Shown here: piece after piece, positions 1-64,000 of the stretch
Layout of the letters: the number at the start of each line of letters is the position of its first letter
How positions within the stretch are numbered: position 1 is the stretch's first letter
From: Candidatus Poribacteria bacterium
GTDB taxonomy: Bacteria > Poribacteria > WGA-4E > WGA-3G
Length of the DNA: 64,000 nucleotides
Direction: 5' to 3'
Assembly (NCBI GenBank): GCA_965197475.1
Contig: CBDANF010000002.1
Coordinates: 1,280,001 to 1,344,000 of the forward strand
Program-made: the position numbers and the translations under genes
Notes under the pieces: generated by a model
Seen by the model: only the letters and a program-made list of their open reading frames with translations
Told to the model about the DNA's origin: nothing
Databases searched by the model: none

Positions 1-860
1 CTGGCGGTGAAATGCGGTGGGAAAGCACAAAAGAACGGGCTGTGCAGCTGCAAAGGCGTATCCAGCAGCTTCAAACATGGGGGTATCCATGCAGACTCAT
101 TACGCGGGACGAGATGTTGGCATTGGAACCACACTTAAATCTAGGTCCTGTGGAAACTGCATCCCATTCCGAAGCAGATATACACATAGACACTGATAAA
201 TTTATTTCCGTATGTCTCAAACGCGCACGAGAATCTGGCACTTTGGTACATTCACACACCAGAGTGGTAGGTTTTGATGTTCTCAAAGATAAAATAGCTG
301 CAGTCCAGACAAATGATGCGGAATTTCCGTGTGATGTCGTTGTTTTGGCGAGTGGTGTTCAGACTACCGAACTGGCTTCCTTAGTTGGTGTCCACATTCC
401 GCAACAACGCAGTCCAGGGATCGTAATTAAAACAACGCCGTGTACCTCAGTTTTACATAGTGCCGCGGTCATTCATGCCCCACCAACAAATAAAAACCAT
501 CAACACCTACACCTTCGGCAATTAGCGGATGGAACGCTCAGAATTGGGCAAGGCACCCAAGAAGGAATAAACCGTGACGACTCGCAAGACCACGCTGACG
601 CGCTTCTTGCTCAAGCCAAAACCTACCTGCCAATAATAGGACATGCCGAAGCAATCCCGACCCCTGTCGGATATCGTCCGATGCCACTTGATGGATATCC
701 GGTAATTGGGTTTACCGATACGGTTCCAAATCTGTATATTGCCTTAATGCACAGTGGTGTAACCTTAGCACCTTTAGTGGGTGAAATGGCGACATTGGAA
801 ATCGCAGATGGTGCGCAAGTGGATTGGTTCACACCTTATCGATTAGAGCGGTTTGGGTAA
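1..860 (+). CDS. FAD-dependent oxidoreductase (DAO/glycine oxidase family), 5'-truncated by the window edge
   Basis: Motifs VVVLASG, GYRPMPLDGYPVIG and HSGVTLAPLVG are typical of the DAO-family C-terminal half; the N-terminal GxGxxG is not in the window. Confidence 0.85.
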   Translation, partial: GGEMRWESTKERAVQLQRRIQQLQTWGYPCRLITRDEMLALEPHLNLGPVETASHSEADIHIDTDKFISVCLKRARESGTLVHSHTRVVGFDVLKDKIAAVQTNDAEFPCDVVVLASGVQTTELASLVGVHIPQQRSPGIVIKTTPCTSVLHSAAVIHAPPTNKNHQHLHLRQLADGTLRIGQGTQEGINRDDSQDHADALLAQAKTYLPIIGHAEAIPTPVGYRPMPLDGYPVIGFTDTVPNLYIALMHSGVTLAPLVGEMATLEIADGAQVDWFTPYRLERFG

Positions 861-1092
861 CCTACAAAAAGGATAATTCATTGATGGCAATTGAATTGAG
901 CATTCACAAGGTTAAAACTGGAGTAACTTGCAAAAATCTATGTGTCCATTTGTATTACATCTCACATTCAGAATTTCAAAACATTCCAAATAATACCATT
1001 TCTAAGAGATTGTATTGCATTATTTCGTCCGTCGGGTAGAGCTTGCGATATCCTTATGCGTCAATTTTAGTGTTATGCGGTGGAAAAAATGG

Positions 1093-1433
1093 ACACCTGT
1101 CGCCCCTCTGGGGCTTGGTAAACACAGACATCAGCTGCTATACACCTCATGCAGCATGCCATACGCGCATGCTGCATCTCCGAGGCTATAGTCAATCGTA
1201 TCTCAGCACCAGCGGTGCGGAAGGTGTATAGAAAACAGCCTCAAACAGTCTCTTGAACCCCGCCAAATGCCATACGCGCATTTGGCGTTGATTCGCGGGG
1301 CAGCATGCACTTTTGGCATGCTGCATGAGGTGTCTGACAACACGTACACACACACACATATATATACCTTTCGCCCTCTGGGTTTGAGTTTGGAAGGGTC
1401 GCGTGTCTATACACCTTTCGCCCCTCTGGGGCT
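1093..1433. repeat. Cluster of about six REP-like palindromic units (consensus CTATACACCTTTCGCCCCTCTGGGGCT), mixed orientation
   Basis: Copies at 1093-1115, about 1138-1187 (interrupted), 1205-1231 (reverse), about 1256-1334 (reverse, interrupted), 1361-1385 and 1407-1433; same family reversed at 47968-48043. Confidence 0.8.
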
Positions 1434-1484
1434 TAGATATCCAAAATATAGGTTTATTTCCTTAAATTGACACCTATGGGTTTA

Positions 1485-1674
1485 TATCAAATTAACCCGA
1501 TTTGTAGTGCAAGGTCCCTGGGTTCTCCTCGCAATGCTGACTTTATCAGAAAACTTCCGCTCATGTAAAAGGTGTGTGCGGTTATTTTCATGAAGGCAAT
1601 GGCCACACGGGTTAAATTTTCATTTGCACTCATTCTTTACATGAGCCAAAACTTCTAATCAAGGTAATCTGGTA
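1485..1674. mobile_element. MITE-like element (ends TAYCAAATTAAC...GKTAATYKGGTA) with a second element nested inside
   Basis: Left end TATCAAATTAAC and internal AGTGCAAGG shared with 20533-20657; same left end at 44919. Confidence 0.55.
1559..1646. mobile_element. 88-bp MITE-like repeat with TIR GCTCATGTAAA
   Basis: Terminal inverted repeats GCTCATGTAAA...TTTACATGAGC; a diverged reverse-complement copy lies at 58069-58157. Confidence 0.75.
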
Positions 1675-1783
1675 TTATTAGGTTTCTTTAGCTGCCGGCT
1701 ATCGGTTAAAGATGAACAAAATCGGGCTTACAAAGCCCTTCTACAAGAAGGAAACAATGAATTGCACGACTACGAACTGTTGC

Positions 1784-3025
1784 CTAATCATGACGTAGTG
1801 CTTCAGTTGGGGTGAGACTTGCAGCTTTATTTGCCGGATAGATCCCGAAAAATACGCCGATGAACGCGGAAACACAAAACGCTATAGCAGCTGCTTGAAC
1901 AGAGACAACGGCAGGCCAAGTTGCATCTTTAATCATGAATTTTGAGATGACCCAACCCGATCCGGTCGCAAGCGCACTACCGATAAAAATACCGATAAGC
2001 CCCCCACAAATGCTTAAGACAATTGACTCAATCAGAAATTGGATTAGGATGTCGCTACGCCTTGCACCGATGGCTTTGCGTAACCCGATTTCGCGAGTCC
2101 TTTCTGTTACGGAAACTAACATGATATTCATGATCCCAATACCACCCACAAACAGGGCAATACTCGCAACAGCACCAAGGAGTACCTGAACAATCCGACT
2201 GACATTTCCTACCTGTTTTATGATCTCCTTAGCGGTAAAAAAATCAAAGTATTTTTCATCACCATGTTGTTGCCGAAAGGCGACTTTGATCTCAGCCACA
2301 GCTTGCTCAACTTTTTCATAATTTTCCGCTTGTGCAATCAGCATGATCCAACCTTTCCGTTTGCCGATAAAACGGTTACCCATAGTGGAAAGCGGTATAA
2401 TCACACGATTATCCCAACCTTCACTTGCCATCTGATTACCTTTCGCCTCCATAACCCCGACGACAGTGAACCGTTCTCTGTCAATTTTCAACTCCCTGCC
2501 AATCGGATCCTCCATCTGAAATAGGTCTTTATGCACTTCAGAACCGATCAAACAAATAGGGTCAACCCGTTCCATGTCATCCTCGGTAAAAAACCGGCCC
2601 GTTTCAGCGTACCAGTTATTGACCTCTTGAAAAAACGGTGTAACACCATGCACCTGGAGTGACTGATTAACGTGTCTGTGTGACACACGGCGCACCATAC
2701 CAGATTGTGCGGCAGCGGTTTTAAGAGAGGGGCACGTTTCAAGTATGAATGCGAGATCTTGATACTCAATATATTCCGGATGTTTATTTTCTATGTAAGA
2801 ACCGTCCGGTCTACGGATATGCTCCTTCCGAAAGCAGACGATCATGCCCGCACCACCAACCCGTTCCAATTCTATCAGAATGAGGTGTTCCGCACCACCA
2901 CCAACAGAAACGACTGCAACAACAGCCGCAATACCTATGATAATTCCGAGCATTGTAAGCACGGAACGTAATTTGTTACGCCTGAGTGCTGATAAGCCAA
3001 CGCTAATGCCTTGCGTAATTTGCAT
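1784..3025 (-). CDS. MacB/FtsX-like ABC transporter permease
   Basis: RNKLRSVLTMLGIIIG, GGIGIMNIMLVSVTERTREIGLRKAIGA, FFGIYPANKAA. Confidence 0.93.
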   Translation of the reverse strand: MQITQGISVGLSALRRNKLRSVLTMLGIIIGIAAVVAVVSVGGGAEHLILIELERVGGAGMIVCFRKEHIRRPDGSYIENKHPEYIEYQDLAFILETCPSLKTAAAQSGMVRRVSHRHVNQSLQVHGVTPFFQEVNNWYAETGRFFTEDDMERVDPICLIGSEVHKDLFQMEDPIGRELKIDRERFTVVGVMEAKGNQMASEGWDNRVIIPLSTMGNRFIGKRKGWIMLIAQAENYEKVEQAVAEIKVAFRQQHGDEKYFDFFTAKEIIKQVGNVSRIVQVLLGAVASIALFVGGIGIMNIMLVSVTERTREIGLRKAIGARRSDILIQFLIESIVLSICGGLIGIFIGSALATGSGWVISKFMIKDATWPAVVSVQAAAIAFCVSAFIGVFFGIYPANKAASLTPTEALRHD

Positions 3026-3054
3026 GGTTCTCTAAGTTCTCGTTACAGGTAATG

Positions 3055-4122
3055 CTACTCCGGTTTCATGGATTCCCCGCGTAACAAAAAGGCACGGATG
3101 TCATATCTACCAGGACGTTCAACAGGCAAATCACCACTTTCAATCATCAAATCAAGCGGGTTTGCATGTGTCCGTAACGGCAATTTAACCACTTCGTGCA
3201 TACGGGCTGATTCATAGATCGCCATGATAATTTCAACAGCGGCGCGGCCGTGTTTTGCTTCCCCACGGTGTTCTGGACCGCCATCAATCCATTCCACCAA
3301 TTCTTTTGCTTGCGCAACGTGTTGGTTAATTCCATCAGACGGGCGTTCTTCCCAATCTGTAGATTTATTGTTGAGGAGGCGGACACGTCCCTCTGTCACA
3401 TCTGCAATTCCGTCAGTCCCGTAGACAATTCCGCCTTGATAGTTAGGTCTACCGATCTCCTGCAGTAGCATGCCGATGCACCCATTTGAAAACCCGACAA
3501 TTCCTGCACTCCGATCCTCAATCTGAATATCGCGTTCGTATCGCTCCGTTTTACGCTCAACGTTGCCAATAACCCATTGAGGAGCGGGATCACCGAGCAC
3601 ATAGCGCATCATATCAAAGAGGTGTGAGCAATCATTCAACAATCCCTGTCCACCGTGACAGACAATCTGTCGTGGTTCGCCTATTGCCCCCTCAGCGATG
3701 AGATTGCGTGCATCTGTCCAGGCGGAATTAAACCGACGTTGGTGACCTATCACAAGTTTCACACCGTTCCGGTTCGCAGCGATTAACATATCATCGCATT
3801 CACCAAGGTTCACGCCCATCGGTTTTTCACATAGGACTGCCTTTGGTGCCCGTGCACACGCTGCGATTGCCATCGGTGCGTGCAGTTTGTGCCACGTTGC
3901 GATGCTGACAATATCAAGATTTTCGCTATCCAGCATCTCCCGCGCATCCAAATAGCAGTTTTGCTCGGATACGTCGTAGGTATTTGCAAACTTGTCAAGT
4001 GCTGTTTGGGCAGGATCAGCGAGCGCGACAATCTCTACTTGCTCAACACCCTCATAACCACGAGCATGCGCATTGGCAATCCCACCACATCCGATAATTC
4101 CGACCCGATATTTTGATGCCAT
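3055..4122 (-). CDS. Gfo/Idh/MocA family NAD(P)-dependent oxidoreductase
   Basis: GIIGCGGIA Rossmann motif, CEKPM, GHQRRF; start placed at MASKYR behind a GGAG RBS. Confidence 0.92.
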   Translation of the reverse strand: MASKYRVGIIGCGGIANAHARGYEGVEQVEIVALADPAQTALDKFANTYDVSEQNCYLDAREMLDSENLDIVSIATWHKLHAPMAIAACARAPKAVLCEKPMGVNLGECDDMLIAANRNGVKLVIGHQRRFNSAWTDARNLIAEGAIGEPRQIVCHGGQGLLNDCSHLFDMMRYVLGDPAPQWVIGNVERKTERYERDIQIEDRSAGIVGFSNGCIGMLLQEIGRPNYQGGIVYGTDGIADVTEGRVRLLNNKSTDWEERPSDGINQHVAQAKELVEWIDGGPEHRGEAKHGRAAVEIIMAIYESARMHEVVKLPLRTHANPLDLMIESGDLPVERPGRYDIRAFLLRGESMKPE

Positions 4123-4211
4123 TTGTTCTCCATATCGCCAATAAAGCGATTTTGCTTTAGACTCAAAATGTTTCGGCACACGACATGTGCCTGCAACTTT
4201 TTAAGGAATAG

Positions 4212-4234
4212 GCACGCTAAAAAGCGCGCCTATC
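4212..4234. repeat. GTAG-type REP-like palindrome
   Basis: Reverse complement GATAGGCGCGCTTTTTAGCGTGC matches GGTAGGCGCGCTTTGTAAGCGTGC at 44942-44965 and a related copy near 1722-1745. Confidence 0.6.
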
Positions 4235-4255
4235 GGATAATCACTAAATTTAAAA

Positions 4256-7200
4256 CTACTGATTCGCTTGGACGATTTCCGCTTGTGTTTTACCGAAATA
4301 TGAGGCTACCTGAACGAGGTCACGGATATCCACCTTACCATCCATGTTCACATCGCCGGAAAGTTCTTCGCCAGATTCACCGAATTGGTTTGCAACCAAC
4401 ACTAAATCCTGAATATTCACCTTCCCATCGGCATTAAGGTCCCATGGTACTGGTTCTATCGTGGTTGCAGTTGTGATTTCAGCAGTTTTCGTGCTATCTC
4501 CTTTCGATGTAGCGATCACTTTAATTTCATATTCACCCAGTTTTGTGAAGAAATCACCCGCAGCTATAAATGTAACTTCAGCAGAAGCACCGGGAGCAAG
4601 TTCAATCTTCAACTGGCTTGTAGGAATTTCCTGATCGTCAGATTCACTGAACGATCCGAGCACGCTACCTTCAATCCCGATCTCTGCAGAAGAGCCAAGC
4701 ACTACCGTATCGTCGATATTACCGGTGTTTGTGACTGTGATCGTATAACTGACACCCGCAAACATATCCATCGTTGCGCCTTTCAGTTCGCCTTCATCTT
4801 GTAACATTACACCGTAGACCGGCGGAATAGTTGTAGCCGTTGTGATTTCAGCGGTTTTCGTGTTATCGCCTTGTGAGGTTGCCGTAACTTTAACTTCATA
4901 AGTACCCGCAATCGCAAGCGCATCGCCAGAAACTGTCAGTGTCACTTCTGCCGAAGCATTAGGTGCAAGCGAGACAGAGGTTTCACTTAAGGTAGCAGCA
5001 ACATCGCCTGATGTAGCTAAATCTATCATATCATCAGTGTTACCGGTGTTTGTGACTTTGAGCGTATAAGTAACACCTTCACTCGCATCTGCTGTTTCGG
5101 TTGTCAAATCGCCTACGCCTGCCAACGTAACACCATAAACAGGGAGAATAGTTGTCTTTGTTGAAACCTCAACTATTTTCGTATCATCGCCTTGTGAGGT
5201 TGCCATAACTTTAACTTCATAATCACCTGCTTTCGCAAGCGCATCACCAGAAATAGTTAATATAATTTCTGCTGAAGTGCCAGCGGCAAGCGAGACAGAG
5301 GTTTCACTTAAGGTCGCAGAAGCATCACCTGACGTGGCTAAATCTAAAACGTCATCTGTGTTGCCAGTGTTCGTAACTGCGATTGTATAACTAACACCTT
5401 CACCCGCATCTGCTGTTTCGGTTGTCAAATCGCCTACACCTACTAACGTAACATCATAAACAGGGAGAATAGTCGTGGTCGTTGAAATGTCCGCAGTCTT
5501 TGTGCCATCCCCTTGCGAAGTGGCTGTAACCTTGACTTCATAAGCTCCAGCAGTCGCAAGAACATCATCAGAAACAGTTAATATAATTTCTGCTGAAGTG
5601 CCAGCGGCAAGCGAGACAGAGGTTTCACTTAAGGTCGCAGAAGCATCACCTGACGTGGCTAAATCTAAAACGTCATCTGTGTTGCCAGTGTTCGTAACTG
5701 CGATTGTATAACTAACACCTTCACCCGCATCTGCTGTTTCGGTGGTCAAATCGCCTACGCCTGCTAACGTAATGCCATAAACCGGAATAAGCGTTGTGGT
5801 CGTAGTGATTTCAGCGGTTTCTGTGGTATCCCCTTGCGAAGTGGCTGTAACCTTGACTTCGTAATCCCCAAATATTGTTAAGGCACTACCAGAAATCGTC
5901 AATGTTACCTCCGCTGAAGCATTGGCACCAAGCGAGACAGCGGTTTGGCTTAATGTAGCAGTCACATCACCTGATGCTACTAAATCTATCACATCATCTG
6001 TGTTACCGATGTTCGAAACTGCGATCGTATAACTGACATCCTCACCCACATCAGATGTTTCGGTGGTCAAATCGCCTACACCTGCTAACGTAATGCCGTA
6101 AACAGGGAGAATAGAAATAGTCGTGGTCGTTGAAATCTCCGCGGTTTTTGTAGCATCTCCTTGTGAGGTGGCAGTAACTTTGACTTCATAAGCACCTGCA
6201 GTCGCAAGAACATCGTCAGAAACAGTTAATATAATTTCTGCGGAAGCACCCGCACCAAGCGAGACAGCGGTTTGGCTTAAGGTCGCAGAAGCATCACCTG
6301 AAGCACTCAAACTTATTGTATCGTTTGTGTTGCCGGTGTTTGTGACTCGGAGCGTATAACTCACCCCAGCACTTGCATCTATCGTTTCCTTTGTTAATCT
6401 GTCTACACCTGCTAAAGTAACACCGAAAACGGGAAGAATAGTTGTCTTGGTTGAAACCTCTGCCGTTTTTTCGGTATCGCCTTGTGAGGTTGCCGTAACT
6501 TTGACTTCGTAATCTCCGGCAATCGCAAGCGCATCGCCAGAAACTGTCAGTGTCACTTCTGCGGAAGCATTAGGTGCAAGTGATACAGAGGTTTCACTTA
6601 GGGTCGCTGCAACATCGCCTGATGTAGCTAAATCTATCATATCATCTGTGTTGCCGATGTTCGTCACTGCAAGCGTATAACTGACACCTTCACCCGCATC
6701 AGCTGTTTTAGTTGTCAACTCATCCACACCAGATAACGTAACACCGTAAACAGGGAGAATAGTTGTAGTCGTTGATACCTCAGAAGACTTTGTGTTATCT
6801 CCTTGCGAAGTCGCCGTAACTTTGACTTCGTAATCACCAGCAATCGCAAGCGCATCGCCAGAAACTGTCAGTGTCACTTCTGCCGAAATATTAGGTGCAA
6901 GCGAGACAGAGGTTTCACTTAAGGTAACAGCTACATCGCCTGATGTAGCTAAATCTATCATATCATCAGTGTTACCGGTGTTTGTGATTTTGAGCATATA
7001 ACTGACACCTTCACTCGCATCTGCTGTTTCGGTGATCAAATCTCCTACGCCTGCCAACGTAACACCGTAAACAGGGAGAATAGTTGTAGCCGTTGTGATT
7101 TCAGCGGTTTTCGTGTTATCGCCTTGTGAGGTTGCCGTAACTTTAACTTCATAAGTACCCGCAATCGCAAGCGCATCGCCAGAAACTGTCAGTGTCACTT

Positions 7201-10200
7201 CTGCCGAAGCATTAGGTGCAAGTGATACAGAGGTTTCACTTAGGGTAGCAGCTACATCGCCTGATGTAGCTAAATCTATCATATCATCAGTGTTTCCAAT
7301 GTTCGTGACGGTGAGCATATAACTGACACCTTCACCCGCATCAGATGTTTCGGTTGCCAAGTCTCCTACGCCTGCTAATGTAATACCGTAAACCGGAAGA
7401 ATAGTTGTCTTGGTTGAAACCTCTGCCATTTTTTCGGTATCGCCTTGTGAGGTTGCCGTAACTTTGACTTCGTAATCTCCGGCAGTTGCAAGCGCATCAC
7501 CAGAAATAGTTAATACGACTTCTGCGGAAGCATTAGGTGCAAGTGATATAGAGGTCTCACTTAAGGTAGCATCGTCAGTCGTAGTTAGATTGATCACATC
7601 ATCTGTGTTGCCGATGTTCGTCACTGCAAGCGTATAACTGACACCTTCACCCGCATCAGCTGTTTTAGTTGTCAACTCATCCACACCAGATAACGTAACA
7701 CCGTAAACAGGGAGAATAGTTGTAGTCGTTGATACCTCAGAAGACTTTGTGTTATTTCCTTGCGAAGTCGCCGTAACTTTGACTTCGTAATCACCAGCAA
7801 TCGCAAGCGCATCACCGGAAATCGTCAATGTTATTTCTGCTGAAGCACCCGCGGCAAGCGAGACTATGGTCTGACTTAATGTCGCTGCAATATCACCTGA
7901 CGTTGTTAAATCTATCACGTCATCTGTGTTACTAATATTTGTGATTTTGAGCGTATAACCGACACCTTTACCCGCATCAGATGTTTCAATGGTCAAGTCT
8001 CCTACGCCTGCTAACGTAACACCATAAACAGGGAGAATAGTTGTCTTTGTTGAAACCTCAACTATTTTCGTATCATCGCCTTGTGAGGTTGCCGTAACTT
8101 TGACTTCGTAATCTCCGGCAATCGCAAGCGCATCGCCAGAAACTGTCAGTGTCACTTCTGCCGAAGCATTAGGTGCAAGTGATACAGAGGTTTCACTTAG
8201 GGTAGCAGCTACATCGCCTGATGTAGCTAAATCTATCATATCATCTGTGTTTCCAATGTTCGTGACGGTGAGCATATAACTGACACCTTCACCCGCATCA
8301 GATGTTTCGGTTGCCAAGTCTCCTACGCCTGCTAATGTAATACCGTAAACCGGAAGAATAGTTGTCTTGGTTGAAACCTCTGCCATTTTTTCGGTATCGC
8401 CTTGTGAGGTTGCCGTAACTTTGACTTCGTAGTCACCTGCTTTCGCAAGCGCATCACCGGAAATAGTTAACATTACTTCTGCCGAAGCACCCGCAGCAAG
8501 TGATACAGAGGTCTCATTTAAACTCGCAGCAACATCACCTGATGTAGATAAATCTATCATATCATCAGTGTTACCGGTGTTCGTGACGGTGAGCATATAA
8601 CTGACACCTTCACCCGCATCAAATGTTTCAGTTGCCAAATCTCCTACGCCTACTAACGTAACACCATAAACAGGGAGAATAGTTGTCTTTGTTGAAACCT
8701 CTGCCATTTTTGTGTCATCGCCTTGTGAGGTTGCCGTAACTTTGACTTCGTAATCTCCAGCAATCGCAAGCGCATCACCGGAAATAGTTAACATTACTTC
8801 TGCCGAAGCACCCGCAGCAAGTGATACAGAAGTCTCATTTAAACTCGCAGCAACATCGCCTGATGTAGATAAATCTATCATATCATCAGTGTTACCGGTG
8901 TTTGTGACGGTGAGCGTATAAGTAACACCTTCACTCGCATCTGCTGTTTCGGTGATCAAATCTCCTACGCCTGCTAATGTAATACCGTAAACCGGAAGAA
9001 TAGTTGTCTTGGTTGAAACCTCTGCCATTTTTTCGGTATCGCCTTGTGAGGTTGCCGTAACTTTGACTTCGTAGTCACCTGCTTTCGCAAGAACATCACC
9101 GGAAACTGTCAATGTTACTTCTGCCGAAGCACCCGCAGCAAGTGATACAGAGGTCTCATTTAAACTCGCAGCAACATCACCTGATGTAGATAAATCTATC
9201 ATATCATCTGTGTTACCGGTGTTCGTGACGGTGAGCATATAACTGACACCTTCACCCGCATCAAATGTTTCAGTTGCCAAATCTCCTACGCCTACTAACG
9301 TAACACCATAAACAGGGAGAATAGTTGTCTTTGTTGAAACCTCTGCCATTTTTGTGTCATCGCCTTGTGAGGTTGCCGTAACTTTGACTTCGTAATCTCC
9401 AGCAATCGCAAGCGCATCACCGGAAATAGTTAACATTACTTCTGCCGAAGCACCCGCAGCAAGTGATACAGAAGTCTCATTTAAACTCGCAGCAACATCG
9501 CCTGATGTAGATAAATCTATCATATCATCAGTGTTACCGGTGTTTGTGACTTTGAGCGTATAAGCAACACCTTCACTTGCATCTGCTGTTTCGGTGGTCA
9601 AATCGCCTACACCTACTAACGTAACACCATAAACAGAGAGAATCGTCGTCGTGGTTAAAACATCTGCTGTTTTCATGGTATTACCTTGTGAAGTAGCTGT
9701 AACTTTGACTTTGTAATTCCCTGCTTTTGCTAAGGCACTACCAGAAACCGTCAATGTTACCTCCGCTGAAACACCCGCAGCAAGAGATATTGAGGTTCGG
9801 CTTAATGTAGCAGTTGCATCGCCTGATGTTGCTAAACGAATCGTATCGGTTGTGTTACCGGTGTTTGTGACTTTGAGCGTATAAGTGACACCTTCACTCG
9901 CATCCTCCGTTTTTTTAGTCAATGCGTCTATCCCTAACGTGACACCATAAACGGAGAGAATCGTGGTGGTAGTCGTGACTTCAGCAGTTTTCGTGCTATC
10001 TCCTCGCGAAGTTGCTTTTACTTTAACTGTATAATCGCCTGCTTTCGCAAGGGCAGTACCGGGAACTGTCAATGTTACATTCGCCGAAGCACCTGCAGCA
10101 AGCGATACAGAGGTCCGACTTAGTGATGCGCTGACACTGCCTGATGATGACAAACTAATCACATCATCTGTATTACCTATATTTGTAACCTTGATCGTAT

Positions 10201-10837
10201 AAGTAATTCCAGAACTTGCATCCGCCGTTCTCTTGGTCAATGCGCCTACACCCGCTAACGTAACACCGTAAACAGGGGGAACGTCCGATGTCGCTTTTTG
10301 GGTATAGATGTAATCACCTGAAGTTCCAAAATCGCTATTAGCGGCGTTTCCTGCGGCGTAAAACGTAATAGGTCCAATATCGGTAGCGGGGGCAGTCCAT
10401 TTAAAGGTCCACTGGTTTTTGTCTCTTGTTCCCTGTGCACTTCCAGCAGAGGTATGTTTAATATATTGTTTACTGTTTTCTTCTGATAATTGTGTATTCC
10501 CATCCGCTGCAGCAAAAGTGCCAGCGCGCGCGTTGTTCCTGTTCAGTGCTGTCATCTCAAATCCCCACTTACTCTGTCCAGCACGTGATAATTCGACAAC
10601 AATATCATACACCTCACCCGGCAAATAGTTCTCAGGAACTGTTAACATCAGTGAACCACCAGAGGCGTTAAGGGTATTGCCAACGTGGCATTGTGTACAG
10701 TTGCCTTCACCATGAGCACCTGTTAATTTATTTGGTGGACCATTACCAAAAGAAAAAGCAAATACACTACTATTGCTTGCAAGAAAAAAGAGTGCAAGCA
10801 TTGTCCAAATAGGAAAGATTTTTTTCAGATAATTCAA
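4256..10837 (-). CDS. Giant secreted protein: Reeler-like (choice-of-anchor V type) domain with CxxCH, 18 Ig-like (NEW3-like) repeats of about 107 aa, C-terminal dockerin-like domain
   Basis: Signal peptide; GNCTQCH, WGFEMTA, WTFKWTAP, FYAAGNAANSD; 18 VYG...TNTGNTDD...ATSQGD units; tail DLNADGKVNIQDLVLVA...GDVNMDGKVDIRDL. Start set at TTG 10837 behind AAAGGAG (track start is 10891). Confidence 0.85.
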   Translation of the reverse strand: MNYLKKIFPIWTMLALFFLASNSSVFAFSFGNGPPNKLTGAHGEGNCTQCHVGNTLNASGGSLMLTVPENYLPGEVYDIVVELSRAGQSKWGFEMTALNRNNARAGTFAAADGNTQLSEENSKQYIKHTSAGSAQGTRDKNQWTFKWTAPATDIGPITFYAAGNAANSDFGTSGDYIYTQKATSDVPPVYGVTLAGVGALTKRTADASSGITYTIKVTNIGNTDDVISLSSSGSVSASLSRTSVSLAAGASANVTLTVPGTALAKAGDYTVKVKATSRGDSTKTAEVTTTTTILSVYGVTLGIDALTKKTEDASEGVTYTLKVTNTGNTTDTIRLATSGDATATLSRTSISLAAGVSAEVTLTVSGSALAKAGNYKVKVTATSQGNTMKTADVLTTTTILSVYGVTLVGVGDLTTETADASEGVAYTLKVTNTGNTDDMIDLSTSGDVAASLNETSVSLAAGASAEVMLTISGDALAIAGDYEVKVTATSQGDDTKMAEVSTKTTILPVYGVTLVGVGDLATETFDAGEGVSYMLTVTNTGNTDDMIDLSTSGDVAASLNETSVSLAAGASAEVTLTVSGDVLAKAGDYEVKVTATSQGDTEKMAEVSTKTTILPVYGITLAGVGDLITETADASEGVTYTLTVTNTGNTDDMIDLSTSGDVAASLNETSVSLAAGASAEVMLTISGDALAIAGDYEVKVTATSQGDDTKMAEVSTKTTILPVYGVTLVGVGDLATETFDAGEGVSYMLTVTNTGNTDDMIDLSTSGDVAASLNETSVSLAAGASAEVMLTISGDALAKAGDYEVKVTATSQGDTEKMAEVSTKTTILPVYGITLAGVGDLATETSDAGEGVSYMLTVTNIGNTDDMIDLATSGDVAATLSETSVSLAPNASAEVTLTVSGDALAIAGDYEVKVTATSQGDDTKIVEVSTKTTILPVYGVTLAGVGDLTIETSDAGKGVGYTLKITNISNTDDVIDLTTSGDIAATLSQTIVSLAAGASAEITLTISGDALAIAGDYEVKVTATSQGNNTKSSEVSTTTTILPVYGVTLSGVDELTTKTADAGEGVSYTLAVTNIGNTDDVINLTTTDDATLSETSISLAPNASAEVVLTISGDALATAGDYEVKVTATSQGDTEKMAEVSTKTTILPVYGITLAGVGDLATETSDAGEGVSYMLTVTNIGNTDDMIDLATSGDVAATLSETSVSLAPNASAEVTLTVSGDALAIAGTYEVKVTATSQGDNTKTAEITTATTILPVYGVTLAGVGDLITETADASEGVSYMLKITNTGNTDDMIDLATSGDVAVTLSETSVSLAPNISAEVTLTVSGDALAIAGDYEVKVTATSQGDNTKSSEVSTTTTILPVYGVTLSGVDELTTKTADAGEGVSYTLAVTNIGNTDDMIDLATSGDVAATLSETSVSLAPNASAEVTLTVSGDALAIAGDYEVKVTATSQGDTEKTAEVSTKTTILPVFGVTLAGVDRLTKETIDASAGVSYTLRVTNTGNTNDTISLSASGDASATLSQTAVSLGAGASAEIILTVSDDVLATAGAYEVKVTATSQGDATKTAEISTTTTISILPVYGITLAGVGDLTTETSDVGEDVSYTIAVSNIGNTDDVIDLVASGDVTATLSQTAVSLGANASAEVTLTISGSALTIFGDYEVKVTATSQGDTTETAEITTTTTLIPVYGITLAGVGDLTTETADAGEGVSYTIAVTNTGNTDDVLDLATSGDASATLSETSVSLAAGTSAEIILTVSDDVLATAGAYEVKVTATSQGDGTKTADISTTTTILPVYDVTLVGVGDLTTETADAGEGVSYTIAVTNTGNTDDVLDLATSGDASATLSETSVSLAAGTSAEIILTISGDALAKAGDYEVKVMATSQGDDTKIVEVSTKTTILPVYGVTLAGVGDLTTETADASEGVTYTLKVTNTGNTDDMIDLATSGDVAATLSETSVSLAPNASAEVTLTVSGDALAIAGTYEVKVTATSQGDNTKTAEITTATTIPPVYGVMLQDEGELKGATMDMFAGVSYTITVTNTGNIDDTVVLGSSAEIGIEGSVLGSFSESDDQEIPTSQLKIELAPGASAEVTFIAAGDFFTKLGEYEIKVIATSKGDSTKTAEITTATTIEPVPWDLNADGKVNIQDLVLVANQFGESGEELSGDVNMDGKVDIRDLVQVASYFGKTQAEIVQANQ
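4455..10275 (-). repeat. Intragenic tandem array, about 321-bp period, 18 units with near-identical mosaic copies
   Basis: For example the sequence at 9361 recurs at 8719 (642-bp two-unit duplication). Confidence 0.9.
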
Positions 10838-10860
10838 AACGTCTCCTTTGCATATACGCG

Positions 10861-10934
10861 AAAAAACGCCCCCGCCGCCGACGCTAATCAACAGTAGATT
10901 CGCGCTCGGATAAACCGGCAGTCGGGGCGTTTTT
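10861..10934. terminator. Long intercistronic stem-loop (AAAACGCCCC...GGGGCGTTTT), terminator-like or RNA-stabilising
   Basis: Inverted repeat flanked by A/T runs between the two co-oriented surface-protein genes. Confidence 0.55.
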
Positions 10935-10958
10935 GTTATTGCGTTTTAGTTGCTAAAC

Positions 10959-13703
10959 CTACTTGAGGATAACCATGCGACGGGTAGCAGAGAAGTTCTC
11001 TGTTTGGAGGACATAGAAATAGATGCCACTCGAAACAGGTTCACCCGCGTCATTTTTACCATCCCAATAAGCTGCAGTCGAACTCGTCATATATAAACCA
11101 GTTGACTTATGACCTAAGCTTAGCGTCCGAACTGAATGACCGGAAACATCATAAATCTCAATCGTTACGTTGGTGTCACGACTCAGCTGATAAGGTATCC
11201 AAGTCTCAGGGTTGAAAGGATTCGGGAAGTTTTGTCCCAGAATCGTGTCTTTAGGACGCACATCGCCAACTCGCATCTGGACACTCATATAGGCGTTGTG
11301 GATATCCGTAGTTTGGACGGTGCGTTGGAACGGCCCGGACACAATAGTCCCGCGTTCGTCAAGGAGTGCGATCTCAACTTTATCGCCAGCTTCAACGACA
11401 CTCTTATAGTTCGAGTCTGCCCATACAGCAGTGACGCGTCCATCTTCACTGGTAACTTTTTGTGTTGCGACAACTCCTGTGCGGAGGTTTTTGGCAACCA
11501 TTGTGTAAGATGCACCGGTCTCTTTATCTTTCAAGGCACTTGTAATGATAAACGCCCAAGCATCTTTAGCAGTGGTAAGTTTTGGTGCAGCAGCGGCATC
11601 TTCCTCAGCCATTTCAGTCATTTCCGGCATTTCAGCTGGTGGGTTAGCCCACGCTGTACCACTAAATGTTACCGTTCCGCCAGTAGGTGTATTGACAATA
11701 TACCCTTTCCCACCTTCAATACCGAAATTGTAGCCACCTTCAATGCCAGCAACATATCCTACAAATTCTTGTGTTGCTGCGTTTAACTTGATGACAACTG
11801 TTGAACCTAACATCTCCGCAAGAGATTGTGCAGTATAGGGTTCTGTCGGCATCAACGGAACAGAGATCATGTTTAATCCCGCTTCAAATGTGACATCATA
11901 AGTAGGTAAAGGTGGTGGCATCGGTTCTTCAGGTAATACCGGTACTTCAACTACAGGTGTGATCATCAAAAGTGCTGTCGGTTCTGTCCAAGCAAATGCT
12001 TCGCCTACATCACCAACACCTTGGATACCAGCATGCGGTGTAATTACGCCACCTACTGTCGGCACACGTGCATTGCTACCCATCGGATCAGCATCCGCAG
12101 GTAAACCGACTGGACCAGGAATATCAGTCCCACGTTCGGTATTTTGTTCACTACCTGCGTCATAAGACCTCAATCCCAATGTTGTGGAAATAGGCATAGC
12201 AGCTGCATCATAGAGTGGTAAGTCAGCAACCCCGATAAATGCGTCATTTGTTGAGACCAACATTGTTGCAAGAGAGAGCGAAGAGTTCATGGCATCTGCT
12301 GTTAGACGAACGGTAACAGACGCGCTGGGATCAATAAGCCCCTCAGTGGCAGCAGCGTTTGCTCCTACAGCGGTGGCAAGTGCAGCAAGTCCTGAGGGAT
12401 CGCCATTTTCAGCAAGGAGGACAAGTGCCTCCGTAGCAGGTTGACCAACTTCGTATATCTTGGCACCAGCGGCGTGCGTTGAAAAGATCGGTGGTGAGAA
12501 GATTTGTCCACCCATACCATGCTCACCTGTGGTGAGGTTGGTCAGGGTAATCTCAAACATTTGGGGTTGGGGTTCGGGAACTATAATCGTTGTAGTCGTT
12601 GATACCGCAGCAGTTTTTTCCGCATCCCCTTGCGAAGTGGCGGTAACCGTAACTTCGTAAGCACCCGCTGTTGCTAAGGCATCATCGGAAATAGTCAATG
12701 TTACATCCGCTGAAGCACCAGCAGCAAGTGATATAGAGGTTTGATTTAATGTAGCAGTCGCATCGCCTGAAGTAGTCAGGCTTATTGTATCGTTTGTATT
12801 ACCGGTGTTTGTCACTCGTAGCATATAACTGACACCATCACCAGTATACACTGTTTCGGTTGTCAACTCACCCACACCAGATAACGATACACCGTAGACA
12901 GGGAGAATCGTTGTAGTCGTTGATACCACAGCAGTTTTTTCCGCATCCCCTTGTGAAGTGGCGGTAACCTTAACTTCGTAAGCACCCGCTGTTGCTAAGG
13001 CATCACCGGAAATAGTCAATGTTACATCCGCTGAAGCATCAGCAGCAAGTGATATAGAGGTTTGACTTAATGTAGCAGTCGCATCGCCTGAAGTAGCCAG
13101 GCTTATCGTATCGTCTGTATTACCGGTGTTTGTCACTCGTAGCGTATAACTGACACCATCTCCAGCATCCGCTGTTTCGGTTGTCAACTCACCCACACCA
13201 GATAACGATACACCGTGAACAGGGACAGTAACCGAACCATCTGCGGTTGTTACTTCCAATTCATCACTACCGGCATCGGAAATGAGAACATCTGTCAAGG
13301 TGATAGCGGACGCTTTTACCTCAACGACTTCAAACGTTACCGTAGCGAGTGTGCCGTCCCCATCCTGAGCAGCACCAAGCGTAATGAATTGGATGCTACT
13401 ATCAGAGGCAAGTCCACTAGGTGATACACTCGGGAAAGCTGCTAGATAATCCGCGTTGTAAGCACTGGAAATATATTTGAGCGCAGTTGGATCAAAGTTT
13501 AAGGTTACTTGGTAACCAGCAACATCTTCACCACCAGCAATATTAATATTCACGGTGAGTTGTTCACCTACCGCCGGGGATTCAATTGTAGCGGGATCAA
13601 CAGAAACGGTGGCTGCACCGTAACTCATCGCTGTCCATCCCAAACACATTACAACAGCCATCAAGAAAAAAAACATTTTCCTGTTAAAAAGCTGATTATT
13701 CAT
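10959..13703 (-). CDS. Secreted protein: cohesin-like domain, 2 Ig-like repeats, Spondin_N domain, FlgD-Ig/T9SS-like C-terminal domain
   Basis: VAGYQVTLNFDPTALKY...GDGTLATVTFEVV (cohesin); FSPPIFSTH, LAENGD, MLVSTNDAF, YDAGSEQN (spondin); QNFPNPFNPETWIPYQL...WDGKNDAGEPVSSGIYFY...RRMVILK. Start at MNNQ behind AAGGAG. Confidence 0.85.
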   Translation of the reverse strand: MNNQLFNRKMFFFLMAVVMCLGWTAMSYGAATVSVDPATIESPAVGEQLTVNINIAGGEDVAGYQVTLNFDPTALKYISSAYNADYLAAFPSVSPSGLASDSSIQFITLGAAQDGDGTLATVTFEVVEVKASAITLTDVLISDAGSDELEVTTADGSVTVPVHGVSLSGVGELTTETADAGDGVSYTLRVTNTGNTDDTISLATSGDATATLSQTSISLAADASADVTLTISGDALATAGAYEVKVTATSQGDAEKTAVVSTTTTILPVYGVSLSGVGELTTETVYTGDGVSYMLRVTNTGNTNDTISLTTSGDATATLNQTSISLAAGASADVTLTISDDALATAGAYEVTVTATSQGDAEKTAAVSTTTTIIVPEPQPQMFEITLTNLTTGEHGMGGQIFSPPIFSTHAAGAKIYEVGQPATEALVLLAENGDPSGLAALATAVGANAAATEGLIDPSASVTVRLTADAMNSSLSLATMLVSTNDAFIGVADLPLYDAAAMPISTTLGLRSYDAGSEQNTERGTDIPGPVGLPADADPMGSNARVPTVGGVITPHAGIQGVGDVGEAFAWTEPTALLMITPVVEVPVLPEEPMPPPLPTYDVTFEAGLNMISVPLMPTEPYTAQSLAEMLGSTVVIKLNAATQEFVGYVAGIEGGYNFGIEGGKGYIVNTPTGGTVTFSGTAWANPPAEMPEMTEMAEEDAAAAPKLTTAKDAWAFIITSALKDKETGASYTMVAKNLRTGVVATQKVTSEDGRVTAVWADSNYKSVVEAGDKVEIALLDERGTIVSGPFQRTVQTTDIHNAYMSVQMRVGDVRPKDTILGQNFPNPFNPETWIPYQLSRDTNVTIEIYDVSGHSVRTLSLGHKSTGLYMTSSTAAYWDGKNDAGEPVSSGIYFYVLQTENFSATRRMVILK

Positions 13704-13891
13704 ATAAACACTCCTTACTAAATTCATTTACTATTGTGACGTTTTCTCTACCTTTCGGTACAGGTTTAAATTTCTCGCTTGAGGAGAGGTTTCACAAGAA
13801 ACCTAAGAGGCATCATTCGTATCAACGTATCACCACTCTATGCACAAAGGCAAATCGCTCAAACGTAGTTATACACTTAACAGATACGTTT

Positions 13892-13920
13892 ATTCTAACT
13901 TAAAAACGTTGTCAAGTCAA
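13892..13920 (-). promoter_or_regulatory. Sigma70-type promoter for the surface-protein operon
   Basis: TTGACT-17 nt-TAGAAT on the minus strand, about 190 nt upstream of the start codon. Confidence 0.55.
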
Positions 13921-14014
13921 ATTAGATTTCAAATAGAACAATTCGGTAAATTGGAACAATCTATTCTTAATTATACTACAAATAACAGAAATAACGCAAA
14001 TTAAAAAACATCTC

Positions 14015-14647
14015 TTATTGAGGCACGCGCGGAGCAAGTTGATTCCAAACATCACCTAACTCTGAAACGGCTTTATAAACGGGATAGAGTGCATCCTACA
14101 TCGCTTGACGGGCAGCAGTAGCAGCCTGCTCATCATTTTCGGCAACGGCAGTTCTGAATTGATGTCCCATCTCCTCTTGAACCGCCACACACGTTTGTGT
14201 AAGTTCCGCAAGTTGTTGTACTGCCTGTATCTGGCGCGTAACCAATTCCGAAACGGGTACCTGCATATCGGGTTCCACATCATAAGCACTCGCTGGTGCA
14301 AAATTGTGTGGCACCCTCTCGCCATCTACAGTTCGTGGTGTGTGTGTCGGATGGATATGCGGTGTGACAGACAGATACATCGTCATCGGTTCGTCACCGA
14401 GCACACGCACCTGGTGTGGTTGATCGGCTAAAGCAACACACATCTGTCCTGGTCCCAACTCCTCTGTTTCACCGTCAATCTCAAATTCGACGCGCCCTTC
14501 CAAAATCAGGAAAATCTCATGTCCAAGGTCATGACTATGTAGTTGAGCACACTGTCCGGGTTCCATTTTTAAGAAACGCGAGCGAATCTGTGGTGTCACC
14601 AGAACGTTTCGGACATCTGTGCAATAGTCGTAAACAGGAAATCCCAT
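14015..14647 (-). pseudogene. Cupin-domain protein with an in-frame TAG at 14096-14098
   Basis: Cupin motif HSHDLGHEIFLILEG...PHQV; after RQAM* the frame continues DALYPVYKAVSELGDVWNQLAPRVPQ* to 14015. The shorter 183-aa product could still be functional. Confidence 0.6.
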
Positions 14648-14763
14648 TGTGTTCTCCGAATTTGCTTTAACTCAAGTATGCCATTTTTTGAGAAAAATGG
14701 CAAGATAAAATAATAGAGACACAGGGCATTTATAGTACATTTATAGTAAATGCGATAAAAAAT

Positions 14764-14793
14764 TTGACTTCTACCCATAAGATAGGGTATAAT
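14764..14793 (+). promoter_or_regulatory. Sigma70-type promoter of the his operon
   Basis: TTGACT-18 nt-TATAAT just upstream of the leader peptide. Confidence 0.6.
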
Positions 14794-14826
14794 ATATCAG
14801 AAAATAAATATTATGCCAAACACGTT

Positions 14827-14874
14827 ATGTTAACGCTATTTTTCTGCATCCATCATCATTCGATCCATTTCTAA
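14827..14874 (+). CDS. hisL: His operon leader peptide MLTLFFCIHHHSIHF
   Basis: 15-aa ORF with four His codons (three consecutive CAT) directly upstream of hisZ-hisG-hisS. Confidence 0.8.
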   Translation: MLTLFFCIHHHSIHF

Positions 14875-15030
14875 GTAGGGCGGATTAGAATGATGTGATG
14901 GTTATCTCATATATTCATAATGGACACGAAGCAAGCGAAACTTGCTTGAATCCTGGTAAACTAACCGCTCTCCTCAACGCCGGTCTATCGGCACGTTGAG
15001 ATTAGTGGTTTTTTGTTTGCCTTTTTTTTG
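14848..15030 (+). promoter_or_regulatory. Ribosome-mediated transcription attenuator
   Basis: CCATCATCATTC (His codons) can pair with GAATGATGTGATGG; downstream hairpin AACCGCT..CTCAACG..CGTTGAG..AGTGGTT is followed by T runs. Confidence 0.7.
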
Positions 15031-15093
15031 AATGCATCTTGGGAACAGATAGGTAAATCCGTTCGCATCTCATTTTATTAGGAGCAACACATA

Positions 15094-16527
15094 ATGGAAA
15101 AGTTTACGAAACCCGCCGGAACAAACGATTTTCTAGCCGAACAGATGGTTCAACGAAATTTCGTTGAAAATATCGTTCGTGAAGTATATGAAAGTTACGG
15201 GTACGCACAGATTCAGACACCACTGTTTGAATCCTTCGCACTTTTATCCGCACAATCCGGCGAAGAGATACGTCACAAAATGTTTACGTTTGTTGGTCCA
15301 GATAGGGTAGATTATGCACTGAGACCTGAACTCACCGCACCCGTTTGTCGAATTATTGCAAATGGTGACCTACAACATTTGCCTTATCCTTATAAACTCT
15401 ATTACATCGGACAGTGTGTGCGTCAGGAACCGAAAACTGACAATCCAGAGGTGAGGCGCGAATTTCGACAGGCAGGAGTAGAACTGATCGGACCTGCATC
15501 AACACTTGCAGACGCAGAGATTATTACACTACCGGTTCGGATTCTTGAAAAGCTCAATATTTCGCAGACGAAGTTGAAAATCGGCAATACTGGTATCTTC
15601 CGTGAGATTTTTAAACAGGTTGCACTTGATCCGAAAGATCATAGTGAAGTGATATTGGACATTGATCACCTTGCGCGGCTGCAGGTGGAAAGCCAACTTT
15701 TGGACATGGAGACGCTTCGCGATGAACTGAATATGTTGCGGCGTTTGCAAGGAACTGACTACCAAGGTGACCACAAGATTGAGACATCTACTATTCAGGA
15801 GTTAACAGAAAACAACACCACTACTTGGACAGAGAAGTTACCGATGATTGCTGAAGAAACCTATAAAGCGAGATGGCACAGATATTTCAATATATCAGAG
15901 GAGATAGCGCAGCGTTGTATTGATGTCTCAAAGATCAGCGGTAATAAGGATGTTGTCATGGCAGCGTGGGACACGTGTCTCGGTGATACTGCACAGGAAG
16001 TTCGCGAAGAGCTGCGGACACTTTGCGAATGTTTGGAAAACTACGAAATTAACGATTTTGAAATTAATCTGGGTATCACGCGCGGGTTTGATTTCTATAC
16101 TGGAACAGTTTTTCAGATTGAGTTACAGGATAAGAATCTTCCAATTTGCGGCGGTGGAAGATACGACCATTTGATCGAAAGTTTTGGCGGACCATCACTA
16201 CCGGGGGCAGGATTTGCATTCCAATTTGATTCACTGATGGAGGCATTTGCTGAAACACAGCGCGAACCTATTCAAGCGAAAAAGGATTACTTTGTCGCAA
16301 CAACTTCTGCTGATCTTATCCCTGAGGCACAACGTCTTGCTGAAACATTGAGACGATCCGGCAAGATCGTAGAAGTAGATCTAATGGATCGCGACCTGCA
16401 AGCACAGCATGACTACGCTGCGCTTGCAAATTACGATTATCTGGTCCGCTTAGCCTCAAATGAACCGATGTGTAAAACGGATCTGAAAACTGGTAACACA
16501 GAAGAGGTTACTATCAAAGACCTTTAA
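15094..16527 (+). CDS. hisZ: ATP phosphoribosyltransferase regulatory subunit (HisRS paralog)
   Basis: LRPELTAPVCR, REFRQAGVELIG, RGFDFYTG, GGGRYDHL; sits upstream of a short hisG, with a canonical hisS following. Confidence 0.8.
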   Translation: MEKFTKPAGTNDFLAEQMVQRNFVENIVREVYESYGYAQIQTPLFESFALLSAQSGEEIRHKMFTFVGPDRVDYALRPELTAPVCRIIANGDLQHLPYPYKLYYIGQCVRQEPKTDNPEVRREFRQAGVELIGPASTLADAEIITLPVRILEKLNISQTKLKIGNTGIFREIFKQVALDPKDHSEVILDIDHLARLQVESQLLDMETLRDELNMLRRLQGTDYQGDHKIETSTIQELTENNTTTWTEKLPMIAEETYKARWHRYFNISEEIAQRCIDVSKISGNKDVVMAAWDTCLGDTAQEVREELRTLCECLENYEINDFEINLGITRGFDFYTGTVFQIELQDKNLPICGGGRYDHLIESFGGPSLPGAGFAFQFDSLMEAFAETQREPIQAKKDYFVATTSADLIPEAQRLAETLRRSGKIVEVDLMDRDLQAQHDYAALANYDYLVRLASNEPMCKTDLKTGNTEEVTIKDL

Positions 16528-16583
16528 AATGGATGTAGACGAATACGATAAACCTTCCTATATCAAAAGCGAGGAAACCGATT

Positions 16584-17354
16584 ATGGAAACAGAAAGGAT
16601 ATTGAATCTACTTTTGCCGAAAGGCACCATACAGTCTGAAACACTTGAGACGTTTCAGCGCGCAGGCTACGAATTAAACGGATACAAGTCAACCGATCGG
16701 TCTTATCGTGCTACCTTTCAAAACGATAGCGAATTCCAGATAAAGATTTCTCGTCCGCAAGAGATACCGGTTTATGTTGGCATGGACAATTTTTATGATT
16801 TGGGAATCACTGGACAAGATTGGGTTGAAGAGACCGATGCGGATGTTGAGGAGATGCTGCCGTTGGACTATGGGTTTGTTAGTATTGTTCTTGCTGTTCG
16901 CGAGGAACGGAAGGACATCAATACTTTCACGGATTTGGTGAACCTTGCGGATAGAAACATTCGCATTTCTACGGAATATCTGAACATCGCGGAGAAATAT
17001 ATCCTTGAAAAGACAGAAAACCGCGTAGCACCTGCGATTTTAACCCCGTGGAAGCGATTGAACACCCTCGGCACTTATCAGTCCCCCATCACACTTATGC
17101 TATCTTTCGGCGCAACAGAGGGGAAACCACCTGAAGAAGCGGATGCTATCATTGATAATTGTAGTTCAGCGCGCACGTTGCAGGCAAACCATCTCAAGAT
17201 AATTGAAGTGCTACGAGAATCTGAATCTACTCTGATTGCAAACCCGAAGTCTCTCAAGGAACCCTGGAAACGCGAAAAAATTGATGAACTGAAGCAGACG
17301 TTAGAAAAAGGATTGCGGAGACGGCGAAGTCAAGCACTTCCCGGACACATTTAA
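16584..17354 (+). CDS. hisG: ATP phosphoribosyltransferase, short form
   Basis: LPKG, RPQEIPVYV, DLGITGQDW, STEY, GATE, ADAIID; no C-terminal regulatory domain. Confidence 0.92.
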   Translation: METERILNLLLPKGTIQSETLETFQRAGYELNGYKSTDRSYRATFQNDSEFQIKISRPQEIPVYVGMDNFYDLGITGQDWVEETDADVEEMLPLDYGFVSIVLAVREERKDINTFTDLVNLADRNIRISTEYLNIAEKYILEKTENRVAPAILTPWKRLNTLGTYQSPITLMLSFGATEGKPPEEADAIIDNCSSARTLQANHLKIIEVLRESESTLIANPKSLKEPWKREKIDELKQTLEKGLRRRRSQALPGHI

Positions 17355-17365
17355 GGAGCAAAATT

Positions 17366-18694
17366 ATGGCGACCATTAAACCGCGCGTCCCCCGTGGTAT
17401 GAGAGATATATTGCCTGAACAGATGATTCGCAGACAATATGTTATAGATGTTATTCGCGATGTATTTGAAGAATTTGGGTTTGAACCGTTACAGACTCCC
17501 GCGCTCGAATTATCCGAAGTGCTCACAGGTAAATATGGACCGGACGCAGAAAAACTAATCTACCAAGCTGGACATACCGGTGGTAAGGAGGACATTTCGC
17601 TTCGGTACGATCTTTCTGTCCCGCTCTGCCGTGTTGTAGCGATGTATCCACAACTGCCGAAACCGTTTAAGCGGTATCAAATTGATCCGGTGTGGCGCGC
17701 AGAACGTCCACAAAAGGGACGTTATCGCCAATTTTTCCAATGTGATGCAGATACCGTCGGAAGCGATAGTATGTTAGCTGACGCGGAAAATGTTAATCTC
17801 ATTTATCAAGTCCTTTTCCGTCTCAGTTTTTATGGCTTTGAGATTAATATCAACAACCGGAAACTGATTACTGGGATAGGGGAATTCGCTGGCGTGCCTG
17901 CTGAACAACTTGGCGGCCTCTATCGCGCTATTGATAAGTTGGATAAGATAGGATTGGATGGTGTTACCACAGAATTACGGGAAAATGAAATACCAGAAGA
18001 TGTTATTGAAAAATTGCTTACGCTGCTACAGATTGAAGGTGATGCGGCAACGGTGCTCAGTGAAATGAATGAACAACTTGGTGATTTAGAAATTGCTCGT
18101 GAAGGCATCGCTGAATTGGATGAGTTAATCCGTTATCTCATGATTTTTGGCGTTCCAGAGGAGATGTACAGGGTGAACGTTGCTATGGTGCGAGGTTTGG
18201 AATACTACACCGGACCGATATATGAAACGGTTGTCAAAAAACCGAAGATCGGCAGCATCACAGGTGGTGGTAGATATGATGAACTCATCGGAAGTTTTAG
18301 CAAACAGAGTTTCCCCGCAACAGGTACAAGTTTCGGCTTTGAGCGGATTATTGACGTAATGGAAGAATTTGATATGTTTCCATCTACTGTAGGGAAAACA
18401 GTGACACAGGTATTAATGACCGTGTTTGATGACGAGCTGATGGAAGAATCCCTTAAATTGGCAACACTGTTACGTCAAGGCGGCATCCGAACAGAGGTCT
18501 ATATTCGTCCTGATCGACTGAGTACACAAATGAAATATGCTGATGCTAAAGGAATCCCTTACGCTGTTATCCTCGGATCGGATGAGTTAGCTGCAGGTAA
18601 CGCTGCTGTCCGGGATTTGGCAAGTAGGGAACAGGAAGATGTTCCATTGGATAAGGTTGTTGAGCAGATTAAGCAGTGGATAGAGAAAACGTAA
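17366..18694 (+). CDS. hisS: Histidine--tRNA ligase
   Basis: PRGMRD, LRYDLSVP, WRAERPQKGRYRQFFQCDAD, RGLEYYTG, GGGRYD, anticodon domain. Confidence 0.96.
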   Translation: MATIKPRVPRGMRDILPEQMIRRQYVIDVIRDVFEEFGFEPLQTPALELSEVLTGKYGPDAEKLIYQAGHTGGKEDISLRYDLSVPLCRVVAMYPQLPKPFKRYQIDPVWRAERPQKGRYRQFFQCDADTVGSDSMLADAENVNLIYQVLFRLSFYGFEININNRKLITGIGEFAGVPAEQLGGLYRAIDKLDKIGLDGVTTELRENEIPEDVIEKLLTLLQIEGDAATVLSEMNEQLGDLEIAREGIAELDELIRYLMIFGVPEEMYRVNVAMVRGLEYYTGPIYETVVKKPKIGSITGGGRYDELIGSFSKQSFPATGTSFGFERIIDVMEEFDMFPSTVGKTVTQVLMTVFDDELMEESLKLATLLRQGGIRTEVYIRPDRLSTQMKYADAKGIPYAVILGSDELAAGNAAVRDLASREQEDVPLDKVVEQIKQWIEKT

Positions 18695-18714
18695 TGAGGG
18701 GTAGTAACCTAATT

Positions 18715-20319
18715 CTAAACAGATGAGGGCTGCTCTTGTACCACAGGGATAACATAACTTCGAATCGTAAAACCATCTAATGTCTCAGTTTCTACACGAT
18801 GTTCGGGGACTGTGCGGTGATCAAATACGACGTAGTATCCTTCCATAGCACCTTCAGATTTGAGATAGGCAGCAAGTTGTCTTTTACCAGCTTGATAGCG
18901 GTGGTTGCTTTCCCAAATCTTGGTTTCAATGATGTATTTTTGCGCGTTGTGAAGAATAAGCAGGTCTATCCTGCCGCGCCCGGTTTGGACTTTAAGGTAC
19001 ATTGCACCTTGCACTATTCGAACGAACTGATCTAGATATGTATAGAGGAGATATTGTCCTACGAACTCTTTTGGCGTATCTGGCACATGTAAGATTTTGA
19101 AACCAGCCCGTGCAATAAAAGCCTGGAAGTTATCAAGCAGCGTTGCCATTTCAATTTTTCCATCGGTTGTAAGGTAATCAATGAAATCTGTATCTTCATT
19201 TTCGGGGAAATAGTGCCCTTCGATCCCGTTAATAAGAGGCAGGAAAGCTTGTATGATGCACTGCTGATAAATCGGATTCACAATCTTACACATATTATCA
19301 GCGCCTTCAGCAATGACACCATAAGTAGCGAGTTCGTTGACGAGTTCATTATATAAATTGAATTCTATACCGTTATCATAAGAAGTGATCTTCATGAGAA
19401 GTGTTTCAAATCGCCGATCTCTACGGATATTTGTTATCAGATGATCAATGTTGGTGTTTCGTTCACGAAGGAGTTTTACGTGTGCTTTTGAGAAGTGTTC
19501 CGTTGTGATCAATTCGTTTTTCGGAATATCTAATTCCTCAGTAAGGATTTGTGCGAATCGATTGACGAGGAACGGTTGCCCAGCAGTCTGCTTATGGAGT
19601 GCTTCAACAACTTCAGGCGAGAAGTTTTGTCCAGTTTCATCTGTATACTGTGTGAACAACTCTTGCACTTGTTGAAGCGTAAAGTTGGGCAAGTAAAACT
19701 CGTCCTGGATATTGAATGGAGAAACGGACCTATCATAGTTAAGTTGCGTGATGCTCTTGACCCCGACGATACCGACACTATGAGGGCAGCGCATCTCATC
19801 GGAAAGGTAAATGTCGCGTAGCGCATGAAGAAAATCACTTAAAACAGTCTGTGGAATACCATCAAACTCGTCTATAATGACGACAACCTTCTGATTACCA
19901 AGATCATTATTCAAAATGCTTGAGAACTGTTCAAAGAATTCCATCATTGAAAGGTGATTTATGATCTTAGCGTCTGCAAGAAATCGTGTAAGTGTACCTG
20001 AAGGAACATGTTTTCGCCTTTTGAAGACATGTTCAATTTCCTTACGAACTCTGTTGCAGAAGGCTCCGTAAAAATCAGATGCCGCGAGGTTTTTATAGAT
20101 CTCAAAATTGAGTTGAATCGGGAAATAGATTGACGACTCCTTTGCGAGTGTGTCAAGTGCCATTCTGAAAAAGGTTGTCTTGCCAGTTTGACGTGGGGCA
20201 AAGAGAACGATGTACCGCCCTTCTTTGACGCGTATAAGAAAATCGTCAATCTCCTTGCTACGAGGTACAACATAATGCTGTCCTGGATACACACGACCTT
20301 GGGTTCCAAAACGTCTCAT
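18715..20319 (-). CDS. AAA-like ATPase with C-terminal PD-(D/E)XK nuclease-like domain
   Basis: Walker A APRQTGKT, Walker B IIDEFD, TAGQPFLV; C-terminal GRIDLLI...IIETK...QLAAYL. Confidence 0.8.
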   Translation of the reverse strand: MRRFGTQGRVYPGQHYVVPRSKEIDDFLIRVKEGRYIVLFAPRQTGKTTFFRMALDTLAKESSIYFPIQLNFEIYKNLAASDFYGAFCNRVRKEIEHVFKRRKHVPSGTLTRFLADAKIINHLSMMEFFEQFSSILNNDLGNQKVVVIIDEFDGIPQTVLSDFLHALRDIYLSDEMRCPHSVGIVGVKSITQLNYDRSVSPFNIQDEFYLPNFTLQQVQELFTQYTDETGQNFSPEVVEALHKQTAGQPFLVNRFAQILTEELDIPKNELITTEHFSKAHVKLLRERNTNIDHLITNIRRDRRFETLLMKITSYDNGIEFNLYNELVNELATYGVIAEGADNMCKIVNPIYQQCIIQAFLPLINGIEGHYFPENEDTDFIDYLTTDGKIEMATLLDNFQAFIARAGFKILHVPDTPKEFVGQYLLYTYLDQFVRIVQGAMYLKVQTGRGRIDLLILHNAQKYIIETKIWESNHRYQAGKRQLAAYLKSEGAMEGYYVVFDHRTVPEHRVETETLDGFTIRSYVIPVVQEQPSSV

Positions 20320-20532
20320 TTTTTCACCATTTTCGATATTAATCCTTAACGGTTTATTGTATCACATCATTACTTGAAAGTCTATAGAAAATTAAGGTAG
20401 TAGTCGCACTCCGCGTGCCGTAAGTCTGTTAAAAATGTTTGAATGCCATAAGCACATGATGTGTTGATTGGCAATGAATTGCGCGATTACAACAGATGTC
20501 TTAAAAACTATATTTGTCCAAATAGTAAGTGA

Positions 20533-20657
20533 TATCAAATTAACTTAATTCGACGTCTTCCGATAAAGTCAAGCAGTGCAAGGCACCAAATCAACGGTAT
20601 GAATGCGCTTATGGCATTCACCGGGGACCTCACAGGACAAATCCCGTTAATTGGGTA
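20533..20657. mobile_element. MITE-like element (TATCAAATTAAC...GTTAATTGGGTA)
   Basis: Imperfect terminal inverted repeats; family shared with 1485 and 44919. Confidence 0.6.
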
Positions 20658-20680
20658 TAAAATAAAAAGAGAGAAAGATT

Positions 20681-21850
20681 ATGAAATTTTACAAACGTTC
20701 ACGTATCCTTTGGAGCATTTTTATACTCGGTTTGATTGTTCAGGCGGTGCAACTGACAATTATAGGGTGTAGCCATACTTCTCCCTACTACCACCCGGAC
20801 ATCCCAACTACTGAGAAACAGGATGTTGTAACGGAAGATACACTCCACTATCGGATATTGCTTCTTGGGGATGGAGGGCAACCGAATCCGGATGAACCGG
20901 TATTAAAAACAGTACAGGCATGGGCGCAAAAAATGCCTCAGAAAACCAGCATCGTTTTTTTAGGTGACAATATGTATCCTGAAGGGATGACAGAACGGAA
21001 ACAGCACGAAGCATCAACGCGGCTCGACCCACAACTACAGGTCGTCAAATCTTCTGATACACATGGACTGTTCATTCCCGGTAACCACGATTGGTCGAAC
21101 GGAAAAGAGGTGGGATATAGCGCGCTTCTTGCACAAGAGAAATATATTAATGCCACCCTATCCCGCGATCCAAAATTCCTACCGCGAGGCGGTTCTCCGG
21201 GACCGGTTGCACTGGAACTTCCAGAGTCGGCACCTATTGTTCGGATCATTGTGCTTGATACGCAATGGTGGTTACATCAACAGGAAAAGCCGCAAAAAGC
21301 ACCAGAATCAGTTATTGCTGAACTCAAAAATATGCTTGATACGGAATTACCCATCATCGTTGTTGGACATCACCCATTGCAAAGTTACGGAGTACACGGA
21401 GGTTTCTATGACTGGAAAGCACACCTTTTTCCGGGTAGAGTTGCGAAAAAATGGCTTTGGGTGCCTGTGCCTATCGTCGGTTCTCTGTATCCGTTGGCTC
21501 GATGGCATCTGGTAAAATCGGATCAGGACATCAACGGCACACGCAACAAAAATATGGTGGCACAATTCAACGCCGCTTTTTCTACTGTAAAAAAGACCCC
21601 TCTTTTAATATATGCCTCTGGACATGATCATTCTCTACAAGTTTTAAAGGGAGATGTTACGGATTACCTACTTGTAAGTGGACTTGGCTCAAGTGAAAAG
21701 GCGACAGAGGTGAGTCATGGGGATAACACGCTATTTGCGCACCAGCACTCAGGCTTTATGGCGATAGACTTTCTTAAAGATGGAAAGGTTTTGTTAAGGG
21801 TGGTTGAACCCGGCAGCAAGGACGTATTGTTTCACCATTGGCTGAAATAA
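20681..21850 (+). CDS. Metallophosphoesterase (calcineurin-like), exported
   Basis: GDGG, FLGDNMY, PGNHDW, GHHP, SGHDH motifs; N-terminal hydrophobic segment. Confidence 0.9.
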   Translation: MKFYKRSRILWSIFILGLIVQAVQLTIIGCSHTSPYYHPDIPTTEKQDVVTEDTLHYRILLLGDGGQPNPDEPVLKTVQAWAQKMPQKTSIVFLGDNMYPEGMTERKQHEASTRLDPQLQVVKSSDTHGLFIPGNHDWSNGKEVGYSALLAQEKYINATLSRDPKFLPRGGSPGPVALELPESAPIVRIIVLDTQWWLHQQEKPQKAPESVIAELKNMLDTELPIIVVGHHPLQSYGVHGGFYDWKAHLFPGRVAKKWLWVPVPIVGSLYPLARWHLVKSDQDINGTRNKNMVAQFNAAFSTVKKTPLLIYASGHDHSLQVLKGDVTDYLLVSGLGSSEKATEVSHGDNTLFAHQHSGFMAIDFLKDGKVLLRVVEPGSKDVLFHHWLK

Positions 21851-21877
21851 TGAAGTCTGAATTAATATCTTACACAT

Positions 21878-22162
21878 CTATTCAGTTTCATGACCTTCCT
21901 CGCGGGCATACTTCAGAAATTCCATGTTGTGTAGATAAGGTGTAATATCTTCCAATTGCAAACGTATATCGCTTATATCTGCAGCTGCCTGATTCAGATC
22001 TGTTTGTATCTGTTGATACGTTTGTCGTGCTTTTTTGGGATGGTATCCACTTTTTTTTAGAAAATGATCTGTAATTGCCTTAACTGTAACAAGCACGGTA
22101 ATGGTTAAGCTTCCCATAACAATCACCGTAAGGTTTGCGATAAAGGCGACGAGTTTAGACAT
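21878..22162 (-). CDS. Small membrane-anchored coiled-coil hypothetical protein
   Basis: AGGAG RBS, hydrophobic N-terminus, heptad-rich C-terminus. Confidence 0.7.
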   Translation of the reverse strand: MSKLVAFIANLTVIVMGSLTITVLVTVKAITDHFLKKSGYHPKKARQTYQQIQTDLNQAAADISDIRLQLEDITPYLHNMEFLKYAREEGHETE

Positions 22163-22175
22163 GCGTTTTTCTCCT

Positions 22176-22412
22176 TTACTCTGTGATACCTTTAGCTATC
22201 TGAATTAGTTCTTGTAGTTGCGTTTGCAGGGCACCAATTTCGTTCCGAACCTGCGATACCTGCTGCTGTAATGCTTCTATCTCGCGTTGCGATGCTCCTT
22301 GACGAAGACCGCGTTTCTTTTCGGCGTATGATGTGCCCATTGAGACACATCCAAGTACTGTTACTGTAAGACATCCACACACAATCACGACTATGAGTAT
22401 AAGTCCTGACAT
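22176..22412 (-). CDS. Small membrane-anchored coiled-coil hypothetical protein, similar to its neighbour
   Basis: Start MSGLIL behind AAGGAG; GCLTVTVL..EKKRG resembles GSLTITVL..LKKSG of the next gene. Confidence 0.7.
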   Translation of the reverse strand: MSGLILIVVIVCGCLTVTVLGCVSMGTSYAEKKRGLRQGASQREIEALQQQVSQVRNEIGALQTQLQELIQIAKGITE

Positions 22413-22756
22413 TTTCAAAGTACTCCTTATTGTTGTGTTATTGGATATTAGAGTGTGTTTAATCCTAAAAGATAGTTTAAATTTGATAATTAGAGGTATA
22501 TAGTGAAGTCTAAAGGTCAAATTGTGTAAATATTATAGACCTTACTATAAAATCTAATTTACTGAAATTCTTGAAAGGTGTCAATTGCTTTTTCTAAAAG
22601 CCAGGAACAAAGATGTTCCCCGCGGGAGATAGCAGTCTGTAGGAAGAGCAAGGTCAAGAAGGATAAATTCTATTAAACTTTTATGGATAATGTAAGTCTA
22701 AAGGCAAAATATGGACTAAACTTAAAATAACTGGATAGAGATAGAGGCGATAAAAT

Positions 22757-23530
22757 ATGCTTACGCAAAAACAGAAGTTAGAATTCCATGAAAATGGTTA
22801 TATTAAAGTCTCTGGTGTTGTGCCAAAGTTAATGATAGATGCTGCTCGTAAAATCATTAATCATTCTATCGGTGCTGTGGGACTGCACGAAGACGACTTA
22901 GAAAAGTTTCGGGCACAATCGTATTGTAACGAAATTAGGAACGCCCCGCAAATTGTGGATATTTTCCATAAAACACCTATCCATAACATTGCTGAATCGA
23001 TGCTGGGTGAAGGCAACGTGCAAGTCCCAGGTTCAGGACAGATAGCACTCCGATTCCCGATGCCGTTAGACCGCGATGCGAATGAACCACGCGGACATCT
23101 GGATGGATTGGGAAGTGGGACAAATGGAATGGCAAAAGGTGTTTACCGTCGCGGTTTTTCTGCGTTAGCGGTTGTGTATCTGGCAGATGTGCCTGAACCG
23201 TATAGCGGTAACTTTACGGTGTGGCCCAAAACGCACAGTTTTTTCGCTGACTATTTCAAAAAGGAAGGGCATGAGATTTTGGCAAACGGAATGCCGCGTC
23301 CGGAACTTCCTGAAGGTCCCACCCAGATAATCGGCAAAGCGGGAGATGTGGTTTTGACACATCACCAGATAGTCCACTCAGCAGCACCGAATGCATCGGC
23401 TGACATTCGTTACGCTGTAATCTTCCGTGTGCGGCATGTGGATTGTGCAGAAAACGGGTATGATGGTTACACCGATATCTGGCGTGAATGGCCTGGTATA
23501 CAGGAAGCGATAGAAAACGGAAATGCCTAA
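22757..23530 (+). CDS. Phytanoyl-CoA dioxygenase (PhyH)-family Fe/2OG enzyme
   Basis: FHENGY, HLDG, GNFTVWPKTH, GDVVLTHHQIVH, R. Confidence 0.88.
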   Translation: MLTQKQKLEFHENGYIKVSGVVPKLMIDAARKIINHSIGAVGLHEDDLEKFRAQSYCNEIRNAPQIVDIFHKTPIHNIAESMLGEGNVQVPGSGQIALRFPMPLDRDANEPRGHLDGLGSGTNGMAKGVYRRGFSALAVVYLADVPEPYSGNFTVWPKTHSFFADYFKKEGHEILANGMPRPELPEGPTQIIGKAGDVVLTHHQIVHSAAPNASADIRYAVIFRVRHVDCAENGYDGYTDIWREWPGIQEAIENGNA

Positions 23531-23541
23531 AAGAAATTAAG

Positions 23542-23571
23542 AAACGGGTGATTCGATTAAATCACCCGTTT
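23542..23571. terminator. Bidirectional intrinsic terminator
   Basis: AAACGGGTGATT-6 nt-AATCACCCGTTT between convergent genes. Confidence 0.8.
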
Positions 23572-23576
23572 GCTTT

Positions 23577-24395
23577 TTACTTTGTGCTCTTGATTTGTGC
23601 CCATGTAATGCTCAATTTGTCCACAGGTTCGACTGCAAATGGATCCCCATTGGATAAATAGAGGTTTTCCACCTCATCTGCAGAAAGTGCTCGGTGGAAC
23701 ATTAGGAACTCATCCATCAATCCTTTGAATGTCCACGACGCGGGAGTCGCGACACCATTAAATGCTGTGGCTTCAGAACCAACCCCGATGAATCCGTACC
23801 GTTGTAATTTCGGTCCGATCATTTTATTAGTAGTAGCTGTGGCTTCCTCTACATCCACTTTACCATCAACATAGATCCGCTTCATATCGGCATTAAAAAT
23901 TGCCACGACATGATGCCATTGATCGTCCGTAACTTTAACATTACCATGCCAATCCTTTATAGGACAACAGACATCAAAAGCGACAAAGTCCGTCTGATCG
24001 ATTGCAACATCTCCAGCTGCAAAACGGAAATAGTCGCTGCGATCCCAAGAGGCAATCATCCCTCTATCAACAGTCTTAATCCATACCGCGATGCTAAGTT
24101 CCGGTATACCTTCGGTATAATTGAGATTTCGCACTGAGATATATTCGGTTGCCCCACCAGGAAATTCCATACATTCGTTAACTTTGCCATCATTCACAAT
24201 ATTGAGATTGCTGCCGTGGAGGAAACCGTCATTTCCGGACCCATCCAAGATATCTTCACCCTTAAGGGAGGCAGCGTCAAAACTATAATAGATGACCAGT
24301 TCTTTATCACTTATACCCCGCGCGTGGACAGTCAACGTTGGTACTGTTAGAATTAGTGTTAGCGTCAATAGTTGGAAAATCAAAGAGGTTTTCAT
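23577..24395 (-). CDS. Secreted LamG (concanavalin A-like) domain protein
   Basis: Signal peptide, YYSFD, WHHVV, IYVDG, FKGLMDEF..RALS; C-terminal AVEPVDKLSITWAQIK. Confidence 0.9.
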   Translation of the reverse strand: MKTSLIFQLLTLTLILTVPTLTVHARGISDKELVIYYSFDAASLKGEDILDGSGNDGFLHGSNLNIVNDGKVNECMEFPGGATEYISVRNLNYTEGIPELSIAVWIKTVDRGMIASWDRSDYFRFAAGDVAIDQTDFVAFDVCCPIKDWHGNVKVTDDQWHHVVAIFNADMKRIYVDGKVDVEEATATTNKMIGPKLQRYGFIGVGSEATAFNGVATPASWTFKGLMDEFLMFHRALSADEVENLYLSNGDPFAVEPVDKLSITWAQIKSTK

Positions 24396-24416
24396 TTTAG
24401 GTCTCCTTAATTATTT

Positions 24417-24662
24417 TACTAAAGTTTGGACAATTTACGCGTTATTCATGTAGACTTCTCAAAGGTAGTGGCTGTTCTCGCCAAAAACCTGTTATATTTT
24501 CTGCGATTTTGCTGATTGGAAGAACTCCCTGAAAAATACATCTTGGCATGGCAGTCCGAGCAGAGCGACAGATGTATAGAAGATAATTAGGTTAATGTCT
24601 AAGATGTTTCCATTTTACCCTCTACACATTGAAGTCCTTTAAAATTTGTCCAAACTTTAGTA
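24417..24662. mobile_element. 246-bp MITE with TIR TACTAAAGTTTGGACAA
   Basis: Perfect 17-bp terminal inverted repeats starting and ending in TA; a related right end lies at about 48055-48127. Confidence 0.8.
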
Positions 24663-24681
24663 GGTGGTAACTTGGGTTATT

Positions 24682-25506
24682 TTATTTCGTACTCTTAATC
24701 TTTCCCCATGTGATGCTCAATTTGTCCGCAGGTTCAACGGCAAGCGGATTCCCAGACGCATTAGCAAGACGTTCAACCTCTTCTGCAGAAATTGCTCGGT
24801 GGAACAGAAGGAATTCATCCATCAACCCATTGAAAGCCCAATTGGGTCCTACGACCGCATCAAAAGCTGCAGCTTCTGAACCAATTCCGATGAATCCGAA
24901 CCGTGCTGTCTTCGGTCCTATCAATTTAGTGGCTGTGTCCGTGGCTGCCTCCGCATCCAATTCACCATCAACGTATATCCGTTTCATTTCAGCATCAAAG
25001 GTTGCCACGACATGATGCTATTCGTCATCAGCAACATCAATCTTACCAAACCAATCCTTTATAGGGCAACAAACATCAAAAGCAACAAAGGTTGTGGCTG
25101 CGTTCCCACCCATGTCATCGCCTACAGCAAAACGGAAGAATTCACTCCGATCCCAAGAGGCAATCAAACCTCTTTGCGGTGTCTTTACCCATACCGCGAG
25201 CGTCAGTTCCGGAATACCTTCAACATATTGGAGATTACGTACCGAAATATAATCGGATTGAGCCCCTGGAAACTCCATACATTCGTTAACTTTGCCCTCC
25301 ACAATCTTGAGACTGTTACCTTTGAGCAAACCGTGATTCTCATTTCCGGATCCGTCCAAGACATCTCCATCTTTAAGGGTATCCTCGTCAAAGCTATAAT
25401 AGATGACAAGTTCATCTGCACTGATACCCTGTGCATGACCAGTCAACGCTGGGACTGTTAGTATTAGTGTTAACGTTAAAAGTTTGAAAATAAAAGCGGT
25501 TCTCAT
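24682..25506 (-). pseudogene. LamG-domain paralog interrupted by an in-frame TAG at a conserved Trp
   Basis: DDE*HHVVATFD aligns with DDQWHHVVAIFN of 23577-24395; both track ORFs share one frame. Confidence 0.85.
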
Positions 25507-25576
25507 TATAGTACTCCTTTTATAGTATGCGCTTTTACTAGTATGCGCTTTTACAAGCTCGTAAATTATAGTTAGC

Positions 25577-26407
25577 CTAAGAATATCCTCCTACACCCAA
25601 CAACATCCGTTCCTCCATATCTGCTTCTTTGAGAAAGGTTTGGGTTAACCCGTCTGCAGGTGGATCGCCGCCGTGTGGCGACCTTCACAGCCACGTCGGC
25701 GTATAACCAAGAATTAACATTCTCCGCTTTGAGCGAAGTGTTAGCAAAGCACGATGCCAGAGATTACCGTGGATAAGTACGGCACCGCCAGATCTCACTT
25801 GAAGTGGTACTTCGCCATCTATCGGTTTATATGTACTAGGCGTTGCCTTGTCCAACCAGTTGTGAGAACCGGGGACAACAACCGCACCAGTATCTTCGTT
25901 TAAATCATCAAGATAGATAAGACAATCGATACAGTGTGGTCGTGAAAACCATGGTGGTATCGGGTTAGAGACAACACGCATGTGTTGATGCCAGGGCGTT
26001 TGGTGTTGTCTGTCATCGCCAGGATAAGTGATTCGTGCGCTCAATCCGCGTAGTCGAACAAGCGGTCCCATCATTGCCCGTACTATTGATAAAACCGGTT
26101 GAAATTTCAGAAGTTCAAGGAATGCTTCGTCCTTATCCATCAAATGACGCGGAATGAACCCCCAACTACGTTTGGAGGCAAGAGCGTTATCACGTTTTTC
26201 CCATTCTCGCGCTTCCAATCGGTCAAGGGCATCTCTTAGTTTTTGAAGTGCCTCTCCCTGAAAGAGTCCTTCTCAAATAAGGTAACCGGTCTCAGCAAAT
26301 GTTTGCAACTCTTCGCGGGTAGCGTGCACTTTCACGTCCCAATGTTGTCCGGTTTCACCCGGGTTATGGACATTTAGTACTTCGTAATGAAGTGTGTGTT
26401 GTTCCAT
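25577..26407 (-). pseudogene. PhyH-family dioxygenase with two in-frame TGA stops
   Basis: One frame reads MEQHT...GYLI*EGLF...WHQH...VPGSH...HGNLWH...PTWL*RSPHGG...GGYS*; TGA at 26273-26275 and 25685-25687. Confidence 0.8.
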
Positions 26408-26461
26408 AATTGTCTCGCTATGTGCAGTTTCTGTTGACGTGGCAAGGCACCTCATATTGTG

Positions 26462-27250
26462 CTACTTTTTCAAAAATTCTCCTGGAAGACGCGAACCGGG
26501 ATAGTTGCCATTTTCATCTCGATTAGCAATCGGTTCAGGAATCTCGTCATTCCAATAGCCTGGAACGGTGTTTGGTCTGCTGTGCCATGCCAAGATTAAA
26601 GTTCGTCGTTTATTAGTATGATTTCTGTGGGCAGCGTGTAAGAGACGCGCATCCGCCATCATTAATGAGCCCGCTTTGGCATACACATCCACCTGATCTG
26701 GATGATCACTAAACATGATCGGATGGTCTTCATCAATAAACCGTGCACCCTGTTCATGTGCGGGTACTAACTGGTCGTGAAAATCAATCCGCTTGAGATG
26801 GGTGCCGGGAATTACCTTTAAACATCCGTTTTCAGGTGTAGTATCCGTCAGATAGTAATTGAGAAAAATGGTCTGTGGCCAGGGGGAACAGCTGAGCGGG
26901 TCGTTCCAACGCATCCAATCTTGATGCCAATACAGTGCGGGTCCGCCAGGTTCTTTCGTTAATATGATAATCCCGCCGGAGGCAACGAAATCTCCAAAAC
27001 CGATCTGTTTCAGTGCGTCCCATGATGGTTGCCACTCCAGCAACCGCAGTATATACGGGTTGTCTGCACCACGTACATTTACGTGTTGTCCCTGATAGAC
27101 CATTTCGTCTGGTTCCACGTGTCCTGTGATGAGTCGTTCCGATTCATCGTGCAGCTCCTGCAAGAATTCATCCGTTAAAATATCGTCAACAACGCAAAAG
27201 CCGTCGCGCAGCATATGTTCCCGTTTTTCTAAGGCGACTTCAGGTGTCAT
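26462..27250 (-). CDS. PhyH-family dioxygenase
   Basis: DGFCVV, WHQD, NGCLKVIPGTH, LLHAA, RR. Confidence 0.92.
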   Translation of the reverse strand: MTPEVALEKREHMLRDGFCVVDDILTDEFLQELHDESERLITGHVEPDEMVYQGQHVNVRGADNPYILRLLEWQPSWDALKQIGFGDFVASGGIIILTKEPGGPALYWHQDWMRWNDPLSCSPWPQTIFLNYYLTDTTPENGCLKVIPGTHLKRIDFHDQLVPAHEQGARFIDEDHPIMFSDHPDQVDVYAKAGSLMMADARLLHAAHRNHTNKRRTLILAWHSRPNTVPGYWNDEIPEPIANRDENGNYPGSRLPGEFLKK

Positions 27251-27452
27251 TCAATTTGCCCTCAAAGTTTTGAATTTATCCAATTTTATACAAAATTGCT
27301 TAAAAATACAACAATTTTTTATTATTGCTAAGTTTGCAAAATGACTTGATGTAAATTTTAAGGTGAAATTGTTTGCTAAATGTGGTAATATATTCTACAG
27401 TATATACGTACATCTAATGCAAGAATTGCGTTATAAACATGGAGGAAGAAAT

Positions 27453-27659
27453 ATGGGTGTCCCTGGCATACCGGAATTATTGATTATATTAGTGATAGTG
27501 CTGCTCCTATTTGGCTCAAAGAAGCTGCCTGAATTAGCACGCGGGCTTGGCAAAAGCATCACAAACTTTAAATCCGGGCTCAACGAAGAGCAGACAGACG
27601 AAACCGAAACCATCGCACAACAGGAAAAAGAAACATCACAAAAAGAGGAAACTGGCTAA
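27453..27659 (+). CDS. tatA: Twin-arginine translocase TatA/TatE
   Basis: GIPELLIILVIVLLLFGSKKLPELARGLGKSITNFK; GGAGG RBS. Confidence 0.95.
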   Translation: MGVPGIPELLIILVIVLLLFGSKKLPELARGLGKSITNFKSGLNEEQTDETETIAQQEKETSQKEETG

Positions 27660-27671
27660 TTTTAACCGAAA

Positions 27672-28001
27672 ATGAAAGATAAATTACCTGACTTTCTTCA
27701 GGGGGTGATAGAAGAATACCCTGAAATTTGGAAAGCATATCAGGCATTAGGCGAAACGTGCGGCACCGCCGGACCTCTTGAACCCAAAACTGTGAGGCTT
27801 GTCAAACTTGCATTGGCTATTGGCGCGAAGTCTGAAGGTGCTGTACATTCGCATACTCGACGGGCACTCCGTGAAGGTATCACGCGAGAGGAGATACAAC
27901 AGGTGGCACTGCTTGCAGTGACATCCATCGGTTGGTCATCAAGTATGGCATCCTTATCTTGGATTCAAGATGTCGTTAATAAACATTTACAGTCAGATTG
28001 A
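27672..28001 (+). CDS. Carboxymuconolactone decarboxylase/AhpD family protein
   Basis: GPLEPKTVRLVKLALAIG, HSHTRRALREGITREEI. Confidence 0.88.
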   Translation: MKDKLPDFLQGVIEEYPEIWKAYQALGETCGTAGPLEPKTVRLVKLALAIGAKSEGAVHSHTRRALREGITREEIQQVALLAVTSIGWSSSMASLSWIQDVVNKHLQSD

Positions 28002-28041
28002 GAATATTAGCATGGAAGTAGTTTATAAACGACGAAATTCC

Positions 28042-29283
28042 ATGTTTGCTAAGATTGCCTGTGGGGTTTTAATCCTCACTACTACTTTGTTGCTCACTCC
28101 ATCTATTAGTAGAACTGAAACAGCAGTATCGGAAATGCAACAAGGACTGGAATACGTCAAACTCCGACTCTACCCGCAGGCAGTTGATACCTTCAAATTG
28201 ATCTTATCGCGAAAACCGACAGATATTAACGCGCTTTTTCAATTGGCGAATGTCTACAAATTACAAGATGAGTTGGAATTAGCGATAGAAACGTTCAACA
28301 AGATTTTTGCAATCGCAGAGTCGAAAAATATATTGGCAATAGATCGGATTTTTGGATTTACGCATCTTGCGCTGGCTGAAATTTACTGTAAACAGAGCAA
28401 GTTAGACATGGCTGAGCAGCATGCGATGGAGGCAGTTCAGATATGCGCTACGGATGCTGATACACATTACCGACTCGGTTATATTTACACACATCAGGCA
28501 AAGTTTGATAAGGCACTCTCAGCGTTTAAGCGAACACTTACACTCAAACATGATTTTGCTGAAGTCTATGAATGGCTCGGCTTGATTGCGCTTATGCAGC
28601 ACAAACCGAAGCAAGCGATAGCACACTATAAAGTTGCAATCCAGAAAAAGCCTTATGTTCAGAGTGCCTACTATAACCTTGCGAAAGCTTACCGTATCCT
28701 CGGCGATATGGAATCCGCAAAGGAACAACTAAAGTTATTCCAACAGATGAAGACCTATTACGACAAGACTTATGCTATTGAAGGTTCTTTGGCGGAAAAT
28801 CCATCAAACACAACGTTACGACTGAAATTGGCAGAGATACATGTAGCGCACAAGCATTTCTCAGCAGCAATTGCCGCTTACCAAGCACTGATTCGGTTGA
28901 ATCCAGAATTTATAACAGGATATGACAAATTGGGAAGGCTCTATATGGAACTTAATATACCACAGCGCGCAATACCGCTTTTCCATAAGGTAATAAAATT
29001 AAATCCTGATGCTGTAGAAGCACATGTTCGGTTGGGATGGCTACATACAGTAGAAAAATCATTTGACAAGGCAGAAACACATCTGAAAAAGGCTATAGAA
29101 AAAATGCCGAAACTTACTTTAGCGTATCACGGGTTAGCAGAAATTTATACACAACAGGGGCACATCGAAAAAGCGATTAAAATCTATAAACATATCACAC
29201 AAATTGAACCTGACGATAGAGATGCTTGGACGGCATTACACAAATTGGAACGTATGAAAAAGGGAGGACAAACGAAGCAATAA
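28042..29283 (+). CDS. Exported tetratricopeptide repeat protein
   Basis: Signal-like N-terminus and many TPR units (HYRLGYIY, YYNLAKAY, HVRLGWL); start uncertain (28012 or 28042). Confidence 0.85.
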   Translation: MFAKIACGVLILTTTLLLTPSISRTETAVSEMQQGLEYVKLRLYPQAVDTFKLILSRKPTDINALFQLANVYKLQDELELAIETFNKIFAIAESKNILAIDRIFGFTHLALAEIYCKQSKLDMAEQHAMEAVQICATDADTHYRLGYIYTHQAKFDKALSAFKRTLTLKHDFAEVYEWLGLIALMQHKPKQAIAHYKVAIQKKPYVQSAYYNLAKAYRILGDMESAKEQLKLFQQMKTYYDKTYAIEGSLAENPSNTTLRLKLAEIHVAHKHFSAAIAAYQALIRLNPEFITGYDKLGRLYMELNIPQRAIPLFHKVIKLNPDAVEAHVRLGWLHTVEKSFDKAETHLKKAIEKMPKLTLAYHGLAEIYTQQGHIEKAIKIYKHITQIEPDDRDAWTALHKLERMKKGGQTKQ

Positions 29284-29295
29284 GTTTTCTATAGG

Positions 29296-31014
29296 TTGTC
29301 GGTTATTTTTATGTTAAAGATTAACCACCATTTTTACACGCCGTATCTCTATCTCCTATTCATATTAGCACTCATCACTAAGTTTATAGGTTTTCAAAAC
29401 TGTGTTCCCGCTTCAGCAGAATCAATTTTTGTTGACGTTACCGAGTCTGCGGGCATCACGTTTGAACATACCGATGGTAGAAGCGGTAAAAGGCTTTTCA
29501 ATGAATTTCTCGGTTCTGGCGGCGGTTTCTTCGATTATGACAATGATGGGGACCTTGACATCTATCTTGTGAACGGTGCAATTCAGACAGGCAACGCCCA
29601 AGACAAAACACAACATAACGTACTCTACCGAAACAACGGTGATGGCACGTTCACCGATGTCACCGAAAAAGTAGGCGTGGGTAGTACAGCTTACGGCACA
29701 GGTGCTACCGTTGGTGACTATGATAATGATGGTGATCTTGATCTTTATGTTACTAATTTTGGTGGAGATCAACTTTATCAAAACAACGGAGACGGCACTT
29801 TTACAGATGTAACAAAGCAGGCTAAGGTCGGCAACCAAAACTGGGGAACGAGTTGTGCTTTTGCTGATGTTGATAACGATGGGGATTTAGACCTTTATGT
29901 AGCGAACTACGCCGCATATAATCCGAAGGATGATAAACAGTGTAAGGAACGAGGTGTACATGTCTATTGCGGTCCTCATGCCTACCCTGCAGTTCACGAT
30001 ACTTTTTACAAAAACAGTGGCGATGGCACGTTCACCGATGTTTCTACCACATATCGCCCCTCTGACCTGATCCCTCAGCACGGGTTAGGTGTAACATTCG
30101 GAGATTACGACGGTGATGGTGATTTAGATTTATATGTGGCAAACGATCAAGATCCGAACTTTCTATTTCAAAATGATGGAAAAGGTAAATTTTTAGAGGT
30201 TGCATTAATTTCTGGTGTTTGCTACAATGATATGGGAAAAGAAGAAGCTGGAATGGGTACTGATTTCGGTGACTATGACAACGACGGGAAACTTGACATT
30301 ACTGTCAGCAACTACCAGACAGAAACGAATACCCTTTACCATAATCACGATAGCGATTTTTTTATTGACAATACTATTGCATCAGGAATAGCTGAGGTGA
30401 CACACGGTTACCTCGGATGGGGTATCAAGTTTTTTGATTATGATAACGATGGGTACCAAGACATTTTTGTAGCAAATGGCCACTTGATGGATAACATCTC
30501 TGTGCTTGAAAAGCACGTGACCTATCCGCAAAGGAATCTGTTGTTTAGGAATTTGGGTGATGGCACGTTTGCCAATGTCATGTCACAGGAAGATGGTTTA
30601 ACCTTGAAAAAGGTCAGTCGTGGTGCCGCTATCGGCGATTACGACAATGATGGTGACCTTGATATTCTTGTTACCAACTGCAATCAACGTCCGGATCTGC
30701 TTCAAAACGTTGTTGGTAATCGAAATAATTGGGTGCAAATTCAGGTTGTCGGACAGAAAAGCAACCGTTCTGGCATTGGCGCAAAAATAAAGGTTGTGGC
30801 CGGAACACACGTCCAGTATCGTGAGGTACAAAGTGGTGGGAGTTATCTCTCTTTTCATGATCTACGTGCCCATTTTGGTGTTGGAAAAGCGGAACAGATT
30901 GAACTTCTTGAGATTCGATGGCCTACTGGTCAAATTGACAGAGGCACACACCTTCCCGCCAACCAAAGGTATTTAGTTGTTGAAGGAGACAAAATCGTTC
31001 CGATTCAACAATGA
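29296..31014 (+). CDS. CRTAC1-like FG-GAP/VCBS repeat protein with ASPIC/UnbV domain
   Basis: Repeated DYDNDGDLDLYV and NNGDGTFTDV; C-terminal SNRSGIGA...GSYLS...HFG...IRWP. Confidence 0.92.
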   Translation: MSVIFMLKINHHFYTPYLYLLFILALITKFIGFQNCVPASAESIFVDVTESAGITFEHTDGRSGKRLFNEFLGSGGGFFDYDNDGDLDIYLVNGAIQTGNAQDKTQHNVLYRNNGDGTFTDVTEKVGVGSTAYGTGATVGDYDNDGDLDLYVTNFGGDQLYQNNGDGTFTDVTKQAKVGNQNWGTSCAFADVDNDGDLDLYVANYAAYNPKDDKQCKERGVHVYCGPHAYPAVHDTFYKNSGDGTFTDVSTTYRPSDLIPQHGLGVTFGDYDGDGDLDLYVANDQDPNFLFQNDGKGKFLEVALISGVCYNDMGKEEAGMGTDFGDYDNDGKLDITVSNYQTETNTLYHNHDSDFFIDNTIASGIAEVTHGYLGWGIKFFDYDNDGYQDIFVANGHLMDNISVLEKHVTYPQRNLLFRNLGDGTFANVMSQEDGLTLKKVSRGAAIGDYDNDGDLDILVTNCNQRPDLLQNVVGNRNNWVQIQVVGQKSNRSGIGAKIKVVAGTHVQYREVQSGGSYLSFHDLRAHFGVGKAEQIELLEIRWPTGQIDRGTHLPANQRYLVVEGDKIVPIQQ

Positions 31015-31061
31015 TTATTAAAATAAATGCCTACTAAGGCAAATTAAAAAGGAGGTACAAA

Positions 31062-31847
31062 ATCAAAAGCTTATTTATTATGTTAACGCTTTTAACGCTT
31101 GTGGCATCTTTCGCGCATGCAGCAAATGAACCAGAGGATGCGCTCATTCTCTATATGTCTTTTGATACAATTGATGGAATACAGACGATTGACCATTCAA
31201 AGTATGAAAACCACGGTGAAATGATGGGAAACCCACAACACGTTGAAGGAAGATTCGGTAAAGCTCTTCAATTTAACGGTGTATCCGACTATGTTGAAAT
31301 TCCACACCATGAAACACTTACCGTGGATCAGGATGTCACGGTCATGGCTTGGATTCATACTGAGAGGCATACAGGACCTGATAACGCGCAATGGCAAGGT
31401 ATCTTGGCAAAGGGGAACAACCCACGTTCTTATAGTTTCTGGACTGAGGAAAAGAGTAAGTGTTTGCACTTCAGTGTAGGTGCACCTAATGGTGGTAGTG
31501 TCTGCCACCAAGGTGAAGTCAAGCTAAACGAATGGCAACATGTTGTGGCACAAGTGAATAGTGGAACCCACCGTTATTGGATTAATGGGGAAAAAGTTGG
31601 AGAAACCGGTAACAAACCGGACCCACCTGGCTTAGAGGATACATCCCCTGTCGTCGTTGGAACTGCAGGCGGAGGTAATAAACGATATTTCCTCGGTATG
31701 ATTGACGAAGTCCGCATCTGGAACCGTGCGCTTACTGAAGAAGAGGTGAATGAACAGATGGAAAAAGGGCATTTCGCACTTTTTCCTGTTGACCCGCGCC
31801 AAAAATTAGCTACAACGTGGGGAAACCTGAAAACACAACAGCGATAA
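31062..31847 (+). CDS. Secreted LamG-domain protein; homologous start codon is ATC (next ATG at 31080)
   Basis: Close paralog of 32965-33735; GGAGG lies 6 nt before an in-frame ATC. Confidence 0.85.
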   Translation: MKSLFIMLTLLTLVASFAHAANEPEDALILYMSFDTIDGIQTIDHSKYENHGEMMGNPQHVEGRFGKALQFNGVSDYVEIPHHETLTVDQDVTVMAWIHTERHTGPDNAQWQGILAKGNNPRSYSFWTEEKSKCLHFSVGAPNGGSVCHQGEVKLNEWQHVVAQVNSGTHRYWINGEKVGETGNKPDPPGLEDTSPVVVGTAGGGNKRYFLGMIDEVRIWNRALTEEEVNEQMEKGHFALFPVDPRQKLATTWGNLKTQQR

Positions 31848-31932
31848 AATGGACGATCATCTTGATTCGTCCTCAAGAGAGTTTCTGCTGAATTTGTAAC
31901 AAGTGCTTGCGGAGACTCTTTAAATCTATAAC

Positions 31933-32050
31933 AGGACTTACGCAAATTTGAAGTAGCAGCAAAATTGAGTCTGCATTTCTAAAGAACGCGCAATAAATTG
32001 TGCTACTACAAACACAGAAACGCTTGAAAACAAGCAGAATGCGTAAATCA
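31933..32050. mobile_element. MITE-like element with AGGACTTACGCA-type ends
   Basis: AGGACTTACGCA...TGCGTAAATCA; short copy at 32885-32931; contains a REP-like GCAATAAATTGTGCTACTAC also seen near 1756 and 20471. Confidence 0.6.
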
Positions 32051-32054
32051 ATAA

Positions 32055-32340
32055 TAGACATTATAATGATTTAATCGTCCGTCCCTGATATCACTAATAC
32101 CGAAATATAGTCTAAACGCTAATGGCTTGTCCGTCGGGTAGAGTTTGCGAAACCCGACATGTTTGTTCTGAATGTCAAGTGTTCAGATGGTGGAAGTTAC
32201 CGTTTTATAGATTGCGAAATCTGCTATATTATCTCTGGAACCCTGATATTGTCGGGTTTCGCTGCGCTCTACCCGACCTACGAACTTTAGATTTTATTAT
32301 AAACCAGTAACAACACACAATTAAAACGTTATAATGTCTA
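32055..32340. mobile_element. 286-bp MITE (TIR TAGACATTATA) carrying an inverted REP pair
   Basis: TAGACATTATAATGATTTAAT...ATTAAAACGTTATAATGTCTA; internal GTCGGGTAGAG..GCGAAACCCGACA and its reverse complement; second copy at 52126-52306. Confidence 0.8.
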
Positions 32341-32360
32341 ATATATTTTAAAAATTATGT

Positions 32361-32389
32361 TTGACATTTTTTTGAAAGTTTTGTATAAT
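32361..32389 (+). promoter_or_regulatory. Perfect consensus sigma70 promoter
   Basis: TTGACA-17 nt-TATAAT. Confidence 0.8.
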
Positions 32390-32536
32390 TATAAATATAA
32401 ACAAGTTCAAGAAATTAGTGTGATAGAACTCTTGACATGGTTTGTCTGCAAAAAAACTTTTTATCCATTTTAGGCAGATATAAAGGGATTGTTGTTTGAT
32501 GGTATCGGGACAGATGCTCAAACATGGCAAAGGATA

Positions 32537-32827
32537 ATGCAAAATACTAATACTAACCGCAATGTTGAAAAAGCGTCCTCAATTAGATTAGGTCAACACC
32601 ACAGTTGGTCTATTCCTACTTCTTCCACGCCTTCAGCATCACTCATTTTGCGACCCCCCCCCCCCCCCCAGTTAACGATTGTAATAGTATTTCAGTTACA
32701 AATAGGCGAATATCGGTTCGGACCATCAGTCTTTTGTCGCGCCCGCACGCTCTCAATTGGACATTGTGAGTTTTGTTGCGAGCTATTTTGTTTGCAGAAG
32801 GTGGGTATTCCCACCCAATATTCATGA
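32537..32827 (+). other. Short ORF or leader with a C16 homopolymer (32654-32669); possible phase-variable leader remnant
   Basis: AAGGA RBS, ATG at 32537, MQNTNTNRNVEK...LILRPPPPP; 16 consecutive C. Confidence 0.45.
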
Positions 32828-32884
32828 ACACAACGCATGAGTGTTTTTAGTGTTATTTTAGGAACTCTAACCGTAAACTTAATC

Positions 32885-32931
32885 AGGACTTACATAGATT
32901 TGGGTGCCTACTTTTAAAGTGCGTAAGTCCT
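32885..32931. mobile_element. Minimal 47-bp AGGACTTAC...GTAAGTCCT element
   Basis: Terminal inverted repeats of the same family as 31933. Confidence 0.65.
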
Positions 32932-32964
32932 ATCTATAATTAATCTATAATTAAGGAGGAAAAC

Positions 32965-33735
32965 ATGAAAACTCTATTTATGATGTTAACAATTATTGCG
33001 TTTGTGGCTTCTTTTGCCCACGCGCTGAATGAACCAGAGGAATCGCTCATCCTTTACATGTCTTTTGATACGGTTGATGGGAAAAACACAATTGACCATT
33101 CAAAGTATGAAAACCATGGCGAAATGGTGGGTGACCCGAAACATGTTGAGGGCAAATTCGGTAAAGCATTAGAATTTAACGGCACATCCGATTGGGTTGA
33201 AATCCCGCATCATGAGACGCTCACTGTTGATAAGGATGTCACGGTCATGGCTTGGATTCATACTGAGAGGCTTACGGGACCCAATAACGCGCAGTGGCAA
33301 GGCATCCTTGCAAAAGGCAACGCTCTCCGTTCCTATAGTTTCTATACTGAGTCAAAAAGTAAGTGTTTGCACTTCGTTGCCGGTGCCGGAAGCGTCTGCA
33401 ACGGGGAAGTCAAGTTAAACGAATGGCAGCATGTCGCTGCGCAGACGAGTGATGGAACACACCGGTATTGGATTAACGGTCAGAAGGTTGGTGAAGTCGG
33501 CGGCAAAGCACCACCGCCAGGCCAAGCTGATACAGCCGATGTCCTTATTGGGAAAACACATGAACCGGCTCGCGAATTCCTTGGATTAATCGACGAGGTG
33601 CGCATCTGGAACCGGGCTCTCTCTGAAGAAGAGATTGTTGAGCAAATGGAAAAAGGGCATTTTGAGCTCCTTCCTGTTGACCCACGCCAGAAATTAACAA
33701 CGACGTGGGGAACCCTAAAGACTCAAAAACGATAG
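32965..33735 (+). CDS. Secreted LamG-domain protein
   Basis: GKFGKALEF, TVMAWI, WQHV, GLIDEVRIWNRALS; tail PVDPRQKLTTTWGTLK. Confidence 0.92.
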   Translation: MKTLFMMLTIIAFVASFAHALNEPEESLILYMSFDTVDGKNTIDHSKYENHGEMVGDPKHVEGKFGKALEFNGTSDWVEIPHHETLTVDKDVTVMAWIHTERLTGPNNAQWQGILAKGNALRSYSFYTESKSKCLHFVAGAGSVCNGEVKLNEWQHVAAQTSDGTHRYWINGQKVGEVGGKAPPPGQADTADVLIGKTHEPAREFLGLIDEVRIWNRALSEEEIVEQMEKGHFELLPVDPRQKLTTTWGTLKTQKR

Positions 33736-33825
33736 TTACAACTAACAGTGATAAGGTTTACTTTTATCACTATAATTTTTATATCACTACTTCGGGATTT
33801 CCGAAGTTAAATTTGGAGGAAAATA

Positions 33826-34596
33826 ATGAGGTTTTTGTTTGTTGTATTAACCCTTACCGTGTTTGTTGCTTCTTTCGCTCACGCAGCAGAAGAATCGGAT
33901 GAATCGCTCATCCTCTATTTCTCTTTTGATGAATTAGATGGGGACATGGCGGTTGACCATTCGCAATATGGGAATAATGGCACTGTAAACGGTGCTCCTG
34001 AGCTGGCAGATGGTAAGTTTGGAAAGGCTCTGAAACTTAACGGAGAAACAGACTGGGTTGAAGTGCCACATGCCGATATTCTTACCGTTGAAACAAGTGT
34101 AACCGTGATGGCATGGATTAATGCTGAAAGGCACATGGGACCGAATAACCAACGTTGGCAAGGTATCCTCGCAAAAGGGAACAGTCCGCGCTCTTATAGT
34201 TTCTACACCGAATCCCCAAGTGAATGTTTGCACTTCGTTACGGGAAGTGGTAGTACCTGCGCGGAAAAAATTGCCCTCAATAAGTGGCAGCATGTTGTTG
34301 GGCAGTCAGATAGTGGCACGCATAGGTATTGGCTTAATGGTGTAAATATCGGTGAATTTGGTGGTAAAGGTGCTTTACCGGGAGCTGCGGATACCTCTAA
34401 CGTCTTCGTCGGAACTACAGCCGAAGGTGCTAATAGAAGGTTCCTTGGCTTGATTGACGAGGTCCGTATCTGGAACCGTGCCCTCACCGAGGAAGAAGTT
34501 ATCATGGAGATGGAAAGCGGATATCAATCCGGAACAGCTGTCGATCCACGGGCGAAATTAGCCATGACTTGGGGTACCATAAAATCCCACAAATAA
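33826..34596 (+). CDS. Secreted LamG-domain protein
   Basis: Third tandem paralog; tail AVDPRAKLAMTWGTIK. Confidence 0.92.
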   Translation: MRFLFVVLTLTVFVASFAHAAEESDESLILYFSFDELDGDMAVDHSQYGNNGTVNGAPELADGKFGKALKLNGETDWVEVPHADILTVETSVTVMAWINAERHMGPNNQRWQGILAKGNSPRSYSFYTESPSECLHFVTGSGSTCAEKIALNKWQHVVGQSDSGTHRYWLNGVNIGEFGGKGALPGAADTSNVFVGTTAEGANRRFLGLIDEVRIWNRALTEEEVIMEMESGYQSGTAVDPRAKLAMTWGTIKSHK

Positions 34597-34626
34597 CGGA
34601 TTGACAGTTATAATTCACGTATTTCT

Positions 34627-34656
34627 TGTAGGTGAACTCGGTTGGGTTCACCTACA
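34627..34656. terminator. Hairpin after the LamG cluster (terminator or REP-like)
   Basis: TGTAGGTGAAC...GTTCACCTACA inverted repeat. Confidence 0.55.
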
Positions 34657-34725
34657 TCCTTTCAGATGTGGCAGAAATTGAAGTTGATAAAATCCTCTGA
34701 TAAATAAAAGGAGAATACATAAAAT

Positions 34726-35127
34726 ATGAACGGAAAATTTATATCATCCGAAGAGGTTGAAAGAGACCACTTAGATTGGGGAACAATAGGTTGGCTCAGC
34801 CGTCCAGAAACCACAGGTGCAAAAGATATCGTCGCAATGGAAGTTAGTCTCTCCCCCGGATACGGGCATGATTTTCATAAACATCCCGATCAGGAAGAGG
34901 TTATCTACGTTATAGAAGGCAGCGTTGAGCAGTGGCTTGAAGATAAGAAGCAAACGCTAAACGCAGGTGACTCTGTCTTCATCGCAGCGGACGTTGTTCA
35001 CGCATCTTTTAATGTTTCAAATCAACCTGCGAAGTTATTTGTTACGCTGAGCCCCAGTAAGGGAGAAGAAGGATATCAACTCATTGATGTTTATGATGAA
35101 GCACCGTGGAATACCCTTCGCTCATAA
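34726..35127 (+). CDS. Cupin-domain protein
   Basis: HDFHKHPDQEEVIYVIEG...GDSVFI...VVH. Confidence 0.9.
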   Translation: MNGKFISSEEVERDHLDWGTIGWLSRPETTGAKDIVAMEVSLSPGYGHDFHKHPDQEEVIYVIEGSVEQWLEDKKQTLNAGDSVFIAADVVHASFNVSNQPAKLFVTLSPSKGEEGYQLIDVYDEAPWNTLRS

Positions 35128-35226
35128 TTGAAACTAATTAGGTTCCTTTCAGACCCTCGCACTTTTTCTTGTTTTCCTGTACCCAAACGGATATAATTTA
35201 TTAAACCTTTTTGGATTTGGACAAAT

Positions 35227-36057
35227 ATGCTTGACACACCCATACCTGAAACACCATTGCAACTCCGTCAGCGGATGCGCGAATTCTATGAAACATCAGA
35301 AACCTATAAAGACCTCTTAGCTGCACATGACGAAGTCTACCTCCGACACTACGTAGAATTGGTAACCCGTTATGCACCATCAGGTTCCAAGATTTTGGAT
35401 CTCGGGTGCGGGAACGGTATTTCCGCTCAACTGCTAAATCAGGCGGACTATGATGTCGTTGGGACTGATATATCGCCGCTTTTTCTTGAGGAAGCGCGGA
35501 ATTGGGAAAATCCGAGACTACGATATCAAGTGTGTGATGTTGTGGAGTTACCGTTTGAGAATGCGTCCTTTGATGTTATCTGTTCAAACGAACTCATAGA
35601 ACATCTGCCTGATGTAGAGACAGCATTAAATGAGATGATTCGTGTTGTACGCAAAGGCGGGAAGGTTGTGCTTTCCGGACCAAATCTTTGTTCACCCTTA
35701 ACACCTTTCCTTGATTGGGTCCGTCTGATGTGTGGTAAACCGGGCAGACCCGTTTGGGGAGAAACAAAGCGGCAAGCATTGCAACAATTTAAGCGAAACT
35801 GTGGACTCTACATAAAAAAGCGTTTCTTGACAAAAACACCTCACTTTATTTATCGCAACCCGGATCTACAAGCAGATGCTATCGGTGGCGATGCTGACAG
35901 TGCCTATTACGCTAACCCAATTGATCTTGCTCAATTTTTTAAGCTGAACGGATTTAGCATAGTCAAAAAATCTGTTGGCTTTGGCATAAAAGGCAGAATT
36001 ATTGCGAGCATGTTTCCGTATTTGAGTCCTTATATCACTATGGTTGTCCAGAAATGA
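35227..36057 (+). CDS. Class I SAM-dependent methyltransferase
   Basis: ILDLGCGNG, GTDIS, LPFENASFDVI, IEHL. Confidence 0.92.
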   Translation: MLDTPIPETPLQLRQRMREFYETSETYKDLLAAHDEVYLRHYVELVTRYAPSGSKILDLGCGNGISAQLLNQADYDVVGTDISPLFLEEARNWENPRLRYQVCDVVELPFENASFDVICSNELIEHLPDVETALNEMIRVVRKGGKVVLSGPNLCSPLTPFLDWVRLMCGKPGRPVWGETKRQALQQFKRNCGLYIKKRFLTKTPHFIYRNPDLQADAIGGDADSAYYANPIDLAQFFKLNGFSIVKKSVGFGIKGRIIASMFPYLSPYITMVVQK

Positions 36058-36890
36058 ACATTCGTGCAAACGATTTTGTTTTAGAAATTGGAAGCGGGCA
36101 CAACCCCAAAATACGCTCTGATGTTTTATGCGATAAATTTATGGATGATGACGAACAGCGCGGCGGTATAATTGTTGCGGACCGACCAATGGTGGAAGCG
36201 GATGGGCAGTTTCTGCCTTTTGCAGATGGGGCGTTTGACTATGTGATATGTTCACATGTTTTGGAACATGTTGAAGATCCGGATTTACTTGTATCCGAAT
36301 TGATGCGTGTAGCACCCCGCGGCTATATTGAAACACCCTCCGAAATTGGAGAACGTATCTACGGATGGCATTATCACAACTGGGTAGTTAACCTAATTGA
36401 CGGTCGTTTGGTGTTACAAAAAAACGATAAGCGAACCGAATTTGGACAACTTTTCCACACGTTGGCGGCAAAAGATAAGCATTGGAAGCGATTCCACATT
36501 ATGCATCACCGTATTTTCCTTGTCCAGTATGAATGGGAAGGCAAGATAGACTACGAAATATCGGACGGGAAGGAGTCGCCACTGAATTTGAAATGTCCGC
36601 AGACTATTGAAGAACTTCTAACACCCAAGGTTTCGGAGCAAACCCATAAAGGTTTTTGGTTAATTCTTAAAAGTGTGGTTCCGCGCGGTATTGTATCTCG
36701 TGCAAAATCGCTTTTAGCAAAAAGTAGAAGCCGCCAAACCAAAACATTAAAGGAAATTATCGCCTGTCCGCAGTGTAAAGGCGAAATTACATGGCAGGAA
36801 CAAAACCTACATTGTAATAAATGCAATCGGTTTTATCCGGTTATTGATGGAATTCCGAGATTTACCGTAACTCCAGGGAATTCTCTGTAA
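36054..36890 (+). CDS. Methyltransferase-domain protein with C-terminal Trm112-like zinc ribbon
   Basis: VLEIGSG, LPFADGAFDYVICSHVLEHV; tail IIACPQCKG...CNKCNRFYPVIDGIP; ATGA overlap with the upstream gene. Confidence 0.85.
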   Translation: MNIRANDFVLEIGSGHNPKIRSDVLCDKFMDDDEQRGGIIVADRPMVEADGQFLPFADGAFDYVICSHVLEHVEDPDLLVSELMRVAPRGYIETPSEIGERIYGWHYHNWVVNLIDGRLVLQKNDKRTEFGQLFHTLAAKDKHWKRFHIMHHRIFLVQYEWEGKIDYEISDGKESPLNLKCPQTIEELLTPKVSEQTHKGFWLILKSVVPRGIVSRAKSLLAKSRSRQTKTLKEIIACPQCKGEITWQEQNLHCNKCNRFYPVIDGIPRFTVTPGNSL

Positions 36891-36974
36891 TCTCTAAAAC
36901 ACCTAATCTTAACGCTTCATCTTTCTTGAGAAAACTTAGGTTATAACAACCTGCAAAAGAGGAACATATAAATA

Positions 36975-38975
36975 GTGAAAAATATTTACACTTATTTGGC
37001 AATTTTAATAGCGGTGTTTAGTAGTTCGCTTAATGTTGGCTTTGCACAAGAAGATCCGGCGGCTGCGTGGATGCCAGATTCAATTCTGCGGAAAGTCGTG
37101 CGGAGAGCCCTTGAGTTGGATGCGGATGTTGAACTCACGCAAGAAGCCTTAAAAGGGTTGACAGAATTGAATACTCACTATCGTGCGTTTCGGGACCGTG
37201 GAGACGGATTTATTGCCGATATCACCGGTTTAGAATATGCAACAAATTTAGAATTGTTAGTTCTTGTGCCGGAAGCGATTAGCGATATTAACCCGCTTGC
37301 GGGATTAACCAAATTAACATGGTTAGACATAACCTCCAACCAGATCAATGATATCAGTGCCGTGGCAGGATTGGTGAACCTCACAGCATTGCAGCTTAAT
37401 GGAAATCCTGTAGCCGACCTTAGTGTGATAACAAATTTAACGAAACTAACCATACTTAATATTCCGGATTCTATCATAGACGACCTTAATTTGCTCCAGG
37501 AGATCCTACGAAAGAATCCGAATTTAACAAGTGTGAATTTCGTTTTTGATATTCGTAACATCGTCAAGACTCAAATCACCAAGATCGGTTTTTCAGAGGA
37601 GGCACTGCAAACCTACACTGAAGGAGATGAGGTTCAAGTAAATGTGACATTTGACGCGGATGGAACGCGCCATGCTAATGCTAAACCCTACGTGACTGTG
37701 TATATGGGAGAGCAAATCCCAGAGAATGAGCGACAGGCAGAATGGACATCTTCAAAAGATACCAATTCAACGGAGGTAACATTTATATATGAGGTGCTCC
37801 CTGGCGATGATACGTCCAGTGTGACAATAAAACCAAATAGCTTTACAGTTCCTAAGGGGTCATTCATTGTTGACAACAATGGCACCTTTGTTCATGGGGG
37901 CACTGGGGATCAACAGTCAATTGTGACTATTCCTACTTCCGCAGACGTTTATGTTCCTATTGTTGGCACATTGCATCTGATCGTTTTTAGCGAATTTTTA
38001 TTTCAACCTATAAATGAAGTCCATTCAGTGCCACAATGGATTGAGGTCTACAACACGAGTGAAGCTGATATGAATCTACGAGGATGGCAATTAAAGTTAG
38101 AACGTCATGCAGATTATCCCATAATCAATCAACAAGGCGAAAAACCTGTTTTAGAACGCACAGTGCAGATTCAGACAGATTTTATTGTTCCTGCTCGCGA
38201 AACACGTTTAATCGTTACATCCTCAGGACGGAATTCTGGTGGGAAAGCACTTGAGTCTGGACAGGTCTATAATTTATTCGATCACCACTCTGTTGAACTC
38301 AATCAGAACACAGACAATAAGAATAGTGTGATCGTCGCAGACGGCTTTTCGCTCAAACTCCTTGATGCTGACAATATACTTATTGATATCATCGGGAACT
38401 TAAATGAAGATGGGAACACCGTATGGGAAATCCCTAAACGCCTCCTTAATATTCGTGTATCGTTGATACGGCGTTTCGATGAAGGCACACCTCGTCCAGG
38501 AACAGAACGGCGGGGATGGATACCCGCGGATAAGGTGAAAAATCAGCCTAAAGATATTTACTATGGACACAGTTTAGATATTGGCGCGCCTGGGTATCGT
38601 AGCAAGAGTAACCCATTACCTGTCAATTTATCAGTCTTTACAGTGAATGTTGTTTCAGGTAATATCGTTATCGAATGGATAACGGAATCGGAATTAAACA
38701 ACGCTGGTTTTTATGTTCTGCGGAATCCAGCGCGTGAGGGGAATTATGAAGTGCTCAATGCCAAGTTAATTCCGGGGGCAGGCACGACAGGTGAGCGTTC
38801 AGCTTATATGTTTACAGATACAACTGCCGTACCTGGTGTTGTATATTATTATCAACTTGTGGATGTGTCGTATAGTGGTATCCGTAACGTGCTTGGAACG
38901 CAACGGTTACGGGGCACCCTATCGCCAGTTGGGAAACGTATAACGCAATGGGGCAACCTGAAAAACAATAAATGA
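36975..38975 (+). CDS. Secreted internalin-like LRR protein with lamin-tail-like domain
   Basis: WMPD..LR, ITGLEYATNL, ISDINPLAGLTKL; FSEFL..QWIEVYN..NLRGW; LPVNLS..F..W.TESELNNAGF; tail KRITQWGNLK. Confidence 0.82.
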   Translation: MKNIYTYLAILIAVFSSSLNVGFAQEDPAAAWMPDSILRKVVRRALELDADVELTQEALKGLTELNTHYRAFRDRGDGFIADITGLEYATNLELLVLVPEAISDINPLAGLTKLTWLDITSNQINDISAVAGLVNLTALQLNGNPVADLSVITNLTKLTILNIPDSIIDDLNLLQEILRKNPNLTSVNFVFDIRNIVKTQITKIGFSEEALQTYTEGDEVQVNVTFDADGTRHANAKPYVTVYMGEQIPENERQAEWTSSKDTNSTEVTFIYEVLPGDDTSSVTIKPNSFTVPKGSFIVDNNGTFVHGGTGDQQSIVTIPTSADVYVPIVGTLHLIVFSEFLFQPINEVHSVPQWIEVYNTSEADMNLRGWQLKLERHADYPIINQQGEKPVLERTVQIQTDFIVPARETRLIVTSSGRNSGGKALESGQVYNLFDHHSVELNQNTDNKNSVIVADGFSLKLLDADNILIDIIGNLNEDGNTVWEIPKRLLNIRVSLIRRFDEGTPRPGTERRGWIPADKVKNQPKDIYYGHSLDIGAPGYRSKSNPLPVNLSVFTVNVVSGNIVIEWITESELNNAGFYVLRNPAREGNYEVLNAKLIPGAGTTGERSAYMFTDTTAVPGVVYYYQLVDVSYSGIRNVLGTQRLRGTLSPVGKRITQWGNLKNNK

Positions 38976-39000
38976 ACCAATCCATAAATTTGAGCAAGGG

Positions 39001-39038
39001 AGGTTTTGAAGATTGTTTACGATAATCTTCAAAACCTT
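39001..39038. terminator. Stem-loop after the LRR gene
   Basis: AGGTTTTGAAGATT...AATCTTCAAAACCT. Confidence 0.65.
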
Positions 39039-39080
39039 TACTAACTCACCACTTCGTTACCGAGACGTTGAATATACAAA

Positions 39081-40043
39081 ATGAAAAATAATACAAACAA
39101 CATTGAAAATAGAAATGTCGTGATAATTGGTGGTGGAACTGCTGGCTTTGCAGCAGGTGTCTACACCTCCCGGGCAATGCTGGAACCTGTTCTAATTACG
39201 GGTGATGCACTTGGCGGGCAACTCTCCTTAACACTTGACCTTGAGAACTACCCCGGATTTTTTGGTAACGAAGCTTCCGTTTTCATTCAAGGCATGCAGG
39301 AGCAAGCAGAGCGGTTCGGTACTGAGGTTAAATTTGACACAGTAACAGCCGTTGATTTCGCGCAACACCCGTTTGTCGTGAACACTTATGAAAAAGAGTA
39401 CCACGTAAAATCTGTGATTATCTGCACTGGTGCTTCCCCACGCACACTTGACATCCCTGGGGAAGAGCGATATGGTGGACGTGGTGTCTCCTACTGTGCG
39501 ACGTGTGATGGGTTTTTCTTCCAAGACCAACGACTCGTCGTAGTTGGTGGTGGTGACGCTGCATTGGAGGAAGGAATCTTCCTAACAAAATACGCATCTG
39601 AAGTCTATGTCGTTCATCGGCGCGACCAATTGCGTGCAAGTCAAATTATGCAAGAACGCGCATTCAAAAACGATAAAATCAAGTTTATTTGGGACACTGT
39701 CGTTGAGGAAATTTGCGGAAATGACGAAAAAGTAACGGGTGCCAAACTCAAAAACGTCAAAACAAATGAGACAGAACTTTTCCCGATTGATGGTGTGTTT
39801 ATCTTTATAGGTCATATACCGAACACAGAACTTTTTGCAAACGTTATAGATATGAATGAACAAGGGTACATTATCGTAGACGATCTTCAACGTACCAACA
39901 TAGATGGCGTTTTTGCAGCAGGTGATGTGCATGATCACGTGTTCCGTCAAGCGATTACGGCGGCAGGTGCAGGCGCAGCGGCGGCGATCGCATCCGAAAA
40001 GTTCATCGCTGAATTCGAAAACCGCGCATATCCAGGGAATTGA
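39081..40043 (+). CDS. trxB: Thioredoxin-disulfide reductase
   Basis: GGQL, ENYPG, GVSYCATCDG, VVGGGDAA, HRRD, GVFAAGDV. Confidence 0.96.
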   Translation: MKNNTNNIENRNVVIIGGGTAGFAAGVYTSRAMLEPVLITGDALGGQLSLTLDLENYPGFFGNEASVFIQGMQEQAERFGTEVKFDTVTAVDFAQHPFVVNTYEKEYHVKSVIICTGASPRTLDIPGEERYGGRGVSYCATCDGFFFQDQRLVVVGGGDAALEEGIFLTKYASEVYVVHRRDQLRASQIMQERAFKNDKIKFIWDTVVEEICGNDEKVTGAKLKNVKTNETELFPIDGVFIFIGHIPNTELFANVIDMNEQGYIIVDDLQRTNIDGVFAAGDVHDHVFRQAITAAGAGAAAAIASEKFIAEFENRAYPGN

Positions 40044-40072
40044 TTCTCCGAATAGATGCACTGTAAAGAAGG

Positions 40073-41062
40073 TTGATATTCATCGGCGGAATAGAGTACA
40101 ATATTGATATGATCTACATAAGAGAGCATCCCGATCCTGACTTTGCGTTACTGCCCCACGGTAGATACGATATTGTGACCAAAGATGCCTTGCAGAAATT
40201 CCCTGAAGACATCTTGAAGGTAGTTTTAGAACATGCTGATTTTAAGTTTATAGAATTTGTGGAAGGCGAATTCACGACCGTTGAAATCCGTCGGACAGAT
40301 AGACTCATAAAGGTACTACTCGGTGATGAGTTAGTTTTAGTGCACATTGAGTTTCAGGTAGGCGATAGTACTGCTCTTGAAATGGTGCGCCGCAACGTAG
40401 GTTATCTCGGCAGATGCTACGAAACATACGGCTTGCCAATCCTTTCTCACGTTATCTATCTCCGTCCCAATGCGGGGCAGAATGATCCAGGTGGTTACAG
40501 GCAAGACGTGCCGAACCATCGGTTCATCGTTGAGTACAAGGTAATTCGTCTCATTGAACTTGATGGACAATCTGTGTTGGAGATGGAAAACACTGGACTC
40601 ATGCCTTTTGCGCCGTTGATGAAGCCTCCGACTGGTATGGAAAAACTCCAATGGGCTGTGCAATGTAATGAAAAGACAAAGGAACTTTCGTTACCCTCAG
40701 ATATTCGTAGTAACCTTCTGGTATCGCAGTGGGTTCTGAGTGGTTTAATTCATCCTCACCAAGCAATTGGTGGTTTTCTATCGGAGGAAGTTATGCAAGA
40801 ATCTTCGGTTTACCAACACCTATTAGAGACAACAGGAAAAGAACATTACGAACGAGGGTTACAACAGGGAGCGAGACAAAATGCCCTTGAATCTCTCTTT
40901 GGTGTCCTTGAGTATAAGTTTGATTCTATCTCAGTCCGTCTATTACTACCGTCGTTGGAAAACATTAGCGATGTCAATGTTCTTAGACAGCTACTTGACG
41001 CAGCACTACGTGTAGAAGACCTTGAAACGTTTGTCCAGATTTTAGAAACGAGCGAGAGTTAA
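40073..41062 (+). CDS. Rpn/YhgA-like PD-(D/E)XK recombination-promoting nuclease family protein
   Basis: YD..K, RRTD, VHIEFQ, VIYL, MQESSVYQ, ERGLQQG C-terminal module; start uncertain. Confidence 0.75.
   Translation: MIFIGGIEYNIDMIYIREHPDPDFALLPHGRYDIVTKDALQKFPEDILKVVLEHADFKFIEFVEGEFTTVEIRRTDRLIKVLLGDELVLVHIEFQVGDSTALEMVRRNVGYLGRCYETYGLPILSHVIYLRPNAGQNDPGGYRQDVPNHRFIVEYKVIRLIELDGQSVLEMENTGLMPFAPLMKPPTGMEKLQWAVQCNEKTKELSLPSDIRSNLLVSQWVLSGLIHPHQAIGGFLSEEVMQESSVYQHLLETTGKEHYERGLQQGARQNALESLFGVLEYKFDSISVRLLLPSLENISDVNVLRQLLDAALRVEDLETFVQILETSES
40793..41062 (+). CDS. Putative internally translated C-terminal product (RpnS-like), 89 aa
   Basis: In-frame ATG preceded by GGAGG with 5-nt spacing. 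Confidence 0.55.
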   Translation: MQESSVYQHLLETTGKEHYERGLQQGARQNALESLFGVLEYKFDSISVRLLLPSLENISDVNVLRQLLDAALRVEDLETFVQILETSES

Positions 41063-41103
41063 CTCTAACCGGTTAAGTAGGATCCTTTAGGTTGCGTGGT
41101 GCC

Positions 41104-41264
41104 ATCGTAGACGATATGTAGCGGGCAATATAGACGGCGTTTTTGCCGCGGGTGATGTGCATGATCACGTATTCCGACAGGTGATCACGGCGGCGGGCGC
41201 GGCGGCTATTGCATCCGAAAAGTTCATCGCTGAATTGGAGAACCGCGCCTATCCGGGAAATTAA
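41104..41264 (+). pseudogene. Degenerate duplicate of the trxB 3' end
   Basis: Aligns with 39873-40043 (ATCGTAGACGAT...GGTGATGTGCATGATCACGT...GCATCCGAAAAGTTCATCGCTGAATT...), with indels. Confidence 0.88.
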
Positions 41265-41295
41265 TCGGTAAGGGTTGCCTACTGTAAGGTGAAAT

Positions 41296-42726
41296 ATGAA
41301 AACACGAATCAGTCTATTTATGTATGGCATCGTAATACTTTTACTGGCTTGTAATGGACCAATCGCTAACAGCCAATCATTTGTAAAGGCAGTTGAACGC
41401 GCTAAGCCCGCGGTTGTCATGATCCGTACCTATGATGCGCTCGGTAAACTCAATACATTTTTTGGTTCTTCTGGAGGATCGGGCATTATTATTGACAAGG
41501 ACAAAGGGTACATTCTTACGAATTACCATGTCATTGCCCATGAAGAAGCAGATTTTATTCTGGCTACTTTTCTTGAAAAACGTGATGGTCGCCGCTCATT
41601 TGAGGTTACTCTGGTTGGCTACGATCACTTATCAGACCTTGCTGTTCTGAAAATTGATCCTGAAAAAGCACCACCCTTGTCGGAAATCGAGTGGGGTGAT
41701 TCCGACAATGTGCAAATAGGCGAACCGGCAATTGCAATCGGTTACCCATATTTATTCAATCTGCAAGGTAGTCAACAAGAACCCGTAGCGTGGGAAACCG
41801 AGGATACAGGCAATTATCTCTATGAGACAATTGCAGAATTAGTTCAACCTACTATCTCAGTCGGCATCGTCAGTGCAACAGATAAAATTCTGCTAGATAA
41901 AAATAAAATCGATAGAGAAGATCGCTTCCTTCCAAGTCTCATCCAGACCGACGCGTCTATTAACAGAGGGAACAGTGGTGGTGCCTTAGTCAATAGTAAA
42001 GGTCAACTCATCGGCGTAAATACTTGGGGAAAACTAGCGTCAGAAGAAGGGGGTTCAATTGGAATTAACTTTGCCATTTCAGCGAATACTGCCAAAAAGG
42101 TTTACAACCAACTTATTGATTTTGGTTACGTTCAGTCGATCTATCTTGGACTTCGAACAATATCAATAACTTACGAATTACAAAAACAATTGCAACTACC
42201 ATTTATAAACGGAGTAATAGTTTCCTCTGTGGATGCCGAAAGTTCTGCTGCCCTTTCAGGTTTTAAAAAAGATGATGTCATTACAAGCATTGCCGGGCAA
42301 TCGATAAAAAATGACCGTCACTTCAAGGCAATAGAACGCCTGTTGCCTATCAATCAAAAGGTTGTTTGTACTCTCATCCGAGATGGCAAACATGAAGAAG
42401 TTATATTGATTCCTATTGTCCTTGGTACCATTACTACAAGTTGGGGTGTAATTGAACAACCCAATCGTAAAACGCTTGAAAATTACACACGTCGTGGTGC
42501 TATTGTCACAGATGTTATATCAGATAGTGTATTGGGGAGAGAAGGATTGGAACGCGGCGACCTTATTTATAAAATAAACCATAGAAAAATTCACTCACTT
42601 GAAGACTATAAAACTTTCGGAGATATGCTTCCCAGAGGCAGAACTATACCAATGCGTTTCCACATTGAGAGGCGTATTGATCAGGATAGTTGGCACAGAT
42701 TTATAGATTTCAATATGACAAAGTGA
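41296..42726 (+). CDS. HtrA/DegQ-family serine protease with PDZ domains, probable lipoprotein
   Basis: LLAC lipobox, GSG, TNYHV, DLAVL, QTDASINRGNSGG. Confidence 0.92.
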   Translation: MKTRISLFMYGIVILLLACNGPIANSQSFVKAVERAKPAVVMIRTYDALGKLNTFFGSSGGSGIIIDKDKGYILTNYHVIAHEEADFILATFLEKRDGRRSFEVTLVGYDHLSDLAVLKIDPEKAPPLSEIEWGDSDNVQIGEPAIAIGYPYLFNLQGSQQEPVAWETEDTGNYLYETIAELVQPTISVGIVSATDKILLDKNKIDREDRFLPSLIQTDASINRGNSGGALVNSKGQLIGVNTWGKLASEEGGSIGINFAISANTAKKVYNQLIDFGYVQSIYLGLRTISITYELQKQLQLPFINGVIVSSVDAESSAALSGFKKDDVITSIAGQSIKNDRHFKAIERLLPINQKVVCTLIRDGKHEEVILIPIVLGTITTSWGVIEQPNRKTLENYTRRGAIVTDVISDSVLGREGLERGDLIYKINHRKIHSLEDYKTFGDMLPRGRTIPMRFHIERRIDQDSWHRFIDFNMTK

Positions 42727-42739
42727 TGGGACTGTTCCA

Positions 42740-44377
42740 GTGACTAACCACATAAACCAACGTTTTGCTCTTGGCTTAGATTCAAGCACACAGAGTTTAT
42801 CGGCAATCGTCATCAATATTGACACAGCAGAAAAGTGTTTTGATCACGCAATTGACTATCGTGCTGATGCACGAACCAATGGCTTCGGTATTGGAGAGGA
42901 CTACATCTTACCACCGAAGTCTGATGGTGAAGCAGAACAACCGCCGTTGATGTACCTTGCATCACTTGATGCAATGCTCACTGACATGCGCGAGGCGGGT
43001 GTTGCGTTAGAGAATATCGTTGCTATCAACACATCCGGACAACAGCACGGGCATGTTTATCTGAACCGAAACGCTGCGATTATATTCTCCAACCTACAAA
43101 GGGTAGAAAGTAGTAGATTAGATTTAAATACGCTTTTAGCGGGTGTCTTATCGTATTCCACTGCACCGATATGGATGACTGCCAACACCGTCGCACAGAC
43201 AAATCATGTGCGAGAAGCAGTCGGTGGAAAAACACAGATGATTGAACGTTCTGGCTCGGATGCACCACTTCGGTTCACAGGCGCAGTGCTCCGTCGTGTG
43301 GCAGAACAATTATCACGCGAATACGCAGCAACAGAAAAAATCCAACTTATCAGCAGTTTTATCCCCGCAGTGCTGTCGGGAAATCCGACAGTGCCGATTG
43401 ATACAGGCAATGGATGCGGCATGTCGCTGATGAATTACCGGAACAAGGTGTGGGATACCGAACTGCTATCAGCAACGGCACAAGACATACCCGGAGGTTC
43501 AGAAGAATTACTGCGTAAATTACCAGAACTTGCCCCGCCGGATTCTGTTGTAGGAAATATCGCGACGTATTTTGTGGAAAAGTATGGGTTTTCAGAAGAG
43601 TGTTCAATCATAGCAGGGTCAGGGGACAATCCACAAGCAAAAGTTCCTGTAGCAGGCGATCTGCTCAGCCTCGGCACCAGTTTTGTCAATATGGTATCCA
43701 CAGATGGAGATACGCTTGACCCAGAAGGGTTTGCTAACGCAATGTACGATGGCATCGGTCGCCCGTTTATGTTCGGGTGTCGTACCAATGGTGCTATGGT
43801 GTGGGATGCTGTCAGAAATCACTACGGACTTGCAAAAGAGGAATATGAACCCGCGGAAGCTGCTTTGAAAGATGTTTCACCCGGACAATTCATGACATTT
43901 TGGCAACCGAAAACAGAATCTTTTCCTGTATCCGGTGCCTTTGATTTGATACGCACAACCGATTCGAAAACTCCAAATTTAGCGGAGGATTATACTGGGG
44001 TTATAGAGACAAGTCTTGCAGCGGTTTATGTCTATTCCGAAGTCTTTACAAAACCATCGCAAGACCCTTTATATGTTACAGGGGGAGCGACAGGAAGTCC
44101 TCAAATTATGCGGCGCGTCGCAGGAATTTGGAACAGACCCACCGTCTCGGTAGAAAAGGGTGGTGCTGCACTCGGTGCTGCGGTAGCAGGTGTGAAAGCG
44201 TATTGCGACTATATGGATGAACCTTTTGACGTTGAGGCATTTAGTGCTGCAGTCCTAAAACGCGGTGAAATAATTCAACCTAACGCTGCCGATGTCGCAG
44301 CATATCACGGAGATGGAAAATATCTCCAGCGATTCCGCGATACTTATGAAAAAATTATGAGGGAAAACCCTCTATAG
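42740..44377 (+). CDS. FGGY carbohydrate kinase, xylulokinase-like
   Basis: GLDSSTQS, SGQQHG, PIWM, RFTG, LISSF, GDNP, SLGTS. Confidence 0.85.
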   Translation: MTNHINQRFALGLDSSTQSLSAIVINIDTAEKCFDHAIDYRADARTNGFGIGEDYILPPKSDGEAEQPPLMYLASLDAMLTDMREAGVALENIVAINTSGQQHGHVYLNRNAAIIFSNLQRVESSRLDLNTLLAGVLSYSTAPIWMTANTVAQTNHVREAVGGKTQMIERSGSDAPLRFTGAVLRRVAEQLSREYAATEKIQLISSFIPAVLSGNPTVPIDTGNGCGMSLMNYRNKVWDTELLSATAQDIPGGSEELLRKLPELAPPDSVVGNIATYFVEKYGFSEECSIIAGSGDNPQAKVPVAGDLLSLGTSFVNMVSTDGDTLDPEGFANAMYDGIGRPFMFGCRTNGAMVWDAVRNHYGLAKEEYEPAEAALKDVSPGQFMTFWQPKTESFPVSGAFDLIRTTDSKTPNLAEDYTGVIETSLAAVYVYSEVFTKPSQDPLYVTGGATGSPQIMRRVAGIWNRPTVSVEKGGAALGAAVAGVKAYCDYMDEPFDVEAFSAAVLKRGEIIQPNAADVAAYHGDGKYLQRFRDTYEKIMRENPL

Positions 44378-44450
44378 CAAAAAATTGTCAACGGTTAGCT
44401 GCAAACGAGGTTGAATTCATCAATACCTCTCACCACAGGCGATAGCTATT

Positions 44451-44918
44451 ATGAGCGAACTAACACATTTTGACGAAAAAGGCAACACTCGGATGGTTGA
44501 CGTTGGTGGAAAACCGGAAACGTTGCGCATTGCTATTGCCAGGGGACATGTGACCGCTCAACCTGAAACGCTCCACCGCATTACTGAACAACAGATGAAG
44601 AAGGGTAATGTTTTGGAAGTCGCCCGACTCGCCGGTTATATGGCAGCAAAACGGACGAGTGATCTCATACCGTTGTGTCATCCTCTCACACTCACCTCTA
44701 TCCGTGTGGATGTGGCAATTGTTGAAGAAAAAATAGAAATTGAGGCTGAAGTGCAAACCGTTGGACGTACAGGTGTGGAAATGGAAGCACTCACGGCTGT
44801 GTCCGTGGCGGGCTTGACTGTTTACGATATGTGTAAAGCTGTTGATCGAGAAATGTGTATCTCAGAAATAAAGTTAGTCAAAAAAACCGGTGGTGCAAGC
44901 GGTGATTTCAATTTGTAA
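44451..44918 (+). CDS. moaC: Cyclic pyranopterin monophosphate synthase
   Basis: LTHFD, MVDV, LIPLCHP, TGVEMEALT, YDMCKAVD, KTGG. Confidence 0.97.
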   Translation: MSELTHFDEKGNTRMVDVGGKPETLRIAIARGHVTAQPETLHRITEQQMKKGNVLEVARLAGYMAAKRTSDLIPLCHPLTLTSIRVDVAIVEEKIEIEAEVQTVGRTGVEMEALTAVSVAGLTVYDMCKAVDREMCISEIKLVKKTGGASGDFNL

Positions 44919-45031
44919 TACCAAATTAACTTCATTTCACTGGTAGGCGCGCTTTGTAAGCGTGCTGTCAATAGTGTTCAAGTAATTAATATGTTTACTA
45001 AAAGACACTGTGCTAAAGCGGAGAAATAATT

Positions 45032-47950
45032 ATGCGTCGAATTATCATAGCAATTCTTGCGGTTTTTCTATTAGTTTCCACAACAACTTTTGCTACAGAC
45101 TACGTCCTGATTCTCGGAGGCGTTGGTGGTGAAAAATCCTACTATGACCAATTTTGGAGTGCGACTTCCCGATTCCACCAATTGCTCACACAACAATACG
45201 GATTTGCCCCTGACCAGATTACCTTTCTCTTTGAAGACGAAGGCACACTCCCCGGACTTGTCACCGGTCAAGCAAAGCGGGAACCTGTACTAGAGACATT
45301 CTCGCAACTTGCTGAGAAGGTGCAACCGACAGACAGGTTTGTCCTCTTCATGATTGGACACGCATCGCGAACCTCGTCCGGCGTGAAATTCAATTTGCCC
45401 GGACGCGATATTAGCCAAGCGGAATACACCGATAGCATTAACAGTATTCGTGCCGAACAGCAGCTCCTCGTCTTTGGATTTCCTTATAGCGCGAGGATCG
45501 TACAAGGCATCAGTGCATCCGGACGAATTATTATCACATCAAGTTCTCCAAATGAAGGTTACGCCTCTCAAGCCGGTTTCGGGGACCTCTTCGTTGATGC
45601 CTTCTCTGAACCATCCGCAGATACAAGCAGCGATGGCGCAATATCACTTTTGGAAGCGTTCCTTTGGATGCAAGTCCGTACCGACGATTGGTATGAACAA
45701 GATGGTGCAATGCAAGCAGAGCACCCTCATTTGGATGACAACGGTGATGGACGTGCCTCGCGTAAGGATTTAGAAGCGAGTGGGGAAGGAACACTCGCTG
45801 AAAAAACGTTTTTGGGCAAACGCAGCGCACCGCTTCCGCAAGTAGAGCAGAGTACCGCACAAAATCCGAAAGAGGAACAAAACGAACCTTCAGCACCACA
45901 TACACTTGACAACGGTCATACACTTGGCGAAGATACCGTAGAAAAAGAAGCACAAGACGGGATGAAAGGAAAATCGTCGCTATCGTACAACTTTATTAGC
46001 GAAGCAGACGAACAAGCCATCCAAAAAAGCATTGAAAACGCACCCCCTGAGGCAGACCACCCTGAGGACGGTGCTGTGGTGTTGTGGGAAGCAGAGGTTT
46101 ATGACATTGACGAGAATAGTACGCATGTCTATTCCACACGCCGAGTCATAAAAATTTTCAATAAAGATGGACATCATCTGGGTGAAATCAAGATTCCTTA
46201 TATGTTTGGCGCGGATGATGTCACTATCCATCATGCTCACACGTTTCGACCTGATGGTACTCAAGTTGAATTGGATCAGCGTGAAATTGTGCGTGGAATT
46301 TCCCCATCAAGTGCTGCTGAAGCAGGATTGCACGTTAGTACCCGCTTAATGTTTTTTGAATTGCCAGAAATGTCCGACGGTTGCATCATTGACTACGCTT
46401 ATTCTACCAAAAATCCACCACATGTAATGAAAGACGAATTTTGGCAGCAAGTCTATTTTCAGGTAGATCAGCCTGTTCAATACTACCGTCTCACTGCGCA
46501 TATTCCGAAGAAAATGCAACTTCTTTACCGAATTGACGGGCCGCCAATTGCGCCAACCGTTACCGAAAACAACTATACACGTACCTATATTTTTGAAGCG
46601 AAAGATGTTCCAGCCTTACGCCGAGAACCCTTGATGCCTGCTGTATCGGATTTTGCTTATAACATTAGTCTCTCTTCAATTGATTCATGGGATAAATTAA
46701 TCGCGTGGTATGCGACATTGATTCGTGAACAGGATAGAACTACAAAGGAAATTGAGGCGAAAACGAAAGAGTTGCTCACTGGGGTCTTTTCACGCAAAGA
46801 AAAAATCAAGAGGTTGTACGAATTTGTTGCGACAAATATCCAGTACGCGGGGGATGAAAGTGGTATTTGGGCTATTAAACCGTATCCTGCCGCTAAGGTA
46901 TTAGAGGGTGAATGGGGAGATTGTAAAGGGAAATCAACCCTACTTTCCACGATGCTTCGTGTCGCAGGTATTGATTCTTACCCGGTACTCATTTCTGCTG
47001 GCAAGGCGAGCAAAATTATCCGAGAAGTCCCATCACTTGCCTACTTTAATCACATGATACTCGCAGTAGACGGGGGCAAAAATAAAGACCTGATATGGCT
47101 TGACCCAACTGCTCAAACCTGTGCGTTTGGTGATTTCCCTGCAAGTGACCAAAATCGATGGACCCTGATTATCAATACCGATGCTCCAATTACAAAGGCA
47201 GCTGATGTGGCTACAGCAGACACACCTGTACCGGATCAGGAAAAACTGGATGGAGAAAAAGTAAAAGACCGCCTCTATGCTTTTCAAAAAAGCCCGTCGT
47301 TCCCCGCAACTTCAAATGTAAAGCGGACATCTACGCAGGTCAAGGTCAAAAAGGACCTGAGTGTAGAAGTGGCACACGAACTGTGGGTCTCTGGGGATTT
47401 CAACGCAAGATTTCGCGCGCGTCTGTTAAGTGCTAATCATCGCGAAGAACGAATCCGATTACTGCGCGATGCGTTGGAATTAGATGAACGTGCTAAAGTT
47501 GAACATTTTGAAATTTCAGAGATTGAACAATTGGATGCCGATTTAAAGATTAATCTTACATGGTCATGCAAGGAATATCTTTATGCAATAGGCGGTCAAT
47601 TTATACTGGAACTGCCTGTTGTGGAACATCCGTACGCAAAGCTTCTGGCTGAAGAGGAACGTGCCCACCCGGTTGTTCTTGGAAAGGCACTCACTTTTGA
47701 AGACAAAATCACTGTTGATGTGGAGGCACCCTTTGCCATACTAACAGTTCCTGAGTCAAAGAAACTTCAAACAGATGTCGCAGAAATCCAACTGGATTAC
47801 ACAAAATCCAAACAGAAAGCGGAAATGAAACAGACGATTCGTCTCCACGCGCCAACGGTGGAAGTTAACAAAATCTTGCATCTTACAGATGTTGTCAGAA
47901 TCGCTTCAAGCCAAAGCACAAAACGCTTCATCTTAATTCAAAATCCGTAG
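45032..47950 (+). CDS. Secreted fusion of a caspase/C13-like domain, DUF3857 and a transglutaminase-like domain
   Basis: N-terminal FVLFMIGH, DGAISLLEAF, EHPHLDDNGDG; GDCKGK, FNHMI, WLDPT. Confidence 0.78.
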   Translation: MRRIIIAILAVFLLVSTTTFATDYVLILGGVGGEKSYYDQFWSATSRFHQLLTQQYGFAPDQITFLFEDEGTLPGLVTGQAKREPVLETFSQLAEKVQPTDRFVLFMIGHASRTSSGVKFNLPGRDISQAEYTDSINSIRAEQQLLVFGFPYSARIVQGISASGRIIITSSSPNEGYASQAGFGDLFVDAFSEPSADTSSDGAISLLEAFLWMQVRTDDWYEQDGAMQAEHPHLDDNGDGRASRKDLEASGEGTLAEKTFLGKRSAPLPQVEQSTAQNPKEEQNEPSAPHTLDNGHTLGEDTVEKEAQDGMKGKSSLSYNFISEADEQAIQKSIENAPPEADHPEDGAVVLWEAEVYDIDENSTHVYSTRRVIKIFNKDGHHLGEIKIPYMFGADDVTIHHAHTFRPDGTQVELDQREIVRGISPSSAAEAGLHVSTRLMFFELPEMSDGCIIDYAYSTKNPPHVMKDEFWQQVYFQVDQPVQYYRLTAHIPKKMQLLYRIDGPPIAPTVTENNYTRTYIFEAKDVPALRREPLMPAVSDFAYNISLSSIDSWDKLIAWYATLIREQDRTTKEIEAKTKELLTGVFSRKEKIKRLYEFVATNIQYAGDESGIWAIKPYPAAKVLEGEWGDCKGKSTLLSTMLRVAGIDSYPVLISAGKASKIIREVPSLAYFNHMILAVDGGKNKDLIWLDPTAQTCAFGDFPASDQNRWTLIINTDAPITKAADVATADTPVPDQEKLDGEKVKDRLYAFQKSPSFPATSNVKRTSTQVKVKKDLSVEVAHELWVSGDFNARFRARLLSANHREERIRLLRDALELDERAKVEHFEISEIEQLDADLKINLTWSCKEYLYAIGGQFILELPVVEHPYAKLLAEEERAHPVVLGKALTFEDKITVDVEAPFAILTVPESKKLQTDVAEIQLDYTKSKQKAEMKQTIRLHAPTVEVNKILHLTDVVRIASSQSTKRFILIQNP

Positions 47951-47967
47951 AAAAAAGCTAATTAAGC

Positions 47968-48043
47968 AGCCCCAGTGGGGCGGAATGTTTATAGAAAATG
48001 GTAATCTTAGCACAGTAAGCCCCAGCGGGGCGAAATGTATATA
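47968..48043. repeat. Two REP-like units AGCCCCAGNGGGGCGRAATGT
   Basis: Reverse-orientation members of the family at 1093-1433. Confidence 0.75.
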
Positions 48044-48172
48044 AATATATCGTATATTGATGTCTAAGGTGTTTTCATAAATCTAAGTTCACACAATAGA
48101 ACCCTCAAAATTGTCCAAAACTTAGTAACACCTATGTTTTATAACCATAGCATCCATACAAGGAGTGAGTAG

Positions 48173-49180
48173 ATGCCCGCAACTGAAGAAGTCAAAGCTA
48201 TTGAAGAGTTAATGGAAAGCCAAGAATTAATTGTGGCACAGCTTAAGAAAGTTATTATTGGTCAAGAAGATGTTATCAATCAGATGTTGATGGCACTCTT
48301 TGCCGGTGGGCACTGTCTTATCGAAGGTGTACCTGGGTTAGCGAAAACGTTGATGATTAAAACGCTCGCTCAGATCCTGAAACTCAAATTTAAACGAATT
48401 CAGTTTACACCAGATTTAATGCCTGCCGACATTATTGGCACGGATGTGCTTGAGGAGGATCGCACCACAGGACACAGAACGATTCGATTCATTCAAGGGC
48501 CTATCTTCGCGAACATCCTTCTTGCCGATGAAATTAACCGAACTCCGCCGAAAACCCAGGCTGCCTTGTTGGAAGCGATGCAGGAACATCACGTCACTGC
48601 TGGAGGCACCGAATATCTATTGACGGAACCTTTCTTTGTGCTTGCCACACAGAATCCGATTGAACAAGAAGGCACATATCCGTTGCCGGAGGCGCAACTC
48701 GACCGGTTCATGTTCAAAATCGTTATAGACTACCCAACAGAGGAGGAGGAGGTCAACATCATTTCCGCAACAACAGGGGCGGACGAACCTGAATTAGAGA
48801 CAGCTCTTTCAGGTGAAGCCATTGTGGCATTGCACCAAATCGTGCGTAGAGTGCCTGCTGCAGATAACGTTGTTCAATATGCTGTAAAACTCGCCCGCGC
48901 AACCCGACCTAAAGAAAAGGATGCACCGGATTTTATCCAGCAGTGGGTGCGATGGGGCGCAGGTCCCCGTGCAGGTCAATACCTCATATTAGGTGCTAAA
49001 GCAAGGGCTATTCTCAGGGGTCGCTACAACGCTTCTTGCGAAGATGTGAAATCCGTTGCGTCAGCTGTGCTACGCCATCGCGTTTTGACCAATTTCCATG
49101 CTGAGGCTGAAGGGGTTGATACCGATACAGTTATCGAACGTCTCCTTGAGACAGTGCAAGAACCCGCGGTCAAAATGTAA
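48173..49180 (+). CDS. MoxR-family AAA+ ATPase
   Basis: [54 protein letters not shown]. Confidence 0.96.
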
Positions 49181-49302
49181 GAGTGAGTGCAAACACACCA
49201 TATAAACATAAAAAAGATATTATAATGGAATTGAGTTAATAAACTCTGAAGGTTAAACGTCCTGCGCGGAGACGTAAACCCGCGCACTAATGGAGGATAA
49301 TT

Positions 49303-49527
49303 ATGTTTATAATGACTACAGACGACATACTGATCAACCTAAATCAGTACGCACGAGTAGAGGTTGAAAAAACAAGGCTCATAGCCATTCCCTCAAAATC
49401 AGAATATGAGGGTTATACGCTAAATTGTATAGTAATTGCAGAGTATCAGAATAAGGAAGAAGCTGTAACCGCTCTTAGATCACTGTTCAGTAGTATAAAA
49501 GATGGGTCGTCTGCATGGAATGCTTAA
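49303..49527 (+). CDS. Small hypothetical protein
   Basis: GGAGG RBS; 74 aa; co-oriented with the HNH gene. Confidence 0.65.
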   Translation: MFIMTTDDILINLNQYARVEVEKTRLIAIPSKSEYEGYTLNCIVIAEYQNKEEAVTALRSLFSSIKDGSSAWNA

Positions 49528-49540
49528 AGGGGTTTAATCA

Positions 49541-49795
49541 ATGAGCTGGTATCATTTCCTCCGAGATGATTGGGATAGATATTATCCAAAATACCTGCAG
49601 TCTGAAACGTGGAAGAAGAAACGTGAGGAGGTCTTTCAACGAGACGGATGTCTTTGTATCTGCGGGCAAACCGCGACAGAGGTGCATCACAAACGTTATG
49701 ACAATGTGGGAAAAGAACCTTTGTCCGATTTAGTTTCACTCTGTAAAGAATGCCACTTTGATTTGCAGGCGACACTTAAGGATATGCGTAGGTGA
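49541..49795 (+). CDS. Small HNH endonuclease
   Basis: YLQSETW, VFQRDG.C.C, EVHH..Y, LVSLCKECH. Confidence 0.8.
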   Translation: MSWYHFLRDDWDRYYPKYLQSETWKKKREEVFQRDGCLCICGQTATEVHHKRYDNVGKEPLSDLVSLCKECHFDLQATLKDMRR

Positions 49796-49808
49796 TAAAG
49801 GAGATAGT

Positions 49809-52115
49809 ATGCGCAATTGGACTATTACATCTATAATATTGTTTTCTTTCTTTTCTTTGTGTCCGATTATCTCTGCCCAAGAATACGCACATACAACGTT
49901 TATTGGACATGAACGTATTGTTTCAAGTGTAGCGTTTAGTCCTGATGGCAAGATATTAGCAAGTGGCAGTTGGGATTATACTATACGTTTATGGAATGTA
50001 AACACTGGGGAACTTCTCAAAACACTTATTGGGCATGAGAATTGTGTTTCAAGTGTAGCGTTTAGTCCTGATGGCAAGATATTAGCAAGTGGCAGTTGGG
50101 ATCACAGTATCCGAATCTGGGATGTAGACACTGGTAACCATATCCACACACCAGTTCGGAAGGATACTGGAGTAGCCCATTGGGATCGTGTCAGAAGTGT
50201 AGCGTTTAGTCCTGATGGACAAATCCTTGTTGTAGGGAGCCATGATAAAAGTATTAGTCTATGGGATACAAACACTTGGCAAAATCTTAATGGGCGCACT
50301 GAACCACAGGATAAGATTACGAGCGTAAAGTTCAGTCCTGATGGGCAGTATGTCGCGTGTGGAAGTTTGGACGATAATGTCTATTTGTGGGATACAAAAG
50401 GTCAGAATAATACGAATATATGGACACTACATAAAAAACTCAAACACCGGAATGGTATTGCAGGCATCGCGTTTAATCCTGATGGCAAAATTCTTGCTAC
50501 CGGAGCCGGAAAAACTATACGCCTCTGGAATCCTAACACAGGACAACTCCTCAATACACTAGCAGGACATACACACTCTGTTAATCATTTAGCATTCAGC
50601 CGCGACGGACAAACTCTGGCAAGTGGAAGCAGTGGTTACCAAAAAAATATCATTCTCTGGGATGTGAAAACAGGACAACTCCTCAGTACATTAGCTGATA
50701 CCAAAAATCACACCTTCAGTGTGGCATTTAGTCCAGATGGACAAACCCTGGCAAGTGGTGGTTCGATCTTTAACAGTGGTAGAGGTGTTGTGAAATTGTG
50801 GGATTTATACCATGCTTATGTCGAGATTACACCTAATAATATATCAGATACACCAATTATTGGGGATCAGTTCTCAATTAACATAAACATTGCTGATGGA
50901 AAATTAGTCGATGGGTACCAATTCACTGTAGAGTATGATAGCTCAACACTCCGATATCTATCAAGTTCCAATGGTAACTATTTATCAGAAGGAGCATATC
51001 TTGTGCCACCGATTGTATCAGATGATAAAGTGACAATCAGTGCCATTTCTCTTGGAGGAGAAAGTAACGGCAATGGTACGCTTGCTACAGTAACATTTGA
51101 AGCTATAGATTTTAAAGATTCCGTTATCAAAATATCTGATGTAATCCTTACGAATAAAGAAGGAGATAAATTACTTCACCATTTAAATGATACTGTTAAA
51201 CTTGTTAAAGCAGCGGGCGGAGCTTCACCTGCGGTTATCAGCATTACTCCTTCCCTGATACCTGCGAGAGGCACCGGTGAAAACATTGTATTTGATGTAA
51301 ATATTGCTGGTGGGCAAAACATCACTGATTATTACTTTCATTGGGAATATTTTCCAACAACAAGAATGAAAATGTTATCAGTTGATAAGGGTGACTATTT
51401 TACAAATGGTATTGGTAATGGGGATGGTACATTGGCGACAGTAACAATTGAAGTCCTTCGTGTTCATTCTCATTATAGTATTTTGCTGGATGTATATCTT
51501 ATCGGAAAAGACGGTCTTCGTTATATACCAATTCATAAGGCAAGTGATGGGTTTCCAAGGATGGAAGGTCGTATAAATGTTCCAGTAGTTATTCCTGATT
51601 TACCTAATGTTGTAAACATTATACCTTCGTCTCTTCCTCATCCAGGTATTGGCAAGAAAGTAGTCTTTGATGTCAATATTACAGGAGGTCATAATATTGT
51701 TGATTATAAAATGTCTTGGAAATATATCAAAAATAATCTAAAATTAATAAACAATGAATGGAATAATTTTACGAATGCTATTGGGAGTGAAGGAGGAAAA
51801 CTTACAACCACAACATTTGAAACACTTACAGATAAAGACGCAAGTATTGCTGTTGATATATTACTTGTCAATTCTGATAATTTCGTCTACAGAGCTGTAA
51901 ACGAACAGGGTGATCTACCATTTATTGAAATAAAAAAACCAGTTTTCCCACATGGAGATATAAATAAAGATGGTGTTGTTAATATTCAAGACCTTGTATT
52001 AGTGGCATCAAAGTTCGGTGAGGCAGTAGAAGATGATCCCGCAGATGTGAATGGGGATGGGGTTATCAATGTTCAAGACCTTGTCATCGTTGCCAATGCG
52101 CTGGGGAACAATTAA
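49809..52115 (+). CDS. Secreted WD40-repeat protein with cohesin-like domains and C-terminal dockerin
   Basis: GH..VSSVAFSPDG.ILASGSWD repeats; GYQFTVEYD...GNGTLATVTFE; GDINKDGVVNIQDLVLVA; start MRNW behind AAAGGAG. Confidence 0.88.
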   Translation: MRNWTITSIILFSFFSLCPIISAQEYAHTTFIGHERIVSSVAFSPDGKILASGSWDYTIRLWNVNTGELLKTLIGHENCVSSVAFSPDGKILASGSWDHSIRIWDVDTGNHIHTPVRKDTGVAHWDRVRSVAFSPDGQILVVGSHDKSISLWDTNTWQNLNGRTEPQDKITSVKFSPDGQYVACGSLDDNVYLWDTKGQNNTNIWTLHKKLKHRNGIAGIAFNPDGKILATGAGKTIRLWNPNTGQLLNTLAGHTHSVNHLAFSRDGQTLASGSSGYQKNIILWDVKTGQLLSTLADTKNHTFSVAFSPDGQTLASGGSIFNSGRGVVKLWDLYHAYVEITPNNISDTPIIGDQFSININIADGKLVDGYQFTVEYDSSTLRYLSSSNGNYLSEGAYLVPPIVSDDKVTISAISLGGESNGNGTLATVTFEAIDFKDSVIKISDVILTNKEGDKLLHHLNDTVKLVKAAGGASPAVISITPSLIPARGTGENIVFDVNIAGGQNITDYYFHWEYFPTTRMKMLSVDKGDYFTNGIGNGDGTLATVTIEVLRVHSHYSILLDVYLIGKDGLRYIPIHKASDGFPRMEGRINVPVVIPDLPNVVNIIPSSLPHPGIGKKVVFDVNITGGHNIVDYKMSWKYIKNNLKLINNEWNNFTNAIGSEGGKLTTTTFETLTDKDASIAVDILLVNSDNFVYRAVNEQGDLPFIEIKKPVFPHGDINKDGVVNIQDLVLVASKFGEAVEDDPADVNGDGVINVQDLVIVANALGNN

Positions 52116-52125
52116 AATCAGGGTG

Positions 52126-52306
52126 TAGACATTATAGCGTTTTAATTGTGGTTCTTATCGGTCTGTGGTAAGTCTTAAGTTCGTGGATTGCACTCTACTC
52201 AATCTAAATTTATACTTACACTCGGATTTTAATATTGAACCCATGTTTAGATTAAATTTTTGATATGGTGTTATGATATACCTCTCAATTAAATCATTAA
52301 TGTCTA
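52126..52306. mobile_element. MITE of the TAGACATTA family, opposite orientation to 32055-32340
   Basis: TAGACATTATAGCGTTTTAATTGTG...ATTAAATCATTAATGTCTA. Confidence 0.75.
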
Positions 52307-52396
52307 TTTTACTGCGGTGTTTCCGATTATGTCATAAGGACTGTGAAGGCTGGAATGAATATGAATTTTTCTGCTCTCAACCATTGAAGTAAAATC

Positions 52397-53071
52397 ATGA
52401 AAATTTCAGTCATCATTCCTGTATTGAATGAAGAAGGCGCGATCGCAAATGTCATCAACGATATTCCAAAATCGTTAGTCCAAGAAATTATCGTTGTTGA
52501 CAATGGATGTACTGACCGCACCGTAGAAATAGCACGCAAACATGGCGCAAAAGTCGTGGCTGAGCCGCAAAGAGGCTATGGCAGTGCATGTCTTGCAGGA
52601 ATTGCAGCTGTTCATACAGCAGATATAGTAGTGTTTTTAGATGGTGATTATAGCGATGACCCAACGGAGATGCCATTGCTTGTTCAACCGATCCAAGACG
52701 GTCTCGCGGAGTTTGTTATCGGCACACGCGTCCCAACTGAAAAGGGAGCATTGCTACCACAAGCAAGGTTCGGAAACAAACTCGCAACCTTCTTAATGCG
52801 AATCTTCTTTGGGGTAAAGTACACCGATTTAGGTCCCTTTCGTGCTATCCGTTACGAACAACTCCAAGCATTGGACATGCAGGATAAAAATTTCGGATGG
52901 ACAATAGAGATGCAACTCAAAGCAGCCAAAATGGGAATGAATGTCCGTGAGGTACCAGTTAGTTATCGCAAACGTATCGGCACATCAAAAATCAGTGGGA
53001 CCTTCACTGGAAGTATCCGAGCTGGTGCTAAAATACTTATAACGCTCTTCCGATATGGAATACTTCGTTGA
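52397..53071 (+). CDS. Glycosyltransferase family 2 (DPM synthase-like)
   Basis: SVIIPVLNE, VVDNGCTD, RGYG, FLDGD. Confidence 0.92.
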   Translation: MKISVIIPVLNEEGAIANVINDIPKSLVQEIIVVDNGCTDRTVEIARKHGAKVVAEPQRGYGSACLAGIAAVHTADIVVFLDGDYSDDPTEMPLLVQPIQDGLAEFVIGTRVPTEKGALLPQARFGNKLATFLMRIFFGVKYTDLGPFRAIRYEQLQALDMQDKNFGWTIEMQLKAAKMGMNVREVPVSYRKRIGTSKISGTFTGSIRAGAKILITLFRYGILR

Positions 53072-53132
53072 TTATCTGCTGAAGTGAGAGTTCGGTTTTG
53101 CAGGTAGGGTTGGCAACCTCTGGACAAAGAAA

Positions 53133-54104
53133 ATGAAAAATTTCAGGACAGAACAATTCTGGTGTGTCAAACAAATTCATATCTTCCGTGGCCTTTCCGA
53201 TGTAGATACTCGGGCATTAGCGAAGATAACCACATTCAAAAATCTAAAACACAAGGAACGTATTTGTGCAGAAGGGGTTTATCTAATTAAAGAGGGGCGC
53301 GTTAAAATTTCTGAAAATCTGCCAGATACTGATCCTAAGAAGATTGGAAATCGTTCTGTTAATTCAGATTCAAGCAAAAATCAGGAAACGAAAGAGGTGC
53401 TGGAACCAGGCGAGATATTTGGTGCTGTTTCCGATGATGAAGAGGTTTTGAATGGGAATCCAAATTCACCCACCTTCGCGGAAACTTTGACAGAGGTTTG
53501 TGTCGGCATTGTTACTACCCGCAACTTTTTGTTTTTTCTCAAACGGAAACCGCATTTAGCACTACCGCTGCAACGTAGGATACAGTTAGGGTTCTCTAAT
53601 GTGTTAGGAACGTCCAACAATCCTTTTTTCATCGGATACAAAAATAAAAAGCAGGAATGGCATTTCAGTTCACATAACATATTGAAAAGACCCACAACGC
53701 CAGACAGGAGGCGGACCAACGTATTTGGAGACATTATGTTCCGATGTGCGTCCTCTCGTCTTGCCCTATTATTACAGAACCTTGCTTCGGTCCCAAATAG
53801 AAATGGTGTTGTGTTTGTGCCTCGCTTGTCAACCAAACGCATGTCGAAATTAATTGGAAGTTCAACGGAAACAATTGATACACTATTAAAAACGTTCAAA
53901 CAGTATAATGTGATTGATACACGGTGGGGACAGATTCAGATTTTGAATGCATGGCAGTTAAAGAAAATTGCGGATGCGCGGATGAAAACATTATCACCCC
54001 AAGTGCCTACCACCACTTCCAACGATGATATTGATTTGGAAATGTTCGCTAATCTTCAAAACGAGGAAAACAGTGATGCTATTTCCACCGTATCTTCAAG
54101 GTAA
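53133..54104 (+). CDS. Crp/Fnr-family transcriptional regulator, divergent
   Basis: IFRGLS, YLIKEGRVKI, PGEIFG, RLALLL, LIGSSTETI..LL..F HTH. Confidence 0.75.
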   Translation: MKNFRTEQFWCVKQIHIFRGLSDVDTRALAKITTFKNLKHKERICAEGVYLIKEGRVKISENLPDTDPKKIGNRSVNSDSSKNQETKEVLEPGEIFGAVSDDEEVLNGNPNSPTFAETLTEVCVGIVTTRNFLFFLKRKPHLALPLQRRIQLGFSNVLGTSNNPFFIGYKNKKQEWHFSSHNILKRPTTPDRRRTNVFGDIMFRCASSRLALLLQNLASVPNRNGVVFVPRLSTKRMSKLIGSSTETIDTLLKTFKQYNVIDTRWGQIQILNAWQLKKIADARMKTLSPQVPTTTSNDDIDLEMFANLQNEENSDAISTVSSR

Positions 54105-54157
54105 AACTTCGTTCACGTTACTAAAACACAACAGTAGAAACTGGTAATTTATAGAAT

Positions 54158-55534
54158 ATGAAAAACAAAAATCCGTATCTAAATATTGACCAGCAAATGG
54201 TCGGTGATATCTACACGAACCGTGAGGTCATGGAAAACCTAACCGTTTTATGTGATGACTTCGGTTCCCGTTTTGCGGGAACCCCTGAAGAATACAAGGC
54301 GGCTACTTTTATCTCTGAAACATTTACCCGCTACGGGCTCAAGAATGTTAGATTAGAGGAATACCCCTACGCAGGTTGGTCACGCGGTACTGCCACCCTC
54401 ACAATCACCGAACCTATCGAACGGACTTTGCACTGCATTTCGCTTCCCTACTGTCCCGCAGGCGATATTACTTGCGAACTCGTTTCTGTAGGATATGGAA
54501 GTCCAGTGGAATACAGTGAACTTTGCGAAACAGCTGCCGGTAAACTGATAATGGCGAAAAGTGCTTCACCGAGAAACTTGGGTAGATGGGTGCATCGAAA
54601 GGAAAAATATGAGCGCGCTGTTCTCAGTGGTGCAAGTGCTTTCATTTTTGTGAGTGAACACCCCGGCGTTGGCCCTGAAACCGGAAGCCTTCAAAATAAC
54701 AGACCCGCACCTATCCCTGGTATCTCAGTTTGCAAGGAAGATGGTGATTTTCTAACACGATGCATTGACCGCTACGGAAAGGTGACAATGCGTCTGCAAA
54801 CGACAGACATTAACGAACCCCGCACCTCATGGAACGTCGTTGCTGACCTGCCGGGGAAGGAAATTCCTGAAGAGATGATTGTTTTAGGGTGCCATTACGA
54901 TGGACACGACATCGCGCAAGGGGCACACGACCCTGCCTCAGGTATGGTATCCGTCATAGAGGCGGCGCGCGTCTTATCTACCTACACAGCGGATCTGTTA
55001 AAACGGACTATCCGATTTATCGCCTTTGGAACAGAGGAAATCGGACTTACTGGGGCACTTCGTTATGTTGAAGCACATGCAAACGAGTTGGATAATATCC
55101 GGTTCATGCTGAATATGGACGCAGCTGGCGGTACGAGTCGAAAAGGAATCGTTTTACATCATTGGAAAACGTTGGAACCTTTCTTTAACACAGCACAACA
55201 ACAGATGCATGTAGATATGCCTATCGGACAGAAGGTGCATTCCTACTCCGACCATTTTCCGTTTTTCCTTGAGGGTGTGCCTTCATGCCACATGGGGGAC
55301 CCTACTTCTGCTCCGTCTGGACGTGGGTTTGGACATACTGCTTATGACACGCTCGAAAAGGTGGAATTAGAAAATCTTCGGCGCGCAAGTTCAGTCGGAG
55401 CAAGGATAGCACTCAGAAGTGCAAATGCTGAAAAATTTCCCGCAAAACGCCGTTCTCAAGAAGATGTTCAAGAAATCGTTGATACTGACCCAGGGTTAGA
55501 AGGGTATCGCATTTCCCTGAAATTGAAAACGTAG
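54158..55534 (+). CDS. M28-family aminopeptidase with PA domain
   Basis: RFAGT, GCHYD, GAHD, EEIGLTGA, NMD, SDHFPF, HTAYDT. Confidence 0.92.
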   Translation: MKNKNPYLNIDQQMVGDIYTNREVMENLTVLCDDFGSRFAGTPEEYKAATFISETFTRYGLKNVRLEEYPYAGWSRGTATLTITEPIERTLHCISLPYCPAGDITCELVSVGYGSPVEYSELCETAAGKLIMAKSASPRNLGRWVHRKEKYERAVLSGASAFIFVSEHPGVGPETGSLQNNRPAPIPGISVCKEDGDFLTRCIDRYGKVTMRLQTTDINEPRTSWNVVADLPGKEIPEEMIVLGCHYDGHDIAQGAHDPASGMVSVIEAARVLSTYTADLLKRTIRFIAFGTEEIGLTGALRYVEAHANELDNIRFMLNMDAAGGTSRKGIVLHHWKTLEPFFNTAQQQMHVDMPIGQKVHSYSDHFPFFLEGVPSCHMGDPTSAPSGRGFGHTAYDTLEKVELENLRRASSVGARIALRSANAEKFPAKRRSQEDVQEIVDTDPGLEGYRISLKLKT

Positions 55535-55564
55535 ACGGTTCAGAGGCACCGCAAAGGAGATTTT

Positions 55565-57013
55565 GTGACTGTGACAAAACAAATAAAGGAAAGCAAGATG
55601 ATGAGCAAATTCCTTTCATATACTGTGCTGCTTTATGGGGTAATTGCTTCACTGTTTAGTTTTTCGCTTCTACCAGATGGACACGCTGAACAGGACATCC
55701 AACGTGCCGTTACGCAATCGAGACGAACGGCAATCGTAACAGCAGTTGAACGGGCGAGTCCCGCGGTTGTCAATATAAGTGCGATACGGAGTGTGACGCA
55801 GCTTACATCCTTTGACGAATGGTTTTGGGGAGACGCACCCAGACGTTCCCTGCGTGAGGTCGGGTCAGGTGTAATTATCAATAAAGACGGTCATATCCTT
55901 ACGAACCATCACGTCATTGAAGAGGCTGAGAGGATCAAAGTTACCATCGCTGACGGGCGGGAACTTGATGCACAGATAATCGGATACGATTTCCTTTCTG
56001 ACCTCGCACTTTTAAAGGTCAATACTACAGAAACTCTACCTAAAATTAAGTGGGGGGATTCCGATAATTTACTCATTGGTGAATGGGCACTTGCAATCGG
56101 AAATCCTTTCGGACTCTCAATTGGCACGGCGCAACCTACGGTAACGGTTGGTATTGTCAGTGCAACGCAACGTTCTCTGACAGTAGACAACCGTTTCTAT
56201 GAAGCACTGATTCAGACAGATGCCTCTGTTAACCCTGGAAACAGCGGCGGAGCTCTGGTAAATGTACACGGCGAACTCATCGGTATAAACACCGTCATCC
56301 GTTCAACCAGTGGTGGGTCGCAAGGTGTTGGCTTTGCAATACCTGTGAACAAAACAAGAAAGGTAATCCAGCAGGTTCTTGAGCGCGGATGTGTTATTCC
56401 ACCCTACTTAGGGCTGGAAATACAGTCTGTAACTGAGGAGGTGGCGGAAAAACTTTTGGGAAGAGAGGCTTCACAAAACTCAGTCTTTTCTCGCGGGGTT
56501 TTAGTATCGGAACTGGAGAAACAGAGTCCTATTGGTACTGCTGGTATTAAACGAGGCGATATCATCTGGTCCGTCTCGGGACATCGGATAAAGGATGAAA
56601 CCGACTTTATGGCAGTTGTTCGCTTGCTTCCACTTAACCAATCTATTAAATGTGAATTCATCCGGCGTGGAAAAAAGAGAGAAACCACCTTGAAACTAAA
56701 GACGTTGGAATGGAAGTACACACCACGCGGTTGGGGATTGACCCTTACACAGCCTGACAAGGATAAAGCACAAAGATATAAACATCGCGGTGTCGTCATC
56801 TCACATATTGAAAAAGGAAGTGGATTGGCAGGAATTCTCAAGAAAGGGGATATCATCTATCAAATAAACGATATCACAATTTACACCCTCGAAATTTTTA
56901 AAATTGTGGACACACGAATCCGAACGCGGAACAGAATTCAACTCTACTTTGAGAGAGACGGTGTAACTGACAATATCCCTATCACTTTTAATAGGAACAA
57001 TCGCTGGAGATAA
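55565..57013 (+). CDS. HtrA/DegQ-family serine protease with PDZ domains
   Basis: GSGVI, TNHHV, DLALL, AIGNPFG, QTDASVNPGNSGG; start may be a few codons later. Confidence 0.93.
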   Translation: MTVTKQIKESKMMSKFLSYTVLLYGVIASLFSFSLLPDGHAEQDIQRAVTQSRRTAIVTAVERASPAVVNISAIRSVTQLTSFDEWFWGDAPRRSLREVGSGVIINKDGHILTNHHVIEEAERIKVTIADGRELDAQIIGYDFLSDLALLKVNTTETLPKIKWGDSDNLLIGEWALAIGNPFGLSIGTAQPTVTVGIVSATQRSLTVDNRFYEALIQTDASVNPGNSGGALVNVHGELIGINTVIRSTSGGSQGVGFAIPVNKTRKVIQQVLERGCVIPPYLGLEIQSVTEEVAEKLLGREASQNSVFSRGVLVSELEKQSPIGTAGIKRGDIIWSVSGHRIKDETDFMAVVRLLPLNQSIKCEFIRRGKKRETTLKLKTLEWKYTPRGWGLTLTQPDKDKAQRYKHRGVVISHIEKGSGLAGILKKGDIIYQINDITIYTLEIFKIVDTRIRTRNRIQLYFERDGVTDNIPITFNRNNRWR

Positions 57014-57136
57014 GTGTTTTAAGGGTAATAGAACGAACACGGAGAGGCCGCTGTTCAGTGGAAAATATAAAGGACAGAGATAGTACCTCAATCATCCGAA
57101 TATGATACTAATGTCATCAAACTACAACATTGGAGA

Positions 57137-57859
57137 ATGAAAATGAAATTGCAGCTACCCATACTCATTATCGTCTGTTTGTCCGTTGTATTGATTCTCA
57201 CCATCCATTTCTTGGGGGGCAAGAACACGCAATCCGCTGTAGAACCTATCAAGGAGAGCGAAGAGTTTAATGTAGTTCGGGATGATGCGGAGAACGCATA
57301 TAACGCACAAAATTTCAATCAAGCTATCGAACTTTATGAACAGGCATTAGAGTTACGCCCTGAAAATGCTGAAATATATAACGACCTTGGATCAGCTCAC
57401 TACGATCTCGGACTGAAATATTCAGGACCGAAATGGCCGTCATGGGAGATTCAGGACAAATCGATTGAAGGCGCGTCGGCAGAACTTGACCGTGCTATTC
57501 AAATAATAGAGTCTGGATATATCGTCTTGGAAACGAGTTCGTCTGAAATAGCAAAAGCAGTTGAAGAACATGCAAAGGCGAAAGGAGCTGCTGTTTTTCC
57601 TTACTTTGGAAACACCCAGACCACTCTCAATATTCTGATTGGTTCTACAAAAGATCATTTACTACAAGCGCATTGGTTATATCTTAAGTCAATAGAGTTT
57701 AAATCTATTTATGCCGCTCCATATCGCAATCTCGGTTCGCTTTATATGAAAATCGGTATTAGAGATAAGGCTATCAATTATTTGCAAGAAGCATACAAAC
57801 GTGAACCGAGTGATGAAAAACTCGCGGACTATCTGATCCAATTCAGAAGAGGATTTTAG
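57137..57859 (+). CDS. Membrane-anchored TPR protein
   Basis: N-terminal TM; AIELYEQALELRP, YNDLG, YRNLGSLY. Confidence 0.82.
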   Translation: MKMKLQLPILIIVCLSVVLILTIHFLGGKNTQSAVEPIKESEEFNVVRDDAENAYNAQNFNQAIELYEQALELRPENAEIYNDLGSAHYDLGLKYSGPKWPSWEIQDKSIEGASAELDRAIQIIESGYIVLETSSSEIAKAVEEHAKAKGAAVFPYFGNTQTTLNILIGSTKDHLLQAHWLYLKSIEFKSIYAAPYRNLGSLYMKIGIRDKAINYLQEAYKREPSDEKLADYLIQFRRGF

Positions 57860-58068
57860 CCGCTGACTCTTATAGTACGATTTTGTAAATACACCGGAAT
57901 TTAATACAATAAACTAACTGTATGCTTAATTGGCGAACGCAATAAACGTTCACCTTTTGAATAGCCAGTATTACACGAAATCGTAAATCTATACATTTGT
58001 GACCGATGTAGTTGAAACGAACATCACATCTCGTGTGAAGAATACCTGACATTTCTCACAATTGTTCG

Positions 58069-58157
58069 GCTCATGTAAAAAATAAGTGCAAATGAAACTT
58101 TTTACCCCTATGACCATTGACTTCGTGAAAACAAACGCACACACATTTTACATGAGT
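58069..58157. mobile_element. Copy of the GCTCATGTAAA MITE-like repeat
   Basis: Diverged reverse complement of 1559-1646. Confidence 0.72.
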
Positions 58158-58423
58158 GAAGTTTTTCTAATTCCTCTAAACCTAATAACATCAATACGAA
58201 ATACCTATAAAAAACCCATTTAATGGACAATTTATTCTATTTTGTATTGAAAATAAAGTGCTTTTTTCACATAATGGAGGTTTATCAATTAGTATTTTTT
58301 AGCATTTTCATAACCGCGTATTGAGAGACCATAGATAGATACTGATTTCTGAGTGCTTTTGAGAAATATCAGAATACTTACAATACATTACGGAGTCCGT
58401 GCTATAGATACAAAATAGCAATT

Positions 58424-61400
58424 ATGGAAAGTCTAACGCAAATACGTTGCGCAAATTGTGGTTTTATGAACCCAGCAGTCAAGTTTTGTGGGGACTGTGG
58501 TCGCACACTTGATGATACAAACACACCGCTCAGTGCAACTCCTATCAGCAAGGCAGAAAGACGACAACTGACAGTTCTGTTCTGTGATGTCATAGATTCA
58601 ACCGCCTTGACAGAACAATTGGATCCAGAGGATTTACGACAAGTGTTAGATGCCTATCGAGCATCTGTCGCTGCGGTTGTTTTAGAATACGATGGACACA
58701 TCGCGCGTTATTTTGGCGATGGTATCCTTGTTTACTTCGGGTATCCGAGCGCACATGAAGACGCAACACGTCGGGCTGTACAGGTAGCACTAGGCATTGT
58801 TGCCGGTTTAGAAGATCTGAATTCGCGTTTGATAGAGACATTTGGTATCCAGATACAGGTGCGCCTAAGTATTGACACTGGTTTGGTAGTTGTGTGGGAG
58901 GTAGGAATACCTACAGGTAAACCAGGTGACCACCTCTCTTCTCTGGAGCGTTACCACGGTGATGCGATAGACATTGTGGGAAAAACTCCAAATATCGCTG
59001 CCCGAATGCAGCAAGTTGCGCCTCCGAACGGTATCGTGATTGGTGACACCACGCTCAGGCTGATTGAAGGTTTTTTTACACATAAAGACTTGGGCACATT
59101 AGCACTGAAAGGAATTTCACAACCGGTTCCAATTTATCAGATACTCGGTGAACACCCGGATAGTGCGCTCCCCGCTTTCAGACGCGAGCAGGCTACGCTT
59201 CCGCTGCAAAGCAACGTAACTCCTTTAATTGGAAGAACCCGACAAGTTTCAACCCTAAAAACCCGTTGGAAGCACGCCGCAGCCTCATCAGGGCAAGTTA
59301 TATTGATTGAGGGTGAAGCAGGTATTGGCAAGTCACGCATTGTTACTGTTATTGCTGAACAAGCGGCTGAGGTTGATGCCCAAATTTTGGAGTGTCGTGG
59401 TTCACCAGATTCACAAAATAGTCCGCTCTATCCAATTCTGTCGCTCTTGCGACAACAACTCTTTCGGTTCGGTGAGATGGACACAGGAAATACACGACTG
59501 AAAAAACTGGAACAATTTTTAAATACACATGAATTCTCATTAAATCTACTCCCTCTTTTGGCAGAACTTTTAGAGATAGACGGTGACTACCGAACCCTGG
59601 AACTGAAACCGGAACAACGCCGCCGACGGACGTTACAAGCACTTGTGCAGATTTTCCTGAAAACTGCACAACGAAAATCGCTTTTATTGATTGCCGAAGA
59701 TTTACATTGGGCTGATCCGTCTACATTAGAGTTTCTACATCTGTTAATTTCTCGAATAGAAACCGCACCTATCCTTGCAATCTTGACTTCGCGGGCAGAA
59801 ATGGGTGTTAATCAGGATAGCACACAAGCTGAAGGTAGAGCGAAACTGAAAACGCTTGCCGAGTTAAAGTGGGTAACCCAAATGCCGTTGAAACGTTTAA
59901 ACCGAAGACAGGTGTCGCAAATGATTGCGGAGGTTGCGGGGGATCATCAGATACCTCCAGATGTATCTAAACAAATTGCAGCAAAAACAGAAGGCGTACC
60001 GTTGTTTGTAGAAGAATTAACGCGCATGGCACTCGAATCTGACCTGCCAAATATTGATGTTTCAACAGAGATACCGGCCACACTGCAAGCATCTTTGACG
60101 GCACGACTTGACCGACTTGGCTCGCGAAAAGAACTCGTTCAACTTGGGGCAACACTTGGTAGGGATTGGACAGCGGAACTTCTACATAAGGTTATCGTAA
60201 GTATGACTGAAGAACCTGATGCAGGTGAGTTTCTTGCACACCCTGACCAATTTGCGGCATTTCGCCCACTTCTAGACCAGAAAGATAATCTCACATGGCT
60301 CGAAAAAGAATTACAGCAGCTTGTTGAAGCAGAGATATTGAGGTGTCGACAAACTCATGAAAACAAACTAATTTATACTTTCAAGCATCCGTTGATCCGT
60401 GAGACCGCATATCAAGCATTACTCAAGAGTACGCGACACGCTTATCACCGCCGGATTGCAACCGTGTTACGGAAGTCATTCGGGGATGTCGTTCGGGCAC
60501 AACCGGAGTTGGTCGCATATCACTACACGGAGGGTGAGCTACCGGAGCGGGCTATTGAATTTTGGCAACAAGCAGGACAACGGGCGGTAGAACGATCTGC
60601 AAATGTTGAGGGGGTTCGTCATTTGACGCAGGGGTTAACTTTGTTAGAAACATTTCCTGAAACCTCCGCACGTGCAGCGCGCGAATTGGTAATTCAAACA
60701 ACATTGGGCCCCGCGCTCATCGCAACGATGGGTTATGCCGCACTTGAAGTAGAAAAAACATATACACGCGCAAAAGCACTGTTAGAAACGATGCCAAATA
60801 ACGAACGCATGCCCCTCCGATTCCCGATTTTGTTTGGATTATGGCTCACCTATTTAGTGCAAGCAAAGCTACAAACTGCCCGTGAACTCGGAGAACAGTG
60901 TCTTGTGATGGCACAACAACAAGCAAATACGGTGTTGGAAGTTGAAGCACACAGAGCATTAGGTGCCACACTTTTTTATCTCGGCGAGTTAAAAATGGCA
61001 CGCGCTCACGTTGAAGCGGGAATTTCACGCTATAACCCGCATCAACACCCTGTGCATGCTTTTTTTCATTATCTTGCTGACCCGGGGATGACCTTACACG
61101 CTTATGCTGCGCCGTTAGTGTGGTGTTTAGGATACCCCGAACAAGCCGTGGCACAACTTCAAGCATCACAGCAGATGGGTGAGGAACGCCCACATCCGTT
61201 TAGCCAAGTAGTTTCCTTACATTTTGGCGCACTGCTGTACCAATTACGCCGAGACGGGGACAAAGTAAATGCTTACGCTACAGAGCTACTCGCGATTTGC
61301 AAAGAACACGGTTTTTCTGTCTGGGAGCCAACGGGTAGAATAATGAAAGGGTGGGCACTTCAACAGAATTCTGAAGGTACACACGAAGAAGAAATAGCCT

Positions 61401-61933
61401 TAATTCGAGAGGGTATTGCCGGATGGGAATCCAACCGATCGCGTGTCCTACGACCTGTTTATTTGGGAATATTGGCACAAGCTTATGGACAGGCAGGAAA
61501 AGCTCAAGAAGGACTTCAGACAGTAGAAGAAGCATTAGCCGCTGTTGCTGAAAGTGGTGAACGCGCTAATGAAGCCGAACTCTATAGACTCAAAGGCGAA
61601 CTCCTGCTAAAATCGGACAAAGATGTTCTGTTAACTTGTGCGAATTCGTCTATAAAAACAGATGCGCAAAACAATTGTTCATCTGCACTTCAACGTGAGG
61701 CGGAAACTAATTTTGAGAAAGCGTTGACTATTGCACAACGCCAAGAAGCGAAATCATGGGAACTCCGAACCGCTATCAGTTTTAGCAAACTCATGATAGC
61801 ACAGAATCGACATGATGCCGCGCATAATTTACTTAAACCGATCTATGAGTGGTTCACAGAAGGATTTGAAACTGTTGACCTTGTAGAAGCGCGTGACTTA
61901 TTACAAATCTTAAGTGGAGAAAAAACGGAATGA
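58424..61933 (+). CDS. Class III adenylate/guanylate cyclase fused to a STAND-type ATPase and TPRs, with N-terminal zinc ribbon
   Basis: CANC..CGDC; ERRQLTVLFCD, YFGDG, NIAARMQ; GEAGIGKS, EDLHWAD; FKHPL; WELRTA..WFTEGF. Confidence 0.92.
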   Translation: MESLTQIRCANCGFMNPAVKFCGDCGRTLDDTNTPLSATPISKAERRQLTVLFCDVIDSTALTEQLDPEDLRQVLDAYRASVAAVVLEYDGHIARYFGDGILVYFGYPSAHEDATRRAVQVALGIVAGLEDLNSRLIETFGIQIQVRLSIDTGLVVVWEVGIPTGKPGDHLSSLERYHGDAIDIVGKTPNIAARMQQVAPPNGIVIGDTTLRLIEGFFTHKDLGTLALKGISQPVPIYQILGEHPDSALPAFRREQATLPLQSNVTPLIGRTRQVSTLKTRWKHAAASSGQVILIEGEAGIGKSRIVTVIAEQAAEVDAQILECRGSPDSQNSPLYPILSLLRQQLFRFGEMDTGNTRLKKLEQFLNTHEFSLNLLPLLAELLEIDGDYRTLELKPEQRRRRTLQALVQIFLKTAQRKSLLLIAEDLHWADPSTLEFLHLLISRIETAPILAILTSRAEMGVNQDSTQAEGRAKLKTLAELKWVTQMPLKRLNRRQVSQMIAEVAGDHQIPPDVSKQIAAKTEGVPLFVEELTRMALESDLPNIDVSTEIPATLQASLTARLDRLGSRKELVQLGATLGRDWTAELLHKVIVSMTEEPDAGEFLAHPDQFAAFRPLLDQKDNLTWLEKELQQLVEAEILRCRQTHENKLIYTFKHPLIRETAYQALLKSTRHAYHRRIATVLRKSFGDVVRAQPELVAYHYTEGELPERAIEFWQQAGQRAVERSANVEGVRHLTQGLTLLETFPETSARAARELVIQTTLGPALIATMGYAALEVEKTYTRAKALLETMPNNERMPLRFPILFGLWLTYLVQAKLQTARELGEQCLVMAQQQANTVLEVEAHRALGATLFYLGELKMARAHVEAGISRYNPHQHPVHAFFHYLADPGMTLHAYAAPLVWCLGYPEQAVAQLQASQQMGEERPHPFSQVVSLHFGALLYQLRRDGDKVNAYATELLAICKEHGFSVWEPTGRIMKGWALQQNSEGTHEEEIALIREGIAGWESNRSRVLRPVYLGILAQAYGQAGKAQEGLQTVEEALAAVAESGERANEAELYRLKGELLLKSDKDVLLTCANSSIKTDAQNNCSSALQREAETNFEKALTIAQRQEAKSWELRTAISFSKLMIAQNRHDAAHNLLKPIYEWFTEGFETVDLVEARDLLQILSGEKTE

Positions 61934-62790
61934 GACTTGGTATCGTTGGCATGTGCAGCGATTTCCGAACGCTGAATCAGGAAGAGATAGAAGCGATACA
62001 GAAATTGCAGTTTACTGGAGTGAGTTACCATTTCGCAAGTTCAAATATTCCGCTTGTTTCTCCAGATGAATGTACGCGATGTCGTTTTCTCCTTGAAAAA
62101 GCACAACTTGATCTGGTACAATTTGGTATCACTTATGGAGAGTGTCTATTTGATCCGCGTCCCTCAGGACGTGAAGCATCAATTGAGGCAGTGAATTGTG
62201 GGATGCCAGTGGCGCGTGAACTTGGCGCATTTTTCTACCTATTCCGACCAGGCAGTCTAAATCCGGACGGGGCATGGACATCCCATAGAGACAATCATCT
62301 GCCTGAATCGATGGAACGATTAATTGAAACGCTGAAACCCATCGCTGAAAATGCTGAACGCGAAGGTCTCACACTTGTGATGGAAACACACGCGATTTCT
62401 ATTATGGATTCGCCTGAGACATGTAGAGAAGTTGTTGAAAAAGTTGGTTCCGACCGGCTCCGCATCGTTATGGATTTTGTAAACCATTTTCAATCCCTGC
62501 GTCAGGTTTATGAAAGCGAAGCGAGACTCAACCATATTTTTGATGTGATGGGACCGATTGCACCTATGGCACATATTAAGGACATTCGTGTTGAAAATGG
62601 GTTAGTTTTACACCTTAATGAGGAAGTGCCCGGCGAGGGAGAATTAGAGTTAAGCGTGGCTTTAAAGCTGTTTGACGCTCTCCATCCGAATGGCTACGGG
62701 TTAATAGAACATCTGCCGTTGGAGAAAATTCCGCTTGCCAATACAAATGTCCGCAAAATTGCGGCTGAAAATGGGGTTAATATCTATTAA
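61930..62790 (+). CDS. Sugar phosphate isomerase/epimerase (xylose isomerase-like TIM barrel)
   Basis: LVMETH, MDFVN, AHIKD, PGEGEL, LIEH; ATGA overlap with the cyclase. Confidence 0.88.
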   Translation: MRLGIVGMCSDFRTLNQEEIEAIQKLQFTGVSYHFASSNIPLVSPDECTRCRFLLEKAQLDLVQFGITYGECLFDPRPSGREASIEAVNCGMPVARELGAFFYLFRPGSLNPDGAWTSHRDNHLPESMERLIETLKPIAENAEREGLTLVMETHAISIMDSPETCREVVEKVGSDRLRIVMDFVNHFQSLRQVYESEARLNHIFDVMGPIAPMAHIKDIRVENGLVLHLNEEVPGEGELELSVALKLFDALHPNGYGLIEHLPLEKIPLANTNVRKIAAENGVNIY

Positions 62791-62806
62791 TTGGAGGATT
62801 CGCATC

Positions 62807-64000
62807 ATGTTAAAGAAAAGACAAATAATATTGCTAATTCTCGTTTTAGGGATGATGTTTGCAGCTTACTCAGCGATAGGTCAGGAGGAAAATATCGTCG
62901 AAGAGTTGCAGGGTGGTGCCAAAAGTTTTTGGGATAGGATTAAGCTGCCCGTTATTGCCGCCGTTTTGATGTTTGTTTTCCAGGGTATTATTTATATTAT
63001 CGGCTTGTTTAAGAAAGACAGACTACTTAAAACAATTATGAACAAGTACGTAGTCTTTGATATGCAAGAAGGTCCACGCTACCAAGGCACGATGCGCTTC
63101 GGGAATAAAGGAACGGAAATTGTTTCCGAAGAATCCCGGCAACGCGGACAAGCACCAAGTTACATTTTCCCCAGTGACGAGCTGCAGAAGAAAGTTAGAG
63201 GGTATATCCGATACATTGACACGATGAATGAACGCGAAAGACGTGAGCGCGCGTGGGAACTTGAACGACTGCTTAATCCACCGTTATCTCAACGAATGGT
63301 CCGAAAAATCAGAAATATATTCTTTGCTCTGAATGAGGCAGTCAAAAACGCTATTAATATGGTATGGGGTGGAATCAGACGAGCAGCGAACCCTTTGCAA
63401 CAACAGATGAAACGTCTTGATACTGCTACCTCAGAACTTGGCGGGCAAAGCGGAGCAGGCGCAATGTCGTCAGCAATGGGTCAGATGGAAAGCGAATCTA
63501 AAGCATTCTTGAAGGAAGAAAGTTATGATAGTATCGTTGAACGACTTGTAGGAACACGTGTCAAAATTAGAGTAAAGGGTTCAGGCGAATATATGGCACT
63601 ACTCAAAGATTACAATAAAGAACACATGTCGTTCATGAATGTAAAAGATAAGAATAATAACGGTTACAAAGATCAATGGGGTTACGAGCACGAATACAAA
63701 CACGATATCAACAACTTTAATCGACGCGATGATCGAGGACTCAGATGTCGCATGGTAGAGGATGATAGTAAATACTTTTTAGTCTTCGAAAATAATACTG
63801 CTTATGCTATTCAGATTGGCAAGATCACGTTACATGATGGATCACCGGCATGGGATAGGAATCTTGAATTTAAGTGGCACATTGAACCACTCAGCGTCAG
63901 GAGAATCCGCCTCAATCCAGTATCACAACATAAAGTGGCTCCTTTCGATCGAGTCTCAATCCCTGAACATAGGACTCCAAGAAACTTTAAGAAGATAAAA
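62807..64000 (+). CDS. Hypothetical membrane protein, 3'-truncated, absent from the ORF track
   Basis: GGAGG RBS, ATG 62807, MLKKRQIILLILVLGMMFAAYSAIGQEE...; by my reading open to the window end (about 398 aa) with a signal peptide and one TM segment. Confidence 0.8.
   Translation, partial: MLKKRQIILLILVLGMMFAAYSAIGQEENIVEELQGGAKSFWDRIKLPVIAAVLMFVFQGIIYIIGLFKKDRLLKTIMNKYVVFDMQEGPRYQGTMRFGNKGTEIVSEESRQRGQAPSYIFPSDELQKKVRGYIRYIDTMNERERRERAWELERLLNPPLSQRMVRKIRNIFFALNEAVKNAINMVWGGIRRAANPLQQQMKRLDTATSELGGQSGAGAMSSAMGQMESESKAFLKEESYDSIVERLVGTRVKIRVKGSGEYMALLKDYNKEHMSFMNVKDKNNNGYKDQWGYEHEYKHDINNFNRRDDRGLRCRMVEDDSKYFLVFENNTAYAIQIGKITLHDGSPAWDRNLEFKWHIEPLSVRRIRLNPVSQHKVAPFDRVSIPEHRTPRNFKKIK

Follow-up and report, generated by a model that had tools for sequence, protein, structure and literature searches.

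A conserved Poribacteria gene pair that may display a Reeler-like head through a cohesin and a dockerin

The window analyzed here is a 64,000-nucleotide stretch of DNA from Candidatus Poribacteria bacterium, which is sponge-dwelling. It contains two adjacent genes that, taken as a whole, are probably best explained as an anchor and a docked stalk displaying a Reeler-like head. The modules of the two proteins suggest that protein 2 binds to protein 1 through a cohesin and a dockerin, and both proteins are predicted to lie on the cell surface. We favor the view that this two-gene surface-display cassette is conserved in one Poribacteria family.

Results

Organization of the locus

Two co-oriented ORFs were found on the minus strand, gene 1 (10959-13727, 922 aa) and gene 2 (4256-10891, 2211 aa). 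Gene 1 starts either at the ATG at 13727 or at an alternative start at 13703, which the first-pass annotation had chosen. Since AAAGGAG lies 6-7 nt upstream of the TTG at 10837 and the N-terminus that begins there is signal-peptide-like, gene 2 most likely starts at this TTG rather than at 10891. From the N-terminus, gene 1 encodes a signal peptide, a cohesin, two Ig repeats, a spondin domain, two beta-sandwiches, and a T9SS sorting tail, and gene 2 encodes a signal peptide, a Reeler-like choice-of-anchor V head, 18 Ig repeats, and a dockerin (Table 1). All domain calls passed curated HMM cut-offs, and each domain that the first-pass annotation had named in the two genes was recovered in these searches. 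Three things escaped that annotation: the network of cohesins and dockerins across the genome, the T9SS tail of gene 1, and the head's C-x-x-C-H motif. The promoter-like site ahead of gene 1 is only a pattern match, and the region contains fewer such sites (6) than its shuffled versions (mean 17.7).

Table 1. Coordinates of the features of the gene pair, in positions of the window
Feature	Position	Strand	Basis
Promoter-like site upstream of gene 1 (TTGACT, 17 nt, TAGAAT)	13892..13920	-	Consensus scan, 10/12 matches
Gene 1, predicted T9SS-sorted cohesin anchor protein	10959..13727	-	922 aa; ORF, translation, domain scans, orthologues
Cohesin module, gene 1 residues 45-168	13224..13595	-	PF00963, 47.2 bits (cut-off 24.1)
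Two 107-aa Ig-like repeats of the gene 2 kind	12582..13223	-	TRF period 321, 2.0 copies, 95% matches
Spondin domain, gene 1 residues 390-585	11973..12560	-	NF038123, 121.1 bits (cut-off 40); Spond_N PF06468, 31.6 bits (cut-off 24)
Two beta-sandwich spacer domains with a Pro/Glu/Ala-rich linker between them	11238..11951	-	AlphaFold model; conserved in all anchors found
T9SS C-terminal sorting domain (type A)	10962..11228	-	TIGR04183, 32.6 bits (cut-off 23); Por_Secre_tail (PF18962), 27.3 bits (cut-off 27)
Conserved hairpin and U run, from the gene 1 stop to the gene 2 ribosome-binding site	10858..10942	-	MFE -40.2 kcal/mol, z -2.43
Gene 2, head, stalk and dockerin protein	4256..10837	-	2193 aa; open frame extends to 10891
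Reeler-like "choice-of-anchor V" head with CTQCH	10277..10756	-	NF041895, Reeler, structure model
Ig-like stalk repeats 1-17	4823..10276	-	105-109 aa each; TRF; Pfam/NCBIfam matches
Repeat 18, divergent 125-aa Ig adjoining the dockerin	4448..4822	-	42-51% identity to repeats 1-17
Dockerin, type I-like, two Ca-loop segments	4295..4441	-	Dockerin_1 PF00404, 31.1 bits (cut-off 22.9), 2 stretches

Modules of gene 1

The cohesin alignment spans positions 5-139 of the 139 positions of the PF00963 model. In a scan of the source genome this module was at the top of the 20 cohesin matches (52.9 bits). Its closest counterpart is the cohesin of a paralogous cassette (60% identity), and its identity to the other 18 genomic cohesins does not exceed 46%. 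Tandem Repeats Finder placed 2.0 copies of the Ig-like repeat at 12585-13225. Identity is 88% between the two copies and 60-79% between them and repeats 1-17 of gene 2, and repeats of this type were found in the anchor of just one of 22 related loci (L051).

The spondin domain is one of two in the source genome, and a profile made from 21 orthologues matched only Spondin-2 (mindin, 3d34) in the PDB (E = 6.4e-4). The ~240 residues between the spondin domain and the tail have no Pfam or NCBIfam match. Their AlphaFold model (pLDDT 65.1) has two all-beta halves, with residues 100-127 below pLDDT 50, and Foldseek found generic beta-sandwich matches only (best 5wec, E = 4.7e-4) and no family. The last module occupies residues 834-920 of 922, at the very C-terminus. 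It had been described as a FlgD-like tail, and FlgD_ig does match the same stretch as TIGR04183 (33.6 bits, cut-off 27), but a T9SS C-terminal sorting domain is the better reading. Orthologues of gene 1 are 55-77% identical across 22 Poribacteria loci.

The head of gene 2

NF041895 (choice_anch_V) matches residues 42-199 of gene 2 with 110.8 bits (cut-off 42), and Reeler (PF02014) scores 25 bits in the whole protein (cut-off 21) and 29.6 bits for the head alone. The structure model of the head, of moderate confidence (pLDDT 64.9), resembles a Reeler-type beta-sandwich, nearest to the F-spondin reeler domain and then to cytochrome f. The top seven rows of Foldseek were the human F-spondin reeler domain (E = 2.5e-3, TM 0.45/0.52). 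VIA-align against 48,161 chains ranked 3coo (F-spondin reeler) first (Z 6.6, rmsd 3.3, 102 aligned) and cytochrome f second and third (2jxm, Z 5.9; 4ogq, Z 5.6), with all these Z scores (5.6-6.6) in the range of the tool that is common for unrelated beta-sandwiches. The cytochrome f alignments cover 120-122 residues and run from chain residue 1, including the N-terminal segment. When a profile of the head was compared with PDB sequences, the top rows were designed beta-trefoils (spurious repeats), and Spondin-1 was matched at E = 0.055-0.087.

The cysteines and histidine of CTQCH are C20, C23, and H24 of the predicted mature protein. Ten of 13 orthologues have CxxCH and three have Cx4CH. The motif C-x(2-4)-C-H is present in 137 of 143 representatives of the head family (CxxCH 111, Cx4CH 18, Cx3CH 8) and absent from six, and its second cysteine and histidine are invariant in 100 aligned sequences. 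Cytochrome f has C-x-x-C-H ~20 residues from its mature N-terminus and a beta-sandwich after it. Since C-x(2-4)-C-H is near-invariant in the head as well, at a similar distance (~20 residues) from the mature N-terminus and ahead of a beta-sandwich, the analogy suggests that it may bind covalent haem or metal. Unlike cytochrome f, the head is predicted to be secreted and not membrane-anchored in a b6f complex, no sequence similarity to cytochrome f was detected, and the spacing of the cysteines varies in its family (2, 3 or 4 residues). The variable spacing and the lack of a sequence match count against the haem reading, as do the moderate confidence of the model and the Z scores in the unspecific range. 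No cytochrome match was obtained for the head alone in Pfam at E up to 10. The source genome has three genes of the Cytochrom_C_asm (cytochrome c assembly) family. We know of no C-x-x-C-H motif in the animal reeler domain, unlike the bacterial head.

The head gene is single-copy in the source genome. Its family is bacterial, with 7127 clusters at 50% identity and anchors of many kinds, and Spond_N was absent among the 25 most frequent of the 55 Pfam families in 100 diverse head-family proteins. Literature searches on "choice-of-anchor" and on Reeler with DOMON in bacteria returned nothing on family V.

Stalk and dockerin

Gene 2 has 18 repeat starts spaced by 105-109 aa, and Tandem Repeats Finder reported a period of 321 bp with 16.8 copies at 4719-10114. 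The stalk matches a Pfam FixG_C-like Ig (16 stretches), NPCBM_assoc, and a DUF11-type repeat. Repeat 18 is the type kept in most relatives with a single Ig (L065, L066, L069); the one in L067 is closest to the stalk type. Relatives have 1-24 repeats, 1-2 in one genus and 7-24 in the genus of the window. The range of 7-24 is also that of relatives assembled as single chromosomes, and the exact count of 18 in the window may be an assembly artefact.

The dockerin match covers residues 2151-2199 of gene 2. Its calcium-loop segments read DLNADGKVNIQDL and DVNMDGKVDIRDL, which we take to fit the dockerin calcium-loop consensus. Across 12 orthologues, neither of the two D-x-N-x-D-G-x-V-x-I-x-D-L segments varies, and the helices that follow show little or no change. 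With a mean column identity of 74% in the dockerin, no other part of gene 2 is conserved as well. The same plan of head, Ig, and dockerin was found in 804 homologues, and those with a name are Poribacteria "dockerin type I domain-containing protein".

Conservation of the pair in Poribacteria

Exactly one head gene was present in 81 of the 121 Poribacteria genomes surveyed. In 69 of these 81 head loci, the gene directly upstream, on the same strand, is an orthologous cohesin gene; the remaining 12 comprise 11 loci cut by contig ends and one exception (G086). The cohesin anchor is therefore directly upstream in 69 of the 70 head loci where upstream DNA exists, and the earlier claim that the two genes co-occur in relatives is borne out. 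Because the cohesin anchor is syntenic with the head gene, the proposed docking of protein 2 on protein 1 is well supported.

All 19 fetched loci with a head and upstream DNA encode an anchor made of a cohesin, an optional spondin domain, beta-sandwiches, and a sorting tail. Two of the loci examined (L042 and L067) have one extra gene, encoding a beta-sandwich and a tail, between the anchor and the head gene. Spondin domains were found in 92 of the 121 genomes, and the Reeler-like head and a spondin domain are neighbors in 68 of the 81 head loci. In all three complete loci without a spondin domain upstream (G095, G119, G030), the anchor still has the cohesin, the beta-sandwiches, and the T9SS tail. 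Since these loci keep the cohesin without the spondin domain, the conserved partner is the cohesin anchor and not the spondin domain. G086, which is from another family, has no cohesin gene in ~7 kb upstream, and its head gene has its own dockerin and T9SS tail, suggesting that the head belongs on the cell surface.

Cohesins, dockerins, and secretion genes in the genome

The source genome has at least 20 cohesins, 65 dockerins, and 51 T9SS tails. In a census of ORF architectures, 27 had a dockerin only, 16 a dockerin and a tail, and 8 a cohesin, a dockerin, and a tail. Ten ORFs were sampled from the 31 carrying dockerin(s) only. Five of them have WD40, one LRR, one Cu2_monoox_C, and three the dockerin alone, and a carbohydrate-active enzyme domain was found in none of the 10.

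Only three ORFs in the genome have a cohesin and a tail without their own dockerin, and two of the three are followed by a tail-less dockerin gene. The paralogous cassette is built along similar lines to the pair in the window: a gene encoding a DUF3108-like domain, a cohesin, a spondin domain, and a tail is followed by a gene encoding a DUF3108-like domain and a dockerin. Eight relatives have a paralogous anchor in which no cohesin was detected although two dockerin genes flank it, and thus a dockerin gene beside an anchor does not always go with a cohesin in cis. The gene 2 dockerin is 47-62% identical to many genomic dockerins and has no private signature, and no private dockerin subtype was evident, so its partners may be shared.

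The secretion machinery of the host is proposed to be a divergent type IX-like system whose core parts score below curated cut-offs. A SprA-like ORF of 2194 aa was matched in five collinear pieces (best 65.8 bits, cut-off 200), three PorU-like ORFs scored 255-279 bits (cut-off 420), and a PorV-like ORF scored 83.4 bits (cut-off 250). GldM had no match in the source genome, and since the control genomes were silent too, this result is uninformative.

Intergenic hairpin

A hairpin similar to that between the two genes, with a run of T5-8, was found in 14 of 14 relatives checked. The hairpin is unique within the source genome and had no match in an Rfam scan. RNAalifold gave 18 pairs; at one of them, 5 of 15 sequences have AU in place of GC, a compensatory change. 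The hairpin probably limits read-through, so that less stalk protein than anchor would be made. Contigs from four sponge metatranscriptome runs matched gene 1 with 0-4 differences; they are contigs of one study with possible DNA carry-over and are no proof of transcription. They begin at 10912-10947, near the hairpin, and positions 10624-10885 are uncovered by any contig. For the same reasons, the contig ends were dropped as a sign of termination or of relative expression.

Discussion

Proposed mechanism

We propose that the gene 1 protein is exported by Sec and that its C-terminal sorting domain would direct it to the cell surface through the divergent type IX-like secretion system. On the surface it would present one N-terminal cohesin, spaced from the membrane by the spondin domain and the two beta-sandwiches. 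The gene 2 protein has a signal peptide and no sorting tail, and its C-terminal calcium-type dockerin would plug into the cohesin of gene 1. The Reeler-like head would then sit at the far end of an 18-domain Ig rod, ~70 nm long by our estimate of roughly 4 nm per domain. The head would be the working part, with a candidate covalent haem or metal site, and the stalk an evolvable spacer. The hairpin and U run between the genes would reduce read-through and keep the stalk protein below the anchor. There is no known route across the outer membrane for gene 2, which is without a sorting tail.

Two computational approaches to the binding itself contributed little. Complex prediction with cohesin and dockerin alignments and two Ca gave scores of 0.13 and 0.10 (mark 0.32), without control runs, and is uninformative. 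In a mirror-tree analysis of 18 non-independent pairs, the cohesin-dockerin distance correlation (r 0.77) is no higher than that of other pairs of parts (0.63-0.79), and the partial r is 0.38; obtained without a significance test, this result is too weak to use.

Alternative readings

The gene 1 cohesin and the gene 2 dockerin might instead belong to an open network in which each binds many partners and there is no private pair, the two genes being neighbors with a functional link. We regard this as possible, at a clearly lower probability than the anchor with its docked stalk. The architecture census would fit such a network, and so would the similarity of the dockerins, all 47-62% alike, the eight relatives with dockerin genes beside a cohesin-less anchor, and the lack of excess cohesin-dockerin co-variation. 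In such a network, gene 2 may sit mainly on other proteins with a cohesin, a dockerin, and a tail, and the main cargo of gene 1 may be WD40 or DUF3108 proteins. However, a cohesin anchor upstream of a single-copy head gene in 69 of 70 loci is hard to fit with an arbitrary partner, and the cohesins of gene 1 and of the paralogous cassette form a distinct subfamily (60% versus at most 46% identity).

According to the first-pass annotation, docking would bring the Reeler and Spondin domains back together as in F-spondin, possibly to bind or mimic the sponge extracellular matrix. The part of this claim that stands is that both domains are real. They are true, distant homologues of the F-spondin/mindin modules and, as in animal F-spondin/mindin, a Reeler-type and a Spondin_N-type domain occur together, being adjacent in most head loci (68/81). 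The organism lives in sponges, and the other cargo of the network includes eukaryote-like WD40 and LRR proteins, which would also suit such a role. Nevertheless, we consider the reunion unlikely. Unlike in F-spondin, the domains are on two polypeptides, and the spondin domain is optional in relatives: it is dispensable in all three complete exceptions, where the cohesin anchor persists. The paralogous spondin anchor is paired with DUF3108-like cargo and not with a Reeler domain. Moreover, both bacterial families are large; that of the head is huge (7127 clusters), with many kinds of anchors, and Spond_N is missing from its 25 most frequent Pfam families. No thrombospondin repeats accompany the domains (TSP1 had no Pfam match in either protein at E up to 0.1), and 18 Ig domains would hold them ~70 nm apart, not side by side. 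Since the head and the spondin domain are only 18-25% identical to animal structures, mimicry through a recent transfer is not indicated.

It is very improbable that the dockerin-like module binds no cohesin and is a calcium-binding stabilizing or glycan-binding end piece of a protein that acts separately from gene 1: many non-cellulosomal dockerin-like modules reportedly have no known partner, as Peer and co-workers are said to have described in 2009, and the 27 dockerin-only ORFs outnumber the 20 cohesin modules, but the module keeps both Ca loops and the helices that follow them with little or no change, the source genome has expanded its cohesins together with its dockerins, and gene 2 is syntenic with a cohesin gene.

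Significance of the cassette

Cohesin-dockerin pairs are textbook parts of cellulose-degrading machines. To our knowledge, few roles have been established for them outside such machines. The cassette described here, conserved and single-copy in a dominant sponge symbiont, appears to use a docking pair to hold a non-enzymatic head on a T9SS-sorted anchor, and it sits inside a genome-wide network whose sampled cargo is eukaryote-like WD40 and LRR proteins. The anchor with its docked stalk would thus offer a testable mechanism for the surface delivery and arrangement of the "eukaryote-like proteins" long noted in sponge symbionts, and the differences in stalk length from genus to genus provide a natural handle on reach. 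We found no literature linking Poribacteria or sponge symbionts with dockerins, in a search that had subscription papers and supplementary files outside its scope.

Through the C-x-x-C-H head, a cofactor could be assigned to a bacterial family that is very large, so far uncharacterised, and distantly related to animal Reeler domains. A bolder and rather doubtful reading is that the head is an extracellular covalent-haem beta-sandwich of cytochrome-f-like build, plugged by its dockerin into a T9SS-sorted cohesin carrier as a node of a display bus. If this is true, a family of >7000 sequence clusters would be secreted c-type haem proteins, possibly at the root of animal Reeler domains. In one Poribacteria family the head would be held indirectly, by way of the carrier, which may also ferry the tail-less cargo across the outer membrane, and 1 to 24 Ig domains, depending on the genus, would separate it from the cell. 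It would be a single node in a bus of cohesins and dockerins showing eukaryote-like WD40, LRR, and spondin modules to the sponge host.

Relation to known systems

Similar to the clostridial cellulosome, the pair consists of a surface cohesin protein and a secreted partner whose C-terminal module is a two-segment calcium dockerin, as far as their predicted signals indicate; the genes are adjacent, and the modules of both systems pass the same Pfam models. Unlike the clostridial cellulosome, gene 1 has a single cohesin and no carbohydrate-binding module, and the several cohesins plus CBM of a cellulosome scaffoldin were not seen in it by Pfam and NCBIfam scans. The cargo is a head on an Ig stalk and not an enzyme (0/10 sampled dockerin proteins with a CAZyme domain), and the host is a diderm in which a T9SS sorting tail takes the place of an SLH domain or a sortase signal as the anchor. 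With a single cohesin, no CBM, and no enzyme domain in gene 2, the earlier description of the pair as non-cellulolytic is upheld.

Another parallel, in a diderm candidate phylum, is the cellulosome-like system proposed for Ca. Stygibacter (Cloacimonadota; PMC8542988). From genomes only, its authors inferred dockerin-bearing proteins and a scaffoldin-like cohesin protein whose conserved C-terminal domain would attach it to the cell surface. That system has tandem cohesins, CBM2/CBM3, and chitinase, amylase, and peptidase homologues as cargo, whereas here gene 1 has a single cohesin and lacks a CBM, the cargo is not enzymatic, and the two genes form a fixed cassette.

The gene 1 tail passes TIGR04183, as does Bacteroidota T9SS type A cargo. 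In Poribacteria, TIGR04183 tails were described on WD40 and other eukaryote-like proteins by Kamke et al. 2014 (PMC3909097); that paper reports no Por structural genes and has 0 occurrences of the words cohesin or dockerin. Relative to it, the present analysis adds distant SprA-, PorU-, and PorV-like ORFs and ties the tails to a cohesin-dockerin network.

Domain organization

Gene 1 (the anchor gene) and gene 2 (the stalk gene) are co-oriented on the minus strand, with gene 1 upstream (Table). In gene 1, we found a Cohesin domain (47.2 bits against a curated cut-off of 24.1), the spondin domain NF038123 (121.1 against 40; Pfam Spond_N, 31.6 against 24), and a type IX secretion system (T9SS) sorting domain at the extreme C-terminus (TIGR04183, 32.6 against 23; Por_Secre_tail, 27.3 against 27). 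The first-pass annotation had called this tail FlgD-like. A FlgD_ig match (33.6 bits) does exist, but it falls on the same stretch as the T9SS sorting domain, which had been overlooked. No family was matched by the ~240 residues that separate the spondin domain from the tail; they were modelled as two beta-sandwiches (the spacer) with a disordered linker between them. Gene 2 carries a choice-of-anchor V head (NF041895, 110.8 bits against 42) that also matches Reeler (25 against 21; 29.6 when the head was scanned alone), and a dockerin (Dockerin_1, 31.1 against 22.9). It has no T9SS tail. Its most likely start is the TTG at 10837, behind AAAGGAG, which yields a normal signal peptide ending in ...SSVFA, before FSF.

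Gene 2 contains 18 Ig-like repeats. Seventeen of them are 105-109 aa and mutually 60-97% identical. The eighteenth, of 125 aa, adjoins the dockerin and diverges from the others; it is the conserved, ancestral repeat. These scores and repeat counts confirm the gene pair, domains and repeats that had been read from the DNA. The two repeats in gene 1 have 60-79% identity to repeats 1-17 of gene 2. Since Ig repeats in gene 1 were found only in the window's locus and in one of 22 related loci (L051), this suggests that repeats were passed between the two neighbouring genes. Stalk repeat number varies strongly with genus: complete head-gene ORFs are about 930-2990 aa in the window's genus, with 7-24 repeats in the fetched loci, and 368-527 aa with 1-2 repeats in the sister genus.

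Coordinates of the gene pair, the hairpin between the two genes and other features (G000, the window's genome, with contigs C2 and C3; G086, a surveyed genome; L numbers, fetched loci)
Feature	Sequence	Coordinates	Strand	Content
Gene 1 ORF	Window	10959-13727	-	922 aa, translated ORF
Gene 2 ORF	Window	4256-10891	-	2211 aa, translated ORF
Hairpin and U run	Window	10858-10942	-	Between gene 1 stop and gene 2 ribosome-binding site
Histidine cluster	Window	15094-18694	+	HisZ-like gene, then hisG, then full histidyl-tRNA synthetase
WD40 ORF	Window	49758-52115	+	WD40 propeller, cohesin (50862-51170), C-terminal dockerin (51951-52103); no T9SS tail listed
Paralogous cassette, first gene	L055 (G000:C3:3594000-3608000)	5024-6040		DUF3108-like protein
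Paralogous cassette, anchor	L055	6439-9120		DUF3108-like, cohesin, spondin, T9SS tail
Paralogous cassette, third gene	L055	9287-10093		DUF3108-like and dockerin
Extra genes between anchor and head gene	L042; L067	13165-15021; 5812-7626		Two spacer beta-sandwiches and T9SS tail only
Exceptional head gene	L068 (G086:C77)	7401-9335		Head, Big_9/cadherin-like, LRR, dockerin, T9SS tail
Tandem arrays	G000	C2:590363-597775; C2:640698-648915; C3:991103-1000157; C3:3704334-3711719		4-5 genes, each dockerin-ended
Monooxygenase-type ORF (L077)	G000:C3	1304700-1306340		N-terminal dockerin, C-terminal Cu2 ascorbate-type monooxygenase domain
Overlapping ORFs	G000:C2	1474048-1475825	-	466-aa cohesin-dockerin ORF overlapping 162-aa ORF with only a T9SS tail
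Weak PorV-like ORFs	G000:C3	3990751-3991709; 1412976-1413930		24-26 bits

Conservation of the gene pair

Relatives of gene 1 with 55-77% identity all came from Candidatus Poribacteria assemblies. The 22 loci retrieved with the spondin and spacer part of gene 1 fall into two cassette types. In 12 of them, an anchor (cohesin, spondin, spacer, tail) is followed by a gene with head, Ig repeats and dockerin; a thirteenth, L036, has a head gene that extends off the contig end. The remaining nine are a paralogous cassette with DUF3108-like modules, which in the window's genome has three genes (L055). In eight relatives, no cohesin is detectable in the anchor of this cassette, the gene upstream has an added dockerin, and two dockerin genes flank the anchor. 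In five genomes, only the paralogous cassette was seen at first; each encodes exactly one head gene elsewhere. Three of these head loci were fetched, and all have a cohesin anchor just upstream.

We then surveyed the head gene and its neighbours in 121 genomes of the phylum. The head gene is present in 81 of them, always as a single copy; by family, the counts were 79/81 in the window's family, 0/9 and 0/19 in two sister families, 1/3 in a fourth and 0/8 in the rest. An orthologous cohesin lies 1.8-5.5 kb upstream in 69/81, and 68/81 have a same-strand spondin domain upstream. Of the 12 head genes without the cohesin, 11 are cut by contig ends. The other (L068), from another family, encodes a single 645-aa chain with both dockerin and tail. 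Thus, the two genes co-occur in relatives. In three complete genomes without the upstream spondin domain, the upstream gene still encodes cohesin, spacers and tail. The constant neighbour of the head gene is therefore an anchor that carries a cohesin and is sorted by T9SS; the spondin domain can be absent. Two loci (L042 and L067) have an extra gene between anchor and head gene, and L067 additionally contains a head-like fragment in a short ORF.

The cassette is real and conserved, and apparently undescribed: no literature linking Poribacteria or sponge symbionts with dockerins was found among the openly accessible articles searched.

Proposed docking in a genome-wide network

The 5.7-Mb genome of the window has 20 cohesin matches, 64 dockerin matches in addition to that of gene 2, and 51 T9SS tails. 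Among ORFs, the most frequent architectures were a dockerin alone (27), a tail alone (23), a dockerin with a tail (16), a cohesin with both dockerin and tail (8), and a cohesin with a tail but no dockerin (3). Gene 1 and its paralogue are two of the last three, each followed by a tail-less dockerin gene, and they are the sole spondin-domain proteins of the genome; gene 2 is its sole choice-of-anchor V gene. Ten dockerin-only ORFs were sampled: five have WD40 propellers, one an LRR, one a Cu2 monooxygenase-type domain, and three the dockerin alone. None of the ten is a carbohydrate-active enzyme. Thus, although it uses the same two modules, the system is not a cellulosome, in agreement with the earlier view of the pair as non-cellulolytic.

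The invariance of the cohesin anchor beside the head gene is the main argument that gene 2 docks on gene 1, which we consider somewhat more probable than the contrary. All dockerins of the genome are fairly similar (47-62% identity to that of gene 2), and no private signature distinguishes gene 2's from the others. The gene 1 cohesin groups with the paralogue's (60% identity, against at most 46% to others). A mirror-tree comparison of cohesin and dockerin gave nothing beyond shared phylogeny. Since cohesin-less paralogous anchors are flanked by two dockerin genes, cohesins may be shared among dockerin partners, perhaps including that of gene 1.

The first-pass annotation had proposed a split F-spondin, in which docking reunites Reeler and spondin domains. 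The docking part is supported by the conserved gene order. The reunion is weakened, because the spondin domain is optional, as the three complete genomes without it illustrate; this is the main argument against the proposal, and F-spondin is only a loose analogue of the cassette. Adhesion to host matrix is an unlikely purpose for the pair. If gene 2 docks as we propose, the cassette works like an anchoring-scaffoldin/dockerin pair, yet it is not a cellulosome. It would be a non-cellulosomal cohesin-dockerin display on a T9SS anchor.

In the tandem arrays, all five sampled members with a domain found have WD40 propellers, and these arrays appear to be eukaryote-like cargo families of the cohesin network. 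The dockerin closest to that of gene 2 (62% identity) is in the monooxygenase-type ORF L077. The overlapping ORFs on C2 could be explained by a frameshift in a single gene for cohesin, dockerin and tail, or by an assembly error. An ORF in the window itself combines a WD40 propeller with both modules (Table).

The head domain

The choice-of-anchor V family comprises 7127 clusters at E up to 0.001. The head always lies directly behind the signal peptide. The C-terminal anchor is not constant: of 100 representatives, 19 carry a T9SS tail and 10 carry a dockerin, and PEP-CTERM-like ends were also seen. Of 143 representatives, 137 have a C-x(2-4)-C-H motif, in which the second Cys and the His are invariant (100 aligned); in gene 2 its residues are C20, C23 and H24, numbered on the predicted mature protein. 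The head model has moderate confidence (pLDDT 64.9). In Foldseek, the human F-spondin reeler domain took the top seven rows (E 2.5e-3), and an independent scan of 48,161 chains likewise put it first (Z 6.6); cytochrome f came next, with Z 5.9 and 5.6 for alignments beginning at chain residue 1, ahead of the copper protein YcnI (Z 5.4). Cytochrome f is a beta-sandwich that carries haem on a C-x-x-C-H motif about 20 residues from the mature N-terminus. Three genes of the cytochrome c assembly family are present in the window's genome. From the motif, the fold ranking and these genes, a covalent haem in the head has roughly even odds, and the presence of haem or a metal is likewise evenly balanced. 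The haem reading is kept as a hypothesis because the Cys spacing varies, no sequence match of the head to cytochromes was found, and the Z-scores are modest.

The intergenic hairpin

The hairpin between the two genes is 70 nt long and followed by six U (-40.2 kcal/mol, z -2.43). It is unique in the window's genome and has no Rfam match. A similar hairpin ahead of a T5-8 run was present in 14/14 relatives checked, from two genera. Its sequence is nearly invariant across these genera, where the flanking proteins are only 60-75% identical, and there is one compensatory pair change. The element resembles a conserved terminator or attenuator, which would control how much anchor protein is made relative to stalk protein, and its role may go beyond simple termination.

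Secretion, metatranscriptome contigs and surroundings

Kamke et al. (2014; PMC3909097) described TIGR04183 tails on eukaryote-like proteins of Poribacteria and did not detect Por structural genes. In the window's genome, matches to T9SS components fell below the curated cut-offs: a SprA-like 2194-aa ORF in five collinear pieces (best 65.8 bits, cut-off 200), three PorU-like ORFs (255-279, cut-off 420) and a PorV-like ORF (83.4, cut-off 250). GldM gave no match, and control genomes were equally silent. A divergent T9SS-like route for export in the host bacterium is plausible. Two further, weak PorV-like ORFs (Table) each lie just downstream of a giant ORF (4851 aa in one case, 5213 aa in the other), and the ends of these giant ORFs match the C-terminal region of PorU.

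Contigs near-identical to gene 1 were found in four sponge metatranscriptome runs of one study. One contig, from run X3, lacks exactly 321 nt, which is one gene 1 repeat (window 12685-13007); this is either copy-number variation in the population or assembly collapse. The window also contains an ordinary histidine cluster, in which the HisZ-like gene is HisRS-like and lacks the anticodon-binding domain.

Follow-up and report, generated by a model that had tools for sequence, protein, structure and literature searches.

What does a short peptide shared by the C-termini of six secreted-looking proteins do for the bacterium that encodes them? Poribacteria are dominant, uncultured symbionts of sponges, and their many eukaryote-like binding proteins (LRR, WD40, cadherin, LamG and LDL-receptor repeats) are believed to act in the contact with the host. 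The six genes lie in the window, the 64,000-nucleotide stretch of Candidatus Poribacteria DNA that was analysed here, and the original prediction read their common tail as a portable export, anchoring or docking tag that serves as an alternative to dockerin and FlgD-like tails. No description of the tail was found in the literature that was searched.

Six tail genes and their terminal motif

Translation reproduced the six C-terminal tails of the original prediction exactly and at the gene ends it named, with stop codons at 23577 and 24682 (minus strand) and at 31847, 33735, 34596 and 38975 (plus strand) (Table 1). All six proteins begin with a hydrophobic, signal-peptide-like stretch, as had been claimed, the N-terminus of the 31080-31847 product being hydrophobic but without a basic n-region. 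Five of the carriers are LamG proteins (PF13385); in the first of these the domain covers residues 81-242 and the tail scores 32.1 bits with the tail HMM, ending 3 aa ahead of the stop. The sixth is indeed unrelated to LamG. Pfam places its LRR at residues 90-145 and its lamin-tail domain (LTD) at 346-474, the tail scores 22.6 bits, and by blastp the protein groups with 20 other tail proteins.

Table 1. Tail genes of the window, their terminal tails and one comparator gene.
Feature	Coordinates	Strand	Evidence
LamG protein, 272 aa, signal peptide and terminal TWG tail (gene 1)	23577..24395	-	translation
Tail of gene 1, last 19 residues	23580..23636	-	translation, tail HMM
LamG paralogue with tail, broken by in-frame TAG at 25018-25020 (gene 2)	24682..25506	-	translation
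Tail of gene 2, last 19 residues	24685..24741	-	translation, tail HMM
LamG protein, 255 aa, terminal tail (gene 3)	31080..31847	+	translation; PF13385 residues 67-224
Tail of gene 3, last 20 residues	31785..31844	+	translation, tail HMM
LamG protein, 256 aa, signal peptide and terminal tail; AlphaFold2-modelled (gene 4)	32965..33735	+	translation, Pfam
Tail of gene 4, last 20 residues	33673..33732	+	translation, tail HMM, AlphaFold2
LamG protein, 256 aa, signal peptide and terminal tail (gene 5)	33826..34596	+	translation, Pfam, tail HMM
Tail of gene 5, last 19 residues	34537..34593	+	translation, tail HMM
LRR and lamin-tail-domain protein, 666 aa, signal peptide, Fn3-like pre-tail domain, terminal tail (gene 6)	36975..38975	+	translation
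Tail of gene 6, last 18 residues	38919..38972	+	translation, tail HMM
Comparator, 922-aa cohesin / Ig-like / spondin-N protein, T9SS-type CTD at end, without tail	10959..13727	-	Pfam, junction sequence

The second gene has the predicted tail terminus, at the end of a reading frame that is interrupted. Its in-frame TAG stands where the paralogue has Trp, and in one DNA run (X2) a C at 25019 turns the TAG into TGG (Trp); the copy in the window is therefore a nonsense allele of an otherwise intact gene. Contigs from two RNA libraries lie over parts of the tail genes, and one of them spans 31793-32056 with no differences. This is a weak hint of expression, as RNA libraries can contain DNA and contigs cannot show level; stretches that no contig spans carry no information.

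The tail motif is L-[APS]-V-[EDS]-[PA]-x-[GD]-K-L-[AT]-T-T-W-[GA]-x-[LI]-K followed by 1-6 residues, and it terminates 113 reading frames of this genome; roughly 2% of the proteome carries the peptide. Thirty of these 113 frames are short, have no signal peptide and look like fragments. The expectation of a strict C-terminal position held: the tail HMM matches 114 frames (i-E<=1), and the match ends at most 30 aa from the stop in 113 of them and at most 10 aa in 107. A loose regular expression for the tail gave 62 matches in the genome's 41,122 six-frame reading frames, and 55 of these lay in the last 25 residues, whereas five residue shuffles searched with the same expression gave 0-3 matches in total and 0 terminal ones. 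A chance origin of the tail is therefore excluded.

The Trp and the Lys at -5 are invariant in the 91 seed rows, a set that had been selected for Trp, and G, A or S comes next after the Trp in 89 of 91 tails. Tail-only variants without Trp were looked for in this genome and none were found. The last Lys is always followed by at least one residue, usually by 2-3, and in 91 of 93 tails the number is 1-6; Arg and Lys together make up 35% of these residues, and the last residue is R, K or Q in 61 of the 93. At the conserved residues the first and second codon positions are fixed and the third positions have an entropy of 1.6-2.0 bits. Additionally, 4 of the 10 invariant columns in a 34-sequence LamG alignment fall in the 20-aa tail. 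Judged from these sequences, the tail is under selection as a peptide.

The tail is found throughout the phylum. Terminal tails were present in 41 of 41 relatives and in 176 of 176 sampled genomes (11 families, 31 genera), 76 of the 78 named loci are titled Poribacteria, and in 89 loci of other genomes each of 120 W-type tails stops at most 10 aa from the Lys.

Passengers, predicted structure and known families

The description of the tail as a portable unit of 18-20 aa on unrelated passengers with signal peptides was borne out, as blastp sorts the passengers into 28 groups by sequence (with 45, 21, 12, 4 and 3 members, five of 2 and 18 singletons). Pfam matches among 32 representatives include LamG, LTD, cadherin with dockerin, WD40, LRR, PD40, CBM9, CBM_4_9, F5/8C, Ldl_recept_b, 3keto-disac_hyd and NPCBM with a metallopeptidase, and 9 of the 32 match no Pfam family. 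A crude signal-peptide rule identified 69 of the 83 tail frames of at least 200 aa, compared with 991 of 3559 other frames, in agreement with the predicted co-occurrence. In this genome about 110 putatively Sec-exported, mostly non-enzymatic binding proteins end in the tail.

It is extremely improbable that the motif is an integral strand of LamG or of some other passenger, or that it is conserved as DNA, for instance as a terminator or a site of recombination. LamG proteins make up most of the carriers in the window, as a strand of that fold would lead one to expect, but the AlphaFold2 model of the 32965..33735 protein is confident over LamG residues 28-235 and has a pLDDT <50 in the tail (residues 236-256), at least a dozen unrelated Pfam folds precede the tail in other proteins, and the synonymous positions vary freely; these results refute it. 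PF13385 matches also stop 14-31 residues short of the C-terminus. The view that the tail is not part of the LamG fold was thus upheld. When the tail was modelled together with a T9SS-type CTD, residues 1-49 again had a pLDDT <50, showing the tail as flexible there too, and no tail-CTD contact was seen, which gives no support to packing of the tail on the CTD in cis.

None of the Pfam and NCBIfam models covers the tail. A search of NCBIfam with the last 40 aa of 3 tail proteins returned 0 families at E<=10, a result in which HMMER filters may hide very weak matches, and PF18962, PF13860 and TIGR04183 gave no match on the six window proteins or on the 32 tail-only representatives. The beta-signal of outer-membrane proteins consists of a terminal aromatic, usually Phe, as the last residue; this identity was rejected for the tail, which ends in F, Y or W in only 13 of 93 cases.

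LPXTG/sortase, PEP-CTERM/exosortase and GlyGly-CTERM/rhombosortase signals are composed of a motif, a transmembrane helix and a basic cluster. Like them, the tail is a short C-terminal motif on many unrelated exported proteins of one lineage, has a few basic residues at the very end and occurs in dozens to hundreds of copies per genome. Unlike them, it has only 1-6 residues after the motif and no hydrophobic helix, the latter as originally claimed: none of 111 tails comes up to a hydropathy of 1.6 over 15 residues (the maximum for Kyte-Doolittle windows of this size across the last 30 aa is 1.41, and the median 0.33). A further difference is that no sortase, exosortase or rhombosortase gene is enriched near the tail genes.

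The tail also resembles the dockerin of the dockerin-cohesin pair, a portable C-terminal module with many binding and enzyme passengers that is present in the same genome, and both might work by bringing many clients to one scaffold. However, a dockerin is a folded Ca-binding domain of ~60 aa, and the tail is ~17 flexible residues with no Pfam match. Dockerin_1 (PF00404) had no match over any tail, and the sole dockerin match in a tail protein is internal (L004, residues 400-447).

Relation to the T9SS C-terminal domain

One part of the original prediction did not survive. The tail is not a separate alternative to FlgD-like tails, since the same motif adjoins a FlgD_ig/Por_Secre_tail domain in other proteins. 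It lies 2-4 residues upstream of this domain in 6 of the 54 CTD frames of this genome and just upstream of the CTD in 30 of 30 loci, from the same order, that were fetched with a tail+CTD query, which argues that the tail is part of a T9SS-type C-terminal signal region. The register is fixed: in alignment A4 the W-to-Y spacing is constant at 12, the tail's last Lys precedes the Y of YPNPF by 8 positions, and the Gly after Trp is nearly invariant in the pre-CTD form too. The generic CTD junction reads P-K-x-T-A-L-L-x-N-Y-P-N-P (of 50 frames, 34 have T at -6, 40 have L at -4 and 21 have K at -8), and Lys at -8 also occurs in CTD proteins without the tail. The comparator of the window (locus L038) is such a protein and matches Cohesin, FixG_C, Spond_N, FlgD_ig and Por_Secre_tail in Pfam. 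In tail+CTD proteins the TIGR04183 match begins after the tail, at residues 43-122 of 126. Because only 6 of 54 CTD proteins have the motif, and because 11 of the 30 pre-CTD loci have L, I, F or S in place of Trp, the terminal and pre-CTD forms may not be equivalent.

Two simple relations to the CTD were rejected. The tail as a mini-CTD that mimics the last CTD strands was dismissed on an hhalign probability of 0.5% between the tail (A1) and CTD (A5) alignments. Read-through or frameshift into a downstream CTD was dismissed because nothing CTD-like lies in the 600 nt behind 111 of the 113 tail-only stops, and the two exceptions (C3:3318902-3320245 and C3:1501841-1503967) are followed by CTD remnants that are out of frame. 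For the former, the remnant and the sequence downstream of it have matches at other places in the genome, where CTD 3' ends stand with an IS-like repeat. These two loci, together with the fragment-like frames and the enrichment of IS transposases nearby, are what a relic would leave, that is, T9SS cargo that lost its CTD and kept a peptide without a function of its own. We consider this very unlikely, as against it stand the invariant LamG-alignment columns in the tail, the Trp that is invariant in tail-only proteins and variable before CTDs, the many stops with no CTD behind them and the terminal tails in every sampled genome.

In the T9SS that have been studied, transport across the outer membrane and presentation to PorU both depend on the CTD, and PorU acts on CTD-bearing cargo that is held at the cell surface by PorV; the PorU sortases of Bacteroidota cut the CTD off at the junction. 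In cargo where the same peptide flanks the CTD on its passenger side, a cut at the junction would leave almost exactly the C-terminus of a tail-only protein. This genome encodes three PorU-like proteins (NF033707, 371-412 bits against an NCBIfam cut-off of 420; Peptidase_C25, 270-299 bits), four proteins of the PorV/PorQ family above the NF033709 cut-off and one SprA-like protein (TIGR04189, 157 bits; curated cut-off 200). All of 41 genomes sampled across the phylum have C25 giants, with 1-4 PorU-like paralogues each. Searches for GldL, GldM and GldN gave no match, a result that carries no information because the control genomes were silent as well. A 2014 single-cell study reported structural Por genes as not found in Poribacteria (PMC3909097).

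A study on the Prevotella intermedia T9SS places the sortase cleavage sites in the coil between passenger and CTD and describes a small residue as favoured at +1 of the cleavage site (PMC11969387). The tail could itself be a minimal sortase substrate that a PorU-like C25 peptidase cuts inside, for example between Trp and the next small residue, so that a peptide of 5-10 residues is released and the new C-terminus is covalently joined to surface glycan or LPS; it would then be a helix-less counterpart of LPXTG-type signals. The G, A or S after Trp agrees with the small +1 residue of that study, the Gly persists in the pre-CTD form, the last Lys is never the terminal residue, as expected if a leaving group is released, and PorU-like paralogues are at hand. 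We nevertheless regard this as unlikely, because the cargo of studied PorU has a CTD that tail-only proteins lack, and because the T-A-L-L junction, common to CTD proteins with and without the tail, is the likelier generic cut site and lies after the tail.

The neighbourhood was searched for a reader of the tail within +-3 genes of 97 tail genes (446 neighbours), and no candidate was found. Enriched neighbours were FG-GAP/ASPIC proteins (5/6), a cytoplasmic wHTH protein (3/3) and transposases (7/20, 7/27); no secretion or processing gene, T9SS genes included, was enriched within this range. The lack of T9SS enrichment would suit a T9SS-independent docking peptide, bound non-covalently by a receptor on a surface scaffold, S-layer or glycan and functionally like dockerin-cohesin, with the tail before CTDs merely marking the passenger end. 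A flexible peptide with an invariant Trp and two Lys on >100 binding-type passengers fits such a role, and the cohesin and dockerin modules and giant CTD-anchored proteins of the genome could act as scaffolds. This too we judge improbable: no candidate receptor was found, and the fixed register with the CTD motif exceeds what a passenger-end marker needs.

A proposed envelope address

We tentatively favour the reading, with confidence a little short of even, that the tail is a previously undescribed tag, linked to T9SS-type sorting, that serves as an address or an anchor in the cell envelope. The six tails are copies of a phylum-wide flexible C-terminal peptide of about 17 residues that belongs to a T9SS-type C-terminal sorting region and, in other proteins, flanks the CTD on its passenger side. 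The tail is most likely the portion of the signal that remains on the mature protein, where binding to T9SS-type attachment machinery or to a cell-surface component would direct the protein to the outer envelope or keep it there. On this reading the tail-only proteins form a 'born-cleaved' class that has no CTD. The cleavage position, binding partner, final location and outer-membrane crossing of the tail-only proteins are the parts of this proposal that we infer.

Like the type A CTD (Por_Secre_tail PF18962 / TIGR04183), the tail sits at the extreme C-terminal end of diverse Sec-exported passengers. In its pre-CTD form it occupies the flexible coil in which the P. intermedia study (PMC11969387) places cleavage sites, in register with YPNPF and in a genome that encodes PorU-like, PorV-family and SprA-like proteins. 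The tail differs from that domain in that the 70-90-aa beta-sandwich is absent in >100 tail proteins and in the low hhalign probability between the two profiles. Several observations speak against the address-tag reading: tail-only proteins have no CTD, which leaves their export route without an account; secretion and processing genes are not enriched beside them; the PorU-like and SprA-like scores fall under curated cut-offs; and the missing tail-CTD contact, the few CTD proteins with the motif and the fragment-like frames weigh in the same direction. To our knowledge, nothing in T9SS biology explains the export or processing of a protein with the junction peptide alone. That a helix-less peptide of ~17 residues is by itself enough for recognition by a PorU-type sortase or a PorV-type shuttle is rather doubtful. 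If this were true, the tail would be a new class of protein-sorting signal, >100 proteins per cell would be surface-anchored via the type IX attachment machinery without a CTD, and the attachment function of the T9SS would be uncoupled from its transport function.

The tail HMM would be a simple handle for cataloguing the surface and secreted repertoire of the symbiont, and a shared peptide label would tell the destination of its binding proteins. Its exact position at the CTD junction also makes the tail a natural experiment for learning what is recognised in the attachment step of type IX secretion.

The tail in the window, the genome and the phylum

Translation of the open reading frames recovered the six termini exactly, at the stop codons named beforehand, and each carries the ~17-residue C-terminal TWG peptide referred to here as the tail. 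Five of the carriers are LamG proteins of 255-272 aa in which the Pfam domain PF13385 stops 14-31 residues short of the C-terminus, and the sixth is an LRR and lamin-tail-domain protein of 666 aa. All six start with a hydrophobic, signal-peptide-like N-terminus, in agreement with the signal peptides claimed for them. The frame at 24682-25506 (-) contains an in-frame TAG at 25018-25020 where a LamG-tail paralogue has Trp. In the public DNA sequencing run X2 position 25019 is C, which restores TGG, and in run X1 the T is kept; the window copy is thus a nonsense allele, and intact and nonsense alleles are both present in public data. The LamG-tail genes alternate with ORFs 22757-23530, 25685-26218 (its N-terminus apparently truncated) and 26462-27250, which we take, from their translations by eye, to be phytanoyl-CoA-dioxygenase-like. 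Genes for a TPR protein, an FG-GAP/ASPIC protein and a LamG-tail protein are consecutive at 27970-31847.

The 5.70 Mb genome that holds the window (three contigs) gave 62 matches to a loose tail pattern among 41,122 six-frame frames of at least 50 aa, 55 of them within the last 25 residues; five residue-shuffled controls gave 0-3 matches and no terminal one. With a W-anchored tail HMM (one iteration), 114 frames were found at i-E<=1, and the strictly C-terminal position foreseen in the original prediction held for 113 of these, in which the match ends no more than 30 residues before the stop (no more than 10 in 107). With i-E<=1e-3 as threshold, the corresponding numbers were 92 frames, 91 and 87. 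The consensus is L-[APS]-V-[EDS]-[PA]-x-[GD]-K-L-[AT]-T-T-W-[GA]-x-[LI]-K. All 91 seed rows, which were picked for Trp, have Trp and the Lys at -5; Val at -10 is found in 86/91, and G, A or S directly follows Trp in 89/91. Beyond the last Lys there are 1-6 residues in 91/93 tails (mode 3, never 0), and Arg and Lys make up 35% of them. The window proteins have no Pfam family in the tail, no NCBIfam family was found there at E<=1, and a further NCBIfam search at E<=10 with the C-terminal 40 residues of three such proteins returned nothing. Literature searches for the motif, and for Poribacteria together with sorting, type IX secretion or secreted proteins, gave no description of the tail.

The tail profile A1 matched all 41 relatives (59 to at least 150 matches each) and, in the scan of the phylum, all 176 genomes from 11 families and 31 genera, with up to at least 49 matches per genome. 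When GTDB species genomes were scanned with a pattern, at least 564 stretches came up; among the matches listed, 261 were confirmed and 78 loci kept, of which 76 bear the title Candidatus or uncultured Poribacteria and two 'uncultured bacterium'. In these 78 loci and 11 more, no more than 10 residues separate the Lys from the C-terminus in any of the 120 W-type tails.

Passengers, selection and flexibility

When the 113 tail proteins were compared by blastp with the tail cut off, the passengers fell into 28 groups (45, 21, 12, 4, 3, five pairs and 18 singletons). Pfam searches of 32 representatives identified LamG, LTD, cadherin with dockerin, WD40, LRR, PD40, CBM9, CBM_4_9, F5/8 type C, LDL-receptor class B, 3-keto-disaccharide-hydrolase-like, and NPCBM with metallopeptidase domains, and nine of the 32 had no Pfam family. 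The proposal of a portable tail on diverse passengers is borne out by this number of groups and unrelated families. A crude signal-peptide rule, permissive as its background indicates, was passed by 69/83 tail frames of at least 200 aa versus 991/3559 other frames. None of the 30 tail frames (of 113) below 200 aa passed it, and these look like gene fragments. Lipobox-like strings occur in 4/83 tail frames, every one within the hydrophobic core. A 15-residue hydropathy of 1.6 was attained by 0/111 tails; as claimed, the tail has no transmembrane helix.

At the conserved tail residues codon positions 1 and 2 are fixed and the third has an entropy of 1.6-2.0 bits; conservation acts on the tail as a peptide, not as DNA. 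A LamG alignment of 34 sequences (the window LamG protein, homologues and 25%-identical paralogues) has 4 of its 10 invariant columns in the 20-residue tail. It is very improbable that the tail is a relic, a reading that these selection data disfavour. An AlphaFold2 model from the same alignment (mean pLDDT 84.4) has a confident LamG sandwich and residues 236-256 below 50. According to this model the tail is not part of the passenger fold, and the possibility that it is an integral LamG element, which would have counted against a separate signal, is not borne out, as these residues lie outside the sandwich.

Gene neighbourhoods and T9SS-like components

A search for a gene that might read the tail took in 446 genes lying up to three positions from 97 tail genes, and genes for secretion or processing were not enriched there. 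FG-GAP/ASPIC proteins, the family of the one in the window, were enriched (5/6 of the family members that are not tail-only, p about 5e-5 before correction), and one member of this family bears a tail and CTD itself. CTD refers here to the T9SS-type C-terminal domain (FlgD_ig/Por_Secre_tail, PF18962), which has a YPNPF motif near its start, and tail-only to a tail without it. A cytoplasmic protein of ~1140 aa with a winged-helix end lies near tail genes in 3/3 cases; this family has no Pfam domain beyond a weak C-terminal AbiEi-like winged helix, and since all three members adjoin tail or CTD genes it may belong to a mobile element. Transposases are also enriched beside tail genes (IS1 7/20, DDE 7/27), and families of tail genes apparently turn over fast.

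No CTD-like sequence lies within 600 nt downstream of 111/113 tail-only stops. The two exceptions, C3:3318902-3320245 and C3:1501841-1503967, are followed by CTD remnants out of frame. At the former, the remnant and the sequence downstream match CTD 3' ends plus a ~2-kb IS-like repeat found elsewhere in the genome. This repeat carries two ORFs (about 270 and 294 aa; family of 34) and directly follows, on the 3' side, the ends of genes that encode CTDs. Its right boundary is sharp, and its left one is ragged and runs into CTD coding sequence. The two tail-only genes either lost the CTD precisely at the junction or had an IS-linked CTD fragment land alongside.

A 2014 study reported structural Por genes as not found in Poribacteria (PMC3909097). 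In the present genome three predicted PorU-like giants score 371-412 bits with NF033707 (cut-off 420) and 270-299 bits with Peptidase_C25, and each ends in its own CTD. They exceed the 1095-position PorU model by about 600-1000 aa. C25 giants were present in 41/41 sampled genomes of the phylum (1-4 per genome). One PorV/PorQ-family gene directly follows a PorU-like gene. GldL, GldM and GldN had no match in the genome, and control genomes were equally silent. Two giant ORFs whose ends are CTD-like (4849 and 5203 aa; C3:3976555-3992204, C3:1397784-1414404) are each directly followed by a PorV-family gene, an arrangement that resembles cargo with its own outer-membrane partner.

Features discussed in the text, located in the window or on contigs C2 and C3 of the genome
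Feature	Location	Properties
TPR protein	window 27970-29283	
FG-GAP/ASPIC protein	window 29296-31014	
LamG-tail gene	window 31080-31847	
PorU-like C25 proteins (three)	C3:62315-68770, C2:1199232-1205792, C3:3901209-3906443	1744-2186 aa
PorV/PorQ-family barrels (five)	C3:3543578-3544549 and four more	4/5 above NF033709 cut-off
SprA/Sov-like protein	C3:1988941-1995363	2140 aa, TIGR04189 157 bits (cut-off 200)
Cytoplasmic three-member family	C3:3310379-3313807, C3:3863748-3867107, C3:2687399-2690911	1119-1170 aa, adjoin tail or CTD genes
CTD remnant after LRR tail-only gene (447 aa)	C3:3318300-3318902	110 bits
CTD remnant after LTD tail-only gene (708 aa)	C3:1501300-1501841	73 bits
IS-like repeat (~19 copies)	C3:3316618-3318882, C3:1504088-1506352, C2:964781-967044, others	2.0-2.27 kb, 90-99.8% identity

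The junction with the CTD

PF18962 was found at 31 places in the genome and a purpose-built CTD HMM in 54 frames, six of which have a tail-like motif 2-4 residues upstream of the CTD. A query made from the last 140 residues of one protein with tail and CTD matched 61/61 genomes of the order, and among the matches listed most begin at residue 30-34 of the query, where the tail starts. Tail and CTD were present together in 30/30 fetched loci; Trp is retained in 19, and the other 11 have L, I, F or S in its place. The register is fixed, with Trp (or its substitute) 12 residues upstream of the YPNPF Tyr and the last Lys of the tail at -8. CTD proteins without a tail have the remaining junction in common, P-K-x-T-A-L-L-x-N-Y-P-N-P (n=50: T(-6) 34, L(-4) 40, L(-3) 35, K(-8) 21). 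The tail matches the passenger-side flank of the CTD in both position and register. A profile comparison of the tail with the CTD showed similarity to no part of it. In an AlphaFold2 model of tail and CTD, the CTD has a pLDDT of 85-94, the tail is below 50 and no contact between them is predicted; with pLDDT below 50 both behind LamG and before the CTD, the tail is flexible in both contexts.

In Prevotella intermedia, one report places mapped sortase sites in the coil that links the passenger to the CTD, with a small residue preferred at +1 and the consensus PT/GI (PMC11969387). Were cleavage here analogous, at T|A-L-L, the tail and about two residues would remain, which is what the tail-only genes encode. 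The tail could instead be a minimal sortase substrate that is cut after Trp, where a small residue usually follows; we consider this unlikely.

The main weakness of reading the tail as an envelope signal tied to T9SS-type attachment is that tail-only proteins are without the CTD, which the studied T9SS require for transport across the outer membrane. That the tail is a docking ligand independent of T9SS is likewise an unlikely alternative. Across Poribacteria, exported proteins carry the tail as a genuine, portable and flexible peptide that is under selection and strictly terminal. We infer that it would stay on the mature protein and address or anchor it at the envelope, where T9SS-type attachment proteins may read it.
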